From: Candidatus Woesearchaeota archaeon
GTDB taxonomy: Archaea > Nanobdellota > Nanobdellia > Woesearchaeales > UBA11576
Reading direction: 5' to 3'
Assembly (NCBI GenBank): GCA_018668595.1
Contig: JABJCP010000013.1
Span: 64,116-128,115, forward strand
DNA: 64,000 bases
Program-made: the position numbers and the translations under genes
The notes under the pieces: model-generated
The model's input: the letters and a program-made list of their open reading frames with translations, nothing else
Told to the model about the DNA's origin: nothing
The model's database searches: none
Shown here: one piece after another, positions 1 through 64,000 of the stretch
Numbering within the stretch: the stretch's first letter is position 1
How the letters are laid out: every line of letters starts with the position of its first letter

Positions 1-927
1 CCAAAATTTGGATGCAAACCTGAAGATCGAACTACTGAAGAACTAATTAGAACAGGAATAATAAATGTAGATAAAAACAAAGGACCAACATCACACCAAA
101 TAAGCAGCTATATACAAAAAATATTCAAACTAAAAAAAAGTGGACATAGCGGAACACTCGATCCAAAAGTTACAGGCGTACTTCCAGTAGCACTTGAAAA
201 GTCAACAAAAATTGTATTGGCTTTGTTGAATGCAGGAAAAGAATATGTATGTTTAATGCACATACACAAAGATGTTGAACCAAAAAAAATAAAAGAAATA
301 ATGTTTAAAAAATTCATAGGAAAAATAAAGCAATTACCTCCAATCAAATCTGCAGTAAAAAGACAATGGCGGTATCGAAAAATATATTATATTGATATTC
401 TTGAAATTAATGGAAAAGATGTTCTTTTTACAGTTGGTTGTCAAGCAGGCACGTACATAAGAAAACTTTGTTCAGACATTGGAAAAGAACTTGGAACTGG
501 CGCACACATGGCAGAACTTAGACGATCAAAAGCAGGACCATTTAATGAAACAAATGTAACAAACTTAATTGATATTCATGATGCCAATTCGTTTTACAAA
601 GAAGATGGAAATGATAAATGGCTACGCCAAATAATTCTACCATTAGAATCAGGAACAGATCACCTTCCAAAAGTATGGATATTTGATACAACTGTCGACA
701 CATTATGCCATGGAGCAGATCTTCATGTTCCAGGAATATCCAAAATAGAAAGCGATATACAAGAAGGTGAAGTGGTTGCAGTAATGACACTAAAAAATGA
801 GCTTGTTTTAATTGGAGAAGCAAGAATGATTTCTGCACAGATGAAGAAAAAAAATAAAGGACTTGCAGTAAAAACTACAAGAGTATTTATGGAACGCGGA
901 ACATATCCTAGAATGAAAAAGAAGTGA
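1..927 (+). CDS. cbf5: tRNA/rRNA pseudouridine synthase Cbf5 (TruB family, H/ACA RNP catalytic subunit), 5' partial
   Basis: Reading frame is open from position 1. Has the TruB motif GHSGTLDPKVTGVL with the catalytic Asp and a C-terminal PUA-like region. Ends with TGA. Confidence 0.85.
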   Translation, partial: PKFGCKPEDRTTEELIRTGIINVDKNKGPTSHQISSYIQKIFKLKKSGHSGTLDPKVTGVLPVALEKSTKIVLALLNAGKEYVCLMHIHKDVEPKKIKEIMFKKFIGKIKQLPPIKSAVKRQWRYRKIYYIDILEINGKDVLFTVGCQAGTYIRKLCSDIGKELGTGAHMAELRRSKAGPFNETNVTNLIDIHDANSFYKEDGNDKWLRQIILPLESGTDHLPKVWIFDTTVDTLCHGADLHVPGISKIESDIQEGEVVAVMTLKNELVLIGEARMISAQMKKKNKGLAVKTTRVFMERGTYPRMKKK

Positions 928-1008
928 ACACCACTGAGAACTTTGAAAAATTTTCTATTACAAATATTCAAATAAAAAGTTGAGTGAACTAGTTGGGGGC
1001 GAGAAATT

Positions 1009-1482
1009 ATGGGATTAGTTGAAAAACTAAATGCATTCAAAAAATCAGCAAGTTATGCTATAAGTGATGGATTATTAATCAATCTTGGAAAAGAAAACAG
1101 CATTATTCCAGGATTAATTTATGACGGAGAACAAGCAAAAATAGAAAAACCAAATTCTAATTTATGGGCAGATTACTATTTTATAGCCGCATGCTATGCA
1201 TCAAAACTAGATAATTATAGAAACAGATATGAAAGAATAATTATTGAAATACAAAATTCTGTTCCTGACTATGATCCTTCTGAAAGATTCAACTGGCTTA
1301 GAGCAGTTCCTGTAAAAAACAATAAAGTAGACAATACCGCAATAGACGAATTAACACACAGAATGAAACTTTTATGTAAACTCAAAAAATTTCTTAAACA
1401 AAACCCTGAGTTTTCAATAGAAGATCGATTTTCAATTTATTTTAATATTGAAAATAAACTAGAGCTAGAAAGACCAAATTAA
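1009..1482 (+). CDS. hypothetical protein (157 aa)
   Basis: Intact ORF with a GGGCGAG Shine-Dalgarno-like motif before the ATG. No recognisable motif. Confidence 0.4.
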   Translation: MGLVEKLNAFKKSASYAISDGLLINLGKENSIIPGLIYDGEQAKIEKPNSNLWADYYFIAACYASKLDNYRNRYERIIIEIQNSVPDYDPSERFNWLRAVPVKNNKVDNTAIDELTHRMKLLCKLKKFLKQNPEFSIEDRFSIYFNIENKLELERPN

Positions 1483-1547
1483 GAAAAAATTAAAAGAGAG
1501 TGAATATGTGAAAATAAAAAAACAAAAAATTAAGCGAGGTTAAAAAA

Positions 1548-2132
1548 ATGACTTTAATATTAGTAACTGAAACTCATGGAGAAGTAAGTTCAGGATTTTG
1601 TGCTACATTCACACAATTTTCTAGATTAGGAGAATACTGTTTTACAACAAAACATCTTTGTGAATTAATTCAACACATTGCAGAAAATAAAGATTTATGC
1701 GAAACAAAAATACTATCATTTGATGAATCCTTGTTTTGGAAAAAAGATATTAAATACACGCTCGGACTTTTAAAACTAGTTCATGAAGAACAAGAAAGTG
1801 AAGGACCTATTAACAATTCTGTACTTGACAAATATGTAGCAGACGAAACAAGTATCTCACAAAAAGAAGAACTGCAACTTTACACTCAAGGAACAATGCT
1901 TGATGTTATTATTTCAGACAGCGGAAATTCTATACAAGTAGGAGAATATACTATAAATTCAACCCATTTTGGAAGATTTGCAGATTATCTTACACACGGC
2001 GGATTTATGGGTTGGAATCCTAAAACACCTAAATTTGCAACAACTGCAAAAGAGGCAATGGAAAAATCAAAACACCCTCTTTATTCACAAATACAACAAG
2101 AACTGATAAACCCCAACGCTGCAGAGTACTAA
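1548..2132 (+). CDS. hypothetical protein (194 aa)
   Basis: ORF with GCGAGGT about 8 nt before the ATG. No recognisable domain. Confidence 0.4.
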   Translation: MTLILVTETHGEVSSGFCATFTQFSRLGEYCFTTKHLCELIQHIAENKDLCETKILSFDESLFWKKDIKYTLGLLKLVHEEQESEGPINNSVLDKYVADETSISQKEELQLYTQGTMLDVIISDSGNSIQVGEYTINSTHFGRFADYLTHGGFMGWNPKTPKFATTAKEAMEKSKHPLYSQIQQELINPNAAEY

Positions 2133-2287
2133 CCCTTTTGTGACTAAATAAGTTTAAATAAGTATGTTGATTAACTTGACACAACAAGTAATTATAACTA
2201 ATTAACCAATAATAAACACAACTAAGCATAATTAGTAAATATGAGAAATACTAAACATAATTATTGAATGAAAACAAGGGTGGTTAA

Positions 2288-3655
2288 ATGCGAAAAGAAA
2301 GTCAAAGCGTAATCGATGATGTTATTTCTAAAATTAATCCAGTACCAATATCCCTGACTCACATTGAACTTGCAACAAAAATTTCAGAACGATGTACGGG
2401 AATAAGATCTCCAGAACTAGTTGATGCATACATGGATCCTAGAAAATTTAGTGTAGGAGAATTCTGCCCAAAATTCAAAAAAAAAGTAAAAGATGAATCA
2501 GTCTATATTCTTCTAATGCCTGGACCGTATACAAAACCAGAGTCAATAATATACAAAGCATGTATAACAGCAAGAGCTGCGAAAGAAGCAGGAGCAAAAA
2601 AAGTCGTGTTACTCTCGACAGATTTACCACACGCACGACAAGACCGAGGTTCAGAGGAAGATGCAAAAGCAGAAGGAGAACCAAACACAGTAAGACTCCA
2701 CGCAGATACTTTCAAAGCCGCAGGAATAGATCAAGTAATCACAACCCATATTCATTCACCAAGAATCGCAGCATTCTTTGCACAATCATACGGACTAATT
2801 CCTGAAGAAATGAAATTTGATTCTAATAATAAAGAAATACCTTTTGATGCAAATAATAAAGAAATACAAAAAATTGGAGAATCTGTAATAAAATCAATAA
2901 GTCCCCACGCAATACTTGCAGATTATATCTTGCACCAAAGTTCTTTAATTAGAAATGGGTACTTAGCAGATAAAGGAGCAAAATTTGTATTAAAAGCAAT
3001 GGATAAAGGAAACAGAGAATTCATAGATCTATTGTATGCTGCTTTGTTTTTACCAAATGTAAGCAGAGTATACTGTAACAAAGCAAGAACTGCAAAAAAT
3101 GATCCAAAAAAAGTAGAAGTATCTATAGACTCTGTATCTGATAATTTCACCACACTTGACGGTAAATTAGAATCCTTTGATGATGATGGACTTGACACAG
3201 GAGGAACAATGTTCAAAGCAGTAAATTGGTCTAATGCAGGAAACTTATGTTCAGAAACAGGAAAAAGTTTTGGAATACCTGAAGCTAGATTTATATATTT
3301 TACTCATGCATGGCTAGGCGGAGATGCGCATCAAGGAATACAAGAAAGAATATTTAAAAACTTACCTGCAACAGAATTTGTAACAACAAACACTAGACCT
3401 TATGTTGGAGATGCGCAATATTACAGATTTAAAATGAAATCAACAATACTACGACTTGCAGGACTGTGGGGAGATGCAATAATTGCAAATGAACTAGGAC
3501 AGGATATCGAACAAAGATACTGCGGATTTGAATCTGAAGAACAACAACACCAATTCATGAAACGACTCTATGTTCTAAAACGACACTCAAGTCATTTTTT
3601 AAATGAAGGAATAGAACCAAGAAAAAGAAAATTAGATTTTTATTTAAGAGAATAA
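2288..3655 (+). CDS. prs: divergent ribose-phosphate pyrophosphokinase (PRPP synthetase)-like protein with a large insertion
   Basis: Has the Prs flexible-loop motif DLPHARQDR (compare YARQDRK), HSPRIAAFF (compare HAxQIQGFF), and the PRPP-binding loop DDDGLDTGGTMF (compare DDIIDTAGT). Length is 455 aa against about 315 for Prs, with a roughly 130-aa insertion. A GGGTGGT Shine-Dalgarno-like motif lies upstream. Confidence 0.5.
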   Translation: MRKESQSVIDDVISKINPVPISLTHIELATKISERCTGIRSPELVDAYMDPRKFSVGEFCPKFKKKVKDESVYILLMPGPYTKPESIIYKACITARAAKEAGAKKVVLLSTDLPHARQDRGSEEDAKAEGEPNTVRLHADTFKAAGIDQVITTHIHSPRIAAFFAQSYGLIPEEMKFDSNNKEIPFDANNKEIQKIGESVIKSISPHAILADYILHQSSLIRNGYLADKGAKFVLKAMDKGNREFIDLLYAALFLPNVSRVYCNKARTAKNDPKKVEVSIDSVSDNFTTLDGKLESFDDDGLDTGGTMFKAVNWSNAGNLCSETGKSFGIPEARFIYFTHAWLGGDAHQGIQERIFKNLPATEFVTTNTRPYVGDAQYYRFKMKSTILRLAGLWGDAIIANELGQDIEQRYCGFESEEQQHQFMKRLYVLKRHSSHFLNEGIEPRKRKLDFYLRE

Positions 3656-3744
3656 AATATTTATTATATTTCTTATTTTTTTATTTTTATAATTACCTGT
3701 TATATTTTAATACTATTATCTTCTTCTTGATTTAATTAAATTAA

Positions 3745-4023
3745 TTAATCCAAATTTAAACCATGCACTTTTAATCTTGCTTTGACTACGCCTTCATGCA
3801 TTAGTTCAGGTATTGGCACATTATTTATGCTTATTTGTGTTGCGATTGCATCTTCTAATGTTTGAATATTTAATTTTTCATAAAATTCAACTGCTTGTTT
3901 TCCAAAATCTATGGCTTGTTCAAATCGATAATTTTTTACAGCAAAAACAGCATTTGCATACATAGTTTCTGCCTGTCTTTTTCTATTGTCGTAGCTTTCG
4001 CTATTCTGATTTTTCATTTTCAC
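3745..4023 (-). CDS. small hypothetical protein (92 aa)
   Basis: ORF only, in the intergenic space between convergent genes. No motif. Confidence 0.25.
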   Translation of the reverse strand: MKMKNQNSESYDNRKRQAETMYANAVFAVKNYRFEQAIDFGKQAVEFYEKLNIQTLEDAIATQISINNVPIPELMHEGVVKARLKVHGLNLD

Positions 4024-4217
4024 ACCCTCCTAATTATTATTTACCTCTCAGTACATATTATACAAATCAAATATTTAAAACAAGAGTATGTAAAGTATGT
4101 ACCTTATTTAAACTACTGTTTGAATGGCTTGAAGTGTTTAAACACAAACATAAATTTAAAATAAATAGGTTATAGCACAATAAAAAATATAAACCCTAAT
4201 AGGTTAAATATTTTGAA

Positions 4218-5129
4218 ATGAATAGATTTTTACCAGACATTCCCGGATATAATGAGCCAGAGCAATATTTAGATTTTATTAAAAAAGCATCAACTATTTT
4301 TGAAACTGAACCAAGTCTAATTGAATTACCATTAAATAAACCAATCGCATTTGTAGGCGATACACATGGAGACTTTGAAACAACAGAAAAAGTATATAAT
4401 ATGTTTTCAGGTTCGCATTTACTAGTATTTCTTGGAGATTACATTGATCGAGCACCAAAAGAAAATGGCTCAATCAAAAATATTTCTTACCTATTACAAA
4501 AAAAGATTGAAAATCCCCGAGACATAATTCTTCTTAGAGGCAATCATGATGTTGCATCAATACCACTAACATGGCCGCCAGAATTTTATGTTAGCTTAGC
4601 AAAATTTGAGAAAGATTACGTGCTGCCAATTTCCAGCGTATACGATATGACATTTAGCAGCATGCCTTATGTTGCAACAACAAAAAATGGAATTATTGGA
4701 CTACATGGGGCAATTCCTCAAATTAAATCAATTGATGATCTTGTTAACTTACCAAAAGGAATTGTTGATTCAAAAGATAATAAACTAATAGATGATCTTC
4801 TTTGGAGTGACTTAGATCATGAAGAAAAATATGGGATGGGAGAAGCAGGATTTATCCCCAATGAACAACGCTCCCGAACTGGAAGTAAAGGAATAATTAT
4901 TAATGAGAAATATTTTGAAGAAAAAATGAAACTATTAGAAAAAAATGTTTTATTACGAGGACATGACGCTTTGGCAAAAGGATATTGCTTTAATAATAGA
5001 GTTCTTACAATTTTTACATCAGAAAAATATATAGATAAGGGAAACATGAAAGGAGTATTTGTAGCATTAATGAAAGATCCACAAAAAGAAATAAAAACTG
5101 CAAAAGATTTAACTATAATACAGTTCTAA
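4218..5129 (+). CDS. PPP-family Ser/Thr protein phosphatase (calcineurin-like metallophosphoesterase)
   Basis: Has the PPP signature motifs GDTHGD, GDYIDRAP and RGNHD, and a later LRGHD. Confidence 0.8.
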   Translation: MNRFLPDIPGYNEPEQYLDFIKKASTIFETEPSLIELPLNKPIAFVGDTHGDFETTEKVYNMFSGSHLLVFLGDYIDRAPKENGSIKNISYLLQKKIENPRDIILLRGNHDVASIPLTWPPEFYVSLAKFEKDYVLPISSVYDMTFSSMPYVATTKNGIIGLHGAIPQIKSIDDLVNLPKGIVDSKDNKLIDDLLWSDLDHEEKYGMGEAGFIPNEQRSRTGSKGIIINEKYFEEKMKLLEKNVLLRGHDALAKGYCFNNRVLTIFTSEKYIDKGNMKGVFVALMKDPQKEIKTAKDLTIIQF

Positions 5130-5177
5130 GTTTAATAAAATATTTAATAGAATAACAATTTTAAAAAAATAAAAAAA

Positions 5178-6701
5178 TTAATTTTCTAAATCAACATTAT
5201 GAATAACTTCTCCACTATTAGGTCCTGTTGTTATTGTTCTAACTGGAACTAATAATTCATTTTGTAATGTTAATAAATAATTCATTGCATTCACCGGAAT
5301 TTGATCCATACTAGTTGCGCCTCTAACTTTGTCTTGATGTGCCCAACCAGGAACACTGTAACCATAAATAGGTTTAACAATTCTTAACGTGTCTGGTCTT
5401 GTAGGAACATAATTTGTTCTTTTTCCATCAACATCATACTCAGTTGCAATTTTCAGCTCTCCATCCCAATCATCAACAACATCAAACTTAGTAACTGCAA
5501 GCTCAGTTGTCAAGTTCCAACGCATGGCTTGGCGAAGCATGACTGCATCCACCCAACCAACACGCCGAGGTCTTCCAGTTGTTGCTCCATACTCTGCAGC
5601 TTTAACTCTAAAATAAGTTGAAAGTGCAAGAGGATCGTCTGCTAATGCGCGCTTTAATAAATCAGAAGTTATTAATTCTTCGCCCTCAAGATTATCTTTA
5701 AAAAGTTCAGGATCGCAAAACTCAGTTGGGAAAATTCCACCACCAACTTTAGAAGAAATAGGTGCTTTTACAATTCCGATAATACGATCGAATTTTACAC
5801 CAAGACCCATGCCACTATAAGCGCCTGCAAGACCTGTATTTGAACAAGTAATATTAGGATATTCGCCAATATCTATATCAAGTCTTGACCCTTGCGCACC
5901 TTCTGCCAAAATTGCTCTTTTCTCGACGTTAATTATATTATCCAAATATTCTTCAGCGTCGACAATCCTATCTTTAAACTGTTCAATAATTTCTGCTTCT
6001 TGAGCTATAATTTTGCTAGGATTTAACTCTTGTAAACCATAATGCTTAAACAAAGGATTAATAAATTTATCACAAGCAGAATTTAATTTTTCCAAAGCAG
6101 GTTTTATATTCATAGACTCATTAGAATCTACAAAATCACCAAACTTAATCCCAAAACGAAGATACTTCATAGAATATGCAATACCAATTGCCTTGTTAGT
6201 TGTTCCAACACTCTTATCAGTCAATAAATTTTCAAGATCTGAATACATAGATAAATTAACAATAGCATTATCAGAAATTTTGAAATTATCCTCTGTTAGA
6301 AAGAATTTCATATCTCCCATTTCTTCTAAAAGACGCTCTCCATTCAGAGTCATTCCAGGACCTGCTAAGTTTTTAACACCTGGAACCGTAACACCAGAAC
6401 AAAGATTGTGCATAACTTTTTTAACAAAAGTCGCGTAATAAACTCCATCATCTTTACTAAACTGCTTTACATCAATTTCATTAATGTTGTTAACTTCTAA
6501 ACCCTCAGGAAGATTAGGATCTGGAGTTCTTGATTCGCCAACTTTAACCCATTGAGTATGACCTGCATTATCTCCACCTTGATAACGAACAACACAACCT
6601 ATATGATTAGAAACGTTTAAAATTTCTTCAATTACTTTAGACTTTGCCTCGTCGCCATAAAATGTTCCATGTAATAAAATATGACCTCTTTTTGTTTTCA
6701 T
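5178..6701 (-). CDS. purA: adenylosuccinate synthetase
   Basis: Has GDEAKSK in place of the GDEGKGK P-loop, QGGDNAGHT, and a GATTGRPRRVGW GTP-binding motif. Length is 507 aa, with insertions. Confidence 0.85.
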   Translation of the reverse strand: MKTKRGHILLHGTFYGDEAKSKVIEEILNVSNHIGCVVRYQGGDNAGHTQWVKVGESRTPDPNLPEGLEVNNINEIDVKQFSKDDGVYYATFVKKVMHNLCSGVTVPGVKNLAGPGMTLNGERLLEEMGDMKFFLTEDNFKISDNAIVNLSMYSDLENLLTDKSVGTTNKAIGIAYSMKYLRFGIKFGDFVDSNESMNIKPALEKLNSACDKFINPLFKHYGLQELNPSKIIAQEAEIIEQFKDRIVDAEEYLDNIINVEKRAILAEGAQGSRLDIDIGEYPNITCSNTGLAGAYSGMGLGVKFDRIIGIVKAPISSKVGGGIFPTEFCDPELFKDNLEGEELITSDLLKRALADDPLALSTYFRVKAAEYGATTGRPRRVGWVDAVMLRQAMRWNLTTELAVTKFDVVDDWDGELKIATEYDVDGKRTNYVPTRPDTLRIVKPIYGYSVPGWAHQDKVRGATSMDQIPVNAMNYLLTLQNELLVPVRTITTGPNSGEVIHNVDLEN

Positions 6702-6724
6702 TTAATCACCTATTATTTTTTCTT

Positions 6725-6790
6725 TGTTATTTGTTCTTTGTCATTGATTCTTTGTCATTGATTCTTTGTCATTAATTCTTTGATATTTTT
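6725..6790. repeat. tandem repeat (14-bp unit ttctttgtcattga, about 3.5 copies) directly upstream of purA
   Basis: Direct reading: gattctttgtcatt repeated. Confidence 0.7.
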
Positions 6791-6832
6791 ATTTTTTTTA
6801 TTATCTATTATGTTTGATTATTTTTTGTTTTT

Positions 6833-8473
6833 TTATTCACACTTAATTATCTTTGAAGTAGGGTTTTCAAACTGCTCTGTCAATATTGTGTTTGTGATTA
6901 TATGTTTGAAAGTTCCTTTTTGATAATTATCTCTAATAACTGCATGATTATCATAAATCTTTTTTAACTTATTACAATCAGTATTACCCCAATAGTTTTG
7001 GTTAGCAATAACATCACGCAAAGTATCTGCAATAATATCAAATGACTGGCCACTTTTTCCAAGTTCTCTAGTATTATTGAAAATATTATTCTCACTCAAT
7101 ATATTTTCATCGACTATAAACTCATGATAATAAGGGTAATCAATTTGTTCCATTAAAATCCCCACTGTATTTTCAGTAATAGTATTATGTGTTAACAAAT
7201 TTGAGTCTGTTGAAATTTTTACTCCAATACCAAAGTTTTTTACAACACAATTAACAATATTAACATTTCTAGCATCAGAACGCATACCAATACCAATAAT
7301 ATCTGCAGTAAGATAGTCATGAGGACTCCCCATTAAAACTGCACCATTACAATCTAATGTAATATCTGATTCTGAAATAATAATTCCTTGACGAAGAACA
7401 TACTCTCCTGGACAAAGAACAGTATCTTGAGTTATGCTCATTTGACCCTCAACAGATTTACAATTCTCAACATCTTTTACAGTAGTAATACTCTGACTAA
7501 CTTTATTATTTTCATCAATTTTCTCAGAATCTAATTGTTCATTTGCTAGCTCATTAACTGCTTCTTGCTGTTTATCTTCAATAGATTGAACTACAGGTTC
7601 AGAATATTCTGCAAAACCTTCTGGACGAATATCTAAATGCGGAAAAACTTTTTCTTTCTTTAAATTATTAAATACCATATTATCAAAATCAAAAATAGTC
7701 TTCATACCATCTTCAAACACATATTCTTTTCTAAGAACTGCTCCATTATAATCATACAACCAATACCTCAATTTATAATCTCCAAAATCACATTCGACAA
7801 TCAAAGCCTCTTTTGACATCTCAATTTGTTGTTTACCTATAACAGTGCCGCATTTCAAATTTTGAGTAATTTCGACTGGAAGTTCAACATTATAATTATA
7901 ATAACTAATTTCTTTTAACTCATCCATCTTAGCACAATAATCTAAATCTTCACACCAAGCATAAGCTTTTTTATTAGCTTTATCTAAATAAACTACATCA
8001 AAAACATCTTCGGGAAAATAATTTTGTTCATAAGGAATCTCAATTCTAACCGCATTTCCATAAACATAAAAATGACTCATCTTAGATTTAGTATCAACAT
8101 CATTCCCTAATGTTTCTCCAGTGTAATAAAAATAATAAGACTTGACTTTACTGGTTGCTTCTTGAAGCGATTGAATCTTTTTATCCAAATAAACTTTTTT
8201 ATCTAGCTTCGACGATGAATCTACAGAGTTAGAATTTTCTTTTGAATTATCTGAAATCACTCCATCAACGAGTTTTGTTTTTTCTTTACTATCTAAATCA
8301 TCTGATTGAGGTAGCGGAGATTCGAGATCTACAAGATCCATTGCACCAATTAAAGGATCTTGATTAACTGCAGGATTAATCTTAGAAGTTGTACAGCCCA
8401 CAACTAATAACATACACATTGTTAACAACAAAATAAAAACTGATAATAAAATGTTTTTCAAAACTTTTTTCAT
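6833..8473 (-). CDS. secreted lipoprotein with a right-handed beta-helix (pectate-lyase/NosD-like) repeat domain
   Basis: Signal peptide with a lipobox (LLVVGC). The C-terminal region has periodic hydrophobic-N/G repeats typical of parallel beta-helices (NCVVKNFGIGVKIS...HNTITENTVGI). It sits inside the pur operon. Confidence 0.45.
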   Translation of the reverse strand: MKKVLKNILLSVFILLLTMCMLLVVGCTTSKINPAVNQDPLIGAMDLVDLESPLPQSDDLDSKEKTKLVDGVISDNSKENSNSVDSSSKLDKKVYLDKKIQSLQEATSKVKSYYFYYTGETLGNDVDTKSKMSHFYVYGNAVRIEIPYEQNYFPEDVFDVVYLDKANKKAYAWCEDLDYCAKMDELKEISYYNYNVELPVEITQNLKCGTVIGKQQIEMSKEALIVECDFGDYKLRYWLYDYNGAVLRKEYVFEDGMKTIFDFDNMVFNNLKKEKVFPHLDIRPEGFAEYSEPVVQSIEDKQQEAVNELANEQLDSEKIDENNKVSQSITTVKDVENCKSVEGQMSITQDTVLCPGEYVLRQGIIISESDITLDCNGAVLMGSPHDYLTADIIGIGMRSDARNVNIVNCVVKNFGIGVKISTDSNLLTHNTITENTVGILMEQIDYPYYHEFIVDENILSENNIFNNTRELGKSGQSFDIIADTLRDVIANQNYWGNTDCNKLKKIYDNHAVIRDNYQKGTFKHIITNTILTEQFENPTSKIIKCE

Positions 8474-8592
8474 TTCCCATCCTCCATTTAATCTTCTATT
8501 GAGTTTAATTTACCTGATTCAACTGTTTATTTGATTTAATTTTTCATTCAGTTTAATCAATTATTAATTTTAATTTTTAACTGTTTAACTTT

Positions 8593-9780
8593 TTAATAAT
8601 CTCTAAATTTAAAATCATATTTCTCAGATACTTTAATCAAATTATCAACAATACGATCATTAATTGATTGATTCTCTTTTGTATTTGCAAGAGCTCTCAA
8701 TTCAACAAAATGTTTTCCAGTCATAAGTTCATATGCAGATGCGTAAAGAACTGCTGCATCAATAACAAGCTCATCAGGAAATTTAACAGGTTTTCCTGCC
8801 CTGCCTATTTTTTCAACATAATCTCGAATAAATTGTTTATCAAAAGCACTAGGAATATTATCTACTCTACCCCCCCTATATTCTTCATAATCGTCTGCTT
8901 TCCAAATTCTACTTGAATCTGCAGTAATCATTTCATCAACAACACGCACAAGCTTATTTTCAATTGTGTAAAACTTTTTTGAATCGTCTGTAGCACTAAA
9001 ATTATTAATTGATGAATCCATATTTTTAAAATCATATCTGTCAACACCTAATTCGAATTTTGTATCAACTAAAAGCAAACCACGCTCTGCTAAAAAATCC
9101 TCAGACTTTCTAAATAAACCAAAACAAATATTTACAAGGTTATCCAGGATAGATTCTCCACCAACTAATTCTGCTGCAACATCATAAGGTATAGGAAGAT
9201 CATGACCCGATTCTGCTTTTGTCGTCGGAGTAAATAATAAACTAGTTAATCGTCCCCCCGTTTGTATTAATTCATCTTCGAACATATCAGGAGTTATGTT
9301 AATTCCATATCCTTTTGTAAAACAATTGAGTTCAGATGACCATTCTTGAGCACCATCAACTTTTGATTTAAAATCTTTCCAACCACTACCTGTTAAATGA
9401 CGTCGGATTACAAACTCGACAGGAAAAACCTTGCAATTAACTGCATAAGTAAAATTAGGATCAATACTTGAATCAATAGTTTGAGATGCGACAACATCTT
9501 TGCAAAGATCCATAAAAAAATTATTAAGAGCAGTTGTTACAAGACCTTTATTTGGAATTAAACTGTGATGAACACAATCATGAGTAGAAATTCTATCAGT
9601 TCTCGCCATTAATCTGTACAAATCAAAAATATTACTATCTGCAACCTTTCCAGAATGAGGAACAATATCTGATCTGAATGCATATTGAGGAATATCAAAT
9701 TCTCTAAATAAAAAATTGTTATTCAAATCATTTCTTATAATTTTTGTCAATTCAGATAATTTAGTTATTGTTTCTACCAT
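8593..9780 (-). CDS. purC: SAICAR synthetase (long form)
   Basis: Has the LLLVDTKFELG motif, the GK...D ATP-site region and a C-terminal extension. Confidence 0.85.
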   Translation of the reverse strand: MVETITKLSELTKIIRNDLNNNFLFREFDIPQYAFRSDIVPHSGKVADSNIFDLYRLMARTDRISTHDCVHHSLIPNKGLVTTALNNFFMDLCKDVVASQTIDSSIDPNFTYAVNCKVFPVEFVIRRHLTGSGWKDFKSKVDGAQEWSSELNCFTKGYGINITPDMFEDELIQTGGRLTSLLFTPTTKAESGHDLPIPYDVAAELVGGESILDNLVNICFGLFRKSEDFLAERGLLLVDTKFELGVDRYDFKNMDSSINNFSATDDSKKFYTIENKLVRVVDEMITADSSRIWKADDYEEYRGGRVDNIPSAFDKQFIRDYVEKIGRAGKPVKFPDELVIDAAVLYASAYELMTGKHFVELRALANTKENQSINDRIVDNLIKVSEKYDFKFRDY

Positions 9781-9806
9781 TTAATATCACCTTTATTTTA
9801 TAATAA

Positions 9807-10730
9807 TTACCTGCTAAAAAAAGCATCATTTATTTTAGGATTATCTCCATACTTAATTTTTGCATCGCGTTTATATTCGACCAAGTTCTTCCTTAAACCC
9901 TTTCTGCTAGCAGATAAAATCTGTGCTGCAAAAATAGCTGCGTTTTCAGGACGAGTAAAATACAATGAATTATTACACTTGCTGATTGAATTCAATATTC
10001 CATCCAAAGTGATATCTGCATATTTTGATGTTGGATTTGCACAAGATAAACAAACACCATCAAAAAAATCAAATTTAGTTGCGTCAATAAAATTATCAAA
10101 AATATTAATACAAAGTTCAGCTTTATCTTCTTCTGGTTCTTTTATTTTATATGGAACCTCTAAAGAATCTAACAAACTCTTTGCCTTATCAAAATAATCA
10201 CAAGAATAATCTTTAGGAATTAAAACAACATAATCAAAATAATTATTCACAATCTTTTCAGAAATTAAAAAAGCATCTGGTAAAGAATTCTTTTTATCTG
10301 AATGTGGGGCCACAACACCAACAGGAATTCCTGGCGGAAGATTTGAATTTGAAATAAATGCATCTAAACCGCCTCCAATAACATTAGCGCTTAATGGAAC
10401 TGCAATCATAGGTGTGTGAGGAAGATAAGCTGCAACAACTGCAGGAAGTTGAAAACTCATACCACCAACCCAAACACAACAAAAACCCGCATTATTGTCA
10501 GAATAATATACATTATCAATAAAAGCAGAAAGCTGATCTGCAATATCAAGAGTTCTTTGGGGCGTTCTATGAATTGAAGTTAACAAAGGTTTGCCTAAAG
10601 AAATATCTTTTTGTCTAAAATAATCTTGAAAATTCTGACCTCCTAGTTTAGCATATTTTCTAAATAAAACCTCGTCGTCACTTGTTGATCCTCGACCAAC
10701 AAATAAATATTTTCCAAAATTTTTTGTAAT
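9807..10730 (-). CDS. purE: AIR carboxylase / N5-CAIR mutase; CDS extended upstream of the ORF-track TTG to an in-frame ATT
   Basis: Has the SIHRTP motif (compare SAHRTP) and a GGMSFQLPAVVAA region. The in-frame upstream extension encodes FVGRGSTSDDEV (compare GSxSD). A GAGGTGA Shine-Dalgarno motif lies 5 nt before the ATT. Confidence 0.75.
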   Translation of the reverse strand: MTKNFGKYLFVGRGSTSDDEVLFRKYAKLGGQNFQDYFRQKDISLGKPLLTSIHRTPQRTLDIADQLSAFIDNVYYSDNNAGFCCVWVGGMSFQLPAVVAAYLPHTPMIAVPLSANVIGGGLDAFISNSNLPPGIPVGVVAPHSDKKNSLPDAFLISEKIVNNYFDYVVLIPKDYSCDYFDKAKSLLDSLEVPYKIKEPEEDKAELCINIFDNFIDATKFDFFDGVCLSCANPTSKYADITLDGILNSISKCNNSLYFTRPENAAIFAAQILSASRKGLRKNLVEYKRDAKIKYGDNPKINDAFFSR

Positions 10731-10735
10731 TCAAA

Positions 10736-10742
10736 TCACCTC
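10736..10742 (-). promoter_or_regulatory. Shine-Dalgarno GAGGTGA for purE
   Basis: The reverse complement of tcacctc lies 5 nt upstream of the in-frame ATT. It sits between the purB stop and purE. Confidence 0.5.
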
Positions 10743-10745
10743 AAT

Positions 10746-12215
10746 TTAAACATTAATTTCTGAATCAGACTTTCCAATAAGTCCGGCATATTTTTTTAAA
10801 ACAGGATCGACAACGCGAGTTATAAAATCCTCTGTCTGCTCAGGAGCACAACCTGCAAACTTCCAAGGACTTGAAATCATTTCATTCAATTCATCTAACT
10901 CTAAAGGAATAGATTCATCATCAGCAATTCTGAATAATAAATCATTATCTCCTCCTGAATTTTTAACAACCTTGCCTGCAGCAACAGCATGCGTTTTAAC
11001 AAGTTCATGAATATTTTGTCTGCTTTCTCCTCTATCAACACACTCCATAATAATATCTTCTGAAGCCATAAAAGGAAGTTCTGCATTTAGATAACGTGCA
11101 ATTGAATTTTTATAAACAACCATATCTGAAGTGATGTTTTCATAAAGTTTCAAAACAGAGTCACAACAAAGAAATGATTGAGGAATATCAATTCTACGAA
11201 TAGCAGAATCATCAAGTGTTCTTTCAAACCACTGGTTTGCTGCAGTTTGATAAAAATTAAGTGGCTTTGTGAGTAAGAATCTTGCAAGAGAAGTCATACG
11301 CTCACTACGCATAGGATTTCGTTTGTAAGGCATTGCACTACTTCCGGTTTGATTTTGAGCAAAAGGTTCTTCTTGAATTTTAAGATTAGACATGAGTCTC
11401 ATATCCACTGCAAACTTATGTGCAGAAATAGCAATACCTGTTAATGTTTCTGCAAGTTTTGTATCTAATTTTCTAGGATATGTTTGTCCAGTAACTGGAA
11501 AAGACGAATTAAAACCTAACTTTTTTGAAACAATATCGTCGAGCTGTTGAACTTTATCATAATTATTTTTGAATAATTTTAGATAGGATGCCTGAGTTCC
11601 AGTAGTTCCTTTAACACCTCTTGCGTCGAGTACATTATTTTCAAAAAAATCAAGATACTCCAAGTCTGTTAATAAATCCTGAATATATAATGTGTGTCTT
11701 TTTCCAACTGTTGTTGGTTGCGCAGGTTGGTAATGAGTATAACCTAAAGTTACTAAATCTTTATGCTCGAATGCAAAATTTCTTAAATTAGAAATTACAG
11801 AAACAAGACCTTCTCGAATATAATTTACTCCTTTTTTTATTTGAAGAAGTTCAGAATTACAAGTAACAAAACAACTAGTAGCACCAAGATGAATAATTGG
11901 TTCTGCATTAGGACATTGTTGTCCAAAAGCATAAACATGCGCCATAACATCATGCCTTATTTCATTTTCTTTTTGCTTTGCAACATCAAAATTAATATTA
12001 TCTACAAATTGACTAAGATCATAAACTTGACTTTCAGTTACAATAAGATTATCTTCACTATCTTTAAGACCCATTTCATTTTGAGCCTGTGCTAAAGCAA
12101 CCCAACATTCTCTCCATAAAGAAAACTTTGTCTGATTAGAGAAAAGTTCTTGCATTCTTTTGCTAGTATATCTTCCGACCAATGGTTCGACATAAATATC
12201 GTTTATGTTTTGCAT
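10746..12215 (-). CDS. purB: adenylosuccinate lyase
   Basis: Has the fumarate-lyase signature GSSAMPYKRNP and matches over its full length. Confidence 0.9.
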   Translation of the reverse strand: MQNINDIYVEPLVGRYTSKRMQELFSNQTKFSLWRECWVALAQAQNEMGLKDSEDNLIVTESQVYDLSQFVDNINFDVAKQKENEIRHDVMAHVYAFGQQCPNAEPIIHLGATSCFVTCNSELLQIKKGVNYIREGLVSVISNLRNFAFEHKDLVTLGYTHYQPAQPTTVGKRHTLYIQDLLTDLEYLDFFENNVLDARGVKGTTGTQASYLKLFKNNYDKVQQLDDIVSKKLGFNSSFPVTGQTYPRKLDTKLAETLTGIAISAHKFAVDMRLMSNLKIQEEPFAQNQTGSSAMPYKRNPMRSERMTSLARFLLTKPLNFYQTAANQWFERTLDDSAIRRIDIPQSFLCCDSVLKLYENITSDMVVYKNSIARYLNAELPFMASEDIIMECVDRGESRQNIHELVKTHAVAAGKVVKNSGGDNDLLFRIADDESIPLELDELNEMISSPWKFAGCAPEQTEDFITRVVDPVLKKYAGLIGKSDSEINV

Positions 12216-12239
12216 TTTGGATACCTCAGTTTATTTATC

Positions 12240-13598
12240 TTAATGTTTGAATAATCTTTGACCTGTAAATAACATCGGAACATGCACTTTATTGCAAGCC
12301 TCAATTACTTGATAATCATTAATACTTCCGCCAGGTTGAACAACTCCTGCTATTCCCTGTGCAAGTCCTACCTCTACACCGTCGGGAAATGGAAAAAAAC
12401 CATCTGAAATCATAATACTACAATCAAGACCTGCACAATTTTTTGAAACTTCTGAATTAATTAATTCTGCTTGACTTGTTGTGATATCTGCGTAGGGTAT
12501 TTTATATTTTAACCAAGCAGCACGATCTTTTGCTTTATCATATGCTTTTGCAACTGCAATCTTTGCAACACCAACACGATCCTGCTCGCCCGTACCAATA
12601 GCCACAGTAGTTTCGTCTTTTACAAAAATAATTGAATTTGACGTAACTCCATACTCTACTGCTAAACCAAACTCAACATCAGGTTTTAGATCTGTAGAAA
12701 AATTAGATGCTGATTTGTATTTTTGTTTTCTATACGTATGATGTGCAGGAACTAAATTTTCAAAAGAATTATTTAACTTCTGATTAAGCTGTAGAACCAT
12801 ACCCCCATCAGATAATGATTTAAATTCTAAATAATTAGAATTAACAAAATCCTGAAGACGATTTATGTTCTTTATTTTAATAATTCTCAAATTTTTCTTT
12901 TTTTCAAACAAGTCCAAAACGCCATCTTCAAACTCAGGAGCTGCAATAACCTCTGCATAATTATCACAAATAGACTCTGCAGTAATTTTATCAATAGATT
13001 GATTAAAAACAACTGCGCCACCAAAAGCAGCAACACGATCTGCAAGGTTTGCAGTCTGATATGCTTTGACGAGAGAATCTTTTCTTGACACACCACAAGG
13101 ATTATTATGCTTAACAATAACACAACTTGGTCTGGCTCCTAAATATTTTAAAATGTTTAAAGCAGAATCAACATCAGTCAAATTAATTTTGCCAGGATGT
13201 TTGCCTGATTGAACTAATTCAGGAAATGAAACCAAATAATTATCAGGAGAAATAATCTCTATATCACCAATAAGAAGATTTCCATTAATTAATCTATACA
13301 GTGCTGCGGGCTGATCTGGATTTTCACCATAACGCAAACCTTTTTTTTCATATAATCCTGAATCTTTATTTAAGATGCCCCACTCGGTTTTTGCATATAA
13401 CAAAGATTGACCATCAATAATATTTCCAGTGGACTCGTCTATTGCATCAAAAAAAGTTTGACGAATAAATCTAGGAAAAGGATCGTCATTTATTGTCTTG
13501 TATATTGTTTGGAGTTTAGATTTTGAACTATTTTTCAAATTTTGTTTATCATTTTTCAATTTATTCACCCAGTTTATTAAGTATTGTTGGATATGCAA
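12240..13598 (-). CDS. purH: AICAR transformylase domain of PurH (C-terminal half of the bifunctional enzyme, as a separate ORF)
   Basis: Has GLRYGENPDQ, CVIVKHNNPCGV, and AFGGAVVFN, a C-terminal FTGQRLFKH. The TTG start overlaps the upstream ORF by 38 nt. Confidence 0.8.
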   Translation of the reverse strand: MHIQQYLINWVNKLKNDKQNLKNSSKSKLQTIYKTINDDPFPRFIRQTFFDAIDESTGNIIDGQSLLYAKTEWGILNKDSGLYEKKGLRYGENPDQPAALYRLINGNLLIGDIEIISPDNYLVSFPELVQSGKHPGKINLTDVDSALNILKYLGARPSCVIVKHNNPCGVSRKDSLVKAYQTANLADRVAAFGGAVVFNQSIDKITAESICDNYAEVIAAPEFEDGVLDLFEKKKNLRIIKIKNINRLQDFVNSNYLEFKSLSDGGMVLQLNQKLNNSFENLVPAHHTYRKQKYKSASNFSTDLKPDVEFGLAVEYGVTSNSIIFVKDETTVAIGTGEQDRVGVAKIAVAKAYDKAKDRAAWLKYKIPYADITTSQAELINSEVSKNCAGLDCSIMISDGFFPFPDGVEVGLAQGIAGVVQPGGSINDYQVIEACNKVHVPMLFTGQRLFKH

Positions 13599-14271
13599 AA
13601 CTAATATCTTTCACTGTTCTCGTAATAAAATAATTTGCAATCAAAGAATCATATTGCGCAGTATGAATAAATGCTTGCTGTGCACAATATAATCTAAATT
13701 TAAGATTTGTATGTCCTTTAGTTTGTTTTAATTTATCTATTAAAAAAGGATAATCTGCAGGATTAACAACAACTCCAACTCTTAAAAAGTTTTTTGCAGC
13801 AGCTCTAACCATGCTCGGACCACCAATATCAATATTACCTCGCGCATCTTCAAAATGAACAGGATCTTTACCAGATTTATTTGAAATAACCTGAGAAAAA
13901 GGATAAAGATTGCACACAACAAGATCAATAGGTTCTGCATTTTCTCGTCTAAGATCATCTTGGTGTGCTTGCGAATAAGTTTCAGTTAAGTAACCTAAAA
14001 AAAGTTTATGGTGCAAGGTTTTAACAAGACCCCCTTCTGTTGGAGGCATATCAGTATATGATTTTACATCGCTCAAATTTTTAAATGAATTTTCTCCTAA
14101 AATCTCAGTTATCTTTTTGTAAGTTCCGCCAGTAGAATAAATATTCACACCAGGAATAATTTTAATTAAATCATGGATGAGCTGGTCTAAACCTGATTTA
14201 TCAGACACACTAATCACTACATTTTTTATTTTTACCAAATCATCAATTTGTTCTACACGACGAATAGACAT
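13561..14271 (-). CDS. purH: IMP cyclohydrolase (MGS-like) domain of PurH (N-terminal half, as a separate ORF)
   Basis: Has ISVSDKSGL, STGGT, GGLVKTLHHKLF, and DLVVCNLYPF, IDIGGPSMVRAAAKN. It ends 21 codons after the IANYF interdomain-linker motif. Confidence 0.8.
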   Translation of the reverse strand: MSIRRVEQIDDLVKIKNVVISVSDKSGLDQLIHDLIKIIPGVNIYSTGGTYKKITEILGENSFKNLSDVKSYTDMPPTEGGLVKTLHHKLFLGYLTETYSQAHQDDLRRENAEPIDLVVCNLYPFSQVISNKSGKDPVHFEDARGNIDIGGPSMVRAAAKNFLRVGVVVNPADYPFLIDKLKQTKGHTNLKFRLYCAQQAFIHTAQYDSLIANYFITRTVKDISFAYPTILNKLGE

Positions 14272-14274
14272 TGT

Positions 14275-15294
14275 TTATACGCCCTCTTCATTAAAATTTT
14301 TTTTCATATAAACCGGATGGATGTTTAGTCCATGAAAATTAAAATTAATATCAAAACCTCGATTTCTTAGTTTTGAAATTCCTCTATACAAGTAAGTAAA
14401 TTCTAAACTGTTTGGCGTGTTTTTTGGGATGTAATAACCGCACAAGTTAGGATTTATTATGTTACCCTCTTTTTTTATTTTGATCTCATCATAAAATTCA
14501 TCAAATGAAAGAATAAACTCATACTTCTTTGATTTATCTTCTCCTTCAAATACATTTAACATATAATCGATTTTGTTTCTTTGCATTTTTTCTAAATTAA
14601 TTTCAACTTCAGAATCATTATTAAAAATCACTTTACCTTCTGCGAACCATTGAAGACAGGTTGAAATTTGATCATATTCTAAGTTCTTGCCTCTATCACT
14701 TAATGAATCTGAGTCGTCATCAAGAGTTATTTTCATTGGAGTTTGACAAATCACAGGACCGTGATCTACTTTATCGTTGACAAAATGAAATGTTACACAA
14801 GTCCAGTCATTTCTTCTCACTGCATCTTTGTGATAACCTAATGCCCAATCATAACCTCCAATCCCTTGAAATTCTAAGGGTGCAGGGTGAGTATTTAGAA
14901 CACGATTTGGAAATTTAGACAGGAAATGGCCTGTGATGATTCTTTCATATCCTAATAAAACAACATAATCAGGATTGTATTCTAAAAGTCCTTTCTGATT
15001 ATTGTAACCTTTAAGCAGTCTCTCTTCCTGAAGAATTCTTTCGAGTAGTTTACGTTCTTTTCTTTTTGTGCTTTCTAAATTTGAACTTGTAATTTTTTGA
15101 ACTGGAACTGAAAGTGTTGGAATGTTATGATTTTTTGCACGCCCTAATGCAAAACATTCTGGCTCGTCGCTAAAAACACAAACCACTTCAAAATCAAAAT
15201 CAGGTTTGAAACTGTTATCGATAACACTTTGCAAACAAGTTCCACTACCTGAAGCTCCAACTGCAAGTTTTAATTTATTGTTAAGTTTATTCAT
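14275..15294 (-). CDS. purN: GAR transformylase with a roughly 140-aa C-terminal extension
   Basis: Has LAVGASGSGTCLQSVID (compare SGxGSNLQA) and YVVLLGYERII...NTHPAP (compare NIHPSLLP). Confidence 0.65.
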   Translation of the reverse strand: MNKLNNKLKLAVGASGSGTCLQSVIDNSFKPDFDFEVVCVFSDEPECFALGRAKNHNIPTLSVPVQKITSSNLESTKRKERKLLERILQEERLLKGYNNQKGLLEYNPDYVVLLGYERIITGHFLSKFPNRVLNTHPAPLEFQGIGGYDWALGYHKDAVRRNDWTCVTFHFVNDKVDHGPVICQTPMKITLDDDSDSLSDRGKNLEYDQISTCLQWFAEGKVIFNNDSEVEINLEKMQRNKIDYMLNVFEGEDKSKKYEFILSFDEFYDEIKIKKEGNIINPNLCGYYIPKNTPNSLEFTYLYRGISKLRNRGFDINFNFHGLNIHPVYMKKNFNEEGV

Positions 15295-16597
15295 TTTCGA
15301 AGTTATTTTTACCTATATCTGTACGATATGCACTATTATCAAACTTTATGATTTTAATAGCACTGTATGCTCTATCAACTGCATCCAAATGATCTGTGCC
15401 AAGAGCAGTAATTCCTAACACTCTCCCCCCTGCAGTTCTGACGATTGATTCATCTTTTTTAGTGCCTGCATGAAACGCATAAAATCCATTTAATTCAGAA
15501 ATCTCAGTTAACTGTTTTAAACCCAAAATCTTACAACCAGACCTGTACTTTCCAGGATATAACTTTGAAACTGCAACAACACAACAAGCATGAGCCTGTT
15601 TATTACTCCACTCAAATCCATCTAATTTTTTTTCGATAATTGCTTGGCCAAGTTCATACCAATCATTATTATTTAGTGGAACAATAACTTGCGTCTCTGG
15701 ATCTCCTAAACGTACATTATATTCGAGAACCTTAGGTCCTTCATCTGTTAACATAAGTGCAATATATAAAAATCCTTTATAATCAAAATTCTCTGCTCGT
15801 AAACCTTCCAATGTTGGTTCAATAATAGTATCTTCAATTATTTGATCAAGTTCTTTTGTTATAAGTTTTGTTGGAGCATAAGCACCCATACCCCCTGTGT
15901 TGGGACCTTTATCATTATTGAATCTCCTTTTATGATCTCTAGAATAAGATAATTTTTTGTAAGATTTACCGTCGGTAACTAAAGTTAAACTAACTTCAGG
16001 TCCAACCAAACACTCTTCTAAAATATAATCATTACCTGCAGAACCAAAATTATTTTTTAAATTTTTAATTGCTTTAATTGCTTCAGATTTAGAATTACAA
16101 ACATAAACTCCTTTACCCGCACAAAGACCATCTGCTTTAACAACAATAGGCGCTCCAACAATATTGATATATTCTATGCCAAGATCTACAGAACTGTTTT
16201 TGAACGGAACAAAATTAGGAATAGGAATATTATATTTTTTCATAAACTCTCTTGCGAAAATTTTACTCCCTTCTAAAACTGCTGAACGTTTATTTGGCGC
16301 TATTATGTTAAGATTTGCAATTTCAAAAGCATCAGCAATTCCTTTAACTAAAGAATCTTCAGGACCAACCCAAGTTTGATCAATGTTATTATCTTTTGCA
16401 AAATTAACTAATGCAGAAATATCATTTGGAGAAATGTTTATGTTTAATTTAGTACCTCCATTACCCTGTGCGCAAAAAACTTTATCAACATGTTTACTTT
16501 GAGAAAGTTTCCAACACAAAACATGTTCTCGTCCTCCACTTCCAACTACTAGAATATTTTTCCCTTTTTTTTCTTCTTGTTTAATTCCCTTCTTCAT
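15287..16597 (-). CDS. purD: GAR synthetase
   Basis: Has ILVVGSGGREHVLCWKLSQS and an ATP-grasp core. The start is placed at the internal ATG, which is preceded by GGTGAT. The ORF-track start at 16657 is probably an over-extension. Confidence 0.85.
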   Translation of the reverse strand: MKKGIKQEEKKGKNILVVGSGGREHVLCWKLSQSKHVDKVFCAQGNGGTKLNINISPNDISALVNFAKDNNIDQTWVGPEDSLVKGIADAFEIANLNIIAPNKRSAVLEGSKIFAREFMKKYNIPIPNFVPFKNSSVDLGIEYINIVGAPIVVKADGLCAGKGVYVCNSKSEAIKAIKNLKNNFGSAGNDYILEECLVGPEVSLTLVTDGKSYKKLSYSRDHKRRFNNDKGPNTGGMGAYAPTKLITKELDQIIEDTIIEPTLEGLRAENFDYKGFLYIALMLTDEGPKVLEYNVRLGDPETQVIVPLNNNDWYELGQAIIEKKLDGFEWSNKQAHACCVVAVSKLYPGKYRSGCKILGLKQLTEISELNGFYAFHAGTKKDESIVRTAGGRVLGITALGTDHLDAVDRAYSAIKIIKFDNSAYRTDIGKNNFENE

Positions 16598-16697
16598 CAA
16601 ATCACCTTTTTTTAACTTAACTATGCTATTAACTAAAATAATTAACCGCAATATCAAAAATAATTAAATGCATTAACTAAAATAATTAAATGCAATA

Positions 16698-17552
16698 TCA
16701 AAAATAGTTAACTGCATTATCAAAAATAGTTAAACAATCTGTAAACTTAGGCATATCAATATCCATTCTAGATCTATACTCTCTATCAAGTGTAAAAAAT
16801 TCATTTTGAACAGAATAAATTGCGCGTTCTGGATGAGGCATTAAACCAAAAAATCTTCCAGAAGGATCACAAATACCTGCAATGTCGTCAAGAGAACCAT
16901 TAGGATTTGCATCACCTATTGCTTTTGAACCATCCTTGTTTATATATTTCAAAACAATTTGATTTGAACTTCTTAATTGCTCCATAATATTTTCGGGAGC
17001 ATAAAATCTCCCTTCACCATGTGCTATAGGCAGGTGAAGTCTACTAATGTTTTTTGTCCAAACACAACCAGTTCCTAATTCTTCAGACTTAACATATTCT
17101 TGATCTTCAGATTCGATATATTCTTGATTATTAGAAAGATAAACCCAAAGATCTCTGTATCTTGCAGATGAATTAAACGTGAGTGCAGTTTTTGAAGTTC
17201 CATAATTTTTATCTCCTATAGGAAAAAAACCAAGATGCGACATAATTTGAAATCCATTACAAATACCAATTGCAAGAGTATCTCGCTCTATGAATTTTTC
17301 TATTTGTTCGCTAAGATTATCTCTAACAATATTTGCATAAGCAAGACCAGAACCCGTATCATCACCCATACTAAAACCACCAGGAAAAACAAGAATGTTA
17401 CAATCATCAATTAAAAATTTATTTTCGATAATATCAGTAATATGAACAATTTGAGTTTTTGCACCGACGAGATCGAAAGCATGAGCTGTTTCGCGCTCGC
17501 AGTTAATACCATAACCGCTCATGATTAAAGTTTTTGGTTTGAATTCGCTCAA
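16698..17552 (-). CDS. purQ: FGAM synthase glutaminase subunit (class I glutamine amidotransferase)
   Basis: Has the GICNGFQ nucleophile elbow and the HPE catalytic pair (MPHPERA). Confidence 0.85.
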   Translation of the reverse strand: MSEFKPKTLIMSGYGINCERETAHAFDLVGAKTQIVHITDIIENKFLIDDCNILVFPGGFSMGDDTGSGLAYANIVRDNLSEQIEKFIERDTLAIGICNGFQIMSHLGFFPIGDKNYGTSKTALTFNSSARYRDLWVYLSNNQEYIESEDQEYVKSEELGTGCVWTKNISRLHLPIAHGEGRFYAPENIMEQLRSSNQIVLKYINKDGSKAIGDANPNGSLDDIAGICDPSGRFFGLMPHPERAIYSVQNEFFTLDREYRSRMDIDMPKFTDCLTIFDNAVNYF

Positions 17553-17553
17553 A

Positions 17554-20500
17554 TTAATAACCCCTCAATGTTTTTTTATAAGCCTCAGAGAGATCATTTA
17601 TTGATGAATCAATAATTTTCTTATCACTTTTTGAAATAGTGAATGAATTATTCTCTGAAACAAAACCAATACATGCATAAGGAATTTTGTTTAACTTATT
17701 TTCGAACAAATATTTTTTTTCAGGATCGACAGTCACAACAAATCTGCTTTGAGACTCAGAAAATAAAACATGATCTATGCGCTTAACAAGATATGCTGCA
17801 GGAGAACATAATAAACTATCCAATTCTATTTGCATTCCCAATTGCCCTCCAATAGCAATTTTTGCTAACGTAACTCCAATACCCCCTACACCAACAGACG
17901 CGCAACTAGCGACCAGGCCAGATTCAATAATATTCTCCACTGTTCTATAAACCTCCAGTGCAAAAGTAGCATTAACTGATGGAACAATTCCTCCAACAAA
18001 TTCGCGATTTCTATTAGGATCAGATTCTCCAATCATTGCGTGATACTCTGATCCCCCTAATTCTTTTTTTGTACTGTTAATTATATAAACCAAATCACCA
18101 GGAACTTTAGCCTCCAATGTTTGACATTTGCGTACATCAGGAATAATACTTTGACCAGAAATAAGAAGAGCAGGGAGTGCATCAATTTTAACAGTATTTC
18201 CATTTTCATCGAATCCCTTGAATGTATTAAACATACTATCTTTTCCAGAAACAAAAGGCGTTTGATAAACAGTTGCATAATCAAAACATGCTTTTGCTGC
18301 TCTCTTTAATTGACCAAGACGCTCAGGCTCGTCGCTGGAACACCAACAAAAATTATCCAACAAAACCATTCTATCAAGTTTAGCTCCTGCTGCAATCATA
18401 TTTCTCACCGCAGTATCAATTGCACAACTAGCCATATGATATGTATCAATAAGACTATATCTTGGATAAAGAGATTGCGTAGACACAACTCCTTTCATAG
18501 AACTCAAAACTGGTCGAGTGATGGTCGCATCAGAATCAACTTTTCCTTTACCAACCATTGGCTTAATTACAGAACCTCCTTGAACCTCATGATCAAACTG
18601 TTCATAAATAAATTCTTTACTACAAATGTTTAATCTTGAAAGCATGGAATTAAGAGTATTTGTAAGATCATTTTGTTCTTTAATAAACGGTTCTTCATGT
18701 TTGTAAAGATCAGGTGTCCAAGTTGTTTTTAAATTTCTCTGAGGAAGACCATCATGAAAAAAATCAAGATCTAAGTCGAGAACTAGTTCTCCATTGAATG
18801 ATGCGACTGCTTTTTTTGAATCATTAAATTCTCCAATAACTGTTGCCTCGACATCATGTTTTTTTGAAATTTTCATAAATTCGACTATTTTGTTTTTTGG
18901 AACTGAAAAAGTAAAACGCTCTTGAGATTCAGAAATAAGAATTTGATCAGGACGCATACCAGGATATTTTAAAGGTACTTTGTTTAAATCTATATTTGCT
19001 CCACCAGACTCCTTTGCCATTTCATAAACAGAACAAGAAAGACCTCCTGCACCATTATCAGTAATTGACGTGTATAGATTTTTATCTCTTAGTTCTTTAA
19101 CAATTGCATCGCTTGATTTTTTCTGAGTAATAGGATCTCCAATTTGCACAGCACTTGCAGGTGAACCTGAATCCATAGATTCACTAGAAAAAGTTGCACC
19201 ATGAATACCATCAAGACCGACTCTACCGCCAAGCATAACCACAAGATCTCCTGATTTTGCTTTTTTCTCCCAAGAATTCCGATTTGCAGATTTGAGTGGA
19301 AGAATTCCATCAACACCGACAAAAACTAAAGGCTTGCCACTAAATGAATCATGAAAAAAAGCACTACCTTGAGGCGTTGGAATACCTGATTTATTTCCTC
19401 CATCTTTAACACCTTCAATAACACCATCCATAATACTTCTCGGACTAAGAATTTTTTGTTCAAGAAGTCCACTTTCTTGATTTTTATTTTTGAAAAGTTG
19501 ACGTTTACTTTTTGGATCTGCAAAACAAAAAAAGAATCTATGATTATAAGGCATAGCTCCAAGACCTGCACCTACCGCATCACGATCAACTCCAACAATC
19601 CCAGTAATTGCACCACCATAAGGATCTAAAGCTGACGGAGAATTATGAGTTTCAACTTTAACAGTAATTGCGTACTCCTCATTGAATTTAATAATCCCAG
19701 AATTATCTTTGAAAACAGAAAGAAGATAATCCTCTTTTTGTCTATTTTTCCAAGATGTTCTTATTTTATTTGTGGCTCCGCGAATAAACGTTTTGTAAAT
19801 ATTATTAACTGTTGCTGATAATTCGTCATCTAAATTTGCTGCAAAAATTGTGTGTTTGCAATGTTCAGACCAAGTTTGTGCTAAACATTCAAGTTCAACA
19901 TCAGTCGGATCTCTTTTTAGTTTTTCAAAATGTTGTTGAATTATTTTAATAGGAATTCCTTCGTCGACATCTAATGCTAAAGGTCCACGCCTTATTTTTG
20001 TGATTGGATCTAAAATTCCTTGTTTTGCTATAAGTTTAAGTTCAGATTCAGAAATGTCCCTTATTGGAACAACCATTGCAGTTGGCTTATTTTCTAAAAT
20101 AACTTGAGGAACATATGGCAAAAATCCATTATTCAAAAAATCATTTCCTGATTTTACAACAATATTTTCTATAAGAGGATTTGCTAAAATATTGCCAATA
20201 GAATTTAGAATATTTTGATTTAATTCTTGTCCATTAATTAATAAATATCTCGTTGAGTGAACAGATTCGTTCGTGTCGAATAGTTCATTTAATTTTGCTT
20301 CAATTCCTTTTCTTGCAGTTGTTGCAACATTATCTGTAACACCTGGTTTGAAACCAATCTCCAAAGCAAAATCACAATTTTCTTTGAATGAATCATCTAT
20401 TTGATAAATTTGAGAAACCGGATTAGTTAAAGACTCTGCAATTAATTTTAGAGTTTCTTTTGGAACATTTTTATTTATAGTGTATGAATCAACAACATCA

Positions 20501-20622
20501 ACAGAATTAATGTTTGCTTGTGGAATTGCACCTTCCTCCATTAAAGAAATTAATTTATTTTTTATAACTTCTCCTCGAGAATCAATCCCTAATTTATATT
20601 TTACTTCAATTCGATTTGCCAT
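17554..20622 (-). CDS. purL: FGAM synthase large subunit with two N-terminal PurS-like domains (PurS-PurS-PurL fusion)
   Basis: Residues 1-80 and about 85-165 each resemble PurS (VKYKLGIDSRGEV..., LEIGFKPGVTDNVATTARKGIE...). The PurL/AIRS-like core follows, 1022 aa in total. Confidence 0.85.
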   Translation of the reverse strand: MANRIEVKYKLGIDSRGEVIKNKLISLMEEGAIPQANINSVDVVDSYTINKNVPKETLKLIAESLTNPVSQIYQIDDSFKENCDFALEIGFKPGVTDNVATTARKGIEAKLNELFDTNESVHSTRYLLINGQELNQNILNSIGNILANPLIENIVVKSGNDFLNNGFLPYVPQVILENKPTAMVVPIRDISESELKLIAKQGILDPITKIRRGPLALDVDEGIPIKIIQQHFEKLKRDPTDVELECLAQTWSEHCKHTIFAANLDDELSATVNNIYKTFIRGATNKIRTSWKNRQKEDYLLSVFKDNSGIIKFNEEYAITVKVETHNSPSALDPYGGAITGIVGVDRDAVGAGLGAMPYNHRFFFCFADPKSKRQLFKNKNQESGLLEQKILSPRSIMDGVIEGVKDGGNKSGIPTPQGSAFFHDSFSGKPLVFVGVDGILPLKSANRNSWEKKAKSGDLVVMLGGRVGLDGIHGATFSSESMDSGSPASAVQIGDPITQKKSSDAIVKELRDKNLYTSITDNGAGGLSCSVYEMAKESGGANIDLNKVPLKYPGMRPDQILISESQERFTFSVPKNKIVEFMKISKKHDVEATVIGEFNDSKKAVASFNGELVLDLDLDFFHDGLPQRNLKTTWTPDLYKHEEPFIKEQNDLTNTLNSMLSRLNICSKEFIYEQFDHEVQGGSVIKPMVGKGKVDSDATITRPVLSSMKGVVSTQSLYPRYSLIDTYHMASCAIDTAVRNMIAAGAKLDRMVLLDNFCWCSSDEPERLGQLKRAAKACFDYATVYQTPFVSGKDSMFNTFKGFDENGNTVKIDALPALLISGQSIIPDVRKCQTLEAKVPGDLVYIINSTKKELGGSEYHAMIGESDPNRNREFVGGIVPSVNATFALEVYRTVENIIESGLVASCASVGVGGIGVTLAKIAIGGQLGMQIELDSLLCSPAAYLVKRIDHVLFSESQSRFVVTVDPEKKYLFENKLNKIPYACIGFVSENNSFTISKSDKKIIDSSINDLSEAYKKTLRGY

Positions 20623-20649
20623 ACGCCCATACCTTGATTGATACCTTAC

Positions 20650-21855
20650 TTAATATCCTTCAAACTCATAGGATTTATTATCTTTTACCAGAATAGTTTT
20701 ATTAACATTACTTGCCAATCCAACATAACCAATTTTCTTTGCTGCTATGTTATATTTTTTTGCAATTTCAAATGCTGCATCTCCATTATCTCTTAACACA
20801 ATTGCAAAACCCATGCCCATGTTAAGTTTTGTAAACGCAGTTTTGACATCGTAATTTGCTTCTTCTTTTACAAGATTATGAATAGGTTTTGGTTCGAACG
20901 GATCTTCAATTATGAATGAGACATCATTTCCGAATCTATTGAAGTTTCTTAAACCATTACCTGTAATATTTACTCCAAAAACAAAATTTGAATTTGCTGC
21001 AATCTCTGCAATCATTCTTGAATAAATTAAAGTTGGTTCTAGCAAAGCTTGACCAATAGTTTGATTTGTATTAGGGACTAAATCACTCAAAGAATATTTT
21101 CCTCTGTACTGAGACTTCCATTCGCTTCTCGGATCAACATTTGGCGTAAGTAATGTGTGTCTTGCCGCAGTGTAACCATTAGAATGCAAACCAGAACTTT
21201 CAAAACCCACAATTATATCTCCCTTTTTAGGAATCCAAAGAGGCATGTCATCTTTTTTTATGAAACCATTCATGCCACAACCAATATCAAAACCATAATG
21301 TGGAACAGGTCCTGTAATCATTTCATCAAGACTTGCAGTTTCGAGTTTACCAAAATTAATAACTTCTGCATCATCAAGAATATCTGAAACATCACATTTT
21401 TTTAGAGCACCTACTATTCCCTTCATTATCTCACCCATCTTGTGCTCTTCAATTTTTGACTGGCAGGCAAAATATAAATTAATTGTATCTGGACAAACTT
21501 TCCCCATAATCGCATAATCATTAGCATTCATTGCAACCAAATCAAAACCAATAGTTTGATAATTGTTCAACCACTGAGCGAGAAAGAGTTTTGTGCCTGC
21601 ACCATCTTCAGTAGTTACTTTATAAGAATCAGGATGAAATCTGCTCTCTGTTAAAACGCAAAAAGAACCTTTAAAACTTTTATGTCTAGAAGTAAGATAA
21701 TTTGGAATTTGTTTTTGACCATCTGAAATAGCAGTATGTTCACGAGATTCATAATCTTCTGCTCTCGGGTTTAAACTACCAACATCACCTTTTGAAGACA
21801 GAGTTACCTCCTTTTCCCCACTACCTCTTTTCTCTTTTGCCCCCACTAAATTCAC
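20650..21855 (-). CDS. purM: AIR synthetase
   Basis: Has the DGAGTKL motif and the AIRS N- and C-domains. Confidence 0.85.
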   Translation of the reverse strand: MNLVGAKEKRGSGEKEVTLSSKGDVGSLNPRAEDYESREHTAISDGQKQIPNYLTSRHKSFKGSFCVLTESRFHPDSYKVTTEDGAGTKLFLAQWLNNYQTIGFDLVAMNANDYAIMGKVCPDTINLYFACQSKIEEHKMGEIMKGIVGALKKCDVSDILDDAEVINFGKLETASLDEMITGPVPHYGFDIGCGMNGFIKKDDMPLWIPKKGDIIVGFESSGLHSNGYTAARHTLLTPNVDPRSEWKSQYRGKYSLSDLVPNTNQTIGQALLEPTLIYSRMIAEIAANSNFVFGVNITGNGLRNFNRFGNDVSFIIEDPFEPKPIHNLVKEEANYDVKTAFTKLNMGMGFAIVLRDNGDAAFEIAKKYNIAAKKIGYVGLASNVNKTILVKDNKSYEFEGY

Positions 21856-22110
21856 CCCATTTAGCCAACTCTTTTTTGTTTTTTTCTTGTTTATAATAAA
21901 ATAATAAAATAAAACAATAAAATAAATTAATAAAATAAATTAATAATTAAAACGTCATCTACAGAACTAGAAATACTATAAATAGTTTGTGTAATTAAAA
22001 TAGCGTGACGAATATTATTAGTTATAAAGATGCTTATGAAATGGATTACTAATTGGTGGTGAGGAAGGAAAAGAATATGCAACACCCTAAATCCAAAATA
22101 CATCAACAAC

Positions 22111-22287
22111 ATTACTGCCTTGGCAAATAAGTTGAACATATAAGTGTTCAATGTTGTTGAGCGTAGCTCAATATTTTCAGTAACGAACAAAGTGAGTTAC
22201 TGAGTTATTGCAGAAAAACACCTGATTCATGCAAGGTGTTTTTCGATATTTAAAATTCATAGAATTTTATAAACTGCCGCAGTAATG
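22111..22287 (-). repeat. copy A of a roughly 178-bp TIR-bounded structured element (MITE-like), reverse orientation
   Basis: Carries the 9-bp terminal inverted repeat CATTACTGC/GCAGTAATG, an internal 11-bp perfect hairpin gaaaaacacct/aggtgtttttc, and the palindrome ttgaacac-ttat-gtgttcaa. It is homologous to copies at 34140 and 51407. Confidence 0.8.
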
Positions 22288-22316
22288 TGAAAAAAAATAC
22301 TAGTAGAAACAATAAA

Positions 22317-22985
22317 TTAAATAATTTGAAAATGATCTTTGTCAATAATATTTAAATGATTTAAAATCGCCTTGATATTTTTAAAAACCAACTGTTTATC
22401 CTTAATCTTAATTTGTAAAATCAAACTGTCTAATCGTTCTACCATTCTAGACATATGTAAAACAAAATTAGGAGGTAAAAAAGTAGAGTTTATCTGAGTG
22501 AAACAAACTAACCTATCTTTGTAAGTTCTAAAAATAAACTCATAATCCTCATAATTATCAAATGCTTTTCGCATAGTTCTATTGTCCATAGCTAAATCGT
22601 CAAACTTATTTAATAATAAATCAAAAAATCTACGATCAGATTCGACTTCAAAAGACTTTTCTTCAAAATATGATTTTCTGTTTTTAAATTTAACGAATTT
22701 CGATATATCAATAAACAAAGAAAAAAAATTTCTATTAAAAGTTGGTTTAAGTTTTTTAAGATATCTTTCTTTAAATGTTATTGCTTCTCGAGTGGTTAAA
22801 TAATTAACAAATAAAATAGTTAAAAAAACACCTAATAGTGAAGACATTATCGATATTGCAAAATTAATTAGCTCAAAAAAATAGCTGCTTGCCAACGCTG
22901 CCAAAACCATAATTATTGCTAAAACAATTATTGCCAGAGAATGATTTTCAATTTCTATGTTTTCCAAAACAAAATTTTTTTTCAT
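22317..22985 (-). CDS. hypothetical membrane protein (2 TM segments at the N-terminus plus a cytoplasmic domain)
   Basis: Hydrophobic N-terminus. No other motif. Confidence 0.35.
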   Translation of the reverse strand: MKKNFVLENIEIENHSLAIIVLAIIMVLAALASSYFFELINFAISIMSSLLGVFLTILFVNYLTTREAITFKERYLKKLKPTFNRNFFSLFIDISKFVKFKNRKSYFEEKSFEVESDRRFFDLLLNKFDDLAMDNRTMRKAFDNYEDYEFIFRTYKDRLVCFTQINSTFLPPNFVLHMSRMVERLDSLILQIKIKDKQLVFKNIKAILNHLNIIDKDHFQII

Positions 22986-23177
22986 GAAATTAAAATAACC
23001 ATTACTTATATTAATTGATTATCCTAACGCTAAAGATACAATCAAATATACTATATTAAATTACACAAGTTATGAAAAAATAAAAATAAATAACACACCA
23101 ACTCACTGTTGTTCGTTAGCTTAATCATCAAGTAAAGCTTGACAGAATTGAAATTGAAAAGTTTGAAACTATAAAAA

Positions 23178-23558
23178 TCAATAATTTTTTATTTCTCGAA
23201 TTAACTTGTTTATTTTATCTATTTTTTTAGTATATAACTCACTTCTTGATTTAATAAATATTTCTAATATTCCCCTCGTGAGGAAAGCTGCGATAATACC
23301 TGGCAAAAAAAGCACTAATAACAAAATTATCACAGTCCAAATATTCTGTAATTCTACTGCATGCAATACCCAACTTCTAATCAAATCATTAATTGAATTT
23401 GCAACGAAACCAGATGTTACTAAAAATGTTGCAATTCCTGCAATAAATGCAAATAAAAACTTATGAATATCTTTATCTTTTTCTAATTCCATTTCAAATT
23501 TTTTTATTTTTAAATCGATAATTTTTTCTGAATAAATTGCTTTTTTATTATCTTTCAT
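23178..23558 (-). CDS. small membrane protein (126 aa)
   Basis: Has 2-3 TM helices and overlaps the upstream gene by 4 nt. Confidence 0.35.
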   Translation of the reverse strand: MKDNKKAIYSEKIIDLKIKKFEMELEKDKDIHKFLFAFIAGIATFLVTSGFVANSINDLIRSWVLHAVELQNIWTVIILLLVLFLPGIIAAFLTRGILEIFIKSRSELYTKKIDKINKLIREIKNY

Positions 23559-24139
23559 CTTATCTTCCTCATTAATACATCAATATTTATAGGCCTATAC
23601 TTTGTTAACTCGCAACTAACATTAATTAATTTAGATCTTTTGTTAATTAAAGGATATCGTTTATTGTTATTGTGTTTATGTCCATGTATTACCCACCCCT
23701 TCCAATATTTTGCTTGTTGTGGCGAATGTACAAGTAAAAAATTAAATCCTTTGTATTTCAGCACTTTTTTCTTATGCATTTTTATTCTTCGAGATCTATC
23801 ATGATTTCCTTTAATGAATATCTTTCTTCCATTAAGTTTTCTATACCAATAATCCGTACTTCTACTACTTCGACCATAAGCTAAATCTCCTAAAAAATAA
23901 ACAACATCATTTTTTCTTACTGTTCTATTCCAATTACTAACTAATCTATTATTCATTTGTTGGACAGAACGAAAAGGTCTATGACAATATTTAATTATAT
24001 TTTTGTGATCTATATGTAAATCTGCTGCTAAAAATATTTTTGGTTTATGTACTTTTATCTGTTTAGATTTAAATTTAGGTGTAGGTCTTGTTTTTATTTG
24101 TATTCCTATTACTTGTTTAATCCATTCAATTATTTTCAT
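23555..24139 (-). CDS. calcineurin-like metallophosphoesterase
   Basis: Has the motifs ADLHIDH, GDLAYG, GNHD and GHKHN. Overlaps the LemA gene by 4 nt. Confidence 0.65.
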   Translation of the reverse strand: MKIIEWIKQVIGIQIKTRPTPKFKSKQIKVHKPKIFLAADLHIDHKNIIKYCHRPFRSVQQMNNRLVSNWNRTVRKNDVVYFLGDLAYGRSSRSTDYWYRKLNGRKIFIKGNHDRSRRIKMHKKKVLKYKGFNFLLVHSPQQAKYWKGWVIHGHKHNNNKRYPLINKRSKLINVSCELTKYRPINIDVLMRKIR

Positions 24140-24666
24140 TCTTCTATTGCAAAAAATTCTTTGTTCTTAAATCCAAACAATAAGGCAATAATATTTGAAG
24201 GAAATTGTTGAACTTGCATATTATACCAACTTACTCTCTTATTGTACAATTTTCTTTCACGCAATAACTCTTTTTCTACATATTCTATACTTTTTTGTAT
24301 TTTAAGAAAACTTCTATCTGCTTTTAATTTAGGATATTGTTCTTGAACTATTAATAACTTAGATAAGGCAGACTCCAGCATATTTGATGTTTTAATTTTT
24401 GCATCAAGGTCTTTAGCAGCACCCCACTGAGATCTTAATTTAGTTACTTCTTCAAATGTTCCTTTTTCATGTTTTGAATATCCTTTTACAACTTCTGCAA
24501 GTCCAGGAATTAAATCAAATTTCTTTTTTAGATGTGCTTGTATGTGGCTTAATTGTCTCTCAACATCTAATTTTAATTTTATGAATGCGTTGTATGTTTT
24601 GTATGTGTAACTAAACAATCCAATAGCTACAACTCCTATTCCTATTAAAATTATATAACTCATCAT
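24136..24666 (-). CDS. lemA: LemA family protein
   Basis: N-terminal TM helix, then YNAF...DLIPGLAEVVKGYSKHEKGTFEEV...QYPKLKAD...YNMQVQQFPSNIIALLFGF, which matches the LemA signature blocks. Confidence 0.75.
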   Translation of the reverse strand: MMSYIILIGIGVVAIGLFSYTYKTYNAFIKLKLDVERQLSHIQAHLKKKFDLIPGLAEVVKGYSKHEKGTFEEVTKLRSQWGAAKDLDAKIKTSNMLESALSKLLIVQEQYPKLKADRSFLKIQKSIEYVEKELLRERKLYNKRVSWYNMQVQQFPSNIIALLFGFKNKEFFAIEE

Positions 24667-24678
24667 TTTTTATGCCTC

Positions 24679-24864
24679 CTAAAATTTAAGAGATTTTTTG
24701 TAATACTCTTCATTTTTCTTTAGATTTTTTGGTTTGATTTCTACTTCAAAATATTTAACCATTCGCTTGATTGCTTCTTGTTTGGTTTTTAGATTATTCA
24801 CAAGTTTATAGACTTCAACAATCTTATCTTCCTCTTTTGATAAATCAATTAGTATTTTTACCAT
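24679..24864 (-). CDS. small hypothetical protein (61 aa), first gene of the LemA module
   Basis: ORF only. Confidence 0.25.
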   Translation of the reverse strand: MVKILIDLSKEEDKIVEVYKLVNNLKTKQEAIKRMVKYFEVEIKPKNLKKNEEYYKKSLKF

Positions 24865-24958
24865 CTTATAACACCTTGTTACATAGTATTACACCAAGTT
24901 ATATATAAAGTTTTGTATTATATAGACTATTTAATCAAAAAAAATTCAATAGAACCTC

Positions 24959-26569
24959 TCAGAAATCATTTAAACTTTTCTGACCTTTTCGTTTACGCTC
25001 AGGCACTATTATTTTGTCAATGTCTTCTCCAACTTGCTTTTTTATATTAATTGCTACTTTTCTACCAATGAGCTGTGCTAATGTTATTGGTGATGCGCGC
25101 TTAATGTCACCAATATCTTTAATTTTATTTGCAAATAAAATTCTTGCTCTAACTCGACCAATGTTTTTGAGTTTTAGAAGTGCAAGAAGTTCTTCTTTCA
25201 CACCATATTTTAGGCGAAGACGGATTTTAATAATTTCAGTTACAAGGCTATGGAAGCTTAATAATTTTGCAAGCTCTTCTGCACAATACAAAAGCCAATC
25301 GGCACGATCAATTTTCATTCTTGTTTCACCAGGTCGAGTGTTGTAATTTTCTAAGATCACTTCTTCATCTATTTCAGAAATCCAATCCTTCAAAAACAAA
25401 GCAGTTTTTATGGAATTAAGAAATTCATCAAAATCAGACTCAAAATAACTAGGTTCAATTTCAAGCATTTCAGAATCATGCTTTACCCACTGCTCTTGAA
25501 TAATATCATATTCTTTAGCTCTAACTCTTAATAAAGGTCTCATTTCAATAGTATGAGAAACCATTTGAAGAAGACCAAAACTCGTTACGAGTTTATAACT
25601 TGCACCACGCTTAAGACAAGTAATAATATGATGAGCAGTAATTGGATCAATGTATAACTGAGCAATTCTTCGGCCTAAAAGAGTCGCATTAATCTTTTCA
25701 TCGCCTAAATCTTCCGCACTAACAAAATCCTGGTTAGTATTGTATTGAATAAATTCATACTCATCAAGAAGATTAAGAATTTTATCCAGTATATTTTCTA
25801 ATTTAAATAAATCTTGATACTGATGTGCCCAAAAAGTTTTTCCAAAAAATTCCAATAATTGTTTTTTATTACTTACAAACCCTGTAGCAATTAATGAAAG
25901 AACATAAGATCTAAGAACTGGTTCAACTGCAAGCTTTGATAAAACTTCTTCAGGTTCTCCCTTAACATAATTTTCAAAAATCTCTTCTTTATTTTCTTCG
26001 CTTGATGCTATTGCTATTGCTTCACCAGTTGTTTCGAATTTTGGTCTTCCTGCTCTTCCTGCCATTTGCAAATATTCCAAAACAGGAATCCAAGACATTC
26101 CACCCCATCCTTGACCGCTAAAACGTTTGAGATCTTTGATGATGACGCGATATGCAGGAAGGTCAATTCCTAGCGCAAGAGTTGGCGTGCTGCAAATACA
26201 TTTTATCTTACCTTCTCTAAAATTATCTTCAATAATTTCACGTTGTTTATGCATAAGACCTGCATGATGAAAAGCAAGTCCTTTTTTTAAACAATTTGCC
26301 AACCTCTTGCACTGCTTGGTTGGTTTTGGAATTGCAGCTAAGATTTTTTCTGAAAGTTCTTCGAAGAAAAGTGTTTCTTGTTTGTTTAATTTTACTTTTT
26401 TAGAAATATCCTCTGCAGTTTTTTCAGCACCACGCTTAGTTCCAACAAAAGCAATAACTTGCTTATTAATTTTAAAAGAATCCAATGCTAGATTGATTGT
26501 TGCATATTTTGAAGGTTGCTCTATTTTAATTATACGCTCTTGTTGTTTAACCTCTATTTCTGTTGACAT
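24959..26569 (-). CDS. Hel308/Ski2-like helicase, C-terminal portion only (RecA2 + winged helix + ratchet + helix-hairpin-helix); no RecA1/ATP-binding domain
   Basis: Has helicase motifs IV-VI (FHHAGL, STPTLALGIDLPA, QMAGRAGRP) and a C-terminal Hel308 architecture. There is no Walker A or DEAH region. Upstream in-frame sequence hits a stop after 8 codons, and the next gene starts 65 bp away. Confidence 0.7.
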   Translation of the reverse strand: MSTEIEVKQQERIIKIEQPSKYATINLALDSFKINKQVIAFVGTKRGAEKTAEDISKKVKLNKQETLFFEELSEKILAAIPKPTKQCKRLANCLKKGLAFHHAGLMHKQREIIEDNFREGKIKCICSTPTLALGIDLPAYRVIIKDLKRFSGQGWGGMSWIPVLEYLQMAGRAGRPKFETTGEAIAIASSEENKEEIFENYVKGEPEEVLSKLAVEPVLRSYVLSLIATGFVSNKKQLLEFFGKTFWAHQYQDLFKLENILDKILNLLDEYEFIQYNTNQDFVSAEDLGDEKINATLLGRRIAQLYIDPITAHHIITCLKRGASYKLVTSFGLLQMVSHTIEMRPLLRVRAKEYDIIQEQWVKHDSEMLEIEPSYFESDFDEFLNSIKTALFLKDWISEIDEEVILENYNTRPGETRMKIDRADWLLYCAEELAKLLSFHSLVTEIIKIRLRLKYGVKEELLALLKLKNIGRVRARILFANKIKDIGDIKRASPITLAQLIGRKVAINIKKQVGEDIDKIIVPERKRKGQKSLNDF

Positions 26570-26634
26570 TTTTTGAATAACAATTACAAAAAGTTAAGAT
26601 ATATTTAAATATTAACAAATATTGCTTAAAAGAT

Positions 26635-27111
26635 ATGAGACATTCTCTAGAAGTTGGATTTAGTTTTGGATTGACATCTGCAGTTATTACAACACTTGGA
26701 CTCATGATTGGACTGGGTGCTGGAACAAATTCAAAGCTCGTTGTTATTGGAGGAATTATAACAATAGCAATAGCAGATGCTTGCTCAGATGCACTAGGCA
26801 TTCATGTTTCAGAAGAATCAGAAAACATTCACTCTCAGTTAGAAATATGGGAAGCTACAATTGCAACATTTTTATCTAAATTTTTATTTGCACTTACATT
26901 CTTAGTTCCAGTATTGCTCTTAGATTTATTTGCTGCAACAATAGTAAGTATAATTTATGGACTTATACTTCTTGGAGTATTTAGTTATTTTCTTGCAAAA
27001 AAACAAAAACAATCTGTATTGAATGTTGTAGGAGAACACTTAATCACCGCAATACTAGTTATAATCGTAACATACTATGTTGGATTAGGAGTTTCAATTA
27101 TGTTTGGATAA
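26635..27111 (+). CDS. VIT1/CCC1 (DUF125)-like integral membrane protein
   Basis: Has 4-5 TM helices and a Gly-rich first helix with acidic residues, similar to VIT-family transporters. Weak. Confidence 0.4.
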   Translation: MRHSLEVGFSFGLTSAVITTLGLMIGLGAGTNSKLVVIGGIITIAIADACSDALGIHVSEESENIHSQLEIWEATIATFLSKFLFALTFLVPVLLLDLFAATIVSIIYGLILLGVFSYFLAKKQKQSVLNVVGEHLITAILVIIVTYYVGLGVSIMFG

Positions 27112-27315
27112 ACTTGAAAATAATAACGTATTAAATTAGATTACTTTCTAAATGAACAAATTTTCACCGAAACGCTTATATAGTTAATTTATTTATATTT
27201 ATAAATAAATAGTTATGTTAATATATTTTTAATAACACATCGTTAATAAAGAATTGTACTTTTATACTTTTTTAACAATTGAATAATTATTAAATAAAAA
27301 AAGAGGTGTATCAAT

Positions 27316-27717
27316 ATGCTTGAAGGTAAAGATTTTGCAGCACTGTTTGTTGGGCTCGCACTGTTCGCACTTGGTTTATTGCCAATTCTATACAAATACG
27401 CAGGGGTTGGACCTGAATGGTTTTCAATGTCGCTACCTGCAAACATATTAAGTTATATTATTGCATTAGGTGCACTATTTTTAGTTTATGCATCATTTAT
27501 TGAAATTACAAACAGCAACAGCATGGGATTTATTTCAATCATTGTTGCAATAGTTGTGTTAAGCATTGGACTCCTTCCAATCCTATCAAGTTTTGGAATT
27601 GGACCTGCGTTTTTTAGCTTAAGTTTTTTAGGCGGACTTGGCGAACTATTATTCCACATTGTGTTCCTTGTCGAAGGTGCATTTTTAGCAATGTCTGGAT
27701 TTTTAATGGAAATGTAA
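27316..27717 (+). CDS. hypothetical polytopic membrane protein (133 aa)
   Basis: Has 4 TM helices. AGAGGTG lies 8 nt before the ATG. Confidence 0.35.
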   Translation: MLEGKDFAALFVGLALFALGLLPILYKYAGVGPEWFSMSLPANILSYIIALGALFLVYASFIEITNSNSMGFISIIVAIVVLSIGLLPILSSFGIGPAFFSLSFLGGLGELLFHIVFLVEGAFLAMSGFLMEM

Positions 27718-27776
27718 TGTTTAAAATTAAAACTTAAAATTTTTTAATTTATTTTTCTTTGAGGTGAAAAAAATAA

Positions 27777-28724
27777 ATGATCAGTCTTGATCCATTACGA
27801 AAACATAATTGCCGCGTGATTCTTACAGGCGGACTAGCAATAGAAATGCTTAGACTTATTGTTGAATTCTATGAAGCATATTCTGATTTAATGAAAATTT
27901 CTAAAAAAACAGAATCTGACAGTAAAGATATTTCTAAGATAATGAAAAATCTTGGAAAAATGAAAATTGAAGAAAAAAGAAAATATTTAATGACAAACCA
28001 AAAGAAAAAATTTCTTAGTACTGAAGAAGAATTTATGCATGCATTCGGATATATGAAAAAATCGATAAGAGATTGGAAACAAATCCTACTAGATGATGAT
28101 ACATTAATATTTAGAGAAACAATTGCACTAGCTAATATACAAAGAATAATTAAAAAATTAGTAATTCCTGATGAACAAAAAAATGAATTGATTGAACGCA
28201 TAGGTGATCTTATTTATGAAATTGCAGAAACACAGCATCATTTTTGGGTTTCATCAAAAGCAGACACTAGAGGATTTGTAAAACTAGACGAACTATCACT
28301 TAAAGGTCCACGAGTTCATAGAAGGCATATGAAAAGAAATGCGATAGAAGTAAGAACAATTATTAATCAAATTCTTAGATTACAAGTAGAAGTTAAACAA
28401 GTAAAAGATCATATTGAATTAAAAGATAAATGTGCTGAATTATACTTTTTATATCATCACGAATTTCAAGATCTAAAACACATTATGCATTCTGCCCATG
28501 TGATTTTACACTCCGCAGAAAAGCTATTCAAAAAGATAATGGCAGAGGCGCAAAGTCTAGGTTTTTTAAATTTGCAAGAACAAGTAAAAGAAATAAAAGA
28601 AGAATTTGAAGCAATGTTAAAAGAAATACAAAAAGTTTCTTTACGAGAATATCTGGATTTGAAGAAAATCGCAGATCATGCGAAAATGTATTCAGAACAA
28701 GTAATAAGAAAATCTAATAGTTAA
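27777..28724 (+). CDS. hypothetical protein (315 aa)
   Basis: GAGGTGA lies upstream. Alpha-helical and charged. No motif. Confidence 0.35.
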   Translation: MISLDPLRKHNCRVILTGGLAIEMLRLIVEFYEAYSDLMKISKKTESDSKDISKIMKNLGKMKIEEKRKYLMTNQKKKFLSTEEEFMHAFGYMKKSIRDWKQILLDDDTLIFRETIALANIQRIIKKLVIPDEQKNELIERIGDLIYEIAETQHHFWVSSKADTRGFVKLDELSLKGPRVHRRHMKRNAIEVRTIINQILRLQVEVKQVKDHIELKDKCAELYFLYHHEFQDLKHIMHSAHVILHSAEKLFKKIMAEAQSLGFLNLQEQVKEIKEEFEAMLKEIQKVSLREYLDLKKIADHAKMYSEQVIRKSNS

Positions 28725-28761
28725 AGTTAAATAAATTGTAAATTAATTATACTGTGAAAAA

Positions 28762-29853
28762 ATGAAACAAAACTATGCTAAATTATTCAAACCTGCAATT
28801 TATGGAGGATTAGTATTTGCAATACTCTCGTCGATTCCAGGATTAAGTTATGTTAATGGACTTTTATTATTCTGGTTAATTATAGGTTGTTTTTTTTCAG
28901 TACATTGCTATCACAAAAAACATGGAGAACATATAACTTATGGAGACTCTATTCATTTAGGAATTTATACAGGAATTTTAGGGGTGCTGTTTACAGTAAT
29001 AATATGGAGTTTACTTGATTTTATTGGTTGGAACTGGACTCCTGTTATGAGACTTTATGGTATTTCCATTTATTCAAGCACGACTATAATTGGAGGAATG
29101 CTAAGCATAGGAGGAATATTTGCAGCAGTTCTTGGAATATTTTATTCTCTTCTTGCAAACTTTTTGCACAGGATTAGTCATGATGTTGATGTGTGGGCTG
29201 CATTTATCTCGTCATTAATAGTTTCTGCAGGAATAATTATATTTACATTAATTGCAAGCTTAGTTTTTAGAATTGTAGGAACTACACATACTGAAGAATT
29301 ATTTCGAACAGCAGTTATAGTCATCTTTTTTGGATTAATGATATTTGGAGGATATATATTTGTTTCATTTTACGATAGATATTCGCAAGCATATTTACAA
29401 AACCAAAAGGAAGGAATAATATTTTCTTTACTTATTTCATTTATTGTTGTTTTTGTTTGGTCCTTATTTACAATCACAGGAAAAATAGGCTGGCACCTAG
29501 TAGGTGTTGAAGATATTGGCGCTATGCTAGTTTTAATTATTGTAATCTCAATTATTTTTTCAATACCTGTTGTGGGAGGATGTTTATATGGAATCTCCAA
29601 ATTAAAACCTAAACATCAATCTAAACAACGAGTTCATGTTATGCTTGAAAATAAAGTTATACAAAAGAAAAAACTAATCAAAAAGAAAACAATTAAGAAG
29701 AATGCTAAAAAGAAAGTAGTTAAGAAAAAGGCTGTAAAGAAAAAAGTTGTTAAAAAGCACAGTATTAAAAAAAATAAAAAGATAATTAAGAAAAATAAAA
29801 AAATTACTAATAAAAAAGTTATTAAAAAGAAGATTACTAAAAAAAAGAGGTGA
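28762..29853 (+). CDS. polytopic membrane protein with a roughly 70-aa C-terminal lysine-rich (VKKK/IKKK) repeat tail
   Basis: About 8 TM helices, then KKKLIKKKTIKKNAKKKVVKKKAVKKKVVKK... which is encoded by degenerate 12-15-nt repeats. Confidence 0.45.
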   Translation: MKQNYAKLFKPAIYGGLVFAILSSIPGLSYVNGLLLFWLIIGCFFSVHCYHKKHGEHITYGDSIHLGIYTGILGVLFTVIIWSLLDFIGWNWTPVMRLYGISIYSSTTIIGGMLSIGGIFAAVLGIFYSLLANFLHRISHDVDVWAAFISSLIVSAGIIIFTLIASLVFRIVGTTHTEELFRTAVIVIFFGLMIFGGYIFVSFYDRYSQAYLQNQKEGIIFSLLISFIVVFVWSLFTITGKIGWHLVGVEDIGAMLVLIIVISIIFSIPVVGGCLYGISKLKPKHQSKQRVHVMLENKVIQKKKLIKKKTIKKNAKKKVVKKKAVKKKVVKKHSIKKNKKIIKKNKKITNKKVIKKKITKKKR

Positions 29854-29857
29854 ACAA

Positions 29858-30571
29858 ATGAAACTAGTATTAAAAAAGAAACCAAAAAATTCAACAATAA
29901 TTGAGGGCTTTCCAGGATTTGGACTTGTTGGAACAATAACTACAGAATATTTAATCAATGTTCTAAAAGCAGAACTTATTGGATATGTACAAGCAGAAGA
30001 AGCTCCGCCGTTAGTTGCAATTCATGAAGGAAATTTAGTCCAACCAATAGGAATTTATTATGCTGCAAAACAAAATCTAATAATTATGCACATCATGACC
30101 AACATAAAAGGAATTGAATGGGACATGGGACAAAAATTAATAGAAGCATACAAAACACTTGGTGCAAAAGAATTGATTTCAATAGAAGGTGTTGGAACTC
30201 CTACAGTATCTGAAGAAATAAATGCATATCACTATGCTAATCAAAAGAAAAATGCAGATAAATTTGCAAAATTAGGATTTACTAAACTGAAGGAAGGAAT
30301 AATACTAGGAGTTAGTGCAACATTACTTTTACAAACAGAAGCTAAGATTGCACTTAGTTGTATCTTTGTAGAAACCCACTCCAACTTGCCAGATAGTAAA
30401 GCTGCTGCAAAATCAATTGAAGTACTAGATAAGTATCTTGGTCTCAAAATTGACTATCAACCACTACTTGAACAAGCAAAGCAATTTGAAGAGAAAATAA
30501 AAGGATTGATGGAAAAGAGCGCAGTAGCACAAGACGATAGTGATAAGAAGAATTTAAGTTATCTGGGTTAA
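29858..30571 (+). CDS. PAC2-family protein (proteasome assembly chaperone-like)
   Basis: Has the N-terminal IEGFPGFGLVGTIT...YLI block typical of the archaeal PAC2/COG1938 family. GAGGTGA lies 4 nt upstream. Confidence 0.5.
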   Translation: MKLVLKKKPKNSTIIEGFPGFGLVGTITTEYLINVLKAELIGYVQAEEAPPLVAIHEGNLVQPIGIYYAAKQNLIIMHIMTNIKGIEWDMGQKLIEAYKTLGAKELISIEGVGTPTVSEEINAYHYANQKKNADKFAKLGFTKLKEGIILGVSATLLLQTEAKIALSCIFVETHSNLPDSKAAAKSIEVLDKYLGLKIDYQPLLEQAKQFEEKIKGLMEKSAVAQDDSDKKNLSYLG

Positions 30572-30757
30572 ATAAAATATTTTATTATTTTTTTTCTTAA
30601 TTTATTTGTTTTTATTCAGTCTATTTATTTACTATTTTTTAGTTGTGAATTATAGAAACCTTTATATAGAACTATATGCTAACTAACTATCAATATATCG
30701 AGGTAACCAAAAATAGAGGTGATACCTTAAATTCAAACCTAACGGGGGTATCCAACA

Positions 30758-30955
30758 ATGTTTTCAAATGAAATTAAAATAAAAAAAGCATTTAAACGTG
30801 CAAAGCAAGAAATGCTAGGTCTTAAAGACTCTTTAAATGAATGGGTTTTGTTTCTTAATTCGAATCAAAGAGAAATGAAGCGTAAAATGATTGAAATGGA
30901 AAAAAGACTTGCGCGACTAGAATCAGAAAAATTCGAAGAACTAAAAAAGTTTTAA
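30758..30955 (+). CDS. small coiled-coil protein (65 aa)
   Basis: ORF with heptad-like charged sequence. Confidence 0.25.
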   Translation: MFSNEIKIKKAFKRAKQEMLGLKDSLNEWVLFLNSNQREMKRKMIEMEKRLARLESEKFEELKKF

Positions 30956-31052
30956 GTTTTGGATTGATCTTTGAAATTTTTAAATTTTTTAAAATTTATT
31001 TCTTGAATTTTATTTAATCCAATCTTTATTTGATTTTAAATTTTATTTAACC

Positions 31053-31829
31053 TTAACTTATATTTTTAATTATTCCCCTATAATCAATATCATCTACCTT
31101 TTCGAAAATAGAATCTAGATTTTCACCAGTGTAATCAAACTCAATTTTTTCTCTTAATGATTTTTTTGTATTGAATTCTTTTCTATATTTATCTAATTTA
31201 GGTTGTAATTTTTTTGATTTATTCTTACATATTTTAGGATAAAGCATACTTGCACCAAATGCTACACCCACTGCAGGCATAGCTGCAATTAACATACCAA
31301 GCATAGAATCCCTAATAGCAGGAGTATCTCCCGGCGCTAAAAACGGAGCTACAATCATTACTCCCCCCACTATTAATGCAGGCAAACCAACACTATAAAC
31401 ATTTACTTCACCAGCAGAGTTATATTTTTCAAATTTATAGTTTAATTTATTCACTTTTTTTTCTAAAGAATTAAGTTCAGAATCAGAAACATTTAATTTT
31501 TTATAAACTTGATTTAGAAATGCTTTATTGAATTCAACAGACTTTTTTTCACTAACAGCATATTCAAAAAAAGTAATATACTCATGCATTCTTTGATTTG
31601 ATGTTTTTGTTTTAACTTGTTTGAGTCGTTTTTTTGCATTCTGCTCTTTGAGTTCTTCCATGTCTTTTTCTGCTTGCGCTCTTAATTGCTTTAATTTTTC
31701 TTTATAATTTAAAGTAGAGAATTTAGATTCTGAAGAATCTGTTCTTAGAACGTCACTTAATTCACGAACTTTAATATCCCCTCTTAGTTCTTCTTCCCTT
31801 GATTTTGTTTTAGCATCCATTTTATTCAT
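31053..31829 (-). CDS. hypothetical membrane protein, tandem paralog 1 (coiled-coil N-domain, 2 TM, conserved C-terminal SIFEKVDDIDY)
   Basis: 258 aa. About 55-60% identical to the adjacent gene over its full length. Confidence 0.45.
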   Translation of the reverse strand: MNKMDAKTKSREEELRGDIKVRELSDVLRTDSSESKFSTLNYKEKLKQLRAQAEKDMEELKEQNAKKRLKQVKTKTSNQRMHEYITFFEYAVSEKKSVEFNKAFLNQVYKKLNVSDSELNSLEKKVNKLNYKFEKYNSAGEVNVYSVGLPALIVGGVMIVAPFLAPGDTPAIRDSMLGMLIAAMPAVGVAFGASMLYPKICKNKSKKLQPKLDKYRKEFNTKKSLREKIEFDYTGENLDSIFEKVDDIDYRGIIKNIS

Positions 31830-31890
31830 CTTAATTTAATTTTAATCCAATCTTTATTTAATTTGATTTAATTTTTTTAATTCAATTCTT

Positions 31891-32667
31891 TTAATTTAAT
31901 TCTTTAATTATTTTAGCATAATCAATATCATCTACTTTTTCGAAAATAGATTCTAGGTCTCCTGATTCATAACTTTTTTGAACAGACTCTCTTAATTTCA
32001 ACTTATCTTTATGGTTTGTTTTATACCTGCTATATTTAGGAATTAATTTTCTAACTTTATTTTTACAAATTCTTGGATATAAATTACCTGCGGCAATTCC
32101 CACACCTGCACCAGGTACAAGCCCTAACAACATACCACCTAGAATTTGTTTTCCTAATTCAGATATTTCTGGAGCTAAAAATGCACTTACAACCATAGCA
32201 CCCCCCAGAATAATAGATGGCAAACCAATACTAAATAAATTAACTCCATCTACTGCTTCATATTTTTTAATTTTATAATCTAACTTACTAACTTGTTTGT
32301 CCAATACTTGCAATTCAGAATCAGAAACATTTAATTTTTCATAAATTTGTTCTATAAATAAATCATTGAATTCAACAGATTTTTTTTCGCCAACAGCATA
32401 TTCAAAATAAGTCGCATATTCATGCATTCTTTGATTTGTCGATTTTGTTTTAATACTTTCAATTCTCTTTTGTGCATTTTGATCTTTGAGTTCTTGCATA
32501 TCTCTTTGTGCTTGCTCTCTTAATCGATTTATTCTTTCTTTTGGATCAACAATAGAATCTAACTTAGAACTTTGATCTAAAACGTCACTTAATTCACGAA
32601 CTTTTGTATCTTCTTGTGATCTGATTTTAGATTTTGATTTATCATCTGATTTTACTAAATTACCCAT
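31891..32667 (-). CDS. hypothetical membrane protein, tandem paralog 2
   Basis: 258 aa. Same architecture as the gene at 31053..31829, and the duplicated 3' flank (aatccaatctttattt) is also shared. Confidence 0.45.
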   Translation of the reverse strand: MGNLVKSDDKSKSKIRSQEDTKVRELSDVLDQSSKLDSIVDPKERINRLREQAQRDMQELKDQNAQKRIESIKTKSTNQRMHEYATYFEYAVGEKKSVEFNDLFIEQIYEKLNVSDSELQVLDKQVSKLDYKIKKYEAVDGVNLFSIGLPSIILGGAMVVSAFLAPEISELGKQILGGMLLGLVPGAGVGIAAGNLYPRICKNKVRKLIPKYSRYKTNHKDKLKLRESVQKSYESGDLESIFEKVDDIDYAKIIKELN

Positions 32668-32831
32668 AATTACTCGCCCCGTATTAGATTAATAATAACG
32701 CCCCTTTAATATTTAACATATTATTAATATAGTTTAGATATAGTAATATATAAAGTTTTTTGTTTTTTTAGTACTGAAGAGTGGTTAAAAAACCGAAAGG
32801 TTTATAAAGGGATGTTGTAACTAACAATACA

Positions 32832-33182
32832 ATGAGCCTCAATAATTTTTACGCGAACTTTCCAGAAGGATGGTATAGGCAAACAGAACCTATAAATTAT
32901 GCCAAAGTTATTTCTGGAAAAGCAAAACTTATGTCCGATATTGATTCGCTGATTGAAGAAACTGGTTTTGATGCTGATGGATTCTCAGAATTTGTTAATC
33001 AATGGCAAGAAGCACATAGTCAAATGGTTAACGAAATTTTTCATCAAAAAAAATCAGAGGACGAATTAAGCGATGTTGCAAAAAGTGCAGATGTTATGAA
33101 CGTAAAAAGAGATGAAATGATCAAACCAATATATGATCTGTTGATTAAGAAAGGATATGATCCAGAATATTTAGAGAAATAA
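32832..33182 (+). CDS. hypothetical protein (116 aa)
   Basis: ORF only. Confidence 0.3.
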   Translation: MSLNNFYANFPEGWYRQTEPINYAKVISGKAKLMSDIDSLIEETGFDADGFSEFVNQWQEAHSQMVNEIFHQKKSEDELSDVAKSADVMNVKRDEMIKPIYDLLIKKGYDPEYLEK

Positions 33183-33231
33183 ACAATAATAATATAATAA
33201 TTAAATAAAAAAATAAATCTAAACAGGACAT

Positions 33232-33660
33232 TCATAACGCAACATACTTCTCAACAAGTCTAAAACAAGATCCTACTGCCACTGCAATGAATATTGAAAT
33301 TATTAATCTGTTGAGAAAGAATTCTAAACCAAAGTAACCTGTCTCGAGGAAGAATCGTCCAGGACCAATTAAAGTTTGAGCTGTTATAAACGCGACAATA
33401 AGACTAGGAGCAAGACCTTTGTTTTTTAGAACTGTTAAAATGGGAATAAATGCCATTAATGGTCCAGGAGTTGCAATGCCTAAAGCAGATGCTTTGAAAA
33501 TATTTTTTTCATTCTCTTTGAAATGCCCTTCAATATGATTCTTCTTAGTATAATAATTAAGAACTTGAGATACAAAAACAGCAACTAATAAAATTGGAAG
33601 TATTTTAAGAAACGAAATCAATGTTTTAGCCAAGATTTGAATAATAACTTCAGAGGTCAC
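33232..33660 (-). CDS. half-size permease subunit (COG0701/DUF318-like repeat unit)
   Basis: 145 aa with 4 TM helices. Paralogous to the adjacent gene and overlaps it by 4 nt (ATGA). Full-length members of this family are internal two-repeat proteins. Confidence 0.4.
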   Translation of the reverse strand: MTSEVIIQILAKTLISFLKILPILLVAVFVSQVLNYYTKKNHIEGHFKENEKNIFKASALGIATPGPLMAFIPILTVLKNKGLAPSLIVAFITAQTLIGPGRFFLETGYFGLEFFLNRLIISIFIAVAVGSCFRLVEKYVAL

Positions 33661-34094
33661 ATTAATACCTCCATTAAAAATCCACCAATGATAATAAATA
33701 TTGTTGTGATAAAAAATCTAGCAGTGAAAAACTTCCACCCCAAATATTTTATTTCCATAAAATCTCTGATGATTGATTCGCCAATAACCTCTCCTGCGAT
33801 AAGCGCAAAGACAACACCAACACCCGCACCTTTGAGAAATAATGCAAATGCAATAGGATATGTTGCATACCTCGGAATTGGAAGAAGTATTCCTATGATT
33901 GCTGCTAAAGGAATCGCAATAAATAAGTTTTTTCCCAGGAGAAACTCGACTGAAGAACTTGGAACATACATTTCAATAAGTACTCCAAGCAAAACTGCAA
34001 TGAAAAAAATAGGTAGAAGTATTTTAAGACTTTTTAGTGAATTTATTGCTATTGGTTTTAAGTGTTTAAGTTCAAATTGTTTTAGATTTAACAT
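33657..34094 (-). CDS. half-size permease subunit (COG0701/DUF318-like repeat unit)
   Basis: 145 aa with 4 TM helices. Upstream partner of the 33232 gene. Confidence 0.4.
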   Translation of the reverse strand: MLNLKQFELKHLKPIAINSLKSLKILLPIFFIAVLLGVLIEMYVPSSSVEFLLGKNLFIAIPLAAIIGILLPIPRYATYPIAFALFLKGAGVGVVFALIAGEVIGESIIRDFMEIKYLGWKFFTARFFITTIFIIIGGFLMEVLM

Positions 34095-34139
34095 ATTATT
34101 ATCTCAAATGTTTTTTATAAAAAAATAAATTTCTTTGGT

Positions 34140-34316
34140 ATTACTGCGGCAGCTTATGAAATTCTATGAATTTCATATTTCGAAAAACACCTTGCATAAA
34201 TCAGGTGTTTTTCTGCTATAAATCATTGACTCGCTTTGCTCGTCAATGATATAATCGAGCTACGCTCGAATAAATTGAACACTTATGTGTTCAAATAATG
34301 TGCCAAGGCAGTAATG
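34140..34316 (+). repeat. copy B of the roughly 178-bp TIR-bounded structured element (MITE-like)
   Basis: Runs from attactgcggcag to gccaaggcagtaatg and carries the same hairpins as the other copies. The middle stem here is tcattgac/gtcaatga. Confidence 0.8.
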
Positions 34317-34324
34317 CTTATTGT

Positions 34325-35767
34325 TTAGATGCATTTATTCTTACCTTTGTTTCCGATTAATTCACCAACTCGGTGAATCTCAATAAGATTTGTTCGTTTT
34401 CTTACATTCAATGGATGTGCTGCAGTGATAATTACCCTATCTGATTTTTTTATTAATTTATTTTTATATGCGCAAAGTGTAGACCAGTAAATTAAATCTC
34501 TCGTCGTAGTTATTTTATGTTCTCTACCTTTATTTATGTCAACCGGCTGAGCCCCCCAAACAAGAGCAAGCTGTCTTGTTGTTTTTTCATCAGGAGTCAT
34601 TGCAACAATATCTGCTTCTGGACGAAATTTAGAGATAAGAGATGCACTATAACCACTGTAAGTGCAAACAAGAATTTTATTGATTGGAGTAATTTGAGTA
34701 ATATCATAAACTGCTTTTGCAATAGCATCATTAGTTGAGGTGAGTTTCTGATTATGATCCAAATCTAAATTAAGTTCAACTTTTTTTGATATTCTAGTCA
34801 TCATTTTAACTGCAGCAATAGGATACTTACCAATAGCAGTTTCTCCACTAAGCATAATTGCATCAGTACCATCGAGAATTGCGTTTGCAACATCACTTGC
34901 TTCTGCCCGCGTTGGACGATTATTCTCAGTCATAGACTCAAGCATTTGAGTTGCTGTGATAACTGGTTTTCCAATCTCATTGCATTTTTCAATAATATGT
35001 TTTTGGATAAGAGGGACGTCTTCTGGCGGAAGTTCAACACCCATATCTCCGCGCGCAACCATAATCCCATCAGCAACCTCTAAAATTTTATAAAAATTCT
35101 TTACAGCCTCTTCACACTCAATTTTTGCAATAATTTTGATATGAGGTTGTGACTTGATAAGTTGCTTAATCTTAAGAATATCATCTGCAGTTTTTACAAA
35201 AGACACTGCAATAAAATCAGCATGATTTCTCATAGCAAATCTCAAATCCATTTTATCTTTATCTGTTAAACTTGGAAGTACAACTTTTTGACCTGGAAGA
35301 TTAATACCTCTGTTATTTTTTAAAACTCCTCCACTTTTAACTTTACAAATAACATCACGGTTTAACACATGATCAACTTTTAATTCAATTGCACCGTCAT
35401 TGATCAGAACCACATGTCCTTTTTTTGCCTGCTTTGGAAATCGCTTATAAGAAATATTAACCTGAGTGGAATCGCCAATGATTGGACGAGTAGTTAAAAT
35501 AAATGATTGACCTGTCTTAAGAATTGTTTTTTCTTTTACTAGCCCTGTACGAATCTCAGGACCTTTAGTATCAAACATTATTCCAATAGTATTAGAAACT
35601 TGTTTAATATTTTTTATCATGCGCGCATACTGAATATAATTACCATGAGAGCAATTAATTCTTGCAACAGACAAACCTGCTTCATAAAGTTTTTTTAGTT
35701 TAGAATAAGACTCTGTAGCAGGTCCAATAGTACAAACAATTTTAGTTTTAGCTTTAGCAATAGTAAT
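34325..35767 (-). CDS. pyk: pyruvate kinase; CDS extended upstream of the ORF-track TTG to an in-frame ATT
   Basis: The extension encodes TKIVCTIGPATES...AGLSVARINCSHG, the canonical pyruvate kinase N-terminus. There is no ATG/GTG/TTG in this stretch. A GAGGTG Shine-Dalgarno motif lies 6 nt before the ATT. Confidence 0.85.
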   Translation of the reverse strand: MTIAKAKTKIVCTIGPATESYSKLKKLYEAGLSVARINCSHGNYIQYARMIKNIKQVSNTIGIMFDTKGPEIRTGLVKEKTILKTGQSFILTTRPIIGDSTQVNISYKRFPKQAKKGHVVLINDGAIELKVDHVLNRDVICKVKSGGVLKNNRGINLPGQKVVLPSLTDKDKMDLRFAMRNHADFIAVSFVKTADDILKIKQLIKSQPHIKIIAKIECEEAVKNFYKILEVADGIMVARGDMGVELPPEDVPLIQKHIIEKCNEIGKPVITATQMLESMTENNRPTRAEASDVANAILDGTDAIMLSGETAIGKYPIAAVKMMTRISKKVELNLDLDHNQKLTSTNDAIAKAVYDITQITPINKILVCTYSGYSASLISKFRPEADIVAMTPDEKTTRQLALVWGAQPVDINKGREHKITTTRDLIYWSTLCAYKNKLIKKSDRVIITAAHPLNVRKRTNLIEIHRVGELIGNKGKNKCI

Positions 35768-35773
35768 GATCTA

Positions 35774-35779
35774 CACCTC
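35774..35779 (-). promoter_or_regulatory. Shine-Dalgarno GAGGTG for pyk
   Basis: The reverse complement of cacctc. It is followed by TAG, ATC, then ATT. Confidence 0.5.
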
Positions 35780-35807
35780 TTTTTGATTATTGATTAATGA
35801 TCTAATG

Positions 35808-35891
35808 ATAACTTAACGACCATATGACGATAACTTAATGACCATATGACGATAACTTAATGATCCCATGTTGATAACTTAATGACAATCT
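35808..35891. repeat. tandem repeat, 22-bp unit gataacttaatgaccatatgac, about 3.8 copies, upstream of pyk
   Basis: Direct reading. Copies 3 and 4 are degenerate. Confidence 0.75.
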
Positions 35892-36061
35892 ATCTCTAAT
35901 ATAATGGTTTAAGATTAGTTAATTTAAATAGTTTTTGGAGAAAATGCAAAATAAAGCACGAGAAATTGAATAACTAAATAATCATACATGTGCAAATTAA
36001 AAAAAAAGTTAAAAAGAAATTAGAAAAAACATTTAAATTTAAAAAAAATCAAAGTGATTTT

Positions 36062-37228
36062 TTAAAACGTGTATTCTCTATTTTTTCGAATTCTTCTACC
36101 TACGCCCCAGAGTCCAAGACTTGTAAGTCCAATACCCACCAATAAACAAGCAGTAGCATTACCTTCTTTTTGCTGAAGATTTTTTAAATTATCTAATCCT
36201 TTTTCAATTTTAGGATCTTCAAGTAATGCGTTTTGTTCTTTTACTGCTTTTTCATACTCAGTTGTTGCTTTATTTCTATCCGCAGGAGTATAACCATAAG
36301 ATTGTTTACGTTCTAAAGAATCCACCTTTTTTTCCAGTCTTTGAGCTTCCATTACTTCTCGAGGAACATTACTTCTTAATTCCTCATTTTCATTTAACAT
36401 ATTTCCGCCTAAAGCCAAAATGCCAATACCTGCAAGAGTCGCTAATGTTGAAACAGTTGGAAATTTTGTATCAAAATCTCCACCATAATTCCCTCTTTTC
36501 CAAGAGCTATCTTTCCATGTTCCTTGAGGTGCTTTTTCAACACGCTGATAATTAGTAGGAGTAGTACTCATTGAAACGCCAGTCATAGGATTTGACGCGA
36601 CATTAGTTGAGCTTGGACCTGCATAATGTGTAACAGGCTTATAGTCTTTAAACAAATCGGGATTTATTGAAATTTTTTCAAGCATTTCAAAATATAATGC
36701 TAAAACTTCTTTTCTATTAGATGTAGTTATTTCATTGTCTAATGTTGCTTTTGCATCTTGTACATCTTTATAACAAAATTTTTGACTGGCTAGTTGTTCT
36801 GCCATTTCATTTGCTAAATCTTTAGAAAGTCCCGATTCCCAAGAAGTTCCAGGATAATGCATATATTTCATAGATAAATCTCTACCCGTTATTTCAATTA
36901 ATTCGATAACATCTTTAGGAACATATTTAGGAGGTTCTTCTTTTTCTACAACAGGTTCTGTTTTGTCTTTTCCTAACTTTTGTTTGTCACCGCCAAATGT
37001 AACCTTAACTTTTGATTCTAGAGGTTCTGATGGAGCAGGTTTAACTTCTGTTGCAAGTTTAACTTCAGTTATAGGTTCAACTATTCCTGGCTTTTTAGAA
37101 TAAACTGGTTTAGCACCTGACTCTTGAGTTTTAGTGGTGACAGGTTCTTGATTTTTAACAACTGGTTTTTCAGGAGTTTTTTCTTTTTCCGATTTATCAT
37201 CAACTTTTGTTTTTTTTCTTCCAAACAT
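36062..37228 (-). CDS. hypothetical protein, low-complexity K/E/P/T-rich N-terminal region plus a C-terminal TM anchor
   Basis: 388-aa ORF. Disorder-like composition with one C-terminal hydrophobic helix. Confidence 0.4.
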   Translation of the reverse strand: MFGRKKTKVDDKSEKEKTPEKPVVKNQEPVTTKTQESGAKPVYSKKPGIVEPITEVKLATEVKPAPSEPLESKVKVTFGGDKQKLGKDKTEPVVEKEEPPKYVPKDVIELIEITGRDLSMKYMHYPGTSWESGLSKDLANEMAEQLASQKFCYKDVQDAKATLDNEITTSNRKEVLALYFEMLEKISINPDLFKDYKPVTHYAGPSSTNVASNPMTGVSMSTTPTNYQRVEKAPQGTWKDSSWKRGNYGGDFDTKFPTVSTLATLAGIGILALGGNMLNENEELRSNVPREVMEAQRLEKKVDSLERKQSYGYTPADRNKATTEYEKAVKEQNALLEDPKIEKGLDNLKNLQQKEGNATACLLVGIGLTSLGLWGVGRRIRKNREYTF

Positions 37229-37695
37229 TTTTTATCGCCCTCAACACATATTTTATTATTTAATTTTGATACTATTCAATATTCCAAACTCTATTAAATT
37301 ATATGAATAATACTACTAGAGATTATTAAACATATACATTTAGATCTACTCAATAATCTAAAAGAACACTCTCTTTTTTAGCTAATTAGCCACGCCTTAG
37401 CTACATATTAACCACATATTAGCTATAAACTAATATAATTATAATAGGGAAAACATATAGTATTTATAAAGTTTTCTATTTGTATTTACTTTTTAGTAGT
37501 TAATTTGAATTATATCGAATAACTCTCAGGCCGCATTTAGCAGCATTTAAAGTAGTTGGCCTGCAAGTATTACAACTATGCAGTAATAAAAAATCGAAAG
37601 ATTTATAAATAGTGGTTGAATACCCACTAATACAAATACACAATAGTTACCAATAAATATTAAATTATGATCAAATTTGATCAAAGAGAAACAAA

Positions 37696-38232
37696 ATGGA
37701 ATTCAAAGGAAAACGACACAGAATTAATGTCCAAACAGAATGGGCAGTAACTGCAGATACTGTTCGTGAAACTGCAAAACTAGTTAAACAATTCTATTCA
37801 ACAATTTCTGAAGAAGAAACACTAGAAGATACATTAGCTGAAAGAATAAAAGCAGGACATTTAATACCTTCAAATAAAAAATTCCCTGTCGACTTAGTCA
37901 GTAAATTCGGTGAACCTCGAGAAGACGAAGATTTTAAAGCATACAAAACAAGAGTGCTAGAAGAATTTACAGAAAACAAACCAATGGCAAAAGGTTTAAT
38001 TGGGATGCTTTGGAATGGAACAGTTCCAACAACAACAACACTGCTTACAAAAGAAGGAGATATAACGGTGCATGTAAGAGCAAGTCCTGGCAAATGCGAA
38101 CTAGAAATTCTAGGTAGCGGAGAATATACAAATGCAGGAATAGACATGGCAGAAAAATTAGTACAGTATTTGAAAGATAAAGGTAGTGAACCAAAATATG
38201 ATGTTCAAGACAGAAATTATAGAGTAAGTTAA
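37696..38232 (+). CDS. hypothetical protein (178 aa)
   Basis: ORF only. A 465-bp divergent intergenic region lies upstream. Confidence 0.35.
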   Translation: MEFKGKRHRINVQTEWAVTADTVRETAKLVKQFYSTISEEETLEDTLAERIKAGHLIPSNKKFPVDLVSKFGEPREDEDFKAYKTRVLEEFTENKPMAKGLIGMLWNGTVPTTTTLLTKEGDITVHVRASPGKCELEILGSGEYTNAGIDMAEKLVQYLKDKGSEPKYDVQDRNYRVS

Positions 38233-38239
38233 TAAACAA

Positions 38240-39196
38240 TCAATTTTCACTTTTTTTTCTAAACTTTTCTTTTTCTAACTCACTAATAATAGACGGGATA
38301 ACTCTCCACATATCATCAAGAATAACATAATCTGCATTTTGCACTAATGGCGCATCAGGATTTTTATTAATTGCCACAATAACTCTACTAGTTTTTATAC
38401 CGTCAAGATGTTCCCTAGAACCATTCACACCACACCCAATATACAAAAGAGGATTAATTAATTTACCACTCGCGCCAATGTGTTTATTCTCGTCGGCAAG
38501 ACCCACCTCAACTGCAGTTTTTGTTGCGCCAGTCTCACCACCAATGTGTTCTGCTAACAAATCAATCATTTTAAAATTGCCAGGTTCTTTAACACCATAA
38601 CCGCCACAAACAACAATTTCTGCATTCTCCAAATTTTTCTTAGTAACAGAAGTTCTTTCTTTGACAACAGTTTTTAAAACAGAACCTAAATTTTCTGAAA
38701 ATTCAACAGGACAAGTTTTTCTTTTAAAAATTTTAATTTTTTGAGTGTTAGGAGAAATTGTCGCAACACTAATCAAAGAATTAAATTCAATTGTTGCAAG
38801 TAAATTACTAACTGTTTTTTTAGCTTGAATCATCCCTTCAATAAAATCCACAGAAACACAATTGAATGCTACTCCTGCACCAACTTTTCCTGCAACTCTT
38901 GCTGCCAAATCATTTCCTAACGATGTTGAAGAAAATAAAACAGTAGTTATATGTTCTTTAGAAACAAAATTTGAAATAATATTCGCATATTGTTCAGAAT
39001 TATTATCTGTCTCACAAATCACGACTTTTTGTGCACCAAGTGCTCCTAAAGACTCAGCATTAGAAATTGTTTCAAAAGATAAAACTATCAATCTACATTT
39101 AGTCTCCTCGACAATATTTCTACCTGCAGAGATTGCCTCTAAAGAAACCTTTTTAAGTTTATTATTCTCGGTTTGTGCAACAACTAAAACAGTCAT
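38240..39196 (-). CDS. etfA: electron transfer flavoprotein alpha subunit
   Basis: The C-terminal FAD-binding region IVVCGGYGV...HIGASGKLINPLLYIGCGVNGSREHLDGI...IVAINKNPDAPL matches the EtfA signature. Confidence 0.8.
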   Translation of the reverse strand: MTVLVVAQTENNKLKKVSLEAISAGRNIVEETKCRLIVLSFETISNAESLGALGAQKVVICETDNNSEQYANIISNFVSKEHITTVLFSSTSLGNDLAARVAGKVGAGVAFNCVSVDFIEGMIQAKKTVSNLLATIEFNSLISVATISPNTQKIKIFKRKTCPVEFSENLGSVLKTVVKERTSVTKKNLENAEIVVCGGYGVKEPGNFKMIDLLAEHIGGETGATKTAVEVGLADENKHIGASGKLINPLLYIGCGVNGSREHLDGIKTSRVIVAINKNPDAPLVQNADYVILDDMWRVIPSIISELEKEKFRKKSEN

Positions 39197-39915
39197 AAAA
39201 CTTTCTCCTCATCTCTTAATACTTTTAATAAATCAGGGATTTCATCACGTGAAAAAACTTTCTGTTTTCTCGGCGGAAAGTCTTCTAATTTAACAAGCTC
39301 GACTTTAGGATCTGACGTCGGCGAAGGATGAACAGAAACACTCTTAAATTGAGCTTTTAATAATTTAAACAAAGATGATTTAGCAACACCACCTTCAAAT
39401 TGACTGTTTAATTCAAGCAAACAAGGGATAGATGTTGCAACTTTTTCTCTAAAAGAATCTGTTTTTCTATTACACTCCACTTCTTTATCATTAATAATAA
39501 AATCATTACAGTCAGTAACACAAGGTAAGTTTAACATTTCAGCAGTAATTTGAGGAAGGCCATTAATTAACCCAGAACCTTGTTTTCCAAAAAGTAAAAG
39601 ATCAAATTCTTTTTCATGAAGAAAATTACCTAACGCAGTTGCTATAGTATGAGCATCAGCTTTTTCAAAAGCAGCATCATCAACCACAAGATGAACTGCA
39701 TCATCAACCTCAGAAGAAATTAATTTACGAATTGCAGACTCAACATAATCAGGCCCTACAACTGCAACAGTAACTCTCGCTCCCACATTTTCTTTTAACC
39801 TTAATGCTTCATTAATAGCACCAATATCAAAAGAATTAACTTCTACCTCCTGAATTTTATCAGGATCAATCTCTGCTTCATTCAATTTAAGAGTTACAAA
39901 CACAATAATGTTCAT
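39193..39915 (-). CDS. etfB: electron transfer flavoprotein beta subunit
   Basis: N-terminal MNIIVFVTLK... It overlaps etfA by 4 nt, and the gene order etfB-etfA is the usual one. Confidence 0.75.
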   Translation of the reverse strand: MNIIVFVTLKLNEAEIDPDKIQEVEVNSFDIGAINEALRLKENVGARVTVAVVGPDYVESAIRKLISSEVDDAVHLVVDDAAFEKADAHTIATALGNFLHEKEFDLLLFGKQGSGLINGLPQITAEMLNLPCVTDCNDFIINDKEVECNRKTDSFREKVATSIPCLLELNSQFEGGVAKSSLFKLLKAQFKSVSVHPSPTSDPKVELVKLEDFPPRKQKVFSRDEIPDLLKVLRDEEKVL

Positions 39916-40058
39916 TTAAAAACCTCGTTTTGATTATTATTTAACTATTTAACTAAATATGAATTATTATAAACTATAACATGAAGAAATAAAGCTAATA
40001 TTTAAAATTAATGAAAGTTGATAGTGAAGAAGTGTAACCCAAAATAAAGGACGTAAAC

Positions 40059-40406
40059 TTATTTTACTATCTCTACTTCAAAGCGATTTGATGATTTTGG
40101 CTCTATAATAACTCTCTGACCTTTCTGAAGATCAAAAAATTCAACAAGTTTTTTACCCAATTTTATATCTAGAGAATTTCCCGATGTTCCAATAGTTGTT
40201 TGAGATCCTAAACCCCATAGATTTTTCTTTTTTAATTTTTCTTCGATTTTATCTACAGATTCGCTACTAAAGAAAACCTCGCCACATTTAGAACAAACTT
40301 CTGCAGGAAATTTACCAATAAGAATATCATATTGGCGATATTCTGCTTGTTTCTTTAATAAATTTCCTTTTCCACATTCATAGCATTTTATCATTTTAAT
40401 CAACAT
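40059..40406 (-). CDS. antitoxin-like protein: YgiT/MqsA-type zinc ribbon fused to an AbrB/SpoVT-like swapped-hairpin domain
   Basis: Has CYECGKG...CSKCGE (a C4 ribbon) and a C-terminal SLDIKLGKKLVEFFDLQKGQRVIIEP block (AbrB/MazE-like). Overlaps the upstream toxin ORF by 11 nt. Confidence 0.5.
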   Translation of the reverse strand: MLIKMIKCYECGKGNLLKKQAEYRQYDILIGKFPAEVCSKCGEVFFSSESVDKIEEKLKKKNLWGLGSQTTIGTSGNSLDIKLGKKLVEFFDLQKGQRVIIEPKSSNRFEVEIVK

Positions 40407-40608
40407 ATACTGTTTTTATTATATAATTTTTTCCAACAATTTTGTAAGCAACTGCAAAATAAGAATATCTTGCTAAAAAACCATCTGTTTGTTTAAATTT
40501 ACACCCTCTTTTTATAGCAAATTCAACTTGTGTACGCGTTATTCCTCTTTCAGTCATCATCTCGACGGCATGCTTTTTGTAAACTATTTTAATACATTTC
40601 ATGAGCAT
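40396..40608 (-). CDS. DUF4258-family toxin-like protein
   Basis: 70 aa. KHAVEMMTERGITRTQVEFAIKRG matches the DUF4258 core, which is classically paired with YgiT-type antitoxins. Confidence 0.5.
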   Translation of the reverse strand: MLMKCIKIVYKKHAVEMMTERGITRTQVEFAIKRGCKFKQTDGFLARYSYFAVAYKIVGKNYIIKTVYVD

Positions 40609-40850
40609 AACCTCGAACTTGTACGAATTAGTAAGAATTCCAAATATTTAAATGTTTCTTTTTTTGAAAACATACAATATATTAAAATTTTAGTGTTTAT
40701 AAACTTTCAGTGGAAATTATAGAATTATTTTTAGAAACATTGGAGGGATTTTCGGTTTTGCTGGAGAAATTTTTGGTTAATTGATAAATAAATTGAATTA
40801 AATTCAATTTTTTTAAAAGATTTTCAACAGAAAACTATTACTCTTTAATC

Positions 40851-41939
40851 TTACTCTTTTATCAAATTAAACACAGTTATTTCATTCTTTGATCCTAATC
40901 TCATATATGGACCCCAAGTTCCAGTTCCAGGAGATACATAAAGTATAGTATCTTTATATCTGTATAATCCATTTACTGTAGGAAAGAATAGTTTAACAAT
41001 AAGATTAAATGGAAAAATTTGACCATTATGAGTATGACCTGAAAGAACTAAATCAAAACCATATTGATTTGCTAAACTAGGATTCATAGGTGCGTGATTT
41101 AGAAGAATCGAAAAATCTTCTTTAATCTGTTTGAACCGAGATAACTTATTGATAAATTTTGTTTTATCCTGCTCATAAGAAAAACCAATTAGATTAACTC
41201 CTTTAATTGTTTTTTGTTCATCATTCAAAGAAATTATTTTTGTCTGATTAATAATTGTAGAAATTTTATCTGAATCTTCATAGGTTTCGTGATTACCTGT
41301 GACAAAATAAACAGGCGCGTTTAATTCATCTACTTTTTTTAACATATTATTTGAAAGATGCGCAGTTCCATCAATTAAATCACCTGTAATTACAACAAAA
41401 TCAGGATTTATTTTATTTGTTTTGTCTACTAAAATAGTTAAAAAATCAGAATTTCTAACAGAACCAAGATGAACATCAGACCATTGAACAAAAGTTATGT
41501 TCTCAGAAATATTATTAGATGTATTATCAGATATTAAATTAACCTCTTGAACTGAAACAGATAATGCATTAATTATTGAGAAAATAGTTAGAATTGCGAC
41601 TATAACAATTATTGAAATTGCAGAATAAAAAGGATTTAGCTTAGCGAATAATCCTATTAATTCGTGGATGATCAGTATACACAAAAATAAAAATGCGATT
41701 CCCATCCATAAGGACGCTATGAAATATAATCCTTTAGTTGCAAAATTAAGAAAACGTTTTTCAAGAAAACTAAAAAAAGGATATGCTAAGGATACTATCA
41801 AGACTGTCAGGTAAAATAAGATATTTTTTTTGAAACCAAGCAAAGTAGTTAATCTAGAAAGAACATAATAATTCATTCCGCCATAAATTAGTATAAATAT
41901 TGAAATAAAAATTAAAAATTGCAATATTCTTATCATCAT
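40851..41939 (-). CDS. membrane-anchored calcineurin-like metallophosphoesterase
   Basis: Has 5-6 N-terminal TM helices. Also has WSDVHLG, GDLIDG, GNHE and GHTHNGQ. Confidence 0.7.
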   Translation of the reverse strand: MMIRILQFLIFISIFILIYGGMNYYVLSRLTTLLGFKKNILFYLTVLIVSLAYPFFSFLEKRFLNFATKGLYFIASLWMGIAFLFLCILIIHELIGLFAKLNPFYSAISIIVIVAILTIFSIINALSVSVQEVNLISDNTSNNISENITFVQWSDVHLGSVRNSDFLTILVDKTNKINPDFVVITGDLIDGTAHLSNNMLKKVDELNAPVYFVTGNHETYEDSDKISTIINQTKIISLNDEQKTIKGVNLIGFSYEQDKTKFINKLSRFKQIKEDFSILLNHAPMNPSLANQYGFDLVLSGHTHNGQIFPFNLIVKLFFPTVNGLYRYKDTILYVSPGTGTWGPYMRLGSKNEITVFNLIKE

Positions 41940-42022
41940 TTAAGGGATAAAGTTCTTATTAATAAATTTGATGGTCATCAAAAATAAAGATTGAAAATTA
42001 ATATAATAATGAAAGAATTAAA

Positions 42023-43147
42023 TTAAAGAACTCGAGGATCTTTTAAACCATGACCTGAGAGAATGCAAACAACTTGTTGACCTCGTTTTCCTAATTCTAA
42101 TTTTTTTGCGCCTGCATAAGACACTGCACCACTAGGCTCGACAAAAATACCTTGTTTACCCAGTTCTTTTCTTGCTTGAATTATTTCTCGCTCTGTAACT
42201 TGCTCAGTGATTCCTCTCATTTTTCTTAATCTGCTTAAAGCCTGAGTTGCATCAACAGGATGACCACAAGCAATAGCAGTTGCAATAGTTTTAGGAGATT
42301 TACACGTTGTGATGTGATCACATTTATTTTTATACGCTTTATATAATGGATTACAACCTTTTGCTTGGATTGCAGCCACTCTTGGAATTTTTTTAATTAA
42401 TCCCACTTCTTTTAATTCAAACAAAGCTTTGCATGTTGATGCTAATAATGTTGCATTTCCAACAGGAAGTGCAATAATATCAGGAGGATTCCAATTTAAC
42501 TGATCAATAATCTCAAATGCAACACTTTTTTCACCCTCTCCACGATATGCATAATCACCTGTTAAGTAAACATGTTTTTTTGCTCTTTGAGTTTTTGTTA
42601 GCTTAACTGCATCTTCATAAGTTCCTTTAACATTAACAATATTCGCACCCATGTTTTTAATTTGATTTGCTTTATTGGGCGGTGCAAAAGTAGGAAGATA
42701 AATTGTGCAGTTAATATTTGCACGTGCACTGTACGACGCAACACTTGCACCCATGTTACCAGTTGATGCACAAACAACTTTTTTAACACCCAACTCTCTT
42801 GCTTTAGTTATTTCAACAGTTGATCCGCGATCTTTAAAACTACCTGTAGGATTTGCAGCTTCGTATTTGAATAAGAAATTTTTATTATGATTAGATTCTA
42901 ACATAGGTGTTGCTCCTTCATTAAAAGAAACTATTTGATCATAATCATTAATCGGATAAAACGGCCAATACTTCCAATGAGAAGGAGGTTCTCTAAGAAA
43001 TTGACTTTTTATAATTTGTTTTTTTATTGAATGATAATCATAAACTAAATCTAAACTTCCACCACACGCATCACATTCAAAAATAATTTCGTCAGGATCG
43101 TGAGCGCGTTTGCATTCAACACATTGGATTGAGGTTGCGTGGGTTAT
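42023..43147 (-). CDS. thrC: threonine synthase (archaeal type with N-terminal zinc ribbon); CDS extended upstream of the ORF-track ATG to an in-frame ATA
   Basis: Has the PLP-lysine motif NPTGSFKDRG. The in-frame upstream extension encodes CVECK...CDACGG (zinc ribbon) and FNEGATP. There is no ATG/GTG/TTG in this stretch. A GGTGA Shine-Dalgarno motif lies 7 nt before the ATA. Confidence 0.75.
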   Translation of the reverse strand: MTHATSIQCVECKRAHDPDEIIFECDACGGSLDLVYDYHSIKKQIIKSQFLREPPSHWKYWPFYPINDYDQIVSFNEGATPMLESNHNKNFLFKYEAANPTGSFKDRGSTVEITKARELGVKKVVCASTGNMGASVASYSARANINCTIYLPTFAPPNKANQIKNMGANIVNVKGTYEDAVKLTKTQRAKKHVYLTGDYAYRGEGEKSVAFEIIDQLNWNPPDIIALPVGNATLLASTCKALFELKEVGLIKKIPRVAAIQAKGCNPLYKAYKNKCDHITTCKSPKTIATAIACGHPVDATQALSRLRKMRGITEQVTEREIIQARKELGKQGIFVEPSGAVSYAGAKKLELGKRGQQVVCILSGHGLKDPRVL

Positions 43148-43154
43148 TTTTGGT

Positions 43155-43159
43155 TCACC
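43155..43159 (-). promoter_or_regulatory. Shine-Dalgarno GGTGA for thrC
   Basis: The reverse complement of tcacc, with a 7-nt spacer to the in-frame ATA. Coordinates are ±1. Confidence 0.45.
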
Positions 43160-43198
43160 TTTTTTTGATTGAATTAATTAATTGATTATTTTTTTGTA

Positions 43199-43399
43199 TT
43201 ATTCTTCAACAACTGTAATACAACTTACGGGACAATTATCTGCTGCTTCTTGATTGCAACCAACTTCATCAAGTTCTGTTTTTTTTGGATGAGCTTTTCC
43301 ATCATCTCCCATTTCCCAATTATCACAAGCAGCTGCGCATGCACCACAACCAATACACATATCTTTGTTATGTTCAATTTTAACTTTTGCCATTGTCAA
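43199..43399 (-). CDS. fdx: ferredoxin (single [4Fe-4S]/[3Fe-4S] cluster type)
   Basis: Has CIGCGAC...CP in a 66-aa acidic protein. Confidence 0.75.
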   Translation of the reverse strand: MTMAKVKIEHNKDMCIGCGACAAACDNWEMGDDGKAHPKKTELDEVGCNQEAADNCPVSCITVVEE

Positions 43400-43420
43400 C
43401 TCCCTCTTTTAATTTTTACT

Positions 43421-43470
43421 GTTTACGCTTTACTTTTTACTTTTTATGCTTTACTTTTTACTTTTTGTGT
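43421..43470. repeat. tandem repeat (ctttactttttactttttatg units) upstream of the ferredoxin gene
   Basis: Direct reading: gctttactttttactttttat, two copies, with a nested 8-9-bp subrepeat. Confidence 0.65.
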
Positions 43471-43475
43471 TTTAT

Positions 43476-43715
43476 TTAAATTCCTAATTTTTCACTGATT
43501 TTTTCTTTATCAAAACCAACAATAATCTCTCCATCAATTTCTATTTGCGGAAGGGAAGTTGCACCACTTTTTTGAACCAACTCTTGTGCTTTTAATCTGT
43601 CAGCCATAACATCTACTTCTTCAAAATCAATATGTTTTTCTGTTAAGAATTCTTTAAGAATCTTACAACTAGAACACATTGGAGAAGAATAAACAATAAC
43701 TTTGTGATCAGACAT
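43476..43715 (-). CDS. glutaredoxin/NrdH-like small thioredoxin-fold protein
   Basis: Has a CSSC active site near the N-terminus (VIVYSSPMCSSCK) and GxD near the C-terminus. 79 aa. Confidence 0.75.
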   Translation of the reverse strand: MSDHKVIVYSSPMCSSCKILKEFLTEKHIDFEEVDVMADRLKAQELVQKSGATSLPQIEIDGEIIVGFDKEKISEKLGI

Positions 43716-44161
43716 TTTAAGACCTCCTTTTTGACATTTTATTTTTTCGATTAATTATGAACATACATAAATTGAATTTGTACAGAGTATATTTTGATAT
43801 TATTTAGAATAGAATAATAATTGAGATTTATAAAGGTTTGGTTATAAATATTTAAAAAACAAAATGGGGAAATATTTAAATATAAGTGCGATTTTTAATA
43901 TCAATACAATGGACTACCCAAACAAATATGATTTTCACCAGTTGAAACACAAAAAAGCAGCATGTGAAGAATGTGCTATGTTTGAAAAGTTTGGACAGTC
44001 ATGTTGGTTCTTTTGGGAACATAAAAAAGAATGTAGTCAAAAAGAACTTTAAGTTGTTTTAATTAATTATTAATTTATTTTCTAATTTTTATAAGAATTA
44101 AAGTTAAAAAATGAAAAAAATTATTATTTCGTTTAGTAAATGATTAAACACCAGATCTCAC

Positions 44162-45238
44162 CTAATAATTTAGTAAGGAATCAAATGCAGCAGATTTAAT
44201 TCCGTTTCCAGTATTGATTGTTGCAATTAAATCATATCTATCCAAAACAGAATCGTCTAAGTTTCTTATGTGTGCCAAACTTGCAGCACCACTAGGTTCA
44301 GATTCTCTTCCCAGTTGTCTAAATTGACCAAGTGCAAACAATATGTCTTGTTCTGTTACTTGATAAATCTTATCACCACTTTTTTTTGCAAATGTGAAAC
44401 CTTTATTTTTTAGATCCTCCAGACTTCGCTGCCAGGATTCTGAAGAATCACAAATTTTATCTGCAACAGTGTCTTTATTTCCAGTACTTACAGCACATAA
44501 ATCAATATCCAGACTACTTTGATCAATATCAAGACTACTTTGTTTTACGACAAGTTCGGAATCATCATAAAGCATTCCTGCTCCGAATTGAATTATTGCG
44601 AGAGTTTTTGGGAAGGTTGTTGGAAAGTTTTTGTATTTTTTATATTCTGATTTTATTTGCTCTATGAAATCAAACATTACCCTAGTGTAAGTTGGATTAA
44701 ATCCTTCAGTAATGTCTAATGAATTATCTTTATTTGCACAAATTCCTAACTCATTCATCTTATCAATACAAGGTTTTCCAAGCCAATATGTTTTTGTAAA
44801 ATCTACTCTGATTAATTTTCCACTTCGATATTTTTCCATTGCTAAACGAATTCTTTTTCCGTCAGTAAATCTGCCAAAACTATCAGGTCCAAGAATTTTT
44901 GAATCATAATGCTCAGGATAAAAATTTACAATCGTTACTTTTTGTTCTCCTAATAAATCATTGAGTTTATCTGCAAAAGCAAAATCTGCCATGCCCGCAT
45001 TTCCAGTCGAACCAAGATAATAAATAAACGGATTAGGAAACTGATTCTGCAAATAATGTAAACCCATCATCCAACCATGATGTGCTTTGTATGTTCCAGT
45101 TTCATTTATACTTTCATCCTTAATTGCAACTGTTTTATTATTGATTGTTGTAAAAATAACAGGAGTGGTTTTTGGTTTTAATTCAATCCATTTTTCAATG
45201 AGTTCTTTTCTTATTCGATCCATATTTTGTTCTAACAC
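44162..45238 (-). CDS. putative PLP-dependent enzyme (fold-type II, TrpB-like) of unknown specificity
   Basis: ETGTYKAHHG resembles the TrpB PLP-lysine motif TGSHKiNN. A Gly-rich GSTGNAG loop is present. Contains an in-frame 24-nt tandem duplication (QSSLDID x2). Weak. Confidence 0.3.
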   Translation of the reverse strand: MLEQNMDRIRKELIEKWIELKPKTTPVIFTTINNKTVAIKDESINETGTYKAHHGWMMGLHYLQNQFPNPFIYYLGSTGNAGMADFAFADKLNDLLGEQKVTIVNFYPEHYDSKILGPDSFGRFTDGKRIRLAMEKYRSGKLIRVDFTKTYWLGKPCIDKMNELGICANKDNSLDITEGFNPTYTRVMFDFIEQIKSEYKKYKNFPTTFPKTLAIIQFGAGMLYDDSELVVKQSSLDIDQSSLDIDLCAVSTGNKDTVADKICDSSESWQRSLEDLKNKGFTFAKKSGDKIYQVTEQDILFALGQFRQLGRESEPSGAASLAHIRNLDDSVLDRYDLIATINTGNGIKSAAFDSLLNY

Positions 45239-45359
45239 TTTAACACCTCTTTTTAGTTAGTACTTCTAAGTAGTTTATGTCGAGCATATTATAATTACTT
45301 ACCCCCTTTGGAGGTACACATTAGAAAAATTTATATAAACTAACTGCGTTTTTTTAGAT

Positions 45360-46091
45360 ATGGATACGGAAATATTAACAGAACTAGGATTTACACAAAG
45401 AGAAATTAAAGTTTATTTAGCACTCATAGAACTAGGAACTACAACAGTCGGCCCAATAACTGCAAAATCAAAACTACAATCTGCAAAAGTATATGAGACA
45501 CTTGAAAAACTAAAAGACAAAGGATTAGTAAGCCACATAATTGTTTCAAAAACAAAACACTTTCAAGCAGCAGATCCAAAAGAAATTCTCAATATAATAG
45601 ATGAACGAAAAAAAAGATTTAATGAACTTCTTCTTGAGCTTGAACTCAAACAAAAATATGCACAATCAAAACAAATCGCAATAGTTCATGAAGGATATAA
45701 ATCATTCAAAGCATTATTTAATAAAATCATCTCTGAGCTCGGAGAAAAAGATTCCTATTGGGCATTTGCATTCAAAAATGAATATCAAACAACAGCAGCA
45801 TCACTATTTTTAAGAAAATTCCACTCACAACTTGGTGAAAAGAAAATAGATGATAGATTGCTTGGACATATCAGTGTAAGAAAAGATATTAAAAAATCAT
45901 TTAAAGGAAATAAAAATATCAAAATAAGATTTACAAAAAATGAAACTCCTCTTGGAGTAATCATAATAAAGAATAAAGTAATCAATTTGGTTTGGAGCGA
46001 AAGACCAACAGCGATCGAAATTACCTCTGAGCAAATATATGAACAATACAAAAATTTCTTTTTAGAACTGTGGGAGAATGCGAAGAAATGA
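45360..46091 (+). CDS. TrmB-family HTH transcriptional regulator
   Basis: N-terminal LGFTQREIKVYLALIELGTTTVGPITAKSKLQSAKVYETLEKLKDKGLV matches the TrmB winged-HTH. Confidence 0.7.
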   Translation: MDTEILTELGFTQREIKVYLALIELGTTTVGPITAKSKLQSAKVYETLEKLKDKGLVSHIIVSKTKHFQAADPKEILNIIDERKKRFNELLLELELKQKYAQSKQIAIVHEGYKSFKALFNKIISELGEKDSYWAFAFKNEYQTTAASLFLRKFHSQLGEKKIDDRLLGHISVRKDIKKSFKGNKNIKIRFTKNETPLGVIIIKNKVINLVWSERPTAIEITSEQIYEQYKNFFLELWENAKK

Positions 46092-46174
46092 ATTTGTTAA
46101 ATCAGAAAAAAATAAAATATTAAAAAACATTAAAAAAATATTATCCTAATATGATAATATGATTTAGTTTTGCA

Positions 46175-47077
46175 TCATTGCAGTTTGCACATTGATTCTG
46201 CTCTTTTTAATTTGTAGTAATGAGCCATGTTTAATAGCGCAAAAATAAAATTAACCACAATTACAATATCTAAGATAAGACACCAAATGCAAAGTGACTT
46301 GATTACTGTTAATGAAATGTAAAACAAATAAACCGCACAAACCAATGCAAACAGAGTCATTAACAAATTAAGCCAATGGAAATGAATTCTATTTAAGCAA
46401 CCGCAAATTTTTCCAAGAGGATAATGGTTCCACAATATTTTTGAAGTAATTGCCAACAATAAAAAAAATATTGCTGCAAACATTGCTATAGGTACTCCTA
46501 AAATTAATGCATAACTACTCTGATTTACTGAATTGCAATCAAATAACGGCGTTAAAGAACCAATACAAAATCCTGAATAATATGAATAAGACAAATAAAT
46601 TGAAATAATAAATCCAACCAAACTCAAATAAATTGTGAGCAATAAGTTACTTTTTAACTCTCTTCTTGCCTCGCGCTCATAAGGACTTTTTTTTATTGAT
46701 TCATGAAAATTAATTGCAGGAGGATGTTTAAGATTCACAATCTTCTCTTTTTTTACTGATGAATCTACAATCTTAGGTTTAGAAACAGATCGAACAAGCT
46801 TCTTTTTTACAGGCTTTTTCTTTGCTGTTTTTTTTAGTTGCTTTTTCTTTACAGCATTTTTCTTAACTGGTTTCTTTTTAACTGCCTTCTTTTTAACTGC
46901 AGTTTTCTTAACTACTTTCTTTTTAACTGCCTTTTTTATAACTGATTTTTTCTTTACAGCCTTCTTTTTAACTGCAGTTTTCTTTACAGCATTTTTCTTA
47001 ACTGGTTTCTTTTTAACCGGCTTCTTAGCAGAACTCTTTTGTACCTTCTTTTTTTGAGATTTTTTTTTAGATGCCAT
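46175..47077 (-). CDS. VKOR (vitamin K epoxide reductase)-family membrane protein with an N-terminal lysine-rich (AVKKK)n tail; start set at the internal ATG (MASKKK)
   Basis: Has a loop Cys pair (FCIGSLTPLFDC) and a CIWC redox motif at the start of a TM helix, in a 4-5-TM core. About 120 aa of VKKKAVKKK repeats lie at the N-terminus. The ORF-track N-terminus MLVMSILIVDYLLLL comes from translating the upstream direct repeat. Confidence 0.55.
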   Translation of the reverse strand: MASKKKSQKKKVQKSSAKKPVKKKPVKKNAVKKTAVKKKAVKKKSVIKKAVKKKVVKKTAVKKKAVKKKPVKKNAVKKKQLKKTAKKKPVKKKLVRSVSKPKIVDSSVKKEKIVNLKHPPAINFHESIKKSPYEREARRELKSNLLLTIYLSLVGFIISIYLSYSYYSGFCIGSLTPLFDCNSVNQSSYALILGVPIAMFAAIFFLLLAITSKILWNHYPLGKICGCLNRIHFHWLNLLMTLFALVCAVYLFYISLTVIKSLCIWCLILDIVIVVNFIFALLNMAHYYKLKRAESMCKLQ

Positions 47078-47183
47078 TTTAGTGTAGTTAATATTTAGAA
47101 TATATTTAAGTTTTTCTATAGATGAGAATAGAAGCCAGAAATGATAACATAATAATAATAACAATAATAAGTAATCAACAATT

Positions 47184-47275
47184 AAAATACTCATAACAAG
47201 CAATCAACAATTATCAATCAATCAACAAATAAAATACTCATAACAAGCAATCAACAATTATCAATCAATCAACAA
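47184..47275. repeat. direct repeat, 45-bp unit (aaaatactcataacaagcaatcaacaattatcaatcaatcaacaa), two copies, upstream of the VKOR gene
   Basis: Two identical copies separated by 2 nt. caatcaa microrepeats continue to about 47300. Confidence 0.8.
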
Positions 47276-47278
47276 CAA

Positions 47279-47854
47279 TCAATCAACAATTAACAAGCCA
47301 ACCATATCCTGACAACCTGTTGCACAAAAAACAGGATTATCAAATTCAAAAGAACCGCTTTTATCAACTACAAACTCAAAACGAACAAAACCATCCTTGC
47401 TTACAAATTCATCAATGTCAAATGCTTCTAATGCAAAACCATAACTTCGATCTAAAGCAGAAACAGTCATAACAACATAATCTCCTTTGTCAACGCTGAT
47501 CATGTCAGGAATAAAAGTGTAATTAAATATATTAATTGAAATTGCCTTCTTATTTTTTTGAGATACAGGCTTTGCTGGTTGATAAGATTTTTTTACATTA
47601 CTTGAATCCACTTCAAGAATCTTTTCACCCTTTTCACTTAACGATTCGACCAATATATCCACGCTATCTGCTGATTTCTTTGAAGGTAATTCAAAAGACT
47701 CAGGATCAAATTTTCCTTGATCTAAATTGTTAAAATCTAGATTATCAGAACCTTGATCAGCACAAGAAGATAACAATAAACAACAAATCAACAAAATAGA
47801 AATTAGCAAAAAAGAAAAATTAAAAGTTGAAAAAAACAATTTATTAAAATTCAT
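47279..47854 (-). CDS. secreted lipoprotein with a cupredoxin-like C-terminal domain
   Basis: Signal peptide and lipobox (LLSSC). The C-terminus has FIPDMISVDKGDYVVMTV...FCATGCQDMVGLLIV, which resembles a cupredoxin/EfeO-type fold. Canonical Cu ligands are not all evident. Confidence 0.35.
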   Translation of the reverse strand: MNFNKLFFSTFNFSFLLISILLICCLLLSSCADQGSDNLDFNNLDQGKFDPESFELPSKKSADSVDILVESLSEKGEKILEVDSSNVKKSYQPAKPVSQKNKKAISINIFNYTFIPDMISVDKGDYVVMTVSALDRSYGFALEAFDIDEFVSKDGFVRFEFVVDKSGSFEFDNPVFCATGCQDMVGLLIVD

Positions 47855-47900
47855 TTTAATATAAACTCAGTTTAAATTAATTTTAAATTGATTTTAAATT

Positions 47901-47950
47901 TTGATTAATTCAGATTAATTCAGATTAATTCAGATTAATTCGAATTAATT
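47901..47950. repeat. tandem repeat, 10-bp unit cagattaatt, about 5 copies, upstream of the lipoprotein gene
   Basis: Direct reading. Confidence 0.75.
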
Positions 47951-47958
47951 TTAAAATT

Positions 47959-49095
47959 TTATTGACCCACAAGCTCTCCTGTTTCTAAATCCTTAAAGAC
48001 AATTCCACCCATATTTGCAACATTTCTAAAAACATAAGAATCGTCTTCTTCAACAGATCCAACAGACGCCCAAATCTGTGCTAATTGAGAATATACAGAA
48101 ACGCCTTCACTAAGAACAATAGTAGGAACTTGAGTGATTTCATACTTTTCTAAAATTTCCTTTCCTTCAGATGATGCAATGTCAACTGTTTTTTCTGAAT
48201 TAATCTTAACACCATACTTCCCCAAAATAGACTTATGAACTGCAACATCATAACATTCTTCACAAGACTCGTCAACAAGATATGTAACTTCCACTAATCC
48301 TTTTATGTTACCTGAATCAAAGTCATAATATGGTGCTCCAACTTCTCTTAAAACATACATACCGTCAGGTTCTACTGATCCCCTCTCTGCCCAAGTACCC
48401 GCGATATCAGGATACTCTGCTAAATCATTAGAAAACAAAAGCGTAGGTAATTTGTTTATATCATATTTTTGTATCAACTCTTTTCCCTCAGCAGAATCAT
48501 ATTCTACAACCTCAACCCCAGCAACAGTAAGCTGATCTTTAGCTAAATTCGCAATAACTCCATCCCAGCTTACACAATCTTCACAATCAGAATTTTTTAA
48601 ATGAGTAATTTGAACCGCACCTCTTTGCTCACCATTTTTTACTAAAACAAAAGGTGGTTTAACATTATCAAATAATAATACATCCTTAACTTGTTTGAAA
48701 CCAGGAAGTTTAACTTTATCAATTTCTCCAATAACTAGTATAGCAGGAATTTTTTCAATAGCATATTTAGCAACTAAAACTTGTGATTCAGGAGAACTAA
48801 CATCAAAAAAAGCCTCATTTTCAATCTCAATATTTTTTGCTTTAATTTTATTAACATCAGGTGCAATATCAGAACAAAGATTACAAGAAGCATCAGAAAT
48901 CACTGCAATACTAATTTTTGCAGGTGCCTTAACTTCATTAACATGATAAATAGCCGGACCTAATGCCTTGCCAATATCCATCAAAGAAACTGCATTGTAA
49001 ACAACCATTATAACTAAAAACGCGATTAAAAAAGGAATAAGTTTTGTTGTTAAAAAACTAGATTTTGATTTACGCTGTTTAGACATCATCACCAC
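47959..49095 (-). CDS. membrane-anchored extracytoplasmic protein with three thioredoxin-like CxxC modules (DsbA-like oxidoreductase)
   Basis: N-terminal TM anchor. Three spaced CxxC motifs (CNLC, CEDC, CEEC), each in a roughly 100-aa repeat. Adjacent to VKOR. Confidence 0.5.
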   Translation of the reverse strand: MVMMSKQRKSKSSFLTTKLIPFLIAFLVIMVVYNAVSLMDIGKALGPAIYHVNEVKAPAKISIAVISDASCNLCSDIAPDVNKIKAKNIEIENEAFFDVSSPESQVLVAKYAIEKIPAILVIGEIDKVKLPGFKQVKDVLLFDNVKPPFVLVKNGEQRGAVQITHLKNSDCEDCVSWDGVIANLAKDQLTVAGVEVVEYDSAEGKELIQKYDINKLPTLLFSNDLAEYPDIAGTWAERGSVEPDGMYVLREVGAPYYDFDSGNIKGLVEVTYLVDESCEECYDVAVHKSILGKYGVKINSEKTVDIASSEGKEILEKYEITQVPTIVLSEGVSVYSQLAQIWASVGSVEEDDSYVFRNVANMGGIVFKDLETGELVGQ

Positions 49096-49316
49096 CCCTC
49101 TTGAACATTAATGAATAATTGATGTGCAAAATCTGCAGTTGGTAAAACCGGATTTTCTATTTCTAATTCAGGTTCAACAACAGGTTTTAGTTCATACAAC
49201 TCATTGACTTTATCAAGTTGCGACCTCATATTATTTAATTCATATGCTTGAAACACAGTAAGAATAACTATAATAGCCAACAAAATAAAAATAAAATGCC
49301 TTAAGTTAATTTTCAT
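49089..49316 (-). CDS. small single-pass membrane protein (75 aa)
   Basis: ORF with one TM helix. Overlaps the downstream gene by 7 nt. Confidence 0.25.
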   Translation of the reverse strand: MKINLRHFIFILLAIIVILTVFQAYELNNMRSQLDKVNELYELKPVVEPELEIENPVLPTADFAHQLFINVQEGW

Positions 49317-49517
49317 ATTATCACCTTTAAATGCTATTTATTATGAAATCAGATATGAATGAGTAGTTACTCAAAAAAATGGTAAGTATATAAATTTTTT
49401 TAGTCTTAAATATATACTAACAACCCGCATACTCTCAAATATTATAAGAATTAAATTTAATACAAATTAAATGTGATATACATTAAATGCAGTACAAATT
49501 AAATCATTGTGCTCAGT

Positions 49518-51347
49518 TCAAATTCTCTTTTTGTAGCTTCTAATAGAAAACATAAGAATTATAATTCCAACAACTGAATATCCCACTAACTGCAAGAATT
49601 GATTAAACGCATATATTAAAGGAGCGAAATGGAATAAAAATATTTTTCTAAAAATACTTTCTCCAATCACAACAGGATTAAACGATGCAATCAAAGATGC
49701 AGACTTTGGCATCACTTCAAGAGGCGCAATAGTTGCACTAAATAAAAAGAAACCAAGTGCGAATAAAGTTGTTATTAAAATAGACGTTTGTTGATTCTCA
49801 AAAAAGTAAGCAAAGCTCATACCTAAAAAAACAAAAATTAGAATAAGAACAGAACAAACAAGTAACGAATCAAGCAAAAGACCATTAAAAATAGGAATTG
49901 CAAAACTAAACTCTGCAACAAAAAACAAAACTAAAACCTGAAACAAAACAATAATCAAATTTGTAATTACCAAACCTAAAGTAAAATCAAACTGTGAAAC
50001 AGGAGTTATTAGATTTCTAAAAAATGACTTCGAATTAATCTCAGACAAAGTAACAATATTAGAAAACAACAAGGAAATAAAAGTAATAACAATAACCAAT
50101 AACATAGGAAATAACAATGCAATACTTTTTACATTAAGTAAAGACTCAAAAGAATAAGAAATAGGTTTTACAAAACTTGCTGCTTGATCAGGACTAACAC
50201 CTGCAAAAGTTTCAAGATCTGCATCTAGTTTTTCAGCAATATCAGTTAGCTTAATAATTGCTTTATCCATTTTTTTAATATAATCATCAGTAGTTTGAAT
50301 TTCTTGTTCAAGCATATCATTGATAAGTTCTATTTGATCCATTAAAATATTAAACTGAAGAATTAAATCATCAAATTGATCGTCTAAAAAAACAATATTT
50401 TCAGAACCAGAATTTAATGAAGTTGATAAATCATCTAATTTATCTTTAAGATTTTTTAATTTGATGCTTGTTTGATCTAAATAATATGTGCTGAAATACT
50501 TTTGAGAGTAAAGGGGATTTCCCATACCATCATAACCAGAAATATAATAATAAGTCTGTGATGAAAAATCTGCAGACGTAGTATCTAGATCCAACGCTGC
50601 AGCATCTAACCAAAAACCCAAACCATCAACAGTCCATTTTAAAGTATTTATTTCATTGTTTATTTTATTAAAAGGATTGCTCATATGTAATGTGTTAAGT
50701 TCATCCTGAATTGTTTTGAGTTTTTCATAAGCTGGCGAGAAGTCATCCTGAACATTTTCTAACTTTTGCTTTCTTAAAATCAAACCATCTCTTATTTCTT
50801 CAGACTCTCCAATAGCATCATCAATATCGCTTCTTTTTTCTCCTATGAACACAATCATTTCTTGAACATTAGAAAGCAAAGCCTCTGTACTCTTAATGCT
50901 AATTTCTTCTGAAGCAACACCCAAAATATTTTCCAAACCTTCAATAATTAAATCAGTAATTTTTTTCCTAGAATTATCATAATGAAAAGTAATAATCCCT
51001 GATGGAACTTTATTTCCATTTTTATACTTGACAAAATCATCGCTGAATTCTAAACAAATATGCACTCTCTCGCGTTTGACATCACGAATACAACTCGAAG
51101 TTGAATGATATCTATAAACAGAACCAAATCTATAAAACTTATCTAAAAGCACATCAGAAACATCTACAAAATCATCAGTAATAACCCCGAATCGAACACT
51201 ATGAATACTGTCTCCACTATATGCCCAACCAATTAAAAGAATCAATAAAAGCGGACCTATGATTAAAAGACCAATAGTAGTCCAACTTCTAAAAATTATC
51301 TTAAAGTTCTTACCAATTTCGGAAAATACTCTTTGAAAAAATCCCAT
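49518..51347 (-). CDS. ABC-2 type transporter permease with a large extracytoplasmic coiled-coil domain
   Basis: One N-terminal TM helix, about 370 aa of extracellular helical region, then 5 C-terminal TM helices (ABC-2/YhgE-like topology). Confidence 0.55.
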   Translation of the reverse strand: MGFFQRVFSEIGKNFKIIFRSWTTIGLLIIGPLLLILLIGWAYSGDSIHSVRFGVITDDFVDVSDVLLDKFYRFGSVYRYHSTSSCIRDVKRERVHICLEFSDDFVKYKNGNKVPSGIITFHYDNSRKKITDLIIEGLENILGVASEEISIKSTEALLSNVQEMIVFIGEKRSDIDDAIGESEEIRDGLILRKQKLENVQDDFSPAYEKLKTIQDELNTLHMSNPFNKINNEINTLKWTVDGLGFWLDAAALDLDTTSADFSSQTYYYISGYDGMGNPLYSQKYFSTYYLDQTSIKLKNLKDKLDDLSTSLNSGSENIVFLDDQFDDLILQFNILMDQIELINDMLEQEIQTTDDYIKKMDKAIIKLTDIAEKLDADLETFAGVSPDQAASFVKPISYSFESLLNVKSIALLFPMLLVIVITFISLLFSNIVTLSEINSKSFFRNLITPVSQFDFTLGLVITNLIIVLFQVLVLFFVAEFSFAIPIFNGLLLDSLLVCSVLILIFVFLGMSFAYFFENQQTSILITTLFALGFFLFSATIAPLEVMPKSASLIASFNPVVIGESIFRKIFLFHFAPLIYAFNQFLQLVGYSVVGIIILMFSIRSYKKRI

Positions 51348-51406
51348 TTTTTATTTTTTGTAATTTATTTATTGTTTTTTGTTTATAGTTGTTTATTATT
51401 TTTTGC

Positions 51407-51584
51407 ATTACTGCGGCAGTTCATCAAATTCTATGAATTTGATCAATCGAAAAACACCTTGCATGAATCAGGCGTTTTTCTGCATTACTTCAGCTTCTCG
51501 TTTCTCTCGTAGCTGAATTCATCAAAGCAAAGCTTTGAACTAATTAAACTTTGTAAGTTCAAATAACTTGCTAAGGCAGTAATG
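51407..51584 (+). repeat. copy C of the roughly 178-bp TIR-bounded structured element (MITE-like), lying between the ABC ATPase and permease genes
   Basis: Runs from cattactgcggcag to ctaaggcagtaatg. Has the same 11-bp hairpin core (one mismatch). The middle stem here is cagct/agctg and the third stem is ttgaact/agttcaa. Confidence 0.8.
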
Positions 51585-51597
51585 CACATCTTGTCGT

Positions 51598-52365
51598 TTA
51601 CTTTGTATAATGCTGAAATACTTCGTCAAATGAATTATTATGAAATTTCTTTTTGAAATCTTTAACACGTACTGCAAACTCAAACCTACCTTTATTCATA
51701 ATTGCAAAACGATCACAATTCTCCTCTATTTCATTAAACAAATGAGTAATCACAATAACTGTCTTGCCTTTTTTATTAAATTGCTTGACAATATGCCAAA
51801 AAACTTTAACCAAAAGAGGATCTAGTCCTGTGGTCGGCTCATCCATTATTAAAATCTCAGGATCATGAATTAATGAAATTGCAAAATCCAATCTTCTTTT
51901 CATACCTCCAGAAATTTTTTCTGCAAGTTTATTTTTATGAGACAAAAGACCAACACTTTCAAGAACATCGTGAATATGATGTTTTAATTTTCTATCTTCG
52001 GGTTTATAACCATAAAGCTTAGAATAATATTTCATATTCTCATAAATAGTAAGTTTGTCATAGAAACTATTTTCTTGCGTTGTGTAACCCACAATATGCT
52101 TAAGCTTATCTAACTTTTTTGTGATATCTTCTCCTCGGTATAAAATATTTCCTGAATTAGCTGCATAAAAACCAATTAAAATTTTTAATAATGTACTTTT
52201 GCCACAACCACTTCTTCCAATAAGCCCTATAATTTCTCCTTCAATTATATCAATAGAAAGATTATCCAACACAACAGTTTTGCCAAATTGTTTAGTGACG
52301 TTCTGTAAAGAAATTAGTGAAGTAGACTGATCTTCTTTCACCTCTTTTGACTGTTTTTTTTTCAT
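51598..52365 (-). CDS. ABC transporter ATP-binding protein
   Basis: Has Walker A GRSGCGKST, the signature LSGGMKRRL, and Walker B ILIMDEPTTGLD. Confidence 0.9.
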   Translation of the reverse strand: MKKKQSKEVKEDQSTSLISLQNVTKQFGKTVVLDNLSIDIIEGEIIGLIGRSGCGKSTLLKILIGFYAANSGNILYRGEDITKKLDKLKHIVGYTTQENSFYDKLTIYENMKYYSKLYGYKPEDRKLKHHIHDVLESVGLLSHKNKLAEKISGGMKRRLDFAISLIHDPEILIMDEPTTGLDPLLVKVFWHIVKQFNKKGKTVIVITHLFNEIEENCDRFAIMNKGRFEFAVRVKDFKKKFHNNSFDEVFQHYTK

Positions 52366-52379
52366 ATTAGATACCGGTT

Positions 52380-52868
52380 TTAGATTCCTTCAAATTCATA
52401 TAACAATTTATCATTATCAAGTCCTTTTGATAATTTGTGCCAACACATCCCCTTTCTCATTTTCTTTCTCAGGAAACTTATGAATTCATCTCTTTTTTCT
52501 TTAGGCCAAAGATCAAATAAAAAAGCAGCCTTGCACAAATGAAGAGTATCGCAATGACCATCCCTTAAATCAGTTCCATTATCTGTTCCACAAATCTCTT
52601 GATGAATAGGACAAAAAATCAAATCTTTATCAACATCATAAATTAAATTTCTGCAAACACCTGAATTTCGTAACTCTCTTGCAGGATGACGATCACGAAA
52701 ATGCTTAAGCTGTTTTTTATTATGTTTATCAGATACTGAATGTTTGAATTCAAGAGTATTTTTTTTTATTCCTTGAGCCACTTCCTCTTTTGAATCTGAA
52801 AGCTTACCGCAACAGCCAATGCACAAAACACCCAATGAATTGCACAAACTCGACTTAATATAAGACAT
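52380..52868 (-). CDS. Cys-rich hypothetical protein (162 aa)
   Basis: Has several Cys clusters (CIGCCGK, CPIHQEICGTD, HCDTLHLC). No confident family. Confidence 0.3.
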   Translation of the reverse strand: MSYIKSSLCNSLGVLCIGCCGKLSDSKEEVAQGIKKNTLEFKHSVSDKHNKKQLKHFRDRHPARELRNSGVCRNLIYDVDKDLIFCPIHQEICGTDNGTDLRDGHCDTLHLCKAAFLFDLWPKEKRDEFISFLRKKMRKGMCWHKLSKGLDNDKLLYEFEGI

Positions 52869-52911
52869 ATATAAATAGAAAATGTTTTTATTTAAATAAT
52901 CTTCGAATGTT

Positions 52912-53490
52912 TTAACGCTCTTGATGTTTTAATACTCTTCTAGAAATAATGTCTGGCTGTCTTGTTAATTCAGGAATTCTATAACCAATACAAAATGGTT
53001 CTATAATTTTAACTGCATCCTCAGAAGATAATTCTTTGCATCCTGAAGAAACATAAATTGGTTTCACATCATCTGCTGAACGAAATGCATAACCTGCAAA
53101 TTTATTGGTTATATTTATTCTTGATTTACTAAATTGTTTTAAATCAGGTTCTTCATAATCTCCAACTAAGTAATTTTTGGCAACACCCATTGTTTTTATT
53201 TGAAATGCTTTATTATATTCGCACGCAGCACCGAAAAGATTTGGATGAATTGTTCCATTACCATCGATAACAAGAACATCAATACTTTTGTTTGTTTGTT
53301 TTAATTTAGGCAAGAGTAAATCCAGACCTTTTTGTTCTCTGAGATATAGTTTTCCAGGAACATAATTATTTGTTGGAACAAACTCTTGTGTAAATGAATT
53401 GACAAAATCTTGATTCTCAAAAATACAAAGACAAGCAACTGCTAAATTAGATTCCTTTGAATAACTTACATCATATCCTGCAAATATCAT
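52912..53490 (-). CDS. nfi: endonuclease V
   Basis: Has GYDVSY, LVIDGNGTIHP, TMGVAKN, PIYVSSG and YRIPELTR, which match Nfi conserved blocks. Confidence 0.75.
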   Translation of the reverse strand: MIFAGYDVSYSKESNLAVACLCIFENQDFVNSFTQEFVPTNNYVPGKLYLREQKGLDLLLPKLKQTNKSIDVLVIDGNGTIHPNLFGAACEYNKAFQIKTMGVAKNYLVGDYEEPDLKQFSKSRINITNKFAGYAFRSADDVKPIYVSSGCKELSSEDAVKIIEPFCIGYRIPELTRQPDIISRRVLKHQER

Positions 53491-53493
53491 TTT

Positions 53494-53533
53494 TCAATTA
53501 TCTTCAATTATTTCCAATTATTTCCAATTATTT
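53494..53533. repeat. tandem repeat, roughly 10-bp unit (c)caattattt, about 4 copies, abutting the nfi start codon
   Basis: Direct reading: caattatcttcaattatttccaattatttccaattattt. Confidence 0.7.
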
Positions 53534-54229
53534 TTCTGAAGCGTCGATGAATAAAAGTTTGCCTGACTTTTTAGAATAAACAAATTCAAAATAACCAAGT
53601 CGTGGTTGATAATAAGGAATGTTACCTACTCGCGTTTGTTTAGATAATGATTTTACAACATACCACATTAACTGCTTAATATTTTTGTCAGACTCTTTGA
53701 CATTTAAATAATCCATCCGTCTAAAATCATGATTGTTGTAATTTTTGAATATCGCACTCCAAGGAGTTATTTGAGCATGACAAAGTTTTTCTAGATTAGG
53801 TTCTTTTGCCATCTCAATAGTAAGTTGATTTTTTTCTGAAATGACAACACCGCAATATTCTGCAGGATCATATTCATTTATTAAAATTTTATAATGTTCT
53901 TCATCAGATGAATCAATTTTTTTATTTAAATCAGAGATAATCGAATCTAAATTCTGATCGATGTAAGTAAACCTTTGGAATGAACTTGATGTTGGAACTG
54001 CTCTCAAAACAACCCTGTCATCATATTTATCAAATATTTTTTGAGCTTGGGATTGATTTTGGTAAAAATTATTTAATGAAAGAATGTGGAACTCATAAGT
54101 AGGCAAGTTACTTTTTCTTAGTCTATCTATCATAACAAGTTTATTTTCTTCGATTATGAAATTACCAGTCTGAATACTATGATCTTGTTGTGCTTTAATC
54201 CATCCTGAAAGATTTTTTTGGTATGTCAT
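53528..54229 (-). CDS. hypothetical protein (233 aa)
   Basis: ORF only. Confidence 0.3.
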   Translation of the reverse strand: MTYQKNLSGWIKAQQDHSIQTGNFIIEENKLVMIDRLRKSNLPTYEFHILSLNNFYQNQSQAQKIFDKYDDRVVLRAVPTSSSFQRFTYIDQNLDSIISDLNKKIDSSDEEHYKILINEYDPAEYCGVVISEKNQLTIEMAKEPNLEKLCHAQITPWSAIFKNYNNHDFRRMDYLNVKESDKNIKQLMWYVVKSLSKQTRVGNIPYYQPRLGYFEFVYSKKSGKLLFIDASEK

Positions 54230-55501
54230 TTAGGTTAACTCAGTATGTCTTAAGCTTAGTTCATTTAAAATATCTTTTGTAGTTAAATTATGTTTTGCCA
54301 TGTAGATCGATATAAAATAGGTAAGATCTGCAACTTCCCACACTTTTTCTGCTCTTGACTTTGCTTGAGTTACCTCGAATGCTTCTTCAATTATTTTTTT
54401 GTGAAGTTTTTCTGAGTTATTAGCAATTTTAGCAGTGTATGAAATTGAATTACTTTTATTTTTTAGATCTATTCTTTTCTTTAGGAATTCTTTTAAGTAA
54501 TTCAGATTAAATTCCTTATTTTCTTTGTTAAAGCAACTGTAAGTATTTTTATGACAAGCAAAACCTTTTTGTTTCACTCTGAATAATAATGTGTCATTAT
54601 CACAATCATAAGTTATTTTTGTTAATTTTTGTTTATTTCCTGACGATTCTCCTTTAGTCCAAAGTTTATTTCGAGATCTACTAAAATAAGTTGCATACTG
54701 AGTGGTCAGAGATTTGTGTAATGAAAATTTACTACTATATGCAAGCATTAAAACTTGATTATTCTCGTCCTGAACTATTGTTGGAATCAATTTTGATTTG
54801 CTTTTTTCAAAATCTATTGAATTAACCAATGCTTTGTTAAGATTAATTTTTCCTGTGTAAATTGACATTCCAAGAACACAGTCAAGATCTTGATGTTCAA
54901 TTTCTTTAATTTCTTTGTATTCAGATATTCCTCCTGCAATAATAATTCTCTTATTAAACTCTTTTTTGAGTTCAGCTAGTTTTTTGATAAAATTTTTGTT
55001 TGCACCTTTGTTTAAACCTTCTACATCAACATTAGTTATCAAAAATCCTGCACAGTAATTTTTTAGTTTTTTTATTTGGTTTTTTATGTTGATTGATTTT
55101 GTTTTAGTCCAGCCATGAGTGGCAAGTTTTCCTCCTTTGAGATCAAGTGCTACAATAACTCTGCTTGGTGGAAGCGACTTTAGAAATTCTTTGTTTGCAG
55201 ATGTTCCAACAATTATATGTTTTGCTCCAGCTCGCAAGTATTCGTATACTAATTCTTTTGAACGAATTCCACCACCCACATTACACCTTAATTTTTTGCA
55301 AAGAGATTTTATTAACTCTTTATTAGATTTTTTAATAGACCCATTTGATAATGCAGCGTCGAGATCAATAACATTTGTTTCTGGAAAAAGCCTGAACTCT
55401 TTGATAAGCTTTTTTAGATTTGGTTGCTCTAAAACTTTTTCTTTTCCTTGCTTTAATTGAACTGCTGTGTTGTTCATTAGGTCTATTGAAGGTATTATCA
55501 T
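54230..55501 (-). CDS. hisA-hisIE: fused HisA (ProFAR isomerase) / HisI (PRA-CH) / HisE (PRA-PH) protein
   Basis: N-terminal MIIPSIDLMNNTAVQLKQG and GGGIRS fit a HisA TIM barrel. The middle block FSRSRNKLWTKGESSGNKQ...CDNDTLL...CHKNTYSCF matches HisI. The C-terminal helical block resembles HisE. Confidence 0.6.
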   Translation of the reverse strand: MIIPSIDLMNNTAVQLKQGKEKVLEQPNLKKLIKEFRLFPETNVIDLDAALSNGSIKKSNKELIKSLCKKLRCNVGGGIRSKELVYEYLRAGAKHIIVGTSANKEFLKSLPPSRVIVALDLKGGKLATHGWTKTKSINIKNQIKKLKNYCAGFLITNVDVEGLNKGANKNFIKKLAELKKEFNKRIIIAGGISEYKEIKEIEHQDLDCVLGMSIYTGKINLNKALVNSIDFEKSKSKLIPTIVQDENNQVLMLAYSSKFSLHKSLTTQYATYFSRSRNKLWTKGESSGNKQKLTKITYDCDNDTLLFRVKQKGFACHKNTYSCFNKENKEFNLNYLKEFLKKRIDLKNKSNSISYTAKIANNSEKLHKKIIEEAFEVTQAKSRAEKVWEVADLTYFISIYMAKHNLTTKDILNELSLRHTELT

Positions 55502-55520
55502 TTTTATCTCCTATTTATTT

Positions 55521-56243
55521 TTAAAAATTATTTGTCCTAATTTGCTCTTCTGTTAAAAACTCAGAGTAGTTTAAATTCATTTTCTTTAATCCTGCTGATA
55601 ACATCTTTTTTAATTTTAGTACTGTTTCTAATTTTTGTTCTTCAAGTTTTGAATTTGCAATCAATCTTGTTGTTGATTTCATAATTACATCAAGTACTTT
55701 CAAGTTATTTTGTTTTAACGATCTTCCTGATTGAGTGTGATCTACAATTACATCAGCAAATTCAGGAACAAAACACTCTGTTGAACCATAAGTTTTTATT
55801 ATTCTAAACTTTTTGTTTTTAGAGCGAAAATAACCTTTTGTAATTTCAGTATACTCTGATGCTACAGTTAATGTTTTTGGTGCAGTTGAATCTCTGAAAT
55901 TTTTTGGCGCTGCAACCATTAAAAATACAGGCATGGTTTTAAGGTCTAGAATAAATTCAACACTGGCGTTCTCATCCTCGACCAGGTCAAGTCCAATAAT
56001 GCCCACATCAACAAGTCCTTCCTCAACCATTTTTGGAATGTTTCTTGGTTTTAAAATTCTAAACTCAAACTCAGAAATATTAGATTCTGGTTTGTAGTTT
56101 CTCTCTGAACCGCTAAGAAAAATTTTAGATTTTTCTAAAAGTTCTTTTGTGCTTTCCATAAGTCTTCCTTTAGGCAAAGCAATTTTGATAACATTCCCGT
56201 TCATTAGTTGTTGATTTTTTTTGTTTGTGTTTTCATCATTCAT
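55521..56243 (-). CDS. hisG: ATP phosphoribosyltransferase
   Basis: Has IKIALPKGRL, and a VDVGIIGLDLVEDE block, typical of HisG. Confidence 0.75.
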   Translation of the reverse strand: MNDENTNKKNQQLMNGNVIKIALPKGRLMESTKELLEKSKIFLSGSERNYKPESNISEFEFRILKPRNIPKMVEEGLVDVGIIGLDLVEDENASVEFILDLKTMPVFLMVAAPKNFRDSTAPKTLTVASEYTEITKGYFRSKNKKFRIIKTYGSTECFVPEFADVIVDHTQSGRSLKQNNLKVLDVIMKSTTRLIANSKLEEQKLETVLKLKKMLSAGLKKMNLNYSEFLTEEQIRTNNF

Positions 56244-56268
56244 TTTTTCTCACCTGCGCAAACTGCAT

Positions 56269-57336
56269 TTAATTAGATAAATCTTCAAAGAGTTCTGACC
56301 AAACTCTGACAATTGTATCTTTATCTTTTCCTTGCCTCCACAAATCTTTGTCAAATGATTTTTGTTTCTGTGTTTTATTTTGTTTTTTATTTTGTTTTTG
56401 ATTTTCGCTTTGTTTTTGTTTAATCCTCATACCATCAGGAGTAATCTCTGAATGAATTCTTGTTCCTGAATAATTCATAAAATAACAAAGATCGACGAGC
56501 TCATAACCTTTACTTTGAAGTAAACGATTAAGCATCAATGATGCCATTCTTGCAACTGATCTTGCAGTACTTGTGTTTATGTAGAATTCTGCAAACTCAT
56601 CAGGAATACATTCGTCTTTATCAGGAAGAGGGTTACGCCAATCAAAACGAATAATATCTTTTGGAAACTTGGACTCATAGTTGATTGGCTTACCTAATGT
56701 TATTTTCTTGTTGGTCAATTTTGTCTTGTGTTGGTCAACTGTTTTCAAATTATGTTTCATGGTTCCAACAAGATAATTCTTCCAAATAATTTCTAACGGA
56801 GGTATTGAATTTGCTAAGAAAACAATTGCATAAGTTTTGTTTTTATGAATTGTTTGGCCTAAGTAATTTGAAATAAATGGAAAGTTCTTAGGAATTAATT
56901 TTTCTGCATCTTTTGTAATCAATTTATCTTGCTTCTTTTTTGTAACATGATTTGAAACATTATTGTTAAGCATTGAAGCAAAAAGTCTCCAGAATTTTAA
57001 TCTTAAAATATCTGTGTGCTCAACAACACCATAACGATTGTAAGTAAAAGAATACATTGTTGGTTTTAATTCAATTAAAGCAATTTTTGGTTTTAAGTTT
57101 GTGCTTTTTATTTCAAAGAATTTTTTACTTTCTCCTTCAATAAATGGTTTTTTGAAATTAACTTTATTTAGGTTTTCTTGTACATAATACTCAACAATAT
57201 TTCTTATGTTTTCAAATAAAGAATTTTTTGAACAAACTAACCCCTGTTCTTTTGATTTTTCTAAATTTGTTTTAATATTTAAAGTTTTTAACACTTGTTT
57301 GATTTGATTTAATTGTTTTTTTTGCATAAATATCAC
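56269..57336 (-). CDS. hypothetical protein with a weak SAICAR-synthase-like C-terminal motif
   Basis: ELVDLCYFMNYSG...EITPDGMRI resembles the PurC LVDxKFEFG...TPDSSR block. Otherwise unassignable. Confidence 0.25.
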   Translation of the reverse strand: MIFMQKKQLNQIKQVLKTLNIKTNLEKSKEQGLVCSKNSLFENIRNIVEYYVQENLNKVNFKKPFIEGESKKFFEIKSTNLKPKIALIELKPTMYSFTYNRYGVVEHTDILRLKFWRLFASMLNNNVSNHVTKKKQDKLITKDAEKLIPKNFPFISNYLGQTIHKNKTYAIVFLANSIPPLEIIWKNYLVGTMKHNLKTVDQHKTKLTNKKITLGKPINYESKFPKDIIRFDWRNPLPDKDECIPDEFAEFYINTSTARSVARMASLMLNRLLQSKGYELVDLCYFMNYSGTRIHSEITPDGMRIKQKQSENQKQNKKQNKTQKQKSFDKDLWRQGKDKDTIVRVWSELFEDLSN

Positions 57337-57464
57337 CTAACATATTGTTTATTTGCTCAATTACAGAATAAGTTAGGTGCAAGAGGTAAATAAAATTAGT
57401 TGGACGAAATTTTATCAAAATCTAAAATAAATAGAAATAAATTAGAAAAAAATAAAAAATAGGT

Positions 57465-58028
57465 TTAATCTTCTTTTTTTTGAGTTAATGTTGGTTCAGG
57501 CACTATTCCTTTTTCTACTTCAAGATATGCATTCACTAACTTGTTGTCTTTTAGTCTAGCTTCAAGTTCATCAGATTCCTCTTTGGACATACAAGATTTT
57601 GCACCAAGATGAGCACTTAGAAAATAATAAACATTAGGAACTTTCAAATCTGCTGCTTTTTCTAACGCTGCAACATCATCAGATTTAGATCCATAAGTTA
57701 AAACTCCATGTGCTAATCCAGCTCCTATCGCAGAACAATAATTATTTTTTGACGTCTGTCTAGATTCATCGTCTTCGTTTAAGTTTGTAGCAATGTCTCC
57801 CGAGTAAGCTTGCGCATGTGCTTGGATAGATCTCTGCAAATCATCTAGACTTGCAACAACGTCAACAATGCTTAACTCGCAACCAGGTTGTTGGTATGTT
57901 TTTTTAATCAAATTTAAAAATCCATACATTCGTTTTAGCATAGGTTCGACTTTTCGATAGTCTTGCTCGCCCAGTTTCAGTGGTTCGTACAATTTATTAA
58001 ATTCTTCATTAATTTTTTTATCAGTCAT
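57465..58028 (-). CDS. hypothetical protein (187 aa)
   Basis: ORF only. Weak resemblance to the class II aldolase C-terminal region. Confidence 0.25.
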   Translation of the reverse strand: MTDKKINEEFNKLYEPLKLGEQDYRKVEPMLKRMYGFLNLIKKTYQQPGCELSIVDVVASLDDLQRSIQAHAQAYSGDIATNLNEDDESRQTSKNNYCSAIGAGLAHGVLTYGSKSDDVAALEKAADLKVPNVYYFLSAHLGAKSCMSKEESDELEARLKDNKLVNAYLEVEKGIVPEPTLTQKKED

Positions 58029-58165
58029 TTTAAATCAAATATTTGAATGAATTTATTTAAATATGTTCTGTTCTCCACAGGTGACGAATGAACAATTAAT
58101 TGGTTTTTATATTATTATTATGAGTATTGATAATATTTATATATCCTTAATTTTTTCTAATATAT

Positions 58166-59446
58166 ATGAAGTGGATAAAACGCATATTTTCAAAGATAAA
58201 AGACGCTCATGTGCCTGAAATCAGTGATGAAGAAGAATTCGTAGAAGCAGCACAGCTAAGTAACTGGTTTGAAAGAAAAACAGAACACAAATTTGATGAT
58301 CTCAAAACAGAAGTGGAAACTAGTTTTTCTAAAATAGACGAAACCACAGACTCTATGCGAGATAATCTAGATTTGCTTAACTCAAGCGAACTCCAAAATC
58401 CAAACATTCCTGAACGCGCAGTTCAAATAATGGAAGGAAATCGTGATTCTTTTATATCCCAACACAAAATATTTCTTGATGGAATGAGCATACCTCAAAA
58501 TCCTGATTTTAAATCAACACTAATTTTTTGCGAAAGATACTTTGTTGCACTAGAACGACTTGGAAAAAGCACAGGAAAAAGCACAGCAGTACTAAATGAA
58601 TTTTTTTCAAATGAAGTTAGCGCAATAAATCAAAATATTTCAAAAATTAATAATATATTAGGATCTCTAAAAAACAAATTGATGAGTGAAGAAAAAGGAA
58701 TTGAATACGTAGATGAAATCAAACAAGATGTAGAAGAATTCAATGGAAAACTAAAAAGAGAATCTGAACTTTTACAAGATAAAGATTTCCACAAACAAAA
58801 ATTAGATGCAAGTATTGGCATGAAGAAAAAACTAGAAAAAGATGTTGATAAGCTAAAAGCAAGCGAGGGGTATTCTGCATATTCCAGTTTAGATACTGAA
58901 CGAGATAGTCTAAAAAAAGAAATTAAACAAGTAGAAAATGATATTTTTCATGTGTTCTTTCAATTAGACAAAGTGTTTAAAAAATATGTAAGGATATCTG
59001 TAGACAATGCTCGATTAATACAACAATATCTCGACGATCCAGTAACTGCAGTAGTTGCGGATGAAGAAAATAAAATACTAGATGTATCTGCCAAAATGAT
59101 TCTTGCAATTGACCAAGGAACAATTGATTTGAAAGACGGATCAAAAGTTATTGAACGAATTAGCCGCATCAATAAAGACTTTCTCGATAGATTTAGATTT
59201 AAACATAATGATCTAAAAAATTCTACTAAAAAATTAGATTTTAAAATGAAAAATAGTCGCGTTATGCAAGAAATATCTGATCTGAATTATAAAATGGATC
59301 ATGTCAACAAACAAATACAAATACTCGAAGAGAAAAATTCAAAATTCGACAAAAGTATTGAACGACTAGATATAGACCAAGCCCGACGAAATTTACAAAT
59401 AAAACTTCAAAAAGCACTGGGTTTTAGAGTTACTGTTAATAAATGA
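58166..59446 (+). CDS. coiled-coil protein (426 aa)
   Basis: Extended heptad-rich K/E sequence. No enzymatic motif. Confidence 0.35.
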   Translation: MKWIKRIFSKIKDAHVPEISDEEEFVEAAQLSNWFERKTEHKFDDLKTEVETSFSKIDETTDSMRDNLDLLNSSELQNPNIPERAVQIMEGNRDSFISQHKIFLDGMSIPQNPDFKSTLIFCERYFVALERLGKSTGKSTAVLNEFFSNEVSAINQNISKINNILGSLKNKLMSEEKGIEYVDEIKQDVEEFNGKLKRESELLQDKDFHKQKLDASIGMKKKLEKDVDKLKASEGYSAYSSLDTERDSLKKEIKQVENDIFHVFFQLDKVFKKYVRISVDNARLIQQYLDDPVTAVVADEENKILDVSAKMILAIDQGTIDLKDGSKVIERISRINKDFLDRFRFKHNDLKNSTKKLDFKMKNSRVMQEISDLNYKMDHVNKQIQILEEKNSKFDKSIERLDIDQARRNLQIKLQKALGFRVTVNK

Positions 59447-59447
59447 A

Positions 59448-60866
59448 TTAACAAACATAAACTTTGATTTTACTTTCTTCGTTTTCATCGTTTTTTGATT
59501 CGTCTTTTGCTTTAAACAACTTATTCTTAATATAAAAAAAAATCTCACCAAATTTTGATTTGTTCTCAAATCTTGCTGCAAAATAAATAGGTTCTTCAAC
59601 TGAATGCCAACGAGTTCTATCCATTTCCATTGTTGAATGCGCGCCCTCCAAATTTCGTTTTTCGTCAGGAAGATCAAAAACATTCATCAAATTTTTTATT
59701 CTGGTTTTAGGAAATAAGTCAGTACGACTCACTAGATCATAACCAAAACCTTCTGAATACTGTGATTTAAATTTACCCTTCCTAGTAAAATCAATATATT
59801 TGTTTATTTCCAAACACACATGAATTGAACCTACATAAAAACTACTTTCGCTTAACGCAGTAGAGAAAGAATATTCTTTGCGAGTGATTAAATTATTTTT
59901 TATATAACTAACAATTGAAAATTTTAATTTATCTTCAAGAGCATCTGTTAATTGAGTCAAATAATCACAATTAAATGAATCCAACAAAGATAAGACTCCA
60001 ATAGAATCTAAATTAGTTAATCTATCTCTGTGCTTATTTTTTTTATCTAAAAACAGATCATAACTACTTTTTACATACTCTTGTTTTGATTTTAGTCCTT
60101 CAAGATCACGCTTTAATAAACCAATATCTTGTTTAATATTAGTTGTCTTTTCTGTTCTATCAATAACATCTTGAATAGATTCTTCTTTAACAGGTTGTAA
60201 AAGAATATCTTGTTCTTGTTTTTGTTCTTCGATCCTGTATTTAAGATCCATAATTTCTTGTTTGTATCCTCTTAACTCAGCTTCAACAGAACCACCACTT
60301 TTATCATAATCCTCTTTTAAGCAATTTAAATCTTGAATTGCTCTATGAATGATATTAAAATTTTTAGTAAAGTCAAATAAATCATACATTACTTGCTCAT
60401 CTAGAGTTTGATCAGAAAATAAACAAGAAGAATAATTCTCGAATAACTGAGAATGTTCTGATTGAAATGCAGTTGTTAGAATATGTTCTAATTCAACACT
60501 ATTAGTAGTTAGTAAACTGCGTTTTTCAATTAATATATTTTCTATTCTAGTTTGTTTTGATTTTTCTTTTTTAATAGAATCATTTAATTTTGCCAAAGAT
60601 TTTTTTGCAATCTTTGAGTACCAAAATGAATCTGACTTTACTTGATACTCTTCTTTTTTAGATTTTAAATTAGATTTATCAGTTTCGAATTCATCTGACA
60701 AGGTTTCTATTTCGGTTTCTAAATCAGAACCTGCAGTTTTATAATGAACAAATTGACTCAAGAATCTAATCAAATCTAAGTCTTGAGAATGGATAAGGGG
60801 TAAAACTAATTCATGAATAGGATCAAGTTTTGGTTCTTCTGTTTTTTTTGTTGCTTTTTGTGCCAT
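59448..60866 (-). CDS. coiled-coil protein, member 1 of a three-gene tandem paralog family (conserved C-terminal globular domain)
   Basis: Shares KSGG...YKQEI.DL.RIE.Q coiled-coil blocks and a C-terminal LFP...LMNVFD.P...R...FA.K(C/F)(D/E)N.SKF block with the ORFs at 60884 and 62290. Confidence 0.45.
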   Translation of the reverse strand: MAQKATKKTEEPKLDPIHELVLPLIHSQDLDLIRFLSQFVHYKTAGSDLETEIETLSDEFETDKSNLKSKKEEYQVKSDSFWYSKIAKKSLAKLNDSIKKEKSKQTRIENILIEKRSLLTTNSVELEHILTTAFQSEHSQLFENYSSCLFSDQTLDEQVMYDLFDFTKNFNIIHRAIQDLNCLKEDYDKSGGSVEAELRGYKQEIMDLKYRIEEQKQEQDILLQPVKEESIQDVIDRTEKTTNIKQDIGLLKRDLEGLKSKQEYVKSSYDLFLDKKNKHRDRLTNLDSIGVLSLLDSFNCDYLTQLTDALEDKLKFSIVSYIKNNLITRKEYSFSTALSESSFYVGSIHVCLEINKYIDFTRKGKFKSQYSEGFGYDLVSRTDLFPKTRIKNLMNVFDLPDEKRNLEGAHSTMEMDRTRWHSVEEPIYFAARFENKSKFGEIFFYIKNKLFKAKDESKNDENEESKIKVYVC

Positions 60867-60883
60867 TTTATTATTTTAATTGA

Positions 60884-62263
60884 TTAATATCCATAGTTTC
60901 GCTTACGTACATTATTTAATTTAAGTCTTGCAGAGTAGCGCATAGAATCCTCGTCTACTTTAACTTCTTTGCCCTGCAAATGTTTAGATAAAACATATGT
61001 GATAAAATTCGAAAACTTAGAAGAGTTTTCACACTTTACTGCAAAAGTATACTTTCGAGAATATCCATCTGACCCATTATTATACGGTTCTGAATATGAA
61101 TTATCATCCATATCTAAAATCTTACTTAATTCATCGAATTTTTTTGTAGGAACAAACCCTACCCCACTAGTTTTAACTTCTTGTTCAGTAATTTGGCCTT
61201 GATCATCTTTCACTTTTTTAAAATAATCTCCAATAGATACGCTTGATTCAATAGTTACAACTGCAAAACCATTTTTGACAAGCTCGTCAGTAAAAGGCCA
61301 ATCTTCTTTTTTAACAGCATATTTTTTTACATAATCAAACATAACAGAATGAACTTTGGTTAATAATTCTTGTTTGGTTTGATTTAAAGCTTCTAAATTT
61401 GATTCTTCTACTAATTCTGAAAATTCAGATTCTGATAATTCATCAAAAAATGAACTGTCTGAATTAAATTGACTAAATAACTCTTGAAACTTTTTGTTTA
61501 GTGTTTGAAAAGTTCTTTTTGAAAAACTAAGCTCACCCTCCAATCTAGTAATTTCCGACTTATGATATGCTTTTTCTTTTGCAAGATCCAAAATTTCTTG
61601 AGCATTATCACCAGTTGTTTGAGACGCTAATTCATCTACTCTTGCTTTATGTTTTTTCAAAAGTGCTTTTGATTGTTTAATGTCTTGTTTAGATTTAACC
61701 ATAGAATCATAAACAGAATTATTTGTTAAGACATATTTCTTATCTCTTTTTAACCCATCAAATGAACAAATAGCAACCATACTGCTTTCTAATCGAACTG
61801 ATAAATCAGATAACTGGCAAATTTCATCAGGCGTTAAAAATCTATCATCTTGAAAATATGATTCAACTTGTTTTGCTAATTGAGTTGGTTCTAAAACAGA
61901 ATGTTTATCTTCAAAAGCTTTTTTTGTGGTGTCTAAATTAGAAATTGTTGTTTCGTATTTTTCAACTTGTTTTTTTGAACGATTTAATTCGTTTTTAGTA
62001 TGCAAGTGATCAGTTCTCCATTTACGCATAGAATCTTCGCAAAATTCTCTGTATAAATAAAACCAAGGAGATTCATCTCGTTTTTTAAATTTAGCATCTA
62101 GTTTTTCAAAGTCTTCATTCTTTTTTTCAAAATCATCTTTTTGCTGAGTTAAAATATCCGCTAATCTTTTTTTTGTTGATTCATAAAAAACATTAAAACA
62201 TAAATGATTGATAATGTCTTTAGGTGATTTTTCTTGTGTTGTGTTTTTTGCTGGTTCTTGCAT
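60884..62263 (-). CDS. coiled-coil protein, member 2 of the tandem paralog family
   Basis: Has the C-terminal TFAVKCENSSKFSNFI block and the shared architecture. Confidence 0.45.
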   Translation of the reverse strand: MQEPAKNTTQEKSPKDIINHLCFNVFYESTKKRLADILTQQKDDFEKKNEDFEKLDAKFKKRDESPWFYLYREFCEDSMRKWRTDHLHTKNELNRSKKQVEKYETTISNLDTTKKAFEDKHSVLEPTQLAKQVESYFQDDRFLTPDEICQLSDLSVRLESSMVAICSFDGLKRDKKYVLTNNSVYDSMVKSKQDIKQSKALLKKHKARVDELASQTTGDNAQEILDLAKEKAYHKSEITRLEGELSFSKRTFQTLNKKFQELFSQFNSDSSFFDELSESEFSELVEESNLEALNQTKQELLTKVHSVMFDYVKKYAVKKEDWPFTDELVKNGFAVVTIESSVSIGDYFKKVKDDQGQITEQEVKTSGVGFVPTKKFDELSKILDMDDNSYSEPYNNGSDGYSRKYTFAVKCENSSKFSNFITYVLSKHLQGKEVKVDEDSMRYSARLKLNNVRKRNYGY

Positions 62264-62289
62264 TTTTAGTTCCTCTAGTAAATTTTAAA

Positions 62290-63720
62290 TCAAACTTCAT
62301 CAGGCAGTTTATTGAGATTTCTTGTATAAATTGAAACTGCATATTCATCACGATCAGTAGTTTCTGCCAGATTCTTATTAATCATACCATCTATAAACTC
62401 ATTTGCCATTTGAGAGAATACTTTAGAATTATCACACTTGACGGCAAAACAAACAGGTTCATATCTTTTTGAAGAAATGCCTCGTCCATGATTTACCACT
62501 CTTTGTTTTCTTGGAATGTCAAATACATTCATCAGTTTTTCTGCCCATGAATCTGGAAACAAATCAGGTCTACTAGAATATTCAAAAGAACCGTCTCCAT
62601 TATCTAATTTAAAATCAGAATCTCTTTTGTTAATATATTTTTGAATATCACAGATTATTTCTAAACTAACAATAGAAAAACCCCCTTTTTTAATTGAATC
62701 TATATACTGCCAATCAGAAGGTTTAATATGATTAAGTGATGCAAATTCACAAAATGTTTTTTGGATTTTACGTTTTATTTCTCGACGGAAACCAACAAGA
62801 TGATCTCTATTTAATGAATCTAGTAGATCAGAAACTCCTTTTTCTCCTAATAACTTAATTTCTTGATAAAACTTATTTTGGACATCTAAAGTTGATTCTA
62901 TTTTTGATTGAGTTTGTTGAGCTTCCTGTTTTTTAGATTCTAATATGTTCTTTAATTCCTTTAAGTTTTCTCTTGCAGATTCTGTTAATTTTGCTTTTTG
63001 GACTACTTCCGCTATAGAAGTTTCCTTTTGAGAAATTGAATGTTTCTTAACTATTAATTCCTGTGTTTCAATTCTAACACCCAAATCATTTATTTCTTGT
63101 TTATATTTTTTCAATTGTTCTCCAAGAGCTCCACCACTCTTAACATTATTTTCTCTTAGTTCAGATAATTTATCAACTGCTTTAATAAGCTCATCTGCTT
63201 CTAAATAAAAAGAATATAACTCACAAAGAAAGTCAGGAGTTAATTTTCTCTTATCACCCCTAGTTTCAAATAAATTAATAAAAACTTCAGAATATTTTTC
63301 TACTTTTTTATTAAGACCGCTTTGTGCAATCGATTGATTTAATATTTGCCCAAGATCATTAAATTTTGTTAATTCTTCTTTTTCAGATTCAATACCTGCA
63401 AGCAACTTAGCACGCTGATTTTCACATTCAGTTACTCTCGATTCTAATTTTTTTAATTCTGGTCCAGAAAATAATTTAACTAAGAAATTATCTTTAAGGT
63501 CAGTTATTTTTGAATTGGCGTTAGCAATATCCTGTCTAAGTAATGCTCTTTGATTATGCTGTTTTTGATCAATAGATTCAGTTAATGATCTAATTTGCCC
63601 ATTATAATAAACTGCAGAACATAACAAAGAAACATATTTACCTTTACCCCCTTCTAAAAAAGGTTGTGTTAAATTTAATATATCTGATTGAATTTGAGTT
63701 GATTGTGTACTAGATCTCAT
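62290..63720 (-). CDS. coiled-coil protein, member 3 of the tandem paralog family
   Basis: Has the C-terminal DLFPDSWAEKLMNVFDIPRKQR...CFAVKCDNSKVFSQ block and the shared architecture. Confidence 0.45.
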   Translation of the reverse strand: MRSSTQSTQIQSDILNLTQPFLEGGKGKYVSLLCSAVYYNGQIRSLTESIDQKQHNQRALLRQDIANANSKITDLKDNFLVKLFSGPELKKLESRVTECENQRAKLLAGIESEKEELTKFNDLGQILNQSIAQSGLNKKVEKYSEVFINLFETRGDKRKLTPDFLCELYSFYLEADELIKAVDKLSELRENNVKSGGALGEQLKKYKQEINDLGVRIETQELIVKKHSISQKETSIAEVVQKAKLTESARENLKELKNILESKKQEAQQTQSKIESTLDVQNKFYQEIKLLGEKGVSDLLDSLNRDHLVGFRREIKRKIQKTFCEFASLNHIKPSDWQYIDSIKKGGFSIVSLEIICDIQKYINKRDSDFKLDNGDGSFEYSSRPDLFPDSWAEKLMNVFDIPRKQRVVNHGRGISSKRYEPVCFAVKCDNSKVFSQMANEFIDGMINKNLAETTDRDEYAVSIYTRNLNKLPDEV

Positions 63721-64000
63721 AATAATTCTACCTCGCCCATCACCTCTCAGTATGAATTAATAATATAAGGATAATATAAGTATAATATAATAACAATATG
63801 ATAATAACATAATAACTGTTAACTATACTTCTTTATAGTAGTTACAGATGTCTTATTTATAAAGGTTTCTATTATTTTTAGGCTCAGAATCATTATTTAA
63901 GCTATTTTGATAGGGTTTATTACAAATGAAAAAAAAAACAAATGTTTTAGTTTTAAAAGGTAATTTTTATAAAGATTGTACTAGATATTCCTTATTATGA

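Follow-up and report, generated by a model that had tools for sequence, protein, structure and literature searches.

The purE gene of a Candidatus Woesearchaeota archaeon is probably translated from an AUU codon (positions 10730-10728, minus strand) into a 307-residue protein, a reading to which we assign a probability of about 80%. Initiation at this codon had been proposed in an earlier, sequence-only reading of the same DNA, and it now gains computational support from the sequence of the whole 64-kb stretch in which the gene lies (hereafter, the window) and from comparison with related proteins and loci. The window has a G+C content of 30%, and tRNA and Rfam scans over its 64 kb gave no match. 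It contains the complete pur operon in the order purM-L-Q-D-N-H-B-E-C, with purA close by, and purE can be regarded as a needed gene because it is part of this operon; purK is absent within the 64-kb window.

The start region of purE and its ribosome-binding site

The features around the start of purE are as follows.

10748-10746, minus strand: stop codon TAA of purB (product with Lyase_1 and ADSL_C domains), 15 nt 5' of the ATT, sharing the purE frame
10742-10735, minus strand: Shine-Dalgarno (SD) sequence GAGGTGAT, which matches the anti-Shine-Dalgarno over 8 nt, with GAGGTGA at 10742-10736
between GAGGTGAT and the ATT, minus strand: 4-nt spacer TTGA, which contains the in-frame TGA
10733-10731, minus strand: in-frame TGA, which shuts the purE frame immediately 5' of the ATT
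10730-10728, minus strand: ATT, proposed purE start codon, first codon past the in-frame TGA
9807..10730, minus strand: purE coding sequence as proposed, from the ATT to TAA 9809-9807, 307 codons plus stop
10587..10727, minus strand: codons 2-48, lost with a TTG start, encoding beta1, the GSTSD loop and alpha1
10677..10691, minus strand: codons 14-18, G-S-T-S-D, the GSxSD loop of PurE
10584..10586, minus strand: TTG, the start picked by the ORF listing and by Prodigal-type callers, giving 259 aa and having no SD site

The 3' end of purB reads GAA ATT AAT GTT TAA, and five codons, ATT GAG GTG ATT TGA, lie between its stop and the purE ATT. From the ATT, the codons are ATT ACA AAA AAT TTT GGA AAA TAT TTA TTT GTT GGT CGA GGA TCA ACA AGT GAC, and the frame that follows the TGA encodes I-T-K-N-F-G-K-Y-L-F-V-G-R-G-S-T-S-D-D-E-V-L-F-R-K-Y-A-K-L-G-G-Q-N-F, so that the N-terminal PurE peptide predicted for this start is (M)TKNFGKYLFVGR. 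The ATT is the sole codon one base away from ATG before the conserved K7, and no ATG, GTG or TTG occurs in frame in the 48 codons from the ATT to the TTG at 10586. Such a gap in canonical starts is not rare taken alone, its chance being P ~0.17 at the in-frame frequency of 3.6% found in the window. The arrangement agrees with its earlier description in every coordinate: reading the open frame bore out that purE has no canonical start before TTG 10586 and that the frame is open upstream to the TGA, with the ATT as the only initiation-like codon, and the purB stop does stand in the purE frame, five codons upstream. The GAGGTGA described 5 nt before the ATT proved to be part of a match one base longer, and its spacing equals that of the ATG genes of the window, as had been stated.

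To gauge the ribosome-binding site, positions -19 to -3 of 55 gene starts were paired with GAUCACCUCCU from the 3' end of 16S rRNA and the predicted duplexes scored. The duplex before the purE ATT, at -13.2 kcal/mol, is the strongest of the 55, for which the median is -6.3 kcal/mol, and none of the 1,465 internal in-frame ATT, ATC or ATA codons is preceded by an SD as strong. Because it ranks first among the gene starts and is equalled at none of these internal codons, the SD site of purE is not due to chance. SD pairing at TTG 10586 amounts to -2.4 kcal/mol. Most genes of the window carry an SD of the GGTG or GAGG type 3-10 nt before an ATG, as in purC (AGGTGAT-ATTAA-ATG). An out-of-frame TTG at 10735-10733 was also considered as a start and rejected, since it lies 1 nt past GAGGTGA, overlaps the last T of GAGGTGAT and is too close to it.

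The sequence of the start region is reliable. Across the 241 nt that surround the purE start, seven loci from at least five samples, built with different assemblers, show 100% identity. This excludes an assembly error as well as the sequencing error that the earlier reading had named as an alternative; slippage or a frameshift where A6T4 follows the ATT was likewise discarded since the assemblies all agree. The 307-aa product held by NCBI is the translation from the ATT with M replacing I, and it appears in three NCBI genome assemblies of Candidatus Woesearchaeota archaeon under the name "hypothetical protein" (MBT5022372.1, MBT6518859.1, and MBT7368998.1). An exact-sequence look-up found the 259-aa product of the TTG start in JGI, ENA, and Logan assemblies. 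The genetic code is the standard one with respect to TGA: this codon is a real stop here because it terminates 16 of the 57 long ORFs in the window and is missing in frame from all 55 curated genes, in which Trp is encoded by 129 TGG codons. Recoding of TGA (code 4 or 25), a candidate prompted by the low G+C content, was rejected as unlikely on the strength of stop-codon use.

The N-terminus of PurE and its relatives

The protein appears from sequence and model to have the fold and motifs of PurE (PF00731; N5-CAIR mutase or AIR carboxylase). It matches the Pfam AIRC profile (PF00731) with 55.1 bits against a gathering cut-off of 30, and the GSxSD motif, the S-x-H-R-T-P motif, the GG..LPG loop and the C-terminal helix are all present. 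It is like PurE in motifs, fold, and place beside purC, and unlike a typical PurE in its length of ~300 residues, in an insertion of ~115 residues that separates the core sheet from the C-terminal helix, and in its score of 53 bits for the equivalog TIGR01162, which is below the cut-off of 149.6. These differences mark a divergent subfamily with an insertion. An AlphaFold model of the 307-aa protein (pLDDT 91.3, pTM 0.92) places strand beta1 at residues 7-13 and the first helix at residues 16-22, and the top Foldseek matches of this model are all PurE structures, with target-normalised TM-scores of 0.6-0.7.

A word-based homology search returned only the window PurE itself, and an exhaustive HMMER search yielded 114 relatives at E-values up to 0.001, including a PurE-like family of ~290-335 residues ("long PurE") with at most ~35% identity. 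No purE relative above ~35% identity was found among 1.8 billion representative proteins. The long-PurE family has ~100 cluster representatives, and those with an organism name are all labelled Woesearchaeota. Alignments of 30-32 sequences from the family show no variation at S15 and almost none at G14 and D18, and the window purE, with its 307-codon frame intact, keeps every family-invariant residue. The initial M of most aligned members stands 2-6 residues before the K7 column, and five members begin exactly at the alignment column of the window ATT codon. When the family profile was compared with PDB 2ywx, deposited as the phosphoribosylaminoimidazole carboxylase catalytic subunit (PurE), the alignment ran from chain residue 2 over I-C-I-I-M-G-S-E-S-D and picked up again at the C-terminal helix, past the ~115-residue insertion.

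The N-terminus is therefore required, because G14, S15, and D18 are conserved, the relatives start before K7, and beta1 forms part of the model. The family profile, Pfam, the PDB alignments and the AlphaFold model agree with the earlier claim that a TTG start would delete an essential N-terminal loop, and the comparison of homologues, which that reading had proposed as a check, confirms the need for the extension. This bears directly on the idea that cells make the 259-residue protein from TTG 10586 instead, or that the ATT and TGA are an assembly error. The shorter protein is indeed what Prodigal-type callers give, but it would lack beta1 and the residues G14, S15, and D18, and its start codon has no SD site, while an assembly error would have to be shared by seven identical assemblies from at least five samples. 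We consider either version of this idea hardly credible.

The start codon itself differs among the relatives. The DNA of five purE relatives was available (L008 and L096-L099), and the start is ATG in three and TTG in two, with an SD-like sequence before it in each; purC directly follows the purE relative in the four metagenome loci (L096-L099). L008 came from purB synteny in genome contigs, for which 80 loci were kept; it is archaeal and was useful for purE, a second archaeal locus (L009) has no purE beside purB, and the other loci kept are bacterial. A search of metagenome contigs with 10 purE-family sequences gave one locus, which is 5'-truncated. Since all five relatives use ATG or TTG, the AUU start of purE is specific to the window lineage and is not conserved among relatives. 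All relatives are at or below ~35% identity, too distant to show selection on the purE ATT itself, and population data are uninformative for this start because no available copy differs from the others.

Pyruvate kinase and threonine synthase in the same window

Further cases were sought by scanning every stop-to-stop frame of the window for a long run before the first canonical start. The scan returned two more real genes, those of pyruvate kinase and threonine synthase, which the earlier reading had missed, so that AUU, AUC or AUA is the likely start in 3 of the window's roughly 55-57 genes.

34325..35779, minus strand: pyruvate kinase, with GAGGTG at 35779-35774, TAG at 35773-35771, ATC at 35770-35768 and ATT at 35767-35765
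42023..43160, minus strand: threonine synthase, with AGGTGA at 43160-43155, a 7-nt spacer and ATA at 43147-43145

The start region of pyruvate kinase reads caaaaaGAGGTG-TAG-ATC-ATT-ACT-ATT-GCT-AAA-GCT-AAA-ACT-AAA-ATT-GTT-TGT-ACT-ATT-GGA-CCT. Its first canonical start, TTG 35674, is located 32 codons inside the conserved N-terminus, the conserved K-T-K-I-V-C-T-I-G-P is encoded 5' of this TTG, and positions 2-476 of TIGR01064 align to residues 8-468 of the protein. The SD score is -9.7 kcal/mol, and the spacing GAGGTG-N6-ATT is common to pyruvate kinase and purE. The NCBI entry begins at the ATC and has 481 aa. Because of the SD spacing, we prefer ATT 35767 over ATC 35770 as the putative start, and the predicted N-terminus would be (M)TIAK or (M)ITIAK.

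The nearest relatives of this pyruvate kinase, several of which are labelled Woesearchaeota, show 53-61% protein identity, and three of these proteins are truncated at an internal Met. The pattern GAGGTG-N6/7-AT[TC] is found in 7/7 lineages, that is, in six relatives and the window, as is its fuller form, aaaGAGGTG-N6/7-AT[TC]-(ATH/ACT/CCT)-AAG/AAA/CGT. The spacer is different in sequence in every lineage, with N6 in five and N7 in two. In two relatives, L089 and L090, GAGGTG holds its GTG in another frame and pyruvate kinase has no canonical start, and in the window the GTG is in frame and immediately followed by TAG; AUY (AUU or AUC) is the sole option in these three because the GTG is either out of frame or stopped. 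In the other four lineages the GTG is in frame and is taken as the start by gene callers, though it has no SD of its own and would add three residues to the canonical M-x-K-T-K-I N-terminus, and it has probably been mis-assigned as the start by the same callers that truncate purE. With G+C contents of 32-50% among the relatives, the AUY start cannot be put down to A+T pressure alone.

These comparisons also allow the in-frame GTG at 10739-10737, within the SD-like motif of purE, to be weighed as a start codon whose ribosomes would pass the TGA, either recoded or suppressed. Such a GTG is in frame in two of the genes, purE (GTG ATT TGA ATT) and pyruvate kinase (GTG TAG ATC ATT), and it is the codon used by gene callers in relatives that lack a stop after it. 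Against this, the GTG of purE is not preceded by an SD site, TGA acts as an ordinary stop in this genome, pyruvate kinase would demand readthrough of another stop, TAG, and the GTG is out of frame in threonine synthase as well as in L089 and L090. Moreover, the spacer changes from lineage to lineage in its sequence and also in its length (N6 or N7), as non-coding DNA would. A start at this GTG is accordingly very improbable, and the AUU remains the favoured start of purE.

Threonine synthase begins with AGGTGA-accaaaa-ATA-ACC-CAC, and its N-terminal domain has the CxxC...CxxC motif. Its first canonical start, ATG 42904, lies within the motif EGATPML, 81 codons 3' of ATA 43147, and positions 4-386 of NF006050 align to residues 2-372 when numbered from the ATA. 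The SD score is -8.5 kcal/mol, a value that is reached by 2.5% of internal ATH codons. The NCBI protein has 383 aa and starts from ATT 43174, a codon without an SD site; because of the SD spacing, ATA 43147 is preferred here, and the N-terminus is predicted to be (M)THATSIQCVECK. The second codon is Thr in all three window cases (AT[TA]-ACN), a feature that the pyruvate kinase relatives do not retain and that was treated as a coincidence. No further genes with an AUH start (AUU, AUC or AUA) were found in the 10 kb scanned past the window's edge (L100), a stretch of small genes without known domains, and pyruvate kinase was the only such case in the closest relative, scanned over 21 kb (L093), and in the loci of ten other relatives.

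It could be argued that purE is decaying, in which case a mutation from ATG to ATT would have destroyed its start and the frame would be intact simply because the event is young. The ATG or TTG of relatives at the homologous position would fit this idea, and a pressure from G to T or A is plausible at 30% G+C, in a lineage without close relatives by which selection could be tested. However, the 307-codon frame is unbroken with all its family-invariant residues, the strongest SD site of the window has been retained, and the remaining pur operon is intact. Decay would also need three enzymes to be dying alike within 64 kb, and the AUY of pyruvate kinase has been kept across lineages at 53-61% protein identity and 32-50% G+C. 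Taken together, these observations make decay of purE quite unlikely.

Probable initiation at AUU and its comparison with known systems

In the mechanism that we favour, the small ribosomal subunit would be positioned by the 8-nt SD GAGGUGAU, 4 nt before the AUU, and the initiator Met-tRNA would pair with the AUU although the third base does not match. The very strong SD pairing could make up for the weak codon, and the output of purE would probably be below that of an AUG start. Ribosomes that end purB 15 nt upstream may contribute to initiation. Because pyruvate kinase and threonine synthase are built alike, AUU, AUC, and AUA starts may be tolerated, or even exploited, more widely in this organism.

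The proximity of purB raises the question of whether the start codon matters at all. If ribosomes terminating on purB were caught by the SD and restarted 15 nt on, the identity of the AUU would hardly matter and all purE synthesis would hinge on translation of purB. The SD begins 3 nt after the purB stop, which itself stands only 15 nt from the ATT, and 40-60% of reinitiation persists in H. volcanii when the spacer is 13-14 nt long (PMC10666635). Yet the same explanation fails for pyruvate kinase, which is preceded by a 388-nt intergenic region and whose relatives have a promoter-like AAACCTTTTTAAA motif upstream, and for threonine synthase, which is ~53 nt past the preceding stop. Reinitiation would still require a codon readable by the initiator tRNA. 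It is therefore an unlikely explanation in its own right; it is a possible contributor to the output of purE and no substitute for initiation at the AUU.

Archaeal initiation has been reviewed in terms of AUG, GUG, and UUG only (PMC7531240), and aIF1 reportedly discriminates against non-canonical start codons (PMC6237735); both points count against AUU initiation. In E. coli, AUU, AUC, and AUA starts give 1-2% of the output of AUG, and infC and pcnB are the only confirmed AUU genes (10.1101/063800). Switches from AUG to AUU amounted to 1 in 61,358 across 36 groups of related genomes, and start-codon switches went along with altered SD regions (PMC5622118), in keeping with the idea that a strong SD compensates at purE. 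Ribosome profiling in Haloferax gave ~30% near-cognate codons among putative alternative initiation sites, which were set aside (PMC7261190). Full-text searches that paired Woesearchaeota with start codons gave nothing relevant.

The arrangement at purE resembles that of infC and pcnB in that the conserved N-terminus is reachable solely from an AUU with an SD in front. Unlike these two bacterial genes, purE resides in an archaeal host with the eukaryote-type factors aIF1, aIF1A, and aIF2. The AUU of infC is an autoregulatory sensor that is read by IF3, whereas purE encodes a purine enzyme with no obvious tie to initiation fidelity. A closer match in geometry is the aEF1A model mRNA of Pyrococcus abyssi, in which GGAGGUGAU-UUAA-AUG is nearly the same site, with a spacer of 4 nt, as GAGGUGAU-UUGA-AUU in purE, the start codon being AUG there and AUU here (PMC6237735). 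With regard to the number of cases, several genes of the window genome appear to begin at AUU, AUC or AUA, as in lineages with AUN starts. Such starts are frequent in mitochondria and in Mycoplasma and Spiroplasma (NCBI table 4), and Deinococcus deserti reportedly uses non-canonical start codons as well. Unlike mitochondria and Mycoplasma, the organism of the window is archaeal and has the standard code, in which TGA is a stop.

The AUU of purE alone is of a kind already known, and its 307-aa product is already in automated annotation; the pattern of AUH starts across a lineage is a more novel lead than purE by itself. We put forward tentatively, at somewhat less than even odds, that AUU, AUC, and AUA work as starts in this Woesearchaeota clade, in ~4-5% of the genes here, and that the AUY of pyruvate kinase is selected. 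If this is true, it would be the first documented case of systematic starts outside the set AUG, GUG, and UUG among archaea. It would imply either that start-codon proofreading is relaxed or altered, through aIF1 or the initiator tRNA, or that weak starts combined with very strong SD sequences deliberately set the output of enzymes of central metabolism. For annotation, Prodigal-type callers shorten purE, pyruvate kinase, and threonine synthase to 259, 431, and 293 aa, as against 307, 480-481, and 374 aa, and such truncated calls cut away N-termini needed for catalysis and skew the metabolism reconstructed from DPANN genomes. For the biology of these archaea, three SD-led AUH starts within 64 kb, one of them conserved in the clade, may point to a relaxed fidelity of initiation in DPANN or to attenuators of expression that have become fixed.

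Start regions of threonine synthase and pyruvate kinase

The start codons of two further genes in the window, together with a tandem repeat beside one of them, are considered along with the following features.

42023-43177, minus strand: threonine synthase, with two candidate non-canonical starts (ATA 43147 and ATT 43174)
34325-35779, minus strand: pyruvate kinase, with GAGGTG-TAG-ATC-ATT upstream of its conserved KTKIVCTIGP N-terminus
35807-35886: 22-nt tandem repeat GATAACTTAATGACCATATGAC, 3.6 copies, 87% matches

In threonine synthase, the first ATG is situated within the EGATPML motif, and the 81 codons upstream of it, which include a CxxC...CxxC domain, are accessible only via ATA 43147 or ATT 43174. 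The ATA is preceded by the Shine-Dalgarno (SD) site AGGTGA at a distance of 7 nt, whereas the ATT, which is the start implied by the 383-aa NCBI product, has no SD site.

In pyruvate kinase, no canonical start (ATG, GTG, or TTG) is found ahead of KTKIVCTIGP, and the sequence layout before it implies that initiation would take place at AUU or AUC. The same layout, GAGGTG-N6/7-AT[TC], is also seen in six other Woesearchaeota lineages. In four loci of pyruvate kinase relatives (L091 and L093-L095), the start called by JGI/NCBI is the GTG within the GAGGTG SD motif itself, so that the annotated N-termini, VNxI or MNxI, probably contain three extra residues. The tandem repeat lies immediately 5' of the pyruvate kinase SD site and could represent a series of binding sites for a regulator.

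Ordinary miscalls, an orphan site and the region past the window

15287-16657, minus strand: ORF, ATG at 16597
56269-57336, minus strand: ORF, ATG at 57327
47959-49095, minus strand: ORF, ATG at 49086
30716-30723, plus strand: orphan GAGGTGAT, ~36 nt ahead of an ORF of 65 aa (ATG 30759)
L100 (10 kb of contig just past the window end), 1-10000: run of ~17 co-directional small genes and an M43 peptidase

The three ORFs are ordinary cases of a miscalled start, not non-canonical starts: the TTG or GTG opening each longest ORF has no SD site, and a strong one is found instead at the listed ATG, a few codons downstream. The orphan GAGGTGAT lacks a start codon within working distance and could serve as a standby site or decoy for ribosomes; a promoter-like AAACCTTTATATA (30657-30669) precedes it. 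Past the window, all genes have canonical starts, the ~17 small genes have no Pfam matches, and the region looks virus-like or mobile.

The purine operon and the long PurE family

5178-21855, minus strand: nearly complete purine operon

The gene order is purM, purL, purQ, purD, purN, purH, purB, purE, purC, lipoprotein ORF, and purA, with purH divided over two ORFs (13561-14271 and 12240-13598) that overlap by 38 nt. The predicted lipoprotein of 546 aa between purC and purA has no Pfam-domain match on record, and no purK occurs within the window.

PurE (9807-10730) belongs to the little-described 'long PurE' family of ~300-residue proteins (entries P0005-P0057 and P0241-P0243), which carry a ~115-residue insertion ahead of the C-terminal helix. 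A portion of the insertion shows weak similarity to a second half of PurE (profile positions 162-283 align with PDB 3rg8/5c5d). In all four metagenome loci read (L096-L099), purC directly follows purE. Beyond two archaeal genome assemblies, the nearest purB homologues are from Clostridia, at ~50% identity, which hints at a bacterial origin.

Follow-up and report, generated by a model that had tools for sequence, protein, structure and literature searches.

REP/BIME, ERIC, the Correia elements of Neisseria, and BOX and RUP of Streptococcus pneumoniae are hairpin repeats located between genes, often after stop codons. Such repeats are co-transcribed and, in either orientation, act as stabilisers of mRNA 3' ends, as processing sites or as terminators; BOX is modular. 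The mobilising enzymes are RAYT for REP and IS-type transposases for Correia. Among miniature transposons (MITEs), archaeal examples are SM1-SM4 from Sulfolobus and the MITEs of halophiles. Elements derived from IS200/IS605 have no terminal inverted repeat (TIR), and insert 3' of a fixed target of 4-5 nt. The attC sites of integrons are single imperfect hairpins, 57-141 nt long, featuring GTTRRRY core sites and organized in tandem cassette arrays next to the integrase. Finally, the canonical bulge-helix-bulge (BHB) substrate is composed of two 3-nt bulges, on opposite strands and exactly 4 bp apart, each located 3' of the central helix on its own strand.

The repeat described here was found in a stretch of 64,000 nucleotides, indicated as the window, with a G+C content of about 30%. 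It is a dispersed, non-coding and lineage-specific sequence of about 178 bp, from uncultured marine Woesearchaeota (DPANN). Its host is represented in marine metagenomes by contigs, one of 233 kb among them, and by MAGs GCA_018659545.1 and GCA_018671815.1; genes for purine and histidine biosynthesis and for an archaeal helicase of Hel308 type are found within the window. When compared with the systems listed above, the repeat resembles integron attC sites in having hairpins conserved in structure and variable in sequence, located directly past stop codons. An attC identity was rejected, as the repeat features five hairpins, different ends and no array: copies within the window are 12-17 kb apart, among genes for purine, histidine and glycolysis functions. 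IS200/IS605-derived PATEs and the ends of TnpB omega-RNAs share with the repeat the absence of a target-site duplication and the importance of subterminal hairpins, and are common in archaea. The repeat, in contrast, features a 9-bp TIR, and the bases found at its 5' flank (TTCA, TTGG, TTTG, TTCG and AAAA) are not conserved, a different tetranucleotide being present for each copy; on these grounds a PATE of this origin was also rejected.

Copies of the repeat and their genomic localization

The localization of all copies is reported in Table 1, along with that of the structural parts of copy B. The three copies of about 178 bp listed by the first-pass annotation were all recovered, with coordinates differing by no more than 1 nt, and copy A is, as had been indicated, inverted relative to B and C. 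The same three intervals are paired by a repeat finder. The 32-nt core hairpin is present exactly three times in the window, when up to one mismatch is allowed, about zero occurrences being expected by chance; the 12-nt right end, AAGGCAGTAATG, is also found exactly three times, against a chance expectation of 0.37. When scored by a covariance model, true copies range from 169 to 211 bits, and all other sequences reach at most 35 bits.

Table 1. Localization of repeat copies and of the structural parts of copy B. Positions are those of the window, unless a contig is indicated; "P" labels refer to the stems of the predicted fold.
Feature	Location	Strand	Description
Copy A	22110-22287	-	intact, 178 nt; covariance model 202.6 bits
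Copy B	34139/34140-34316	+	intact, 178 nt; covariance model 210.6 bits
Copy C	51406-51584	+	intact, 179 nt; covariance model 182.4 bits
Copy D (fourth copy; L063)	L096:13019-13192		intact; metagenome-contig scan with an 18-mer
Fifth copy	L079:1406-1636		intact, 231 nt including an insert; metagenome-contig scan with an 18-mer
Probable decayed sixth copy	~23000-23184	+	partial covariance-model match and alignment
Copy B, P1 5' arm (TIR)	34139-34147	+	pairs with 34308-34316; 100% paired, invariant
Copy B, P1b 5' arm, 4 bp	34148-34151	+	pairs with 34301-34304; 100% paired, invariant
Copy B, hairpin P2	34155-34177	+	core AAATTC-TAT-GAATTT invariant, outer pairs covary
Copy B, hairpin P3	34182-34213	+	GAAAAACACCT-N10-AGGTGTTTTTC; invariant except for one mismatch in copy C
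Copy B, hairpin P4	34222-34250	+	variable stem; 6 of 11 pairs with two-sided changes
Copy B, hairpin P5	34255-34269	+	stem GAGC/GCTC
Copy B, hairpin P6	34275-34294	+	stem TTGAACAC/GTGTTCAA
Copy B, P1b 3' arm (TGCC), AAG bulge and 3' TIR (GCAGTAATG)	34301-34316	+	

Scanning of metagenome contigs with the 18-mer returned 40 loci, two of which are true further copies. Copy D adjoins an 849-aa protein, 100% identical to one found on the 233-kb contig of the window, which makes it the fourth copy of this genome, located on this same contig about 45 kb beyond the right end of the window; the 10 kb beyond each window end contain no further copy. The fifth copy was found in another contig of the sample which provided copy D. 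Further copies, with the same boundaries, are thus present elsewhere in the same genome, in agreement with the originally proposed TIR-bounded structured element. Four intact copies are contained in the roughly 105 kb sampled from the host; this corresponds to a density of about one copy per 25 kb of sampled sequence, any genomic copy number being an extrapolation.

Intact copies are 174-179 nt long. The fifth copy reaches 231 nt because of a 53-nt insert (L079:1465-1517), located within the loop of hairpin P3 and itself composed of two hairpins, which folds at -18.7 kcal/mol and starts by repeating ACCTTGCA, a sequence of the P3 arm and loop. The insert was considered as a second mobile element and rejected as such, since no other copy of it is found in the sequence examined.

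The five intact copies and the relic are located at unrelated intergenic sites, in both orientations. They have no coding capacity: most frames are interrupted by stop codons, and the copies do not share a conserved open frame. The intergenic contexts initially assigned to the three window copies are correct. Copy A is located 29 nt past the stop of a 222-aa membrane-protein gene (22317-22985, - strand) and 254 nt before an AIR-synthase-like gene (20650-21855, - strand). Copy B lies 8 nt past the stop of the pyruvate kinase gene (34325) and 44 nt ahead of the start (34094) of an ArsP half-permease gene, one of a pair; copy C is found 13 nt from the stop of an ABC ATPase gene (51598) and 58 nt from the start of an ABC-2 permease gene (51347). 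Copies B and C are both antisense to the genes on their two sides. For the five intact copies, the distance from the stop of the upstream, co-directional gene is 8, 10, 13, 18 or 29 nt, the next start codon is found 38-254 nt beyond the element, and in five out of five the stop is nearer than the start. Relative to neighbouring genes, copy A is in sense orientation and the other four intact copies are antisense.

A probable decayed copy is found in the gap between a 126-aa gene and the 222-aa gene next to copy A, where the covariance model matches positions 23089-23167, with 20.9 bits and an E value of 0.0035 in 208 kb. Recognisable features are the CATTACT of the left end, P4-P6 and, in degenerate form (AAAATCAATAATT), the right end; P2 and P3 are eroded and P4 pairs are broken. 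This relic and copy A, inverted relative to each other, are found on the two sides of the 222-aa gene, as in a composite unit. A TATA-like TTATATTAA is present in the eroded left part of the relic, about 26 nt upstream of the start codon of the 222-aa gene. The gene was also considered as a transposase gene, and rejected: its product features two N-terminal hydrophobic, transmembrane helices and has no match to transposase or nuclease families.

Anatomy and predicted folding

When the five copies are aligned, every intact copy ends exactly at CATTACTGC...GCAGTAATG, while the flanks are unrelated. The ends form a perfect TIR of 9 bp, CATTACTGC/GCAGTAATG, followed, after a 3-nt offset, by 4 further base pairs, GGCA/TGCC. 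A 9-bp TIR common to the three window copies had been described; this generally applies, except for copy B, where the first base is T instead of C, so that 8 bp and a U-G pair are formed.

The predicted fold starts with the 9-bp closing stem, followed by an invariant 3-nt bulge (AAG), by the 4-bp helix and by a multiloop, from which five hairpins, P2 to P6, depart. The same five-hairpin architecture is found in all copies, on both strands. For copy B, the minimum free energy is -65.1 and -67.3 kcal/mol on the two strands (z = -9.7 and -9.0), and 58 of the 59 pairs of the model are Watson-Crick.

The hairpins differ in their degree of conservation. The 11-bp hairpin, P3, described as perfect and identical in all window copies, is so in A and B; in copy C it contains one A-C mismatch (AGGCG). 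On both strands, five T followed by a C are found at the end of the P3 3' arm, a type of signal where archaeal RNA polymerase terminates. The motif CTC..TT...T.GT, in the apical loop of P4, is conserved between copies. The stem of P5 is GAGC/GCTC in copies A and B, AAGC/GCTT in copies C and D, AAGT/ACTT in the fifth copy, and that of P6 differs, in the other copies, from the sequence found at the same place in copy B. Stems reported as variable and still self-complementary were correctly identified, being tcattgac/gtcaatga in B, cagtaac/gttactg in A and cagct/agctg in C. The 8-bp palindrome ttgaacac/gtgttcaa, which had been assigned to all three, is exact in B only: copy A features 7 bp and copy C ttgaact/agttcaa, at the same place. 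The invariant stems, namely P1, the core of P2 and P3, are self-complementary and have the same reading in either transcript.

Covariation and uneven conservation

Compensatory changes in the stems, noticed from the three window copies, were evaluated on an alignment of five sequences. Two-sided changes are present in 12 of the 59 pairs, a count which, resting on five sequences, is not R-scape-grade, against 5.8±1.6 in column shuffles, where none of 500 reaches 12; displacing the partners by 1-3 columns leaves 0-3 two-sided pairs. Compensation is therefore above both types of control, which supports the first reading. Standard pairs account for 89.5% of pair cells in this alignment, and paired cells make up 89.5-91% overall. 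A model-fitted alignment provides the same covariation numbers, and 8 two-sided pairs are reported by RNAalifold alone.

P4, P5, P6 and the outer portion of P2 are where two-sided, pair-preserving changes are located, the near-invariant parts being the terminal stem, the core of P2, P3 and the loop of P4. Identity between copies is about 91% in the left block (P1, P1b, P2, P3 and TCTGC; 78 nt) and 95% at the right end. The P4-P6 interior, with an identity of 62.5%, is still about 85% paired, and pairs are lost in the decayed copy; because of this, the hairpins are probably held by selection, and not by chance. The pairing itself appears to be maintained between copies, the evidence in the alignment being good, if not final. 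Whole copies are 74-85% identical; a best pair of 85%, set against the 91% or so of the left block, would be easier to understand if each locus were constrained than if the copies were junk of recent transposition, and the combination of conserved loops and covarying stems also suggests a constraint acting locus by locus, rather than mere transposon debris.

An identity of 74-85%, in copies all fixed in the population, is also what could be expected from the remnants of a duplicated intergenic segment, decaying in the absence of mobility and of structural constraint. Similarity, however, stops exactly at the inverted-repeat ends, with unrelated flanks on either side; copies are found in both orientations, pairing is far above that of shuffled and slid controls, and the alternation of conserved and variable blocks is not produced by neutral decay. 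Sharp boundaries and covariation refute this explanation, which is left with practically no probability, as had already been argued from the sequence of the three window copies.

The distribution of invariant sequences may be read in a different way, since they coincide exactly with the self-complementary ones: the P1 arms, AAATTC-N3-GAATTT and GAAAAACACCT-N10-AGGTGTTTTTC. Such palindromes could be binding sites for dimeric proteins, or cruciform sites, in a cassette working at the DNA level in chromosome organisation or regulation, whose function would by nature be independent of orientation, in line with the mixed orientation of the copies and with the lack of an RNA strand signal. Binding to double-stranded DNA would nevertheless leave the paired, two-sided changes of P4-P6 unexplained; moreover, no candidate binding protein was found, and the element is absent from the about 97 kb of relatives analyzed. 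We regard a DNA-level cassette as quite unlikely.

Strand signals and candidate RNA functions

Covarying stems, along with the conserved loop of P4 and conserved single-stranded stretches, are the classic signature of a functional RNA; folds are very stable, and conserved blocks persist in spite of an interior showing about 62% identity. All this would suit a family of paralogous, independently transcribed sRNA genes, composed of a conserved, protein-binding left domain and of variable hairpins, in which the likeness to MITEs would be incidental. On the other hand, no promoter-like motif is found at a fixed distance on either flank of the five copies. G-U pairs number 7 and A-C mismatches 10, a balance which favours neither strand; the two strands fold equally well, and orientation relative to neighbours is mixed. 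A scan for promoter and terminator consensus sequences was of little use, the consensus being bacterial and the host archaeal. The absence of Rfam matches and of copies in relatives, reported in the next section, and the existence of a decayed copy also speak against such genes, which we consider improbable, if less so than the DNA-level cassette. C/D-box and H/ACA readings were rejected on sequence.

The base of the fold is reminiscent of archaeal BHB introns and processing stems, as it features an invariant helix, a 3-nt bulge and a 4-bp helix. A relaxed BHB motif on the + RNA, consisting of the 9-bp helix, the AAG bulge, the GGCA/UGCC helix and a junction of 2-4 nt before P2, might be cut by the archaeal splicing endonuclease; cleavage would release, and possibly circularise, the five-hairpin core, making the repeat an intron-like mobile RNA. 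Helix, bulge and 4-bp helix are invariant in five out of five copies and, in the + RNA, the bulges have the canonical placement, each on the 3' side of the central helix in its own strand. The second bulge, however, is not a defined 3-nt one: it is a strand of the multiloop, whose length varies from 2 to 4 nt depending on a G15-U217 pair, possible in four copies. Unlike BHB introns, the repeat is not located inside tRNA, rRNA or coding sequences, and most copies (4 out of 5) are antisense to the surrounding genes, whose transcripts therefore carry the wrong strand. The resemblance may be due to chance, and an intron-like nature is considered very remote.

A functional structured RNA spreading like a transposon may also be envisaged; its boldest form, in which the splicing endonuclease excises the five-hairpin core and RtcB circularises it, is a long shot. 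Should the core indeed be excised, the repeat would be a mobile "intergenic intron", or a circular RNA, with conserved loops binding factors of the host or of a partner cell.

Searches in other genomes

In the window, no match to Rfam 15 is found at gathering score, and at E<=10 only chance-level matches of 25 bits or less are obtained. The two termini, used as a pattern across genome contigs, gave no match. A pattern for the P3 hairpin found 43 loci in 185,579 species genomes, all in unrelated bacteria and none in archaea; these were rejected as generic terminator-like hairpins, matching P3 only, with covariance-model scores not above 34.5 bits. No exact-pattern match is present in viral contigs, and no blastn match in phage and plasmid records. 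About 97 kb of sequence from five related Woesearchaeota do not contain any covariance-model match at E<=10. At the protein level, a concatenation of 2423 aa, composed of translations of the element and of edge proteins, had no scoring match in the database searched. A literature search produced no paper linking Woesearchaeota with this repeat.

Evidence on mobility

According to a census of prokaryotic MITEs (PMC11602168), a Woesearchaea genome is among the MITE-densest archaea. The same census gives MITE criteria as a length of 50-800 bp and TIRs usually of at least about 10-15 bp (PMC11602168). The size of the repeat and its lack of coding sequences are in agreement with this definition; its perfect TIR, of 9 bp, is below the usual length.

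Target-site duplications at the ends, which the first-pass annotation indicated as something to look for, are not present: in the five copies none is found for offsets from -4 to +4 and lengths from 2 to 10, the only feature of this kind being a palindromic AT inside the TIR. No other unit with ATTACTGC/GCAGTAAT ends, and none enclosing a transposase, is found in the window or in contigs L096, L063 and L079, a search extending over about 105 kb of host sequence. Two strict MITE features, a target duplication and a known partner, are thus lacking in the sequence sampled.

A DDE_Tnp_1 (IS4/IS5-type) transposase gene, encoding 383 aa, is present near copy D (L096:6441-7592), again on the 233-kb contig which contains the window. 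It does not feature recognisable terminal inverted repeats, is fixed in all population contigs and was rejected as the partner transposase, as it shares no termini with the repeat. Small HTH genes are found next to it, with TTTCGTCC-type repeats just upstream of them.

The gap between the ABC ATPase and permease genes, where copy C is located, is 250 bp long here and 77 bp, without the element, in the closest relative found (L095), a comparison between organisms whose pyruvate kinases are 60% identical and which are too distant for this site to be aligned. At the sites of copies A-D no empty allele, and therefore no sign of recent mobility, was found in up to 10 population contigs per site: 28 out of 28 full contigs, from samples of several oceans, carry identical copies. 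Three Logan short-read contigs (L126, L129 and L103) stop at model position 49, within the invariant block. Breaks of this kind are expected when a repeat has multiple copies, and assemblies of the host organism are therefore fragmented by it.

Other features of the window and its surroundings

A number of additional features were observed. The ORF for the Hel308-type helicase (24959-26801, 536 aa) matches family models of 700-740 residues from about position 215 only, and the N-terminal DEAD domain is therefore missing; an 84-aa ORF overlaps its start, and the gene may be split or truncated. The ArsP_1 predicted permease next to copy B is encoded by two adjacent half-size genes (33232-34094; 142 and 145 aa), each matching the first 134 of the 294 positions of the family model. 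At 31053-32667 two tandem, paralogous 258-aa genes are found, with about 75% DNA identity and similar upstream regions.

Repeats of other types are also present. A lysine-rich coding repeat, with a 15-nt period and about 13 units of AAGAAA-type codons, is located at 46803-47041, within an ORF (46175-47203) for which the population contigs show a VKOR domain; a similar lysine-rich stretch is found on the other strand, at 29681-29801. Two short tandem arrays (16628-16737 and 47144-47298) lie in or beside intergenic regions: one, with a 22-nt period and about 5 units, is found where two ORFs meet; the other, upstream of the VKOR-domain gene, consists of a AATCAACAA-rich, 47-nt direct repeat (a 98% identical pair). 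Just past the right end of the window (L105:1253-9104), about 15 small, co-directional genes without Pfam matches form a run, which may be an integrated mobile element or a provirus.

Discussion

The explanation we put first, with middling confidence, is that of a non-autonomous mobile repeat, whose hairpins are selected, and which probably serves, or is tolerated, as a structured 3'-end or terminator module, working independently of orientation. Miniature-transposon (MITE-like) spread is the most likely origin of the family. In its favour are the sharp ends, the unrelated sites occupied in both orientations, the existence of a relic, the contig breaks, the shorter gap without the element in the closest relative, and the contrast between four intact copies in about 105 kb of the host and none in about 97 kb of five relatives; the missing target duplication and transposase, the short TIR, the identical occupancy of sites in the population and the conservation of the left block count against it. 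The element would have been mobilised in trans, by an enzyme recognising the conserved ends and the left-hand hairpins, and selection would keep the hairpins intact. Because every copy is located 8-29 nt behind a stop codon, and the self-complementary stems are the same on either strand, the element most likely falls in the 3' untranslated part of the transcript of the upstream gene. Here, in either orientation, it could provide a stable multi-hairpin 3' end and, after P3, an oligo-U stop signal for the archaeal RNA polymerase, available on both strands. A role at the transcript level, as suggested by position and folding, would follow from such an arrangement.

Should the copies indeed act as 3'-end or terminator modules, they would offer a handle on the formation of transcript ends in organisms that cannot be cultured. 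DPANN genomes are tiny and streamlined, and yet this hairpin-rich repeat is retained. Fragmentation of assemblies by the repeat also matters for the binning of the lineage. If the repeat is only a MITE, it adds one more family to a catalogue already counting thousands.

Prokaryotic MITEs are similar to the repeat in their small size, in being non-coding, in the presence of TIRs, in the dispersal of intergenic copies in both orientations and in their restriction to a lineage; the breaking of short-read assemblies inside the repeat is a further point of likeness. The repeat differs from them in that neither a target-site duplication nor a cognate transposase was found in the sequence analyzed, and in its perfect TIR being 9 bp long. 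Its interior, moreover, is organized as five distinct hairpins, whose stems covary and whose loops are conserved, and does not correspond to an insertion sequence simply shortened by deletion.

REP/BIME, ERIC, Correia, BOX and RUP share with the repeat the ability to form hairpins and an intergenic localization, often just past stop codons. They differ from it in sequence, no similarity being present, in host, which here is an archaeon, and in structure, where a multiloop with five hairpins takes the place of one long hairpin. Taken together, these features fit the broad class of MITE-like structured intergenic repeats, within which the family, if its members work as 3'-end or terminator modules, would be an archaeal counterpart of the bacterial REP, ERIC and Correia elements.

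What the first reader, a model, noticed from the sequence alone, without database searches (positions are those of the whole stretch)
42023..43160. thrC: N-terminal zinc-ribbon region encoded without a canonical start; Shine-Dalgarno motif and AUA in frame. This is a third case of likely Ile-codon initiation
The in-frame extension upstream of the annotated ATG encodes ITHATSIQCVECKRAHDPDEIIFECDACGGSL...FNEGATP. That is the archaeal ThrC zinc ribbon plus the conserved EGxTP block. No ATG/GTG/TTG occurs back to the TAA. GGTGA is followed 7 nt later by an in-frame ATA. Three independent, highly conserved enzymes (purE, pyk, thrC) in one 64-kb window all need an AUU or AUA start behind a well-spaced Shine-Dalgarno motif.  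Together these argue for a real organism-level use of Ile codons as initiators.  The alternative explanation is three separate errors.
Basis: partly seen in the sequence, partly recalled or inferred. Interest (0 to 1): 0.65.

Follow-up and report, generated by a model that had tools for sequence, protein, structure and literature searches.

The report
Isoleucine-codon starts in a DPANN archaeon
The threonine synthase gene of this tiny uncultured archaeon, like at least two other enzyme genes nearby and the same genes in several relatives, has no normal start codon and most likely starts at ATA/ATT/ATC behind a ribosome-binding site, so gene callers cut these proteins short.

Summary
thrC lies on the minus strand and is open for 384 codons (42023..43177). 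Its first in-frame ATG/GTG/TTG is codon 92. The 81 codons before that ATG encode a four-cysteine ribbon and the HWKYWPFYP and EGxTP blocks, all conserved in about 370-aa ThrC proteins of Woesearchaeota/Nanoarchaeia (DPANN archaea). The ATA at 43147..43145 aligns exactly with Met1 of those homologues and sits 7 nt after AGGTGA.

Six assemblies from different samples are 100% identical across this region, so it is not an assembly error. pyk (GAGGTG-TAG-ATC-ATT) and a PurE-like gene (GAGGTGAT-TTGA-ATT) show the same arrangement. In relatives, thrC has ATA, ATT and ATC at the Met1 position, plus a second ATT that is ambiguous, and one pyk has ATT. By contrast, 151 of 151 thrC loci from other lineages keep a canonical start. 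The Ile-codon (ATH) thrC genes are scattered on a neighbour-joining tree. The N-terminal region is under purifying selection, and internal ATA codons align with Ile.

Best reading: initiator tRNA starts translation at AUA/AUU/AUC, guided by a Shine-Dalgarno site, and this lineage tolerates such starts. No protein-level evidence exists. The relevant fidelity factor is aIF1, not IF3. I rate it a new variant of a known kind, of moderate to high interest, with direct consequences for annotation.

The parts
42023..43147 (-). Full-length thrC coding sequence as re-drawn here: 374 codons from ATA, plus the stop TAA at 42025..42023
   Evidence: Homologues of 57-64% identity cover 97-99% of it. TIGR00260 thrC scores 194 bits against a cut-off of 167; NF006050 profile position 4 corresponds to residue 2.
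43145..43147 (-). Proposed initiation codon ATA
   Evidence: It aligns with Met1 of the 'MTLAKKIxC' homologues (column 11). It lies 7 nt after AGGTGA. Five other ATA codons inside thrC align with Ile.
43155..43160 (-). Shine-Dalgarno motif AGGTGA, complementary to the archaeal 16S 3' tail ...UCACCU...
   Evidence: The same motif family (GGTGA, GAGGTG, GGAGG) lies 5-10 nt before most ATG starts in the window.
43178..43180 (-). In-frame TAA that closes the frame upstream; 10 codons lie between it and ATA (codon 2 of these is ATT, with no SD)
43064..43123 (-). CxxC...CxxC (zinc-ribbon-like) segment: Cys9, Cys12, Cys25 and Cys28 counted from ATA
   Evidence: All four Cys are invariant in 21 aligned N-termini. 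I did not test metal binding or the fold.
42902..42904 (-). The ATG that gene callers used (293-aa product P0001). It is an internal Met.
   Evidence: It aligns with Leu in 25 of 25 homologues. The truncated product lacks the ribbon, HWKYWPFYP and EGxTP. AAGGAG, formed by the conserved Glu-Gly codons, lies 8 nt upstream, which explains the gene caller's choice.
34325..35767 (-). pyk as re-drawn: ATT start at 35767..35765. SD GAGGTG is at 35779..35774, TAG at 35773..35771 and ATC at 35770..35768.
   Evidence: TIGR01064, 537 bits; residue 7 corresponds to profile position 2. The called product is 431 aa (P0121).
9807..10730 (-). PurE-like gene as re-drawn: ATT start at 10730..10728, the first codon after TGA. 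SD GAGGTGAT is at 10742..10735.
   Evidence: Met1 of the homologues corresponds to about residue 5, and the GSxSD motif lies upstream of the called TTG.

Best explanation
thrC is an intact, functional threonine synthase gene. Its translation starts at the ATA codon 43147..43145.

Proposed mechanism (inferred):
1. The 30S subunit is positioned by pairing of the 16S 3' tail with AGGTGA.
2. Initiator Met-tRNA (anticodon CAU) pairs with AUA, with a mismatch at the third position.
3. The protein therefore begins with Met and carries the four-Cys ribbon.

This is not a one-off. The same genome starts pyk and a PurE-like gene at ATT behind strong SD motifs. Related Woesearchaeota-type DPANN archaea repeatedly carry ATA, ATT or ATC where other ThrC and Pyk genes have ATG. 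The lineage therefore appears to tolerate any AUH codon as an SD-led start, in roughly 4-5% of the genes in the 83 kb I examined. Strong A+T mutation pressure (30% GC) probably keeps converting ATG to ATH.

Shown: the anatomy, the conservation, the identity across assemblies, the recurrence in relatives, and the absence of the pattern in other lineages.
Inferred: that the ribosome really starts there, that Met is inserted, and that start-codon proofreading (aIF1/aIF2 or the initiator tRNA) is relaxed.
For: 1. There is no in-frame ATG/GTG/TTG for 91 codons, yet this region encodes invariant Cys x4, HWKY and EG.TP.
2. ATA aligns exactly with Met1 of homologues of about 370 aa. NCBIfam threonine synthase profiles start at residue 2.
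3. SD spacing is 8 nt after GGTG, inside the 5-10 nt range of the canonical starts in the window. In the SD-aware scan the only non-canonical starts of known genes were these three; two other ATT hits lie beside a canonical start or in a likely spurious 81-codon ORF.
4. Six assemblies from different samples are 100% identical over 351 nt spanning the start.
5. Relatives' thrC genes (62-64% identity):
 - L088: 'gaggtgaatTAA ATA GCA TTA GCA' (ATA is the first codon after the stop; the next canonical start is 72 codons on).
 - L090: 'TGA GGC AAA AAA ATT ACA CTC GCA'.
 - L089: '...GAG AAA ATC ACT TTA AAG'.
 - L087: 'GAG GTG AAT CAT ATT ACT TTA AAG'.
 All of these ATH codons align with Met1. A relative's pyk, L091, has GAGGTG + 7 nt + ATT with no canonical start for 32 codons.
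6. Controls: 0 of 71 genome loci and 0 of 80 metagenome loci of thrC from other lineages lack a canonical in-frame start before the first CxxC.
7. ATH-start thrC genes are scattered among ATG-start ones on an NJ tree, implying at least 4 independent changes.
8. All five ATH-start thrC ORFs are intact (368-374 codons). For the L087/L089 pair, the N-terminal 84 codons have dN 0.14 with dS saturated; dN is 0.40-0.46 and dS at least 1.4 for the window against relatives.
9. Internal ATA codons align with Ile, so AUA has not been reassigned.
Against: There is no proteomic, ribosome-profiling or transcript-start evidence. AUA and AUU are very poor initiators in the organisms tested: Sulfolobus aIF1 rejects AUU in vitro (review PMC4705826), and my recollection of E. 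coli reporter work is about 1% of AUG or less.

An ATT (codon 2 of the open stretch, 43174..43172) is also in frame, though it has no SD. The internal ATG at 42904 has an SD-like AAGGAG 8 nt upstream, so a truncated isoform could also be made.

In two relatives (L087, L092) the GTG inside the SD is in frame and could itself be the start.

Only about 83 kb of one genome was scanned. A fourth gene without a canonical start (cysK-like, outside the window) has no SD, so one mechanism may not explain everything. The NJ tree has no support values.
Confidence: 0.78

Rival explanations
1. The genes are recently inactivated. ATG mutated to ATA/ATT under A+T pressure, the N-terminal part is no longer translated, and thrC, pyk and the PurE-like gene are young pseudogenes, or survive only as truncated products from the downstream ATG/TTG. 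This would fit ongoing genome reduction in DPANN archaea.
For: DPANN genomes lose biosynthetic genes (general knowledge). G-to-A or G-to-T changes at the start codon are the expected first lesion at 30% GC. The window does hold damaged-looking genes: purH is split into two ORFs and a Hel308-like helicase lacks its first domain. The internal ATG of thrC has an SD-like AAGGAG upstream.
Against: - No frameshift or stop appears in 374, 480 and 307 codons, in a genome where stop codons arise easily.
- All invariant residues, including the four Cys, are kept.
- Strong SD motifs are retained exactly in front of the ATH codons in all three genes.
- The same state occurs in at least 4 independent thrC lineages and in another pyk, all of them intact.
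- The N-terminal dN is low while dS is saturated.
- The truncated products would lack the EGxTP block of ThrC, strand 1 of the Pyk barrel and the GSxSD motif of PurE.
Confidence: 0.08
2. Translation starts elsewhere or by another route. Options are the upstream ATT (43174..43172), re-initiation by ribosomes finishing the ferredoxin gene 51 nt upstream, or a recoding event. In that case ATA is only an Ile codon near the N-terminus.
For: ATT is in frame 9 codons upstream of ATA. thrC follows the ferredoxin gene closely on the same strand. The PurE-like gene starts 15 nt after the purB stop, so coupling may help there. A cysK-like gene of the same genome has no canonical start and no SD, but it overlaps an SD-led 24-codon mini-ORF.
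Against: The upstream ATT has no SD and would add 9 residues that no homologue has. pyk lies about 290 nt from the preceding gene and still shows the SD-plus-ATT arrangement. In L088 and in the PurE-like gene the ATH codon is the very first codon after an in-frame stop, so nothing upstream can be in frame. Even with re-initiation, the restart codon would still be an ATH codon.
Confidence: 0.08
3. The pattern is a sequencing or assembly artefact, or AUA has been reassigned to Met.
For: None found.
Against: Six assemblies from different samples and different assemblers are identical, and five more are identical over 3.7 kb elsewhere in the window. Relatives show the same state. Internal ATA codons align with Ile (82 Ile against 11 Met, and 9 of those 11 come from the start column). 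ATT and ATC are used as well, which an AUA-to-Met reassignment would not explain.
Confidence: 0.02

Closest known systems
AUU-initiated bacterial genes (E. coli infC and pcnB; Enterococcus faecalis ebpA, PMC4447247)
   Same: An SD-led mRNA carries a near-cognate AUH start with a third-position mismatch to the initiator anticodon. Gene callers pick a downstream ATG and truncate the product.
   Different: Those are isolated genes in which the weak start serves regulation: infC is autoregulated through IF3 (PMC4705826). Here at least three ordinary metabolic enzymes in 64 kb are affected, all three AUH codons are used, the pattern recurs across a lineage, and the organism is an archaeon without IF3. 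I found no evidence of a regulatory role.
The single inferred ATT start of Asgard archaeal tubulin AtubA (PMC13394414)
   Same: It is an archaeal gene whose deposited product lacks a conserved N-terminal strand. An upstream ATT restores the strand and places a likely ribosome-binding site at a plausible distance. The inference was made from sequence and structure, as here.
   Different: That is one gene in one genome. Here there are several genes per genome, plus comparative evidence for repeated ATG-to-ATH changes and negative controls from other lineages.
Routine use of AUA/AUU/AUC as initiators in animal mitochondria and, at low frequency, in A+T-rich reduced bacteria such as Mollicutes (from my own knowledge; these codons are listed as alternative initiators in NCBI translation table 11)
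   Same: Small A+T-rich genomes in which AUH codons serve as starts at a non-negligible frequency.
   Different: Mitochondria have no SD, have also reassigned AUA to Met, and use a modified tRNA-Met. Here AUA stays Ile internally, initiation is SD-guided, and the machinery is the archaeal aIF1/aIF1A/aIF2 set. Sulfolobus aIF1 is reported to reject AUU (PMC4705826).

Membership tests
SD-led near-cognate (AUH) translation initiation | Conserved coding sequence extends upstream of the first canonical start, with no in-frame ATG/GTG/TTG in that stretch | tested here: met
   91 codons upstream with no canonical start. They encode invariant Cys x4, HWKY and EG.TP.
SD-led near-cognate (AUH) translation initiation | A near-cognate codon lies at normal spacing behind a Shine-Dalgarno motif | tested here: met
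   AGGTGA + 7 nt + ATA. The window's canonical starts have 5-10 nt after GGTG; the three ATH genes have 6, 6 and 8 nt.
SD-led near-cognate (AUH) translation initiation | The near-cognate codon is homologous to the ATG of orthologues | tested here: met
   ATA falls in the Met1 column of the alignment. Relatives have ATA, ATT or ATC in the same column.
SD-led near-cognate (AUH) translation initiation | The protein N-terminus maps to that codon, with Met inserted by initiator tRNA | not testable with these tools
   Needs N-terminomics, metaproteomics or toeprinting.
Regulatory weak start of the infC type | The weak start is conserved and coupled to autoregulation by the fidelity factor | tested here: not met
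   The start alternates between ATG and ATH among close relatives, and the genes are metabolic enzymes. No initiation-factor gene turned up in the window ORFs scanned with Pfam (the last four ORFs, 57465..63720, were not scanned here and carry no Pfam hit in the precomputed calls).
Threonine synthase (NCBIfam TIGR00260 thrC) | Score above the curated cut-off; PLP-lysine motif SFKDRG present | tested here: met
   194 bits against a cut-off of 167.1. F114, K115, D116, R117 and G118 are invariant columns. The closest solved structure is 2zsj, which lacks the N-terminal ribbon.
AUA-to-Met codon reassignment (mitochondrial type) | Internal AUA codons sit at conserved Met positions | tested here: not met
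   The five internal ATA codons of thrC align with Ile or Val.
Leaderless archaeal initiation | The start codon is at the 5' end of the transcript, there is no SD, and a promoter lies about 25-30 nt upstream | tested here: inconclusive
   An SD is present at the right spacing and thrC follows the ferredoxin gene by 51 nt, which argues against it. No transcript-start data exist. Other genes in the window do look leaderless, with TATA-like boxes about 27 nt before the ATG at 45360, 58166 and 32832.
Pseudogene | Frame disruptions, loss of invariant residues, relaxed dN/dS | tested here: not met
   The ORF is intact at 374 codons and all invariant columns are kept. dN is 0.14-0.46 while dS is at least 1.4 or saturated in the N-terminal region.
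   53 bits against a cut-off of 149.6. The gene belongs to a rare PurE-like family of about 300 aa: 114 hits among 1.84 billion cluster representatives.

The most novel reading that the evidence does not exclude
A whole lineage of DPANN archaea (Woesearchaeota/Nanoarchaeia-type) has a widened start-codon repertoire. AUA, AUU and AUC would work efficiently enough on SD-led mRNAs that ATG-to-ATH changes are nearly neutral and recur in housekeeping enzymes at the percent level. That would imply altered start-codon proofreading, through changes in or loss of stringency of aIF1, aIF2 or the initiator tRNA. It would also mean that several percent of the proteins of these organisms in public databases are truncated at the N-terminus, which biases metabolic reconstructions.
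Probability: 0.5. Interest if true: 0.75.

Novelty: new variant of a known kind. Interest (0 to 1): 0.6.

Why it matters
Initiation at AUU or AUA is known only as a rare exception, gene by gene, and archaeal aIF1 is reported to reject AUU. A free-living population of DPANN archaea in which about 1 gene in 20 starts at an Ile codon behind an SD, with relatives showing repeated ATG-to-ATH replacements, would be a natural system for studying how start-codon stringency is set in archaea.

There is also a practical effect now. The public products of these genes are truncated and would look non-functional: ThrC 293 instead of 374 aa, Pyk 431 instead of 480 aa, PurE-like 259 instead of 307 aa, and CysK-like 252 instead of about 290 aa. 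The same holds in several relatives, including NCBI-annotated ones. Pathway calls for DPANN genomes, which are often described as lacking biosynthesis, may therefore be too pessimistic. Gene callers restricted to ATG/GTG/TTG will keep making this error.

Tried and rejected
- Rfam and tRNA scans of the window found nothing, so I could not inspect the initiator tRNA or the 16S 3' end.
They returned only distant lineages (48% identity or less in the N-terminus). I reused these loci as negative controls instead of as close relatives.
- Seven literature searches found no report of ATH starts in DPANN archaea. They gave only general background and one Asgard ATT case.
- An intergenic GAGGTGAT at +30716 looked like another orphan SD, but it lies in the 5' leader of a small ATG-started ORF.
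- I considered whether the GTG inside GAGGTG opens mini-ORFs that stop at or next to the ATH codon, which it does at several ATH loci. By eye the same happens at canonical starts in this A+T-rich genome, so I treat it as chance; this was not tested formally.
- AUA reassignment, assembly error and pseudogene status were each tested and rejected.
- Walking 10 kb beyond each end of the window found no further SD-plus-ATH start. It did find one more enzyme (cysK-like) without a canonical start.
Full report
**What is in the sequence.** The finding lies on the minus strand. Reading 43201 down to 42023 in frame gives TAA ... TAA(43180..43178) TTA ATT CAA TCA AAA AAA GGT GAA CCA AAA ATA ACC CAC GCA ACC TCA ATC CAA TGT GTT GAA TGC. 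The frame then stays open to TAA at 42025..42023. The open stretch is 384 codons, and the first in-frame ATG, GTG or TTG is codon 92 (ATG 42904..42902). AGGTGA occupies 43160..43155. Seven bases later comes the in-frame ATA at 43147..43145.

**Which organism.** The window has 30% G+C and contains no tRNA or Rfam hit. The closest ThrC homologues (57-64% identity) are annotated as Candidatus Woesearchaeota, Nanoarchaeota or Nanoarchaeia, that is, DPANN archaea. The same holds for Pyk. The identical sequence occurs in many public assemblies. These include a 230-kb ENA scaffold and NCBI MAG GCA_018671815.1. Because this is an archaeon, the start-codon fidelity factors are aIF1, aIF1A and aIF2, not IF3 (review PMC4705826).

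**Is the upstream region coding?** Yes. Homologues are about 368-375 aa and cover 97-99% of the protein read from ATA. In the alignment, the window's ATA falls exactly in the column of Met1 of homologues that begin MTLAKKIVC.... Four Cys (CxxC...CxxC), HWKY and EG.TP are invariant in 21 N-termini.
- NCBIfam threonine synthase profiles that include this N-terminal part start at residue 2-7. The general thrC model TIGR00260 is passed, at 194 bits against a cut-off of 167.
- Solved bacterial ThrC structures lack the ribbon, but they align from residue 54, still upstream of the called ATG.
- The called ATG aligns with Leu in 25 of 25 homologues. It is therefore an internal Met. It was probably chosen by gene callers because the conserved Glu-Gly codons create AAGGAG 8 nt upstream.

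**Is it an error?** No. Six contigs from different samples and assemblers (ENA, JGI, Logan) are 100% identical to the window over 351 nt spanning the SD, the ATA and the N-terminus. Five more, including the NCBI MAG, are 100% identical over another 3.7 kb of the window.

**The other two genes.**
- pyk...aaaaaGAGGTG TAG ATC ATT ACT ATT GCT AAA GCT AAA ACT AAA ATT GTT TGT ACT ATT GGA CCT. Residue 6 of the open stretch aligns with residue 2 of the G. stearothermophilus enzyme (2e28). The Pfam barrel domain starts at residue 8, and the first canonical codon (TTG) is codon 33, after the TKIVCTIGP strand. ATT at 35767 lies 6 nt after GGTG.
- The 'purE' gene: GAGGTGAT-T-TGA ATT ACA AAA AAT TTT GGA AAA TAT TTA TTT GTT GGT CGA GGA TCA ACA AGT GAC. 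ATT is the first codon after the stop. Homologues of this rare family of about 300 aa begin MAKYMxxGxGSPSD, so their Met1 corresponds to about residue 5. The called TTG product (259 aa) lacks the GSxSD motif. The protein scores below the NCBIfam purE cut-off, so 'PurE-like' is the safer name.

**Window-wide scan.** Most genes show GGTGA, GAGGTG or GGAGG 5-10 nt before ATG. Others look leaderless, with TATA-like boxes about 27 nt upstream. I scanned for four things together:
- an SD match of at least 5 nt;
- spacing of 4-10 nt to the candidate start;
- an in-frame stop within 15 codons upstream;
- an ORF of at least 80 codons.

The scan returned about 14 ATG starts and 1-2 GTG starts. The only non-canonical starts of known genes were these three ATH genes, and they have some of the strongest SDs (8-, 6- and 6-mers). 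SD 6-mers occur at 73 per 128,000 strand positions. Finding one correctly placed in each of three very short permitted regions is therefore very unlikely by chance, roughly 1e-7 to 1e-6 by my estimate. Extending 10 kb past each end of the window on the same scaffold gave no further SD-plus-ATH start. It did reveal a cysteine-synthase-like gene whose first canonical start lies after the PLP-lysine motif.

**Relatives.** Several of the closest ThrC hits were annotated as N-terminally truncated. I fetched their DNA.
- L088 (64% identity): gaggtgaat TAA ATA GCA TTA GCA CAG AAG ATT AGG TGT. ATA is the first codon after the stop, and the next canonical start is 72 codons downstream.
- L090 (62%): TGA GGC AAA AAA ATT ACA CTC GCA AAA AAA ATA AGC TGC.
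- L089 (64%): ...AGA GGG GTA GAG AAA ATC ACT TTA AAG TCT ATT AGA TGT.
- L087 (63%): GAG GTG AAT CAT ATT ACT TTA AAG. This one is ambiguous, because the GTG inside the SD is in frame.

In every case the ATH codon aligns with Met1. For pyk, L091 (GC 41%) has AAGAGGTG + 7 nt + ATT and no canonical start for 32 codons. L092 is ambiguous in the same way as L087.

**Negative controls.** Of 71 thrC loci from GTDB species representatives of other archaeal and bacterial lineages, and 80 from metagenomes, none lacks a canonical in-frame start before the first CxxC. The test is crude, because it only asks whether such a codon exists. The contrast is nevertheless clear.

**Evolutionary pattern.** On an NJ tree of the shared core, the ATH-start genes are interspersed with ATG-start genes. 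This implies at least four independent changes (no support values). All five ATH-start ORFs are intact at 368-374 codons. For L087/L089 (73% amino-acid identity; ATT versus ATC) the N-terminal 84 codons have dN 0.14 with dS saturated. For the window against relatives, dN is 0.40-0.46 with dS at least 1.4. The region upstream of the 'annotated' start is therefore under purifying selection. Internal ATA codons align with Ile, so AUA has not been reassigned.

**Interpretation.** The best-supported reading is SD-guided initiation at AUA (thrC) and AUU (pyk and the PurE-like gene) by the initiator tRNA, in a lineage that tolerates any AUH start. A+T mutation pressure would supply the ATG-to-ATH changes.
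- Shown: the gene anatomy, the conservation, the reproducibility across assemblies, the recurrence in relatives, and the lineage specificity.
- Inferred: the actual initiation event, Met at position 1, and relaxed proofreading.
- Main reservations: there is no protein-level evidence. Tested systems use AUH poorly. A second in-frame ATT without an SD lies 9 codons upstream. The internal ATG has an SD-like motif. Only about 83 kb of the genome was examined.

**Comparison with what is known.** Near-cognate AUU starts are well known as single-gene exceptions in bacteria: infC and pcnB, and ebpA (PMC4447247). One ATT start was recently inferred for an Asgard tubulin (PMC13394414). Sulfolobus aIF1 is reported to discriminate against AUU (PMC4705826). 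Seven full-text searches found no description of recurrent ATH starts in DPANN archaea. A recent study of 208 complete Nanobdellota genomes used Pyrodigal; Prodigal-type callers accept only ATG, GTG and TTG (my own knowledge). I therefore class the finding as a new variant of a known kind. The mechanism is familiar. The frequency, the use of all three AUH codons, the lineage-level recurrence and the archaeal setting are not.

**Verdict.** My confidence that thrC is translated from an ATH codon in this leader is about 0.8. My estimate that the broader lineage-level claim holds is about 0.5. Interest: 0.6.

Noticed in passing
L178:1282-2160 (+), same scaffold, about 8 kb to the left of window position 1: A cysteine-synthase-like gene has no ATG/GTG/TTG until codon 41, which is after the NPTGSIKDR PLP-lysine motif; the called product is 252 aa. 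CTG (the first codon after TAA) or ATC (codon 4) fits the N-termini of homologues, but neither has an SD. Instead, an SD-led 24-codon mini-ORF in another frame overlaps the first 8 codons. The start could be non-canonical, a re-initiation, or a +1 frameshift.
   Followed up: partly
window 12240-14271 (-): purH is split into two overlapping ORFs. ORF 13561..14271 carries MGS plus AICARFT profile positions 1-59. ORF 12240..13568 carries AICARFT profile positions 74-311 and starts at a GTG (or a TTG behind GGGTGA) overlapping the end of the first ORF by 8 nt, in another frame. Five independent assemblies are identical here, so the split is real and not an indel error.
   Followed up: partly
window 24959-26569 (-): A Hel308-type archaeal helicase (Helicase_C, HTH_61, domain 4, HhH) has Helicase_C beginning at residue 88. 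The first RecA/DEAD domain seems to be missing, and the open frame extends only 8 codons further upstream.
   Followed up: no
window 33232-34094 (-): Two adjacent, slightly overlapping half-size ORFs (145 aa, and 142 aa or 161 aa for the open stretch) both match the same half of the ArsP_1 permease profile (positions about 9-134 of 294). They may be a split or two-subunit permease.
   Followed up: no
window 44162-45238 (-) and 56269-57336 (-): Extra divergent paralogues sit near the pathway genes. A 358-aa protein with only a faint PALP match lies two genes upstream of thrC. A second SAICAR-synthetase-like protein lies next to hisG and hisA/IE, in addition to purC at 8593..9780.
   Followed up: no
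L179:1253-9104 (+), same scaffold, just beyond window position 64000: A block of about 15 tightly packed same-strand ORFs (82-400 aa) has no Pfam hit at all. It could be a mobile element, a provirus or a surface-protein cluster.
   Followed up: no
window 42902-42921 (-): The conserved Asn-Glu-Gly-Ala codons (AAT GAA GGA GCA) create an AAGGAG motif 8 nt before the internal ATG. This is a likely reason why every public gene call for this thrC starts there.
   Followed up: yes
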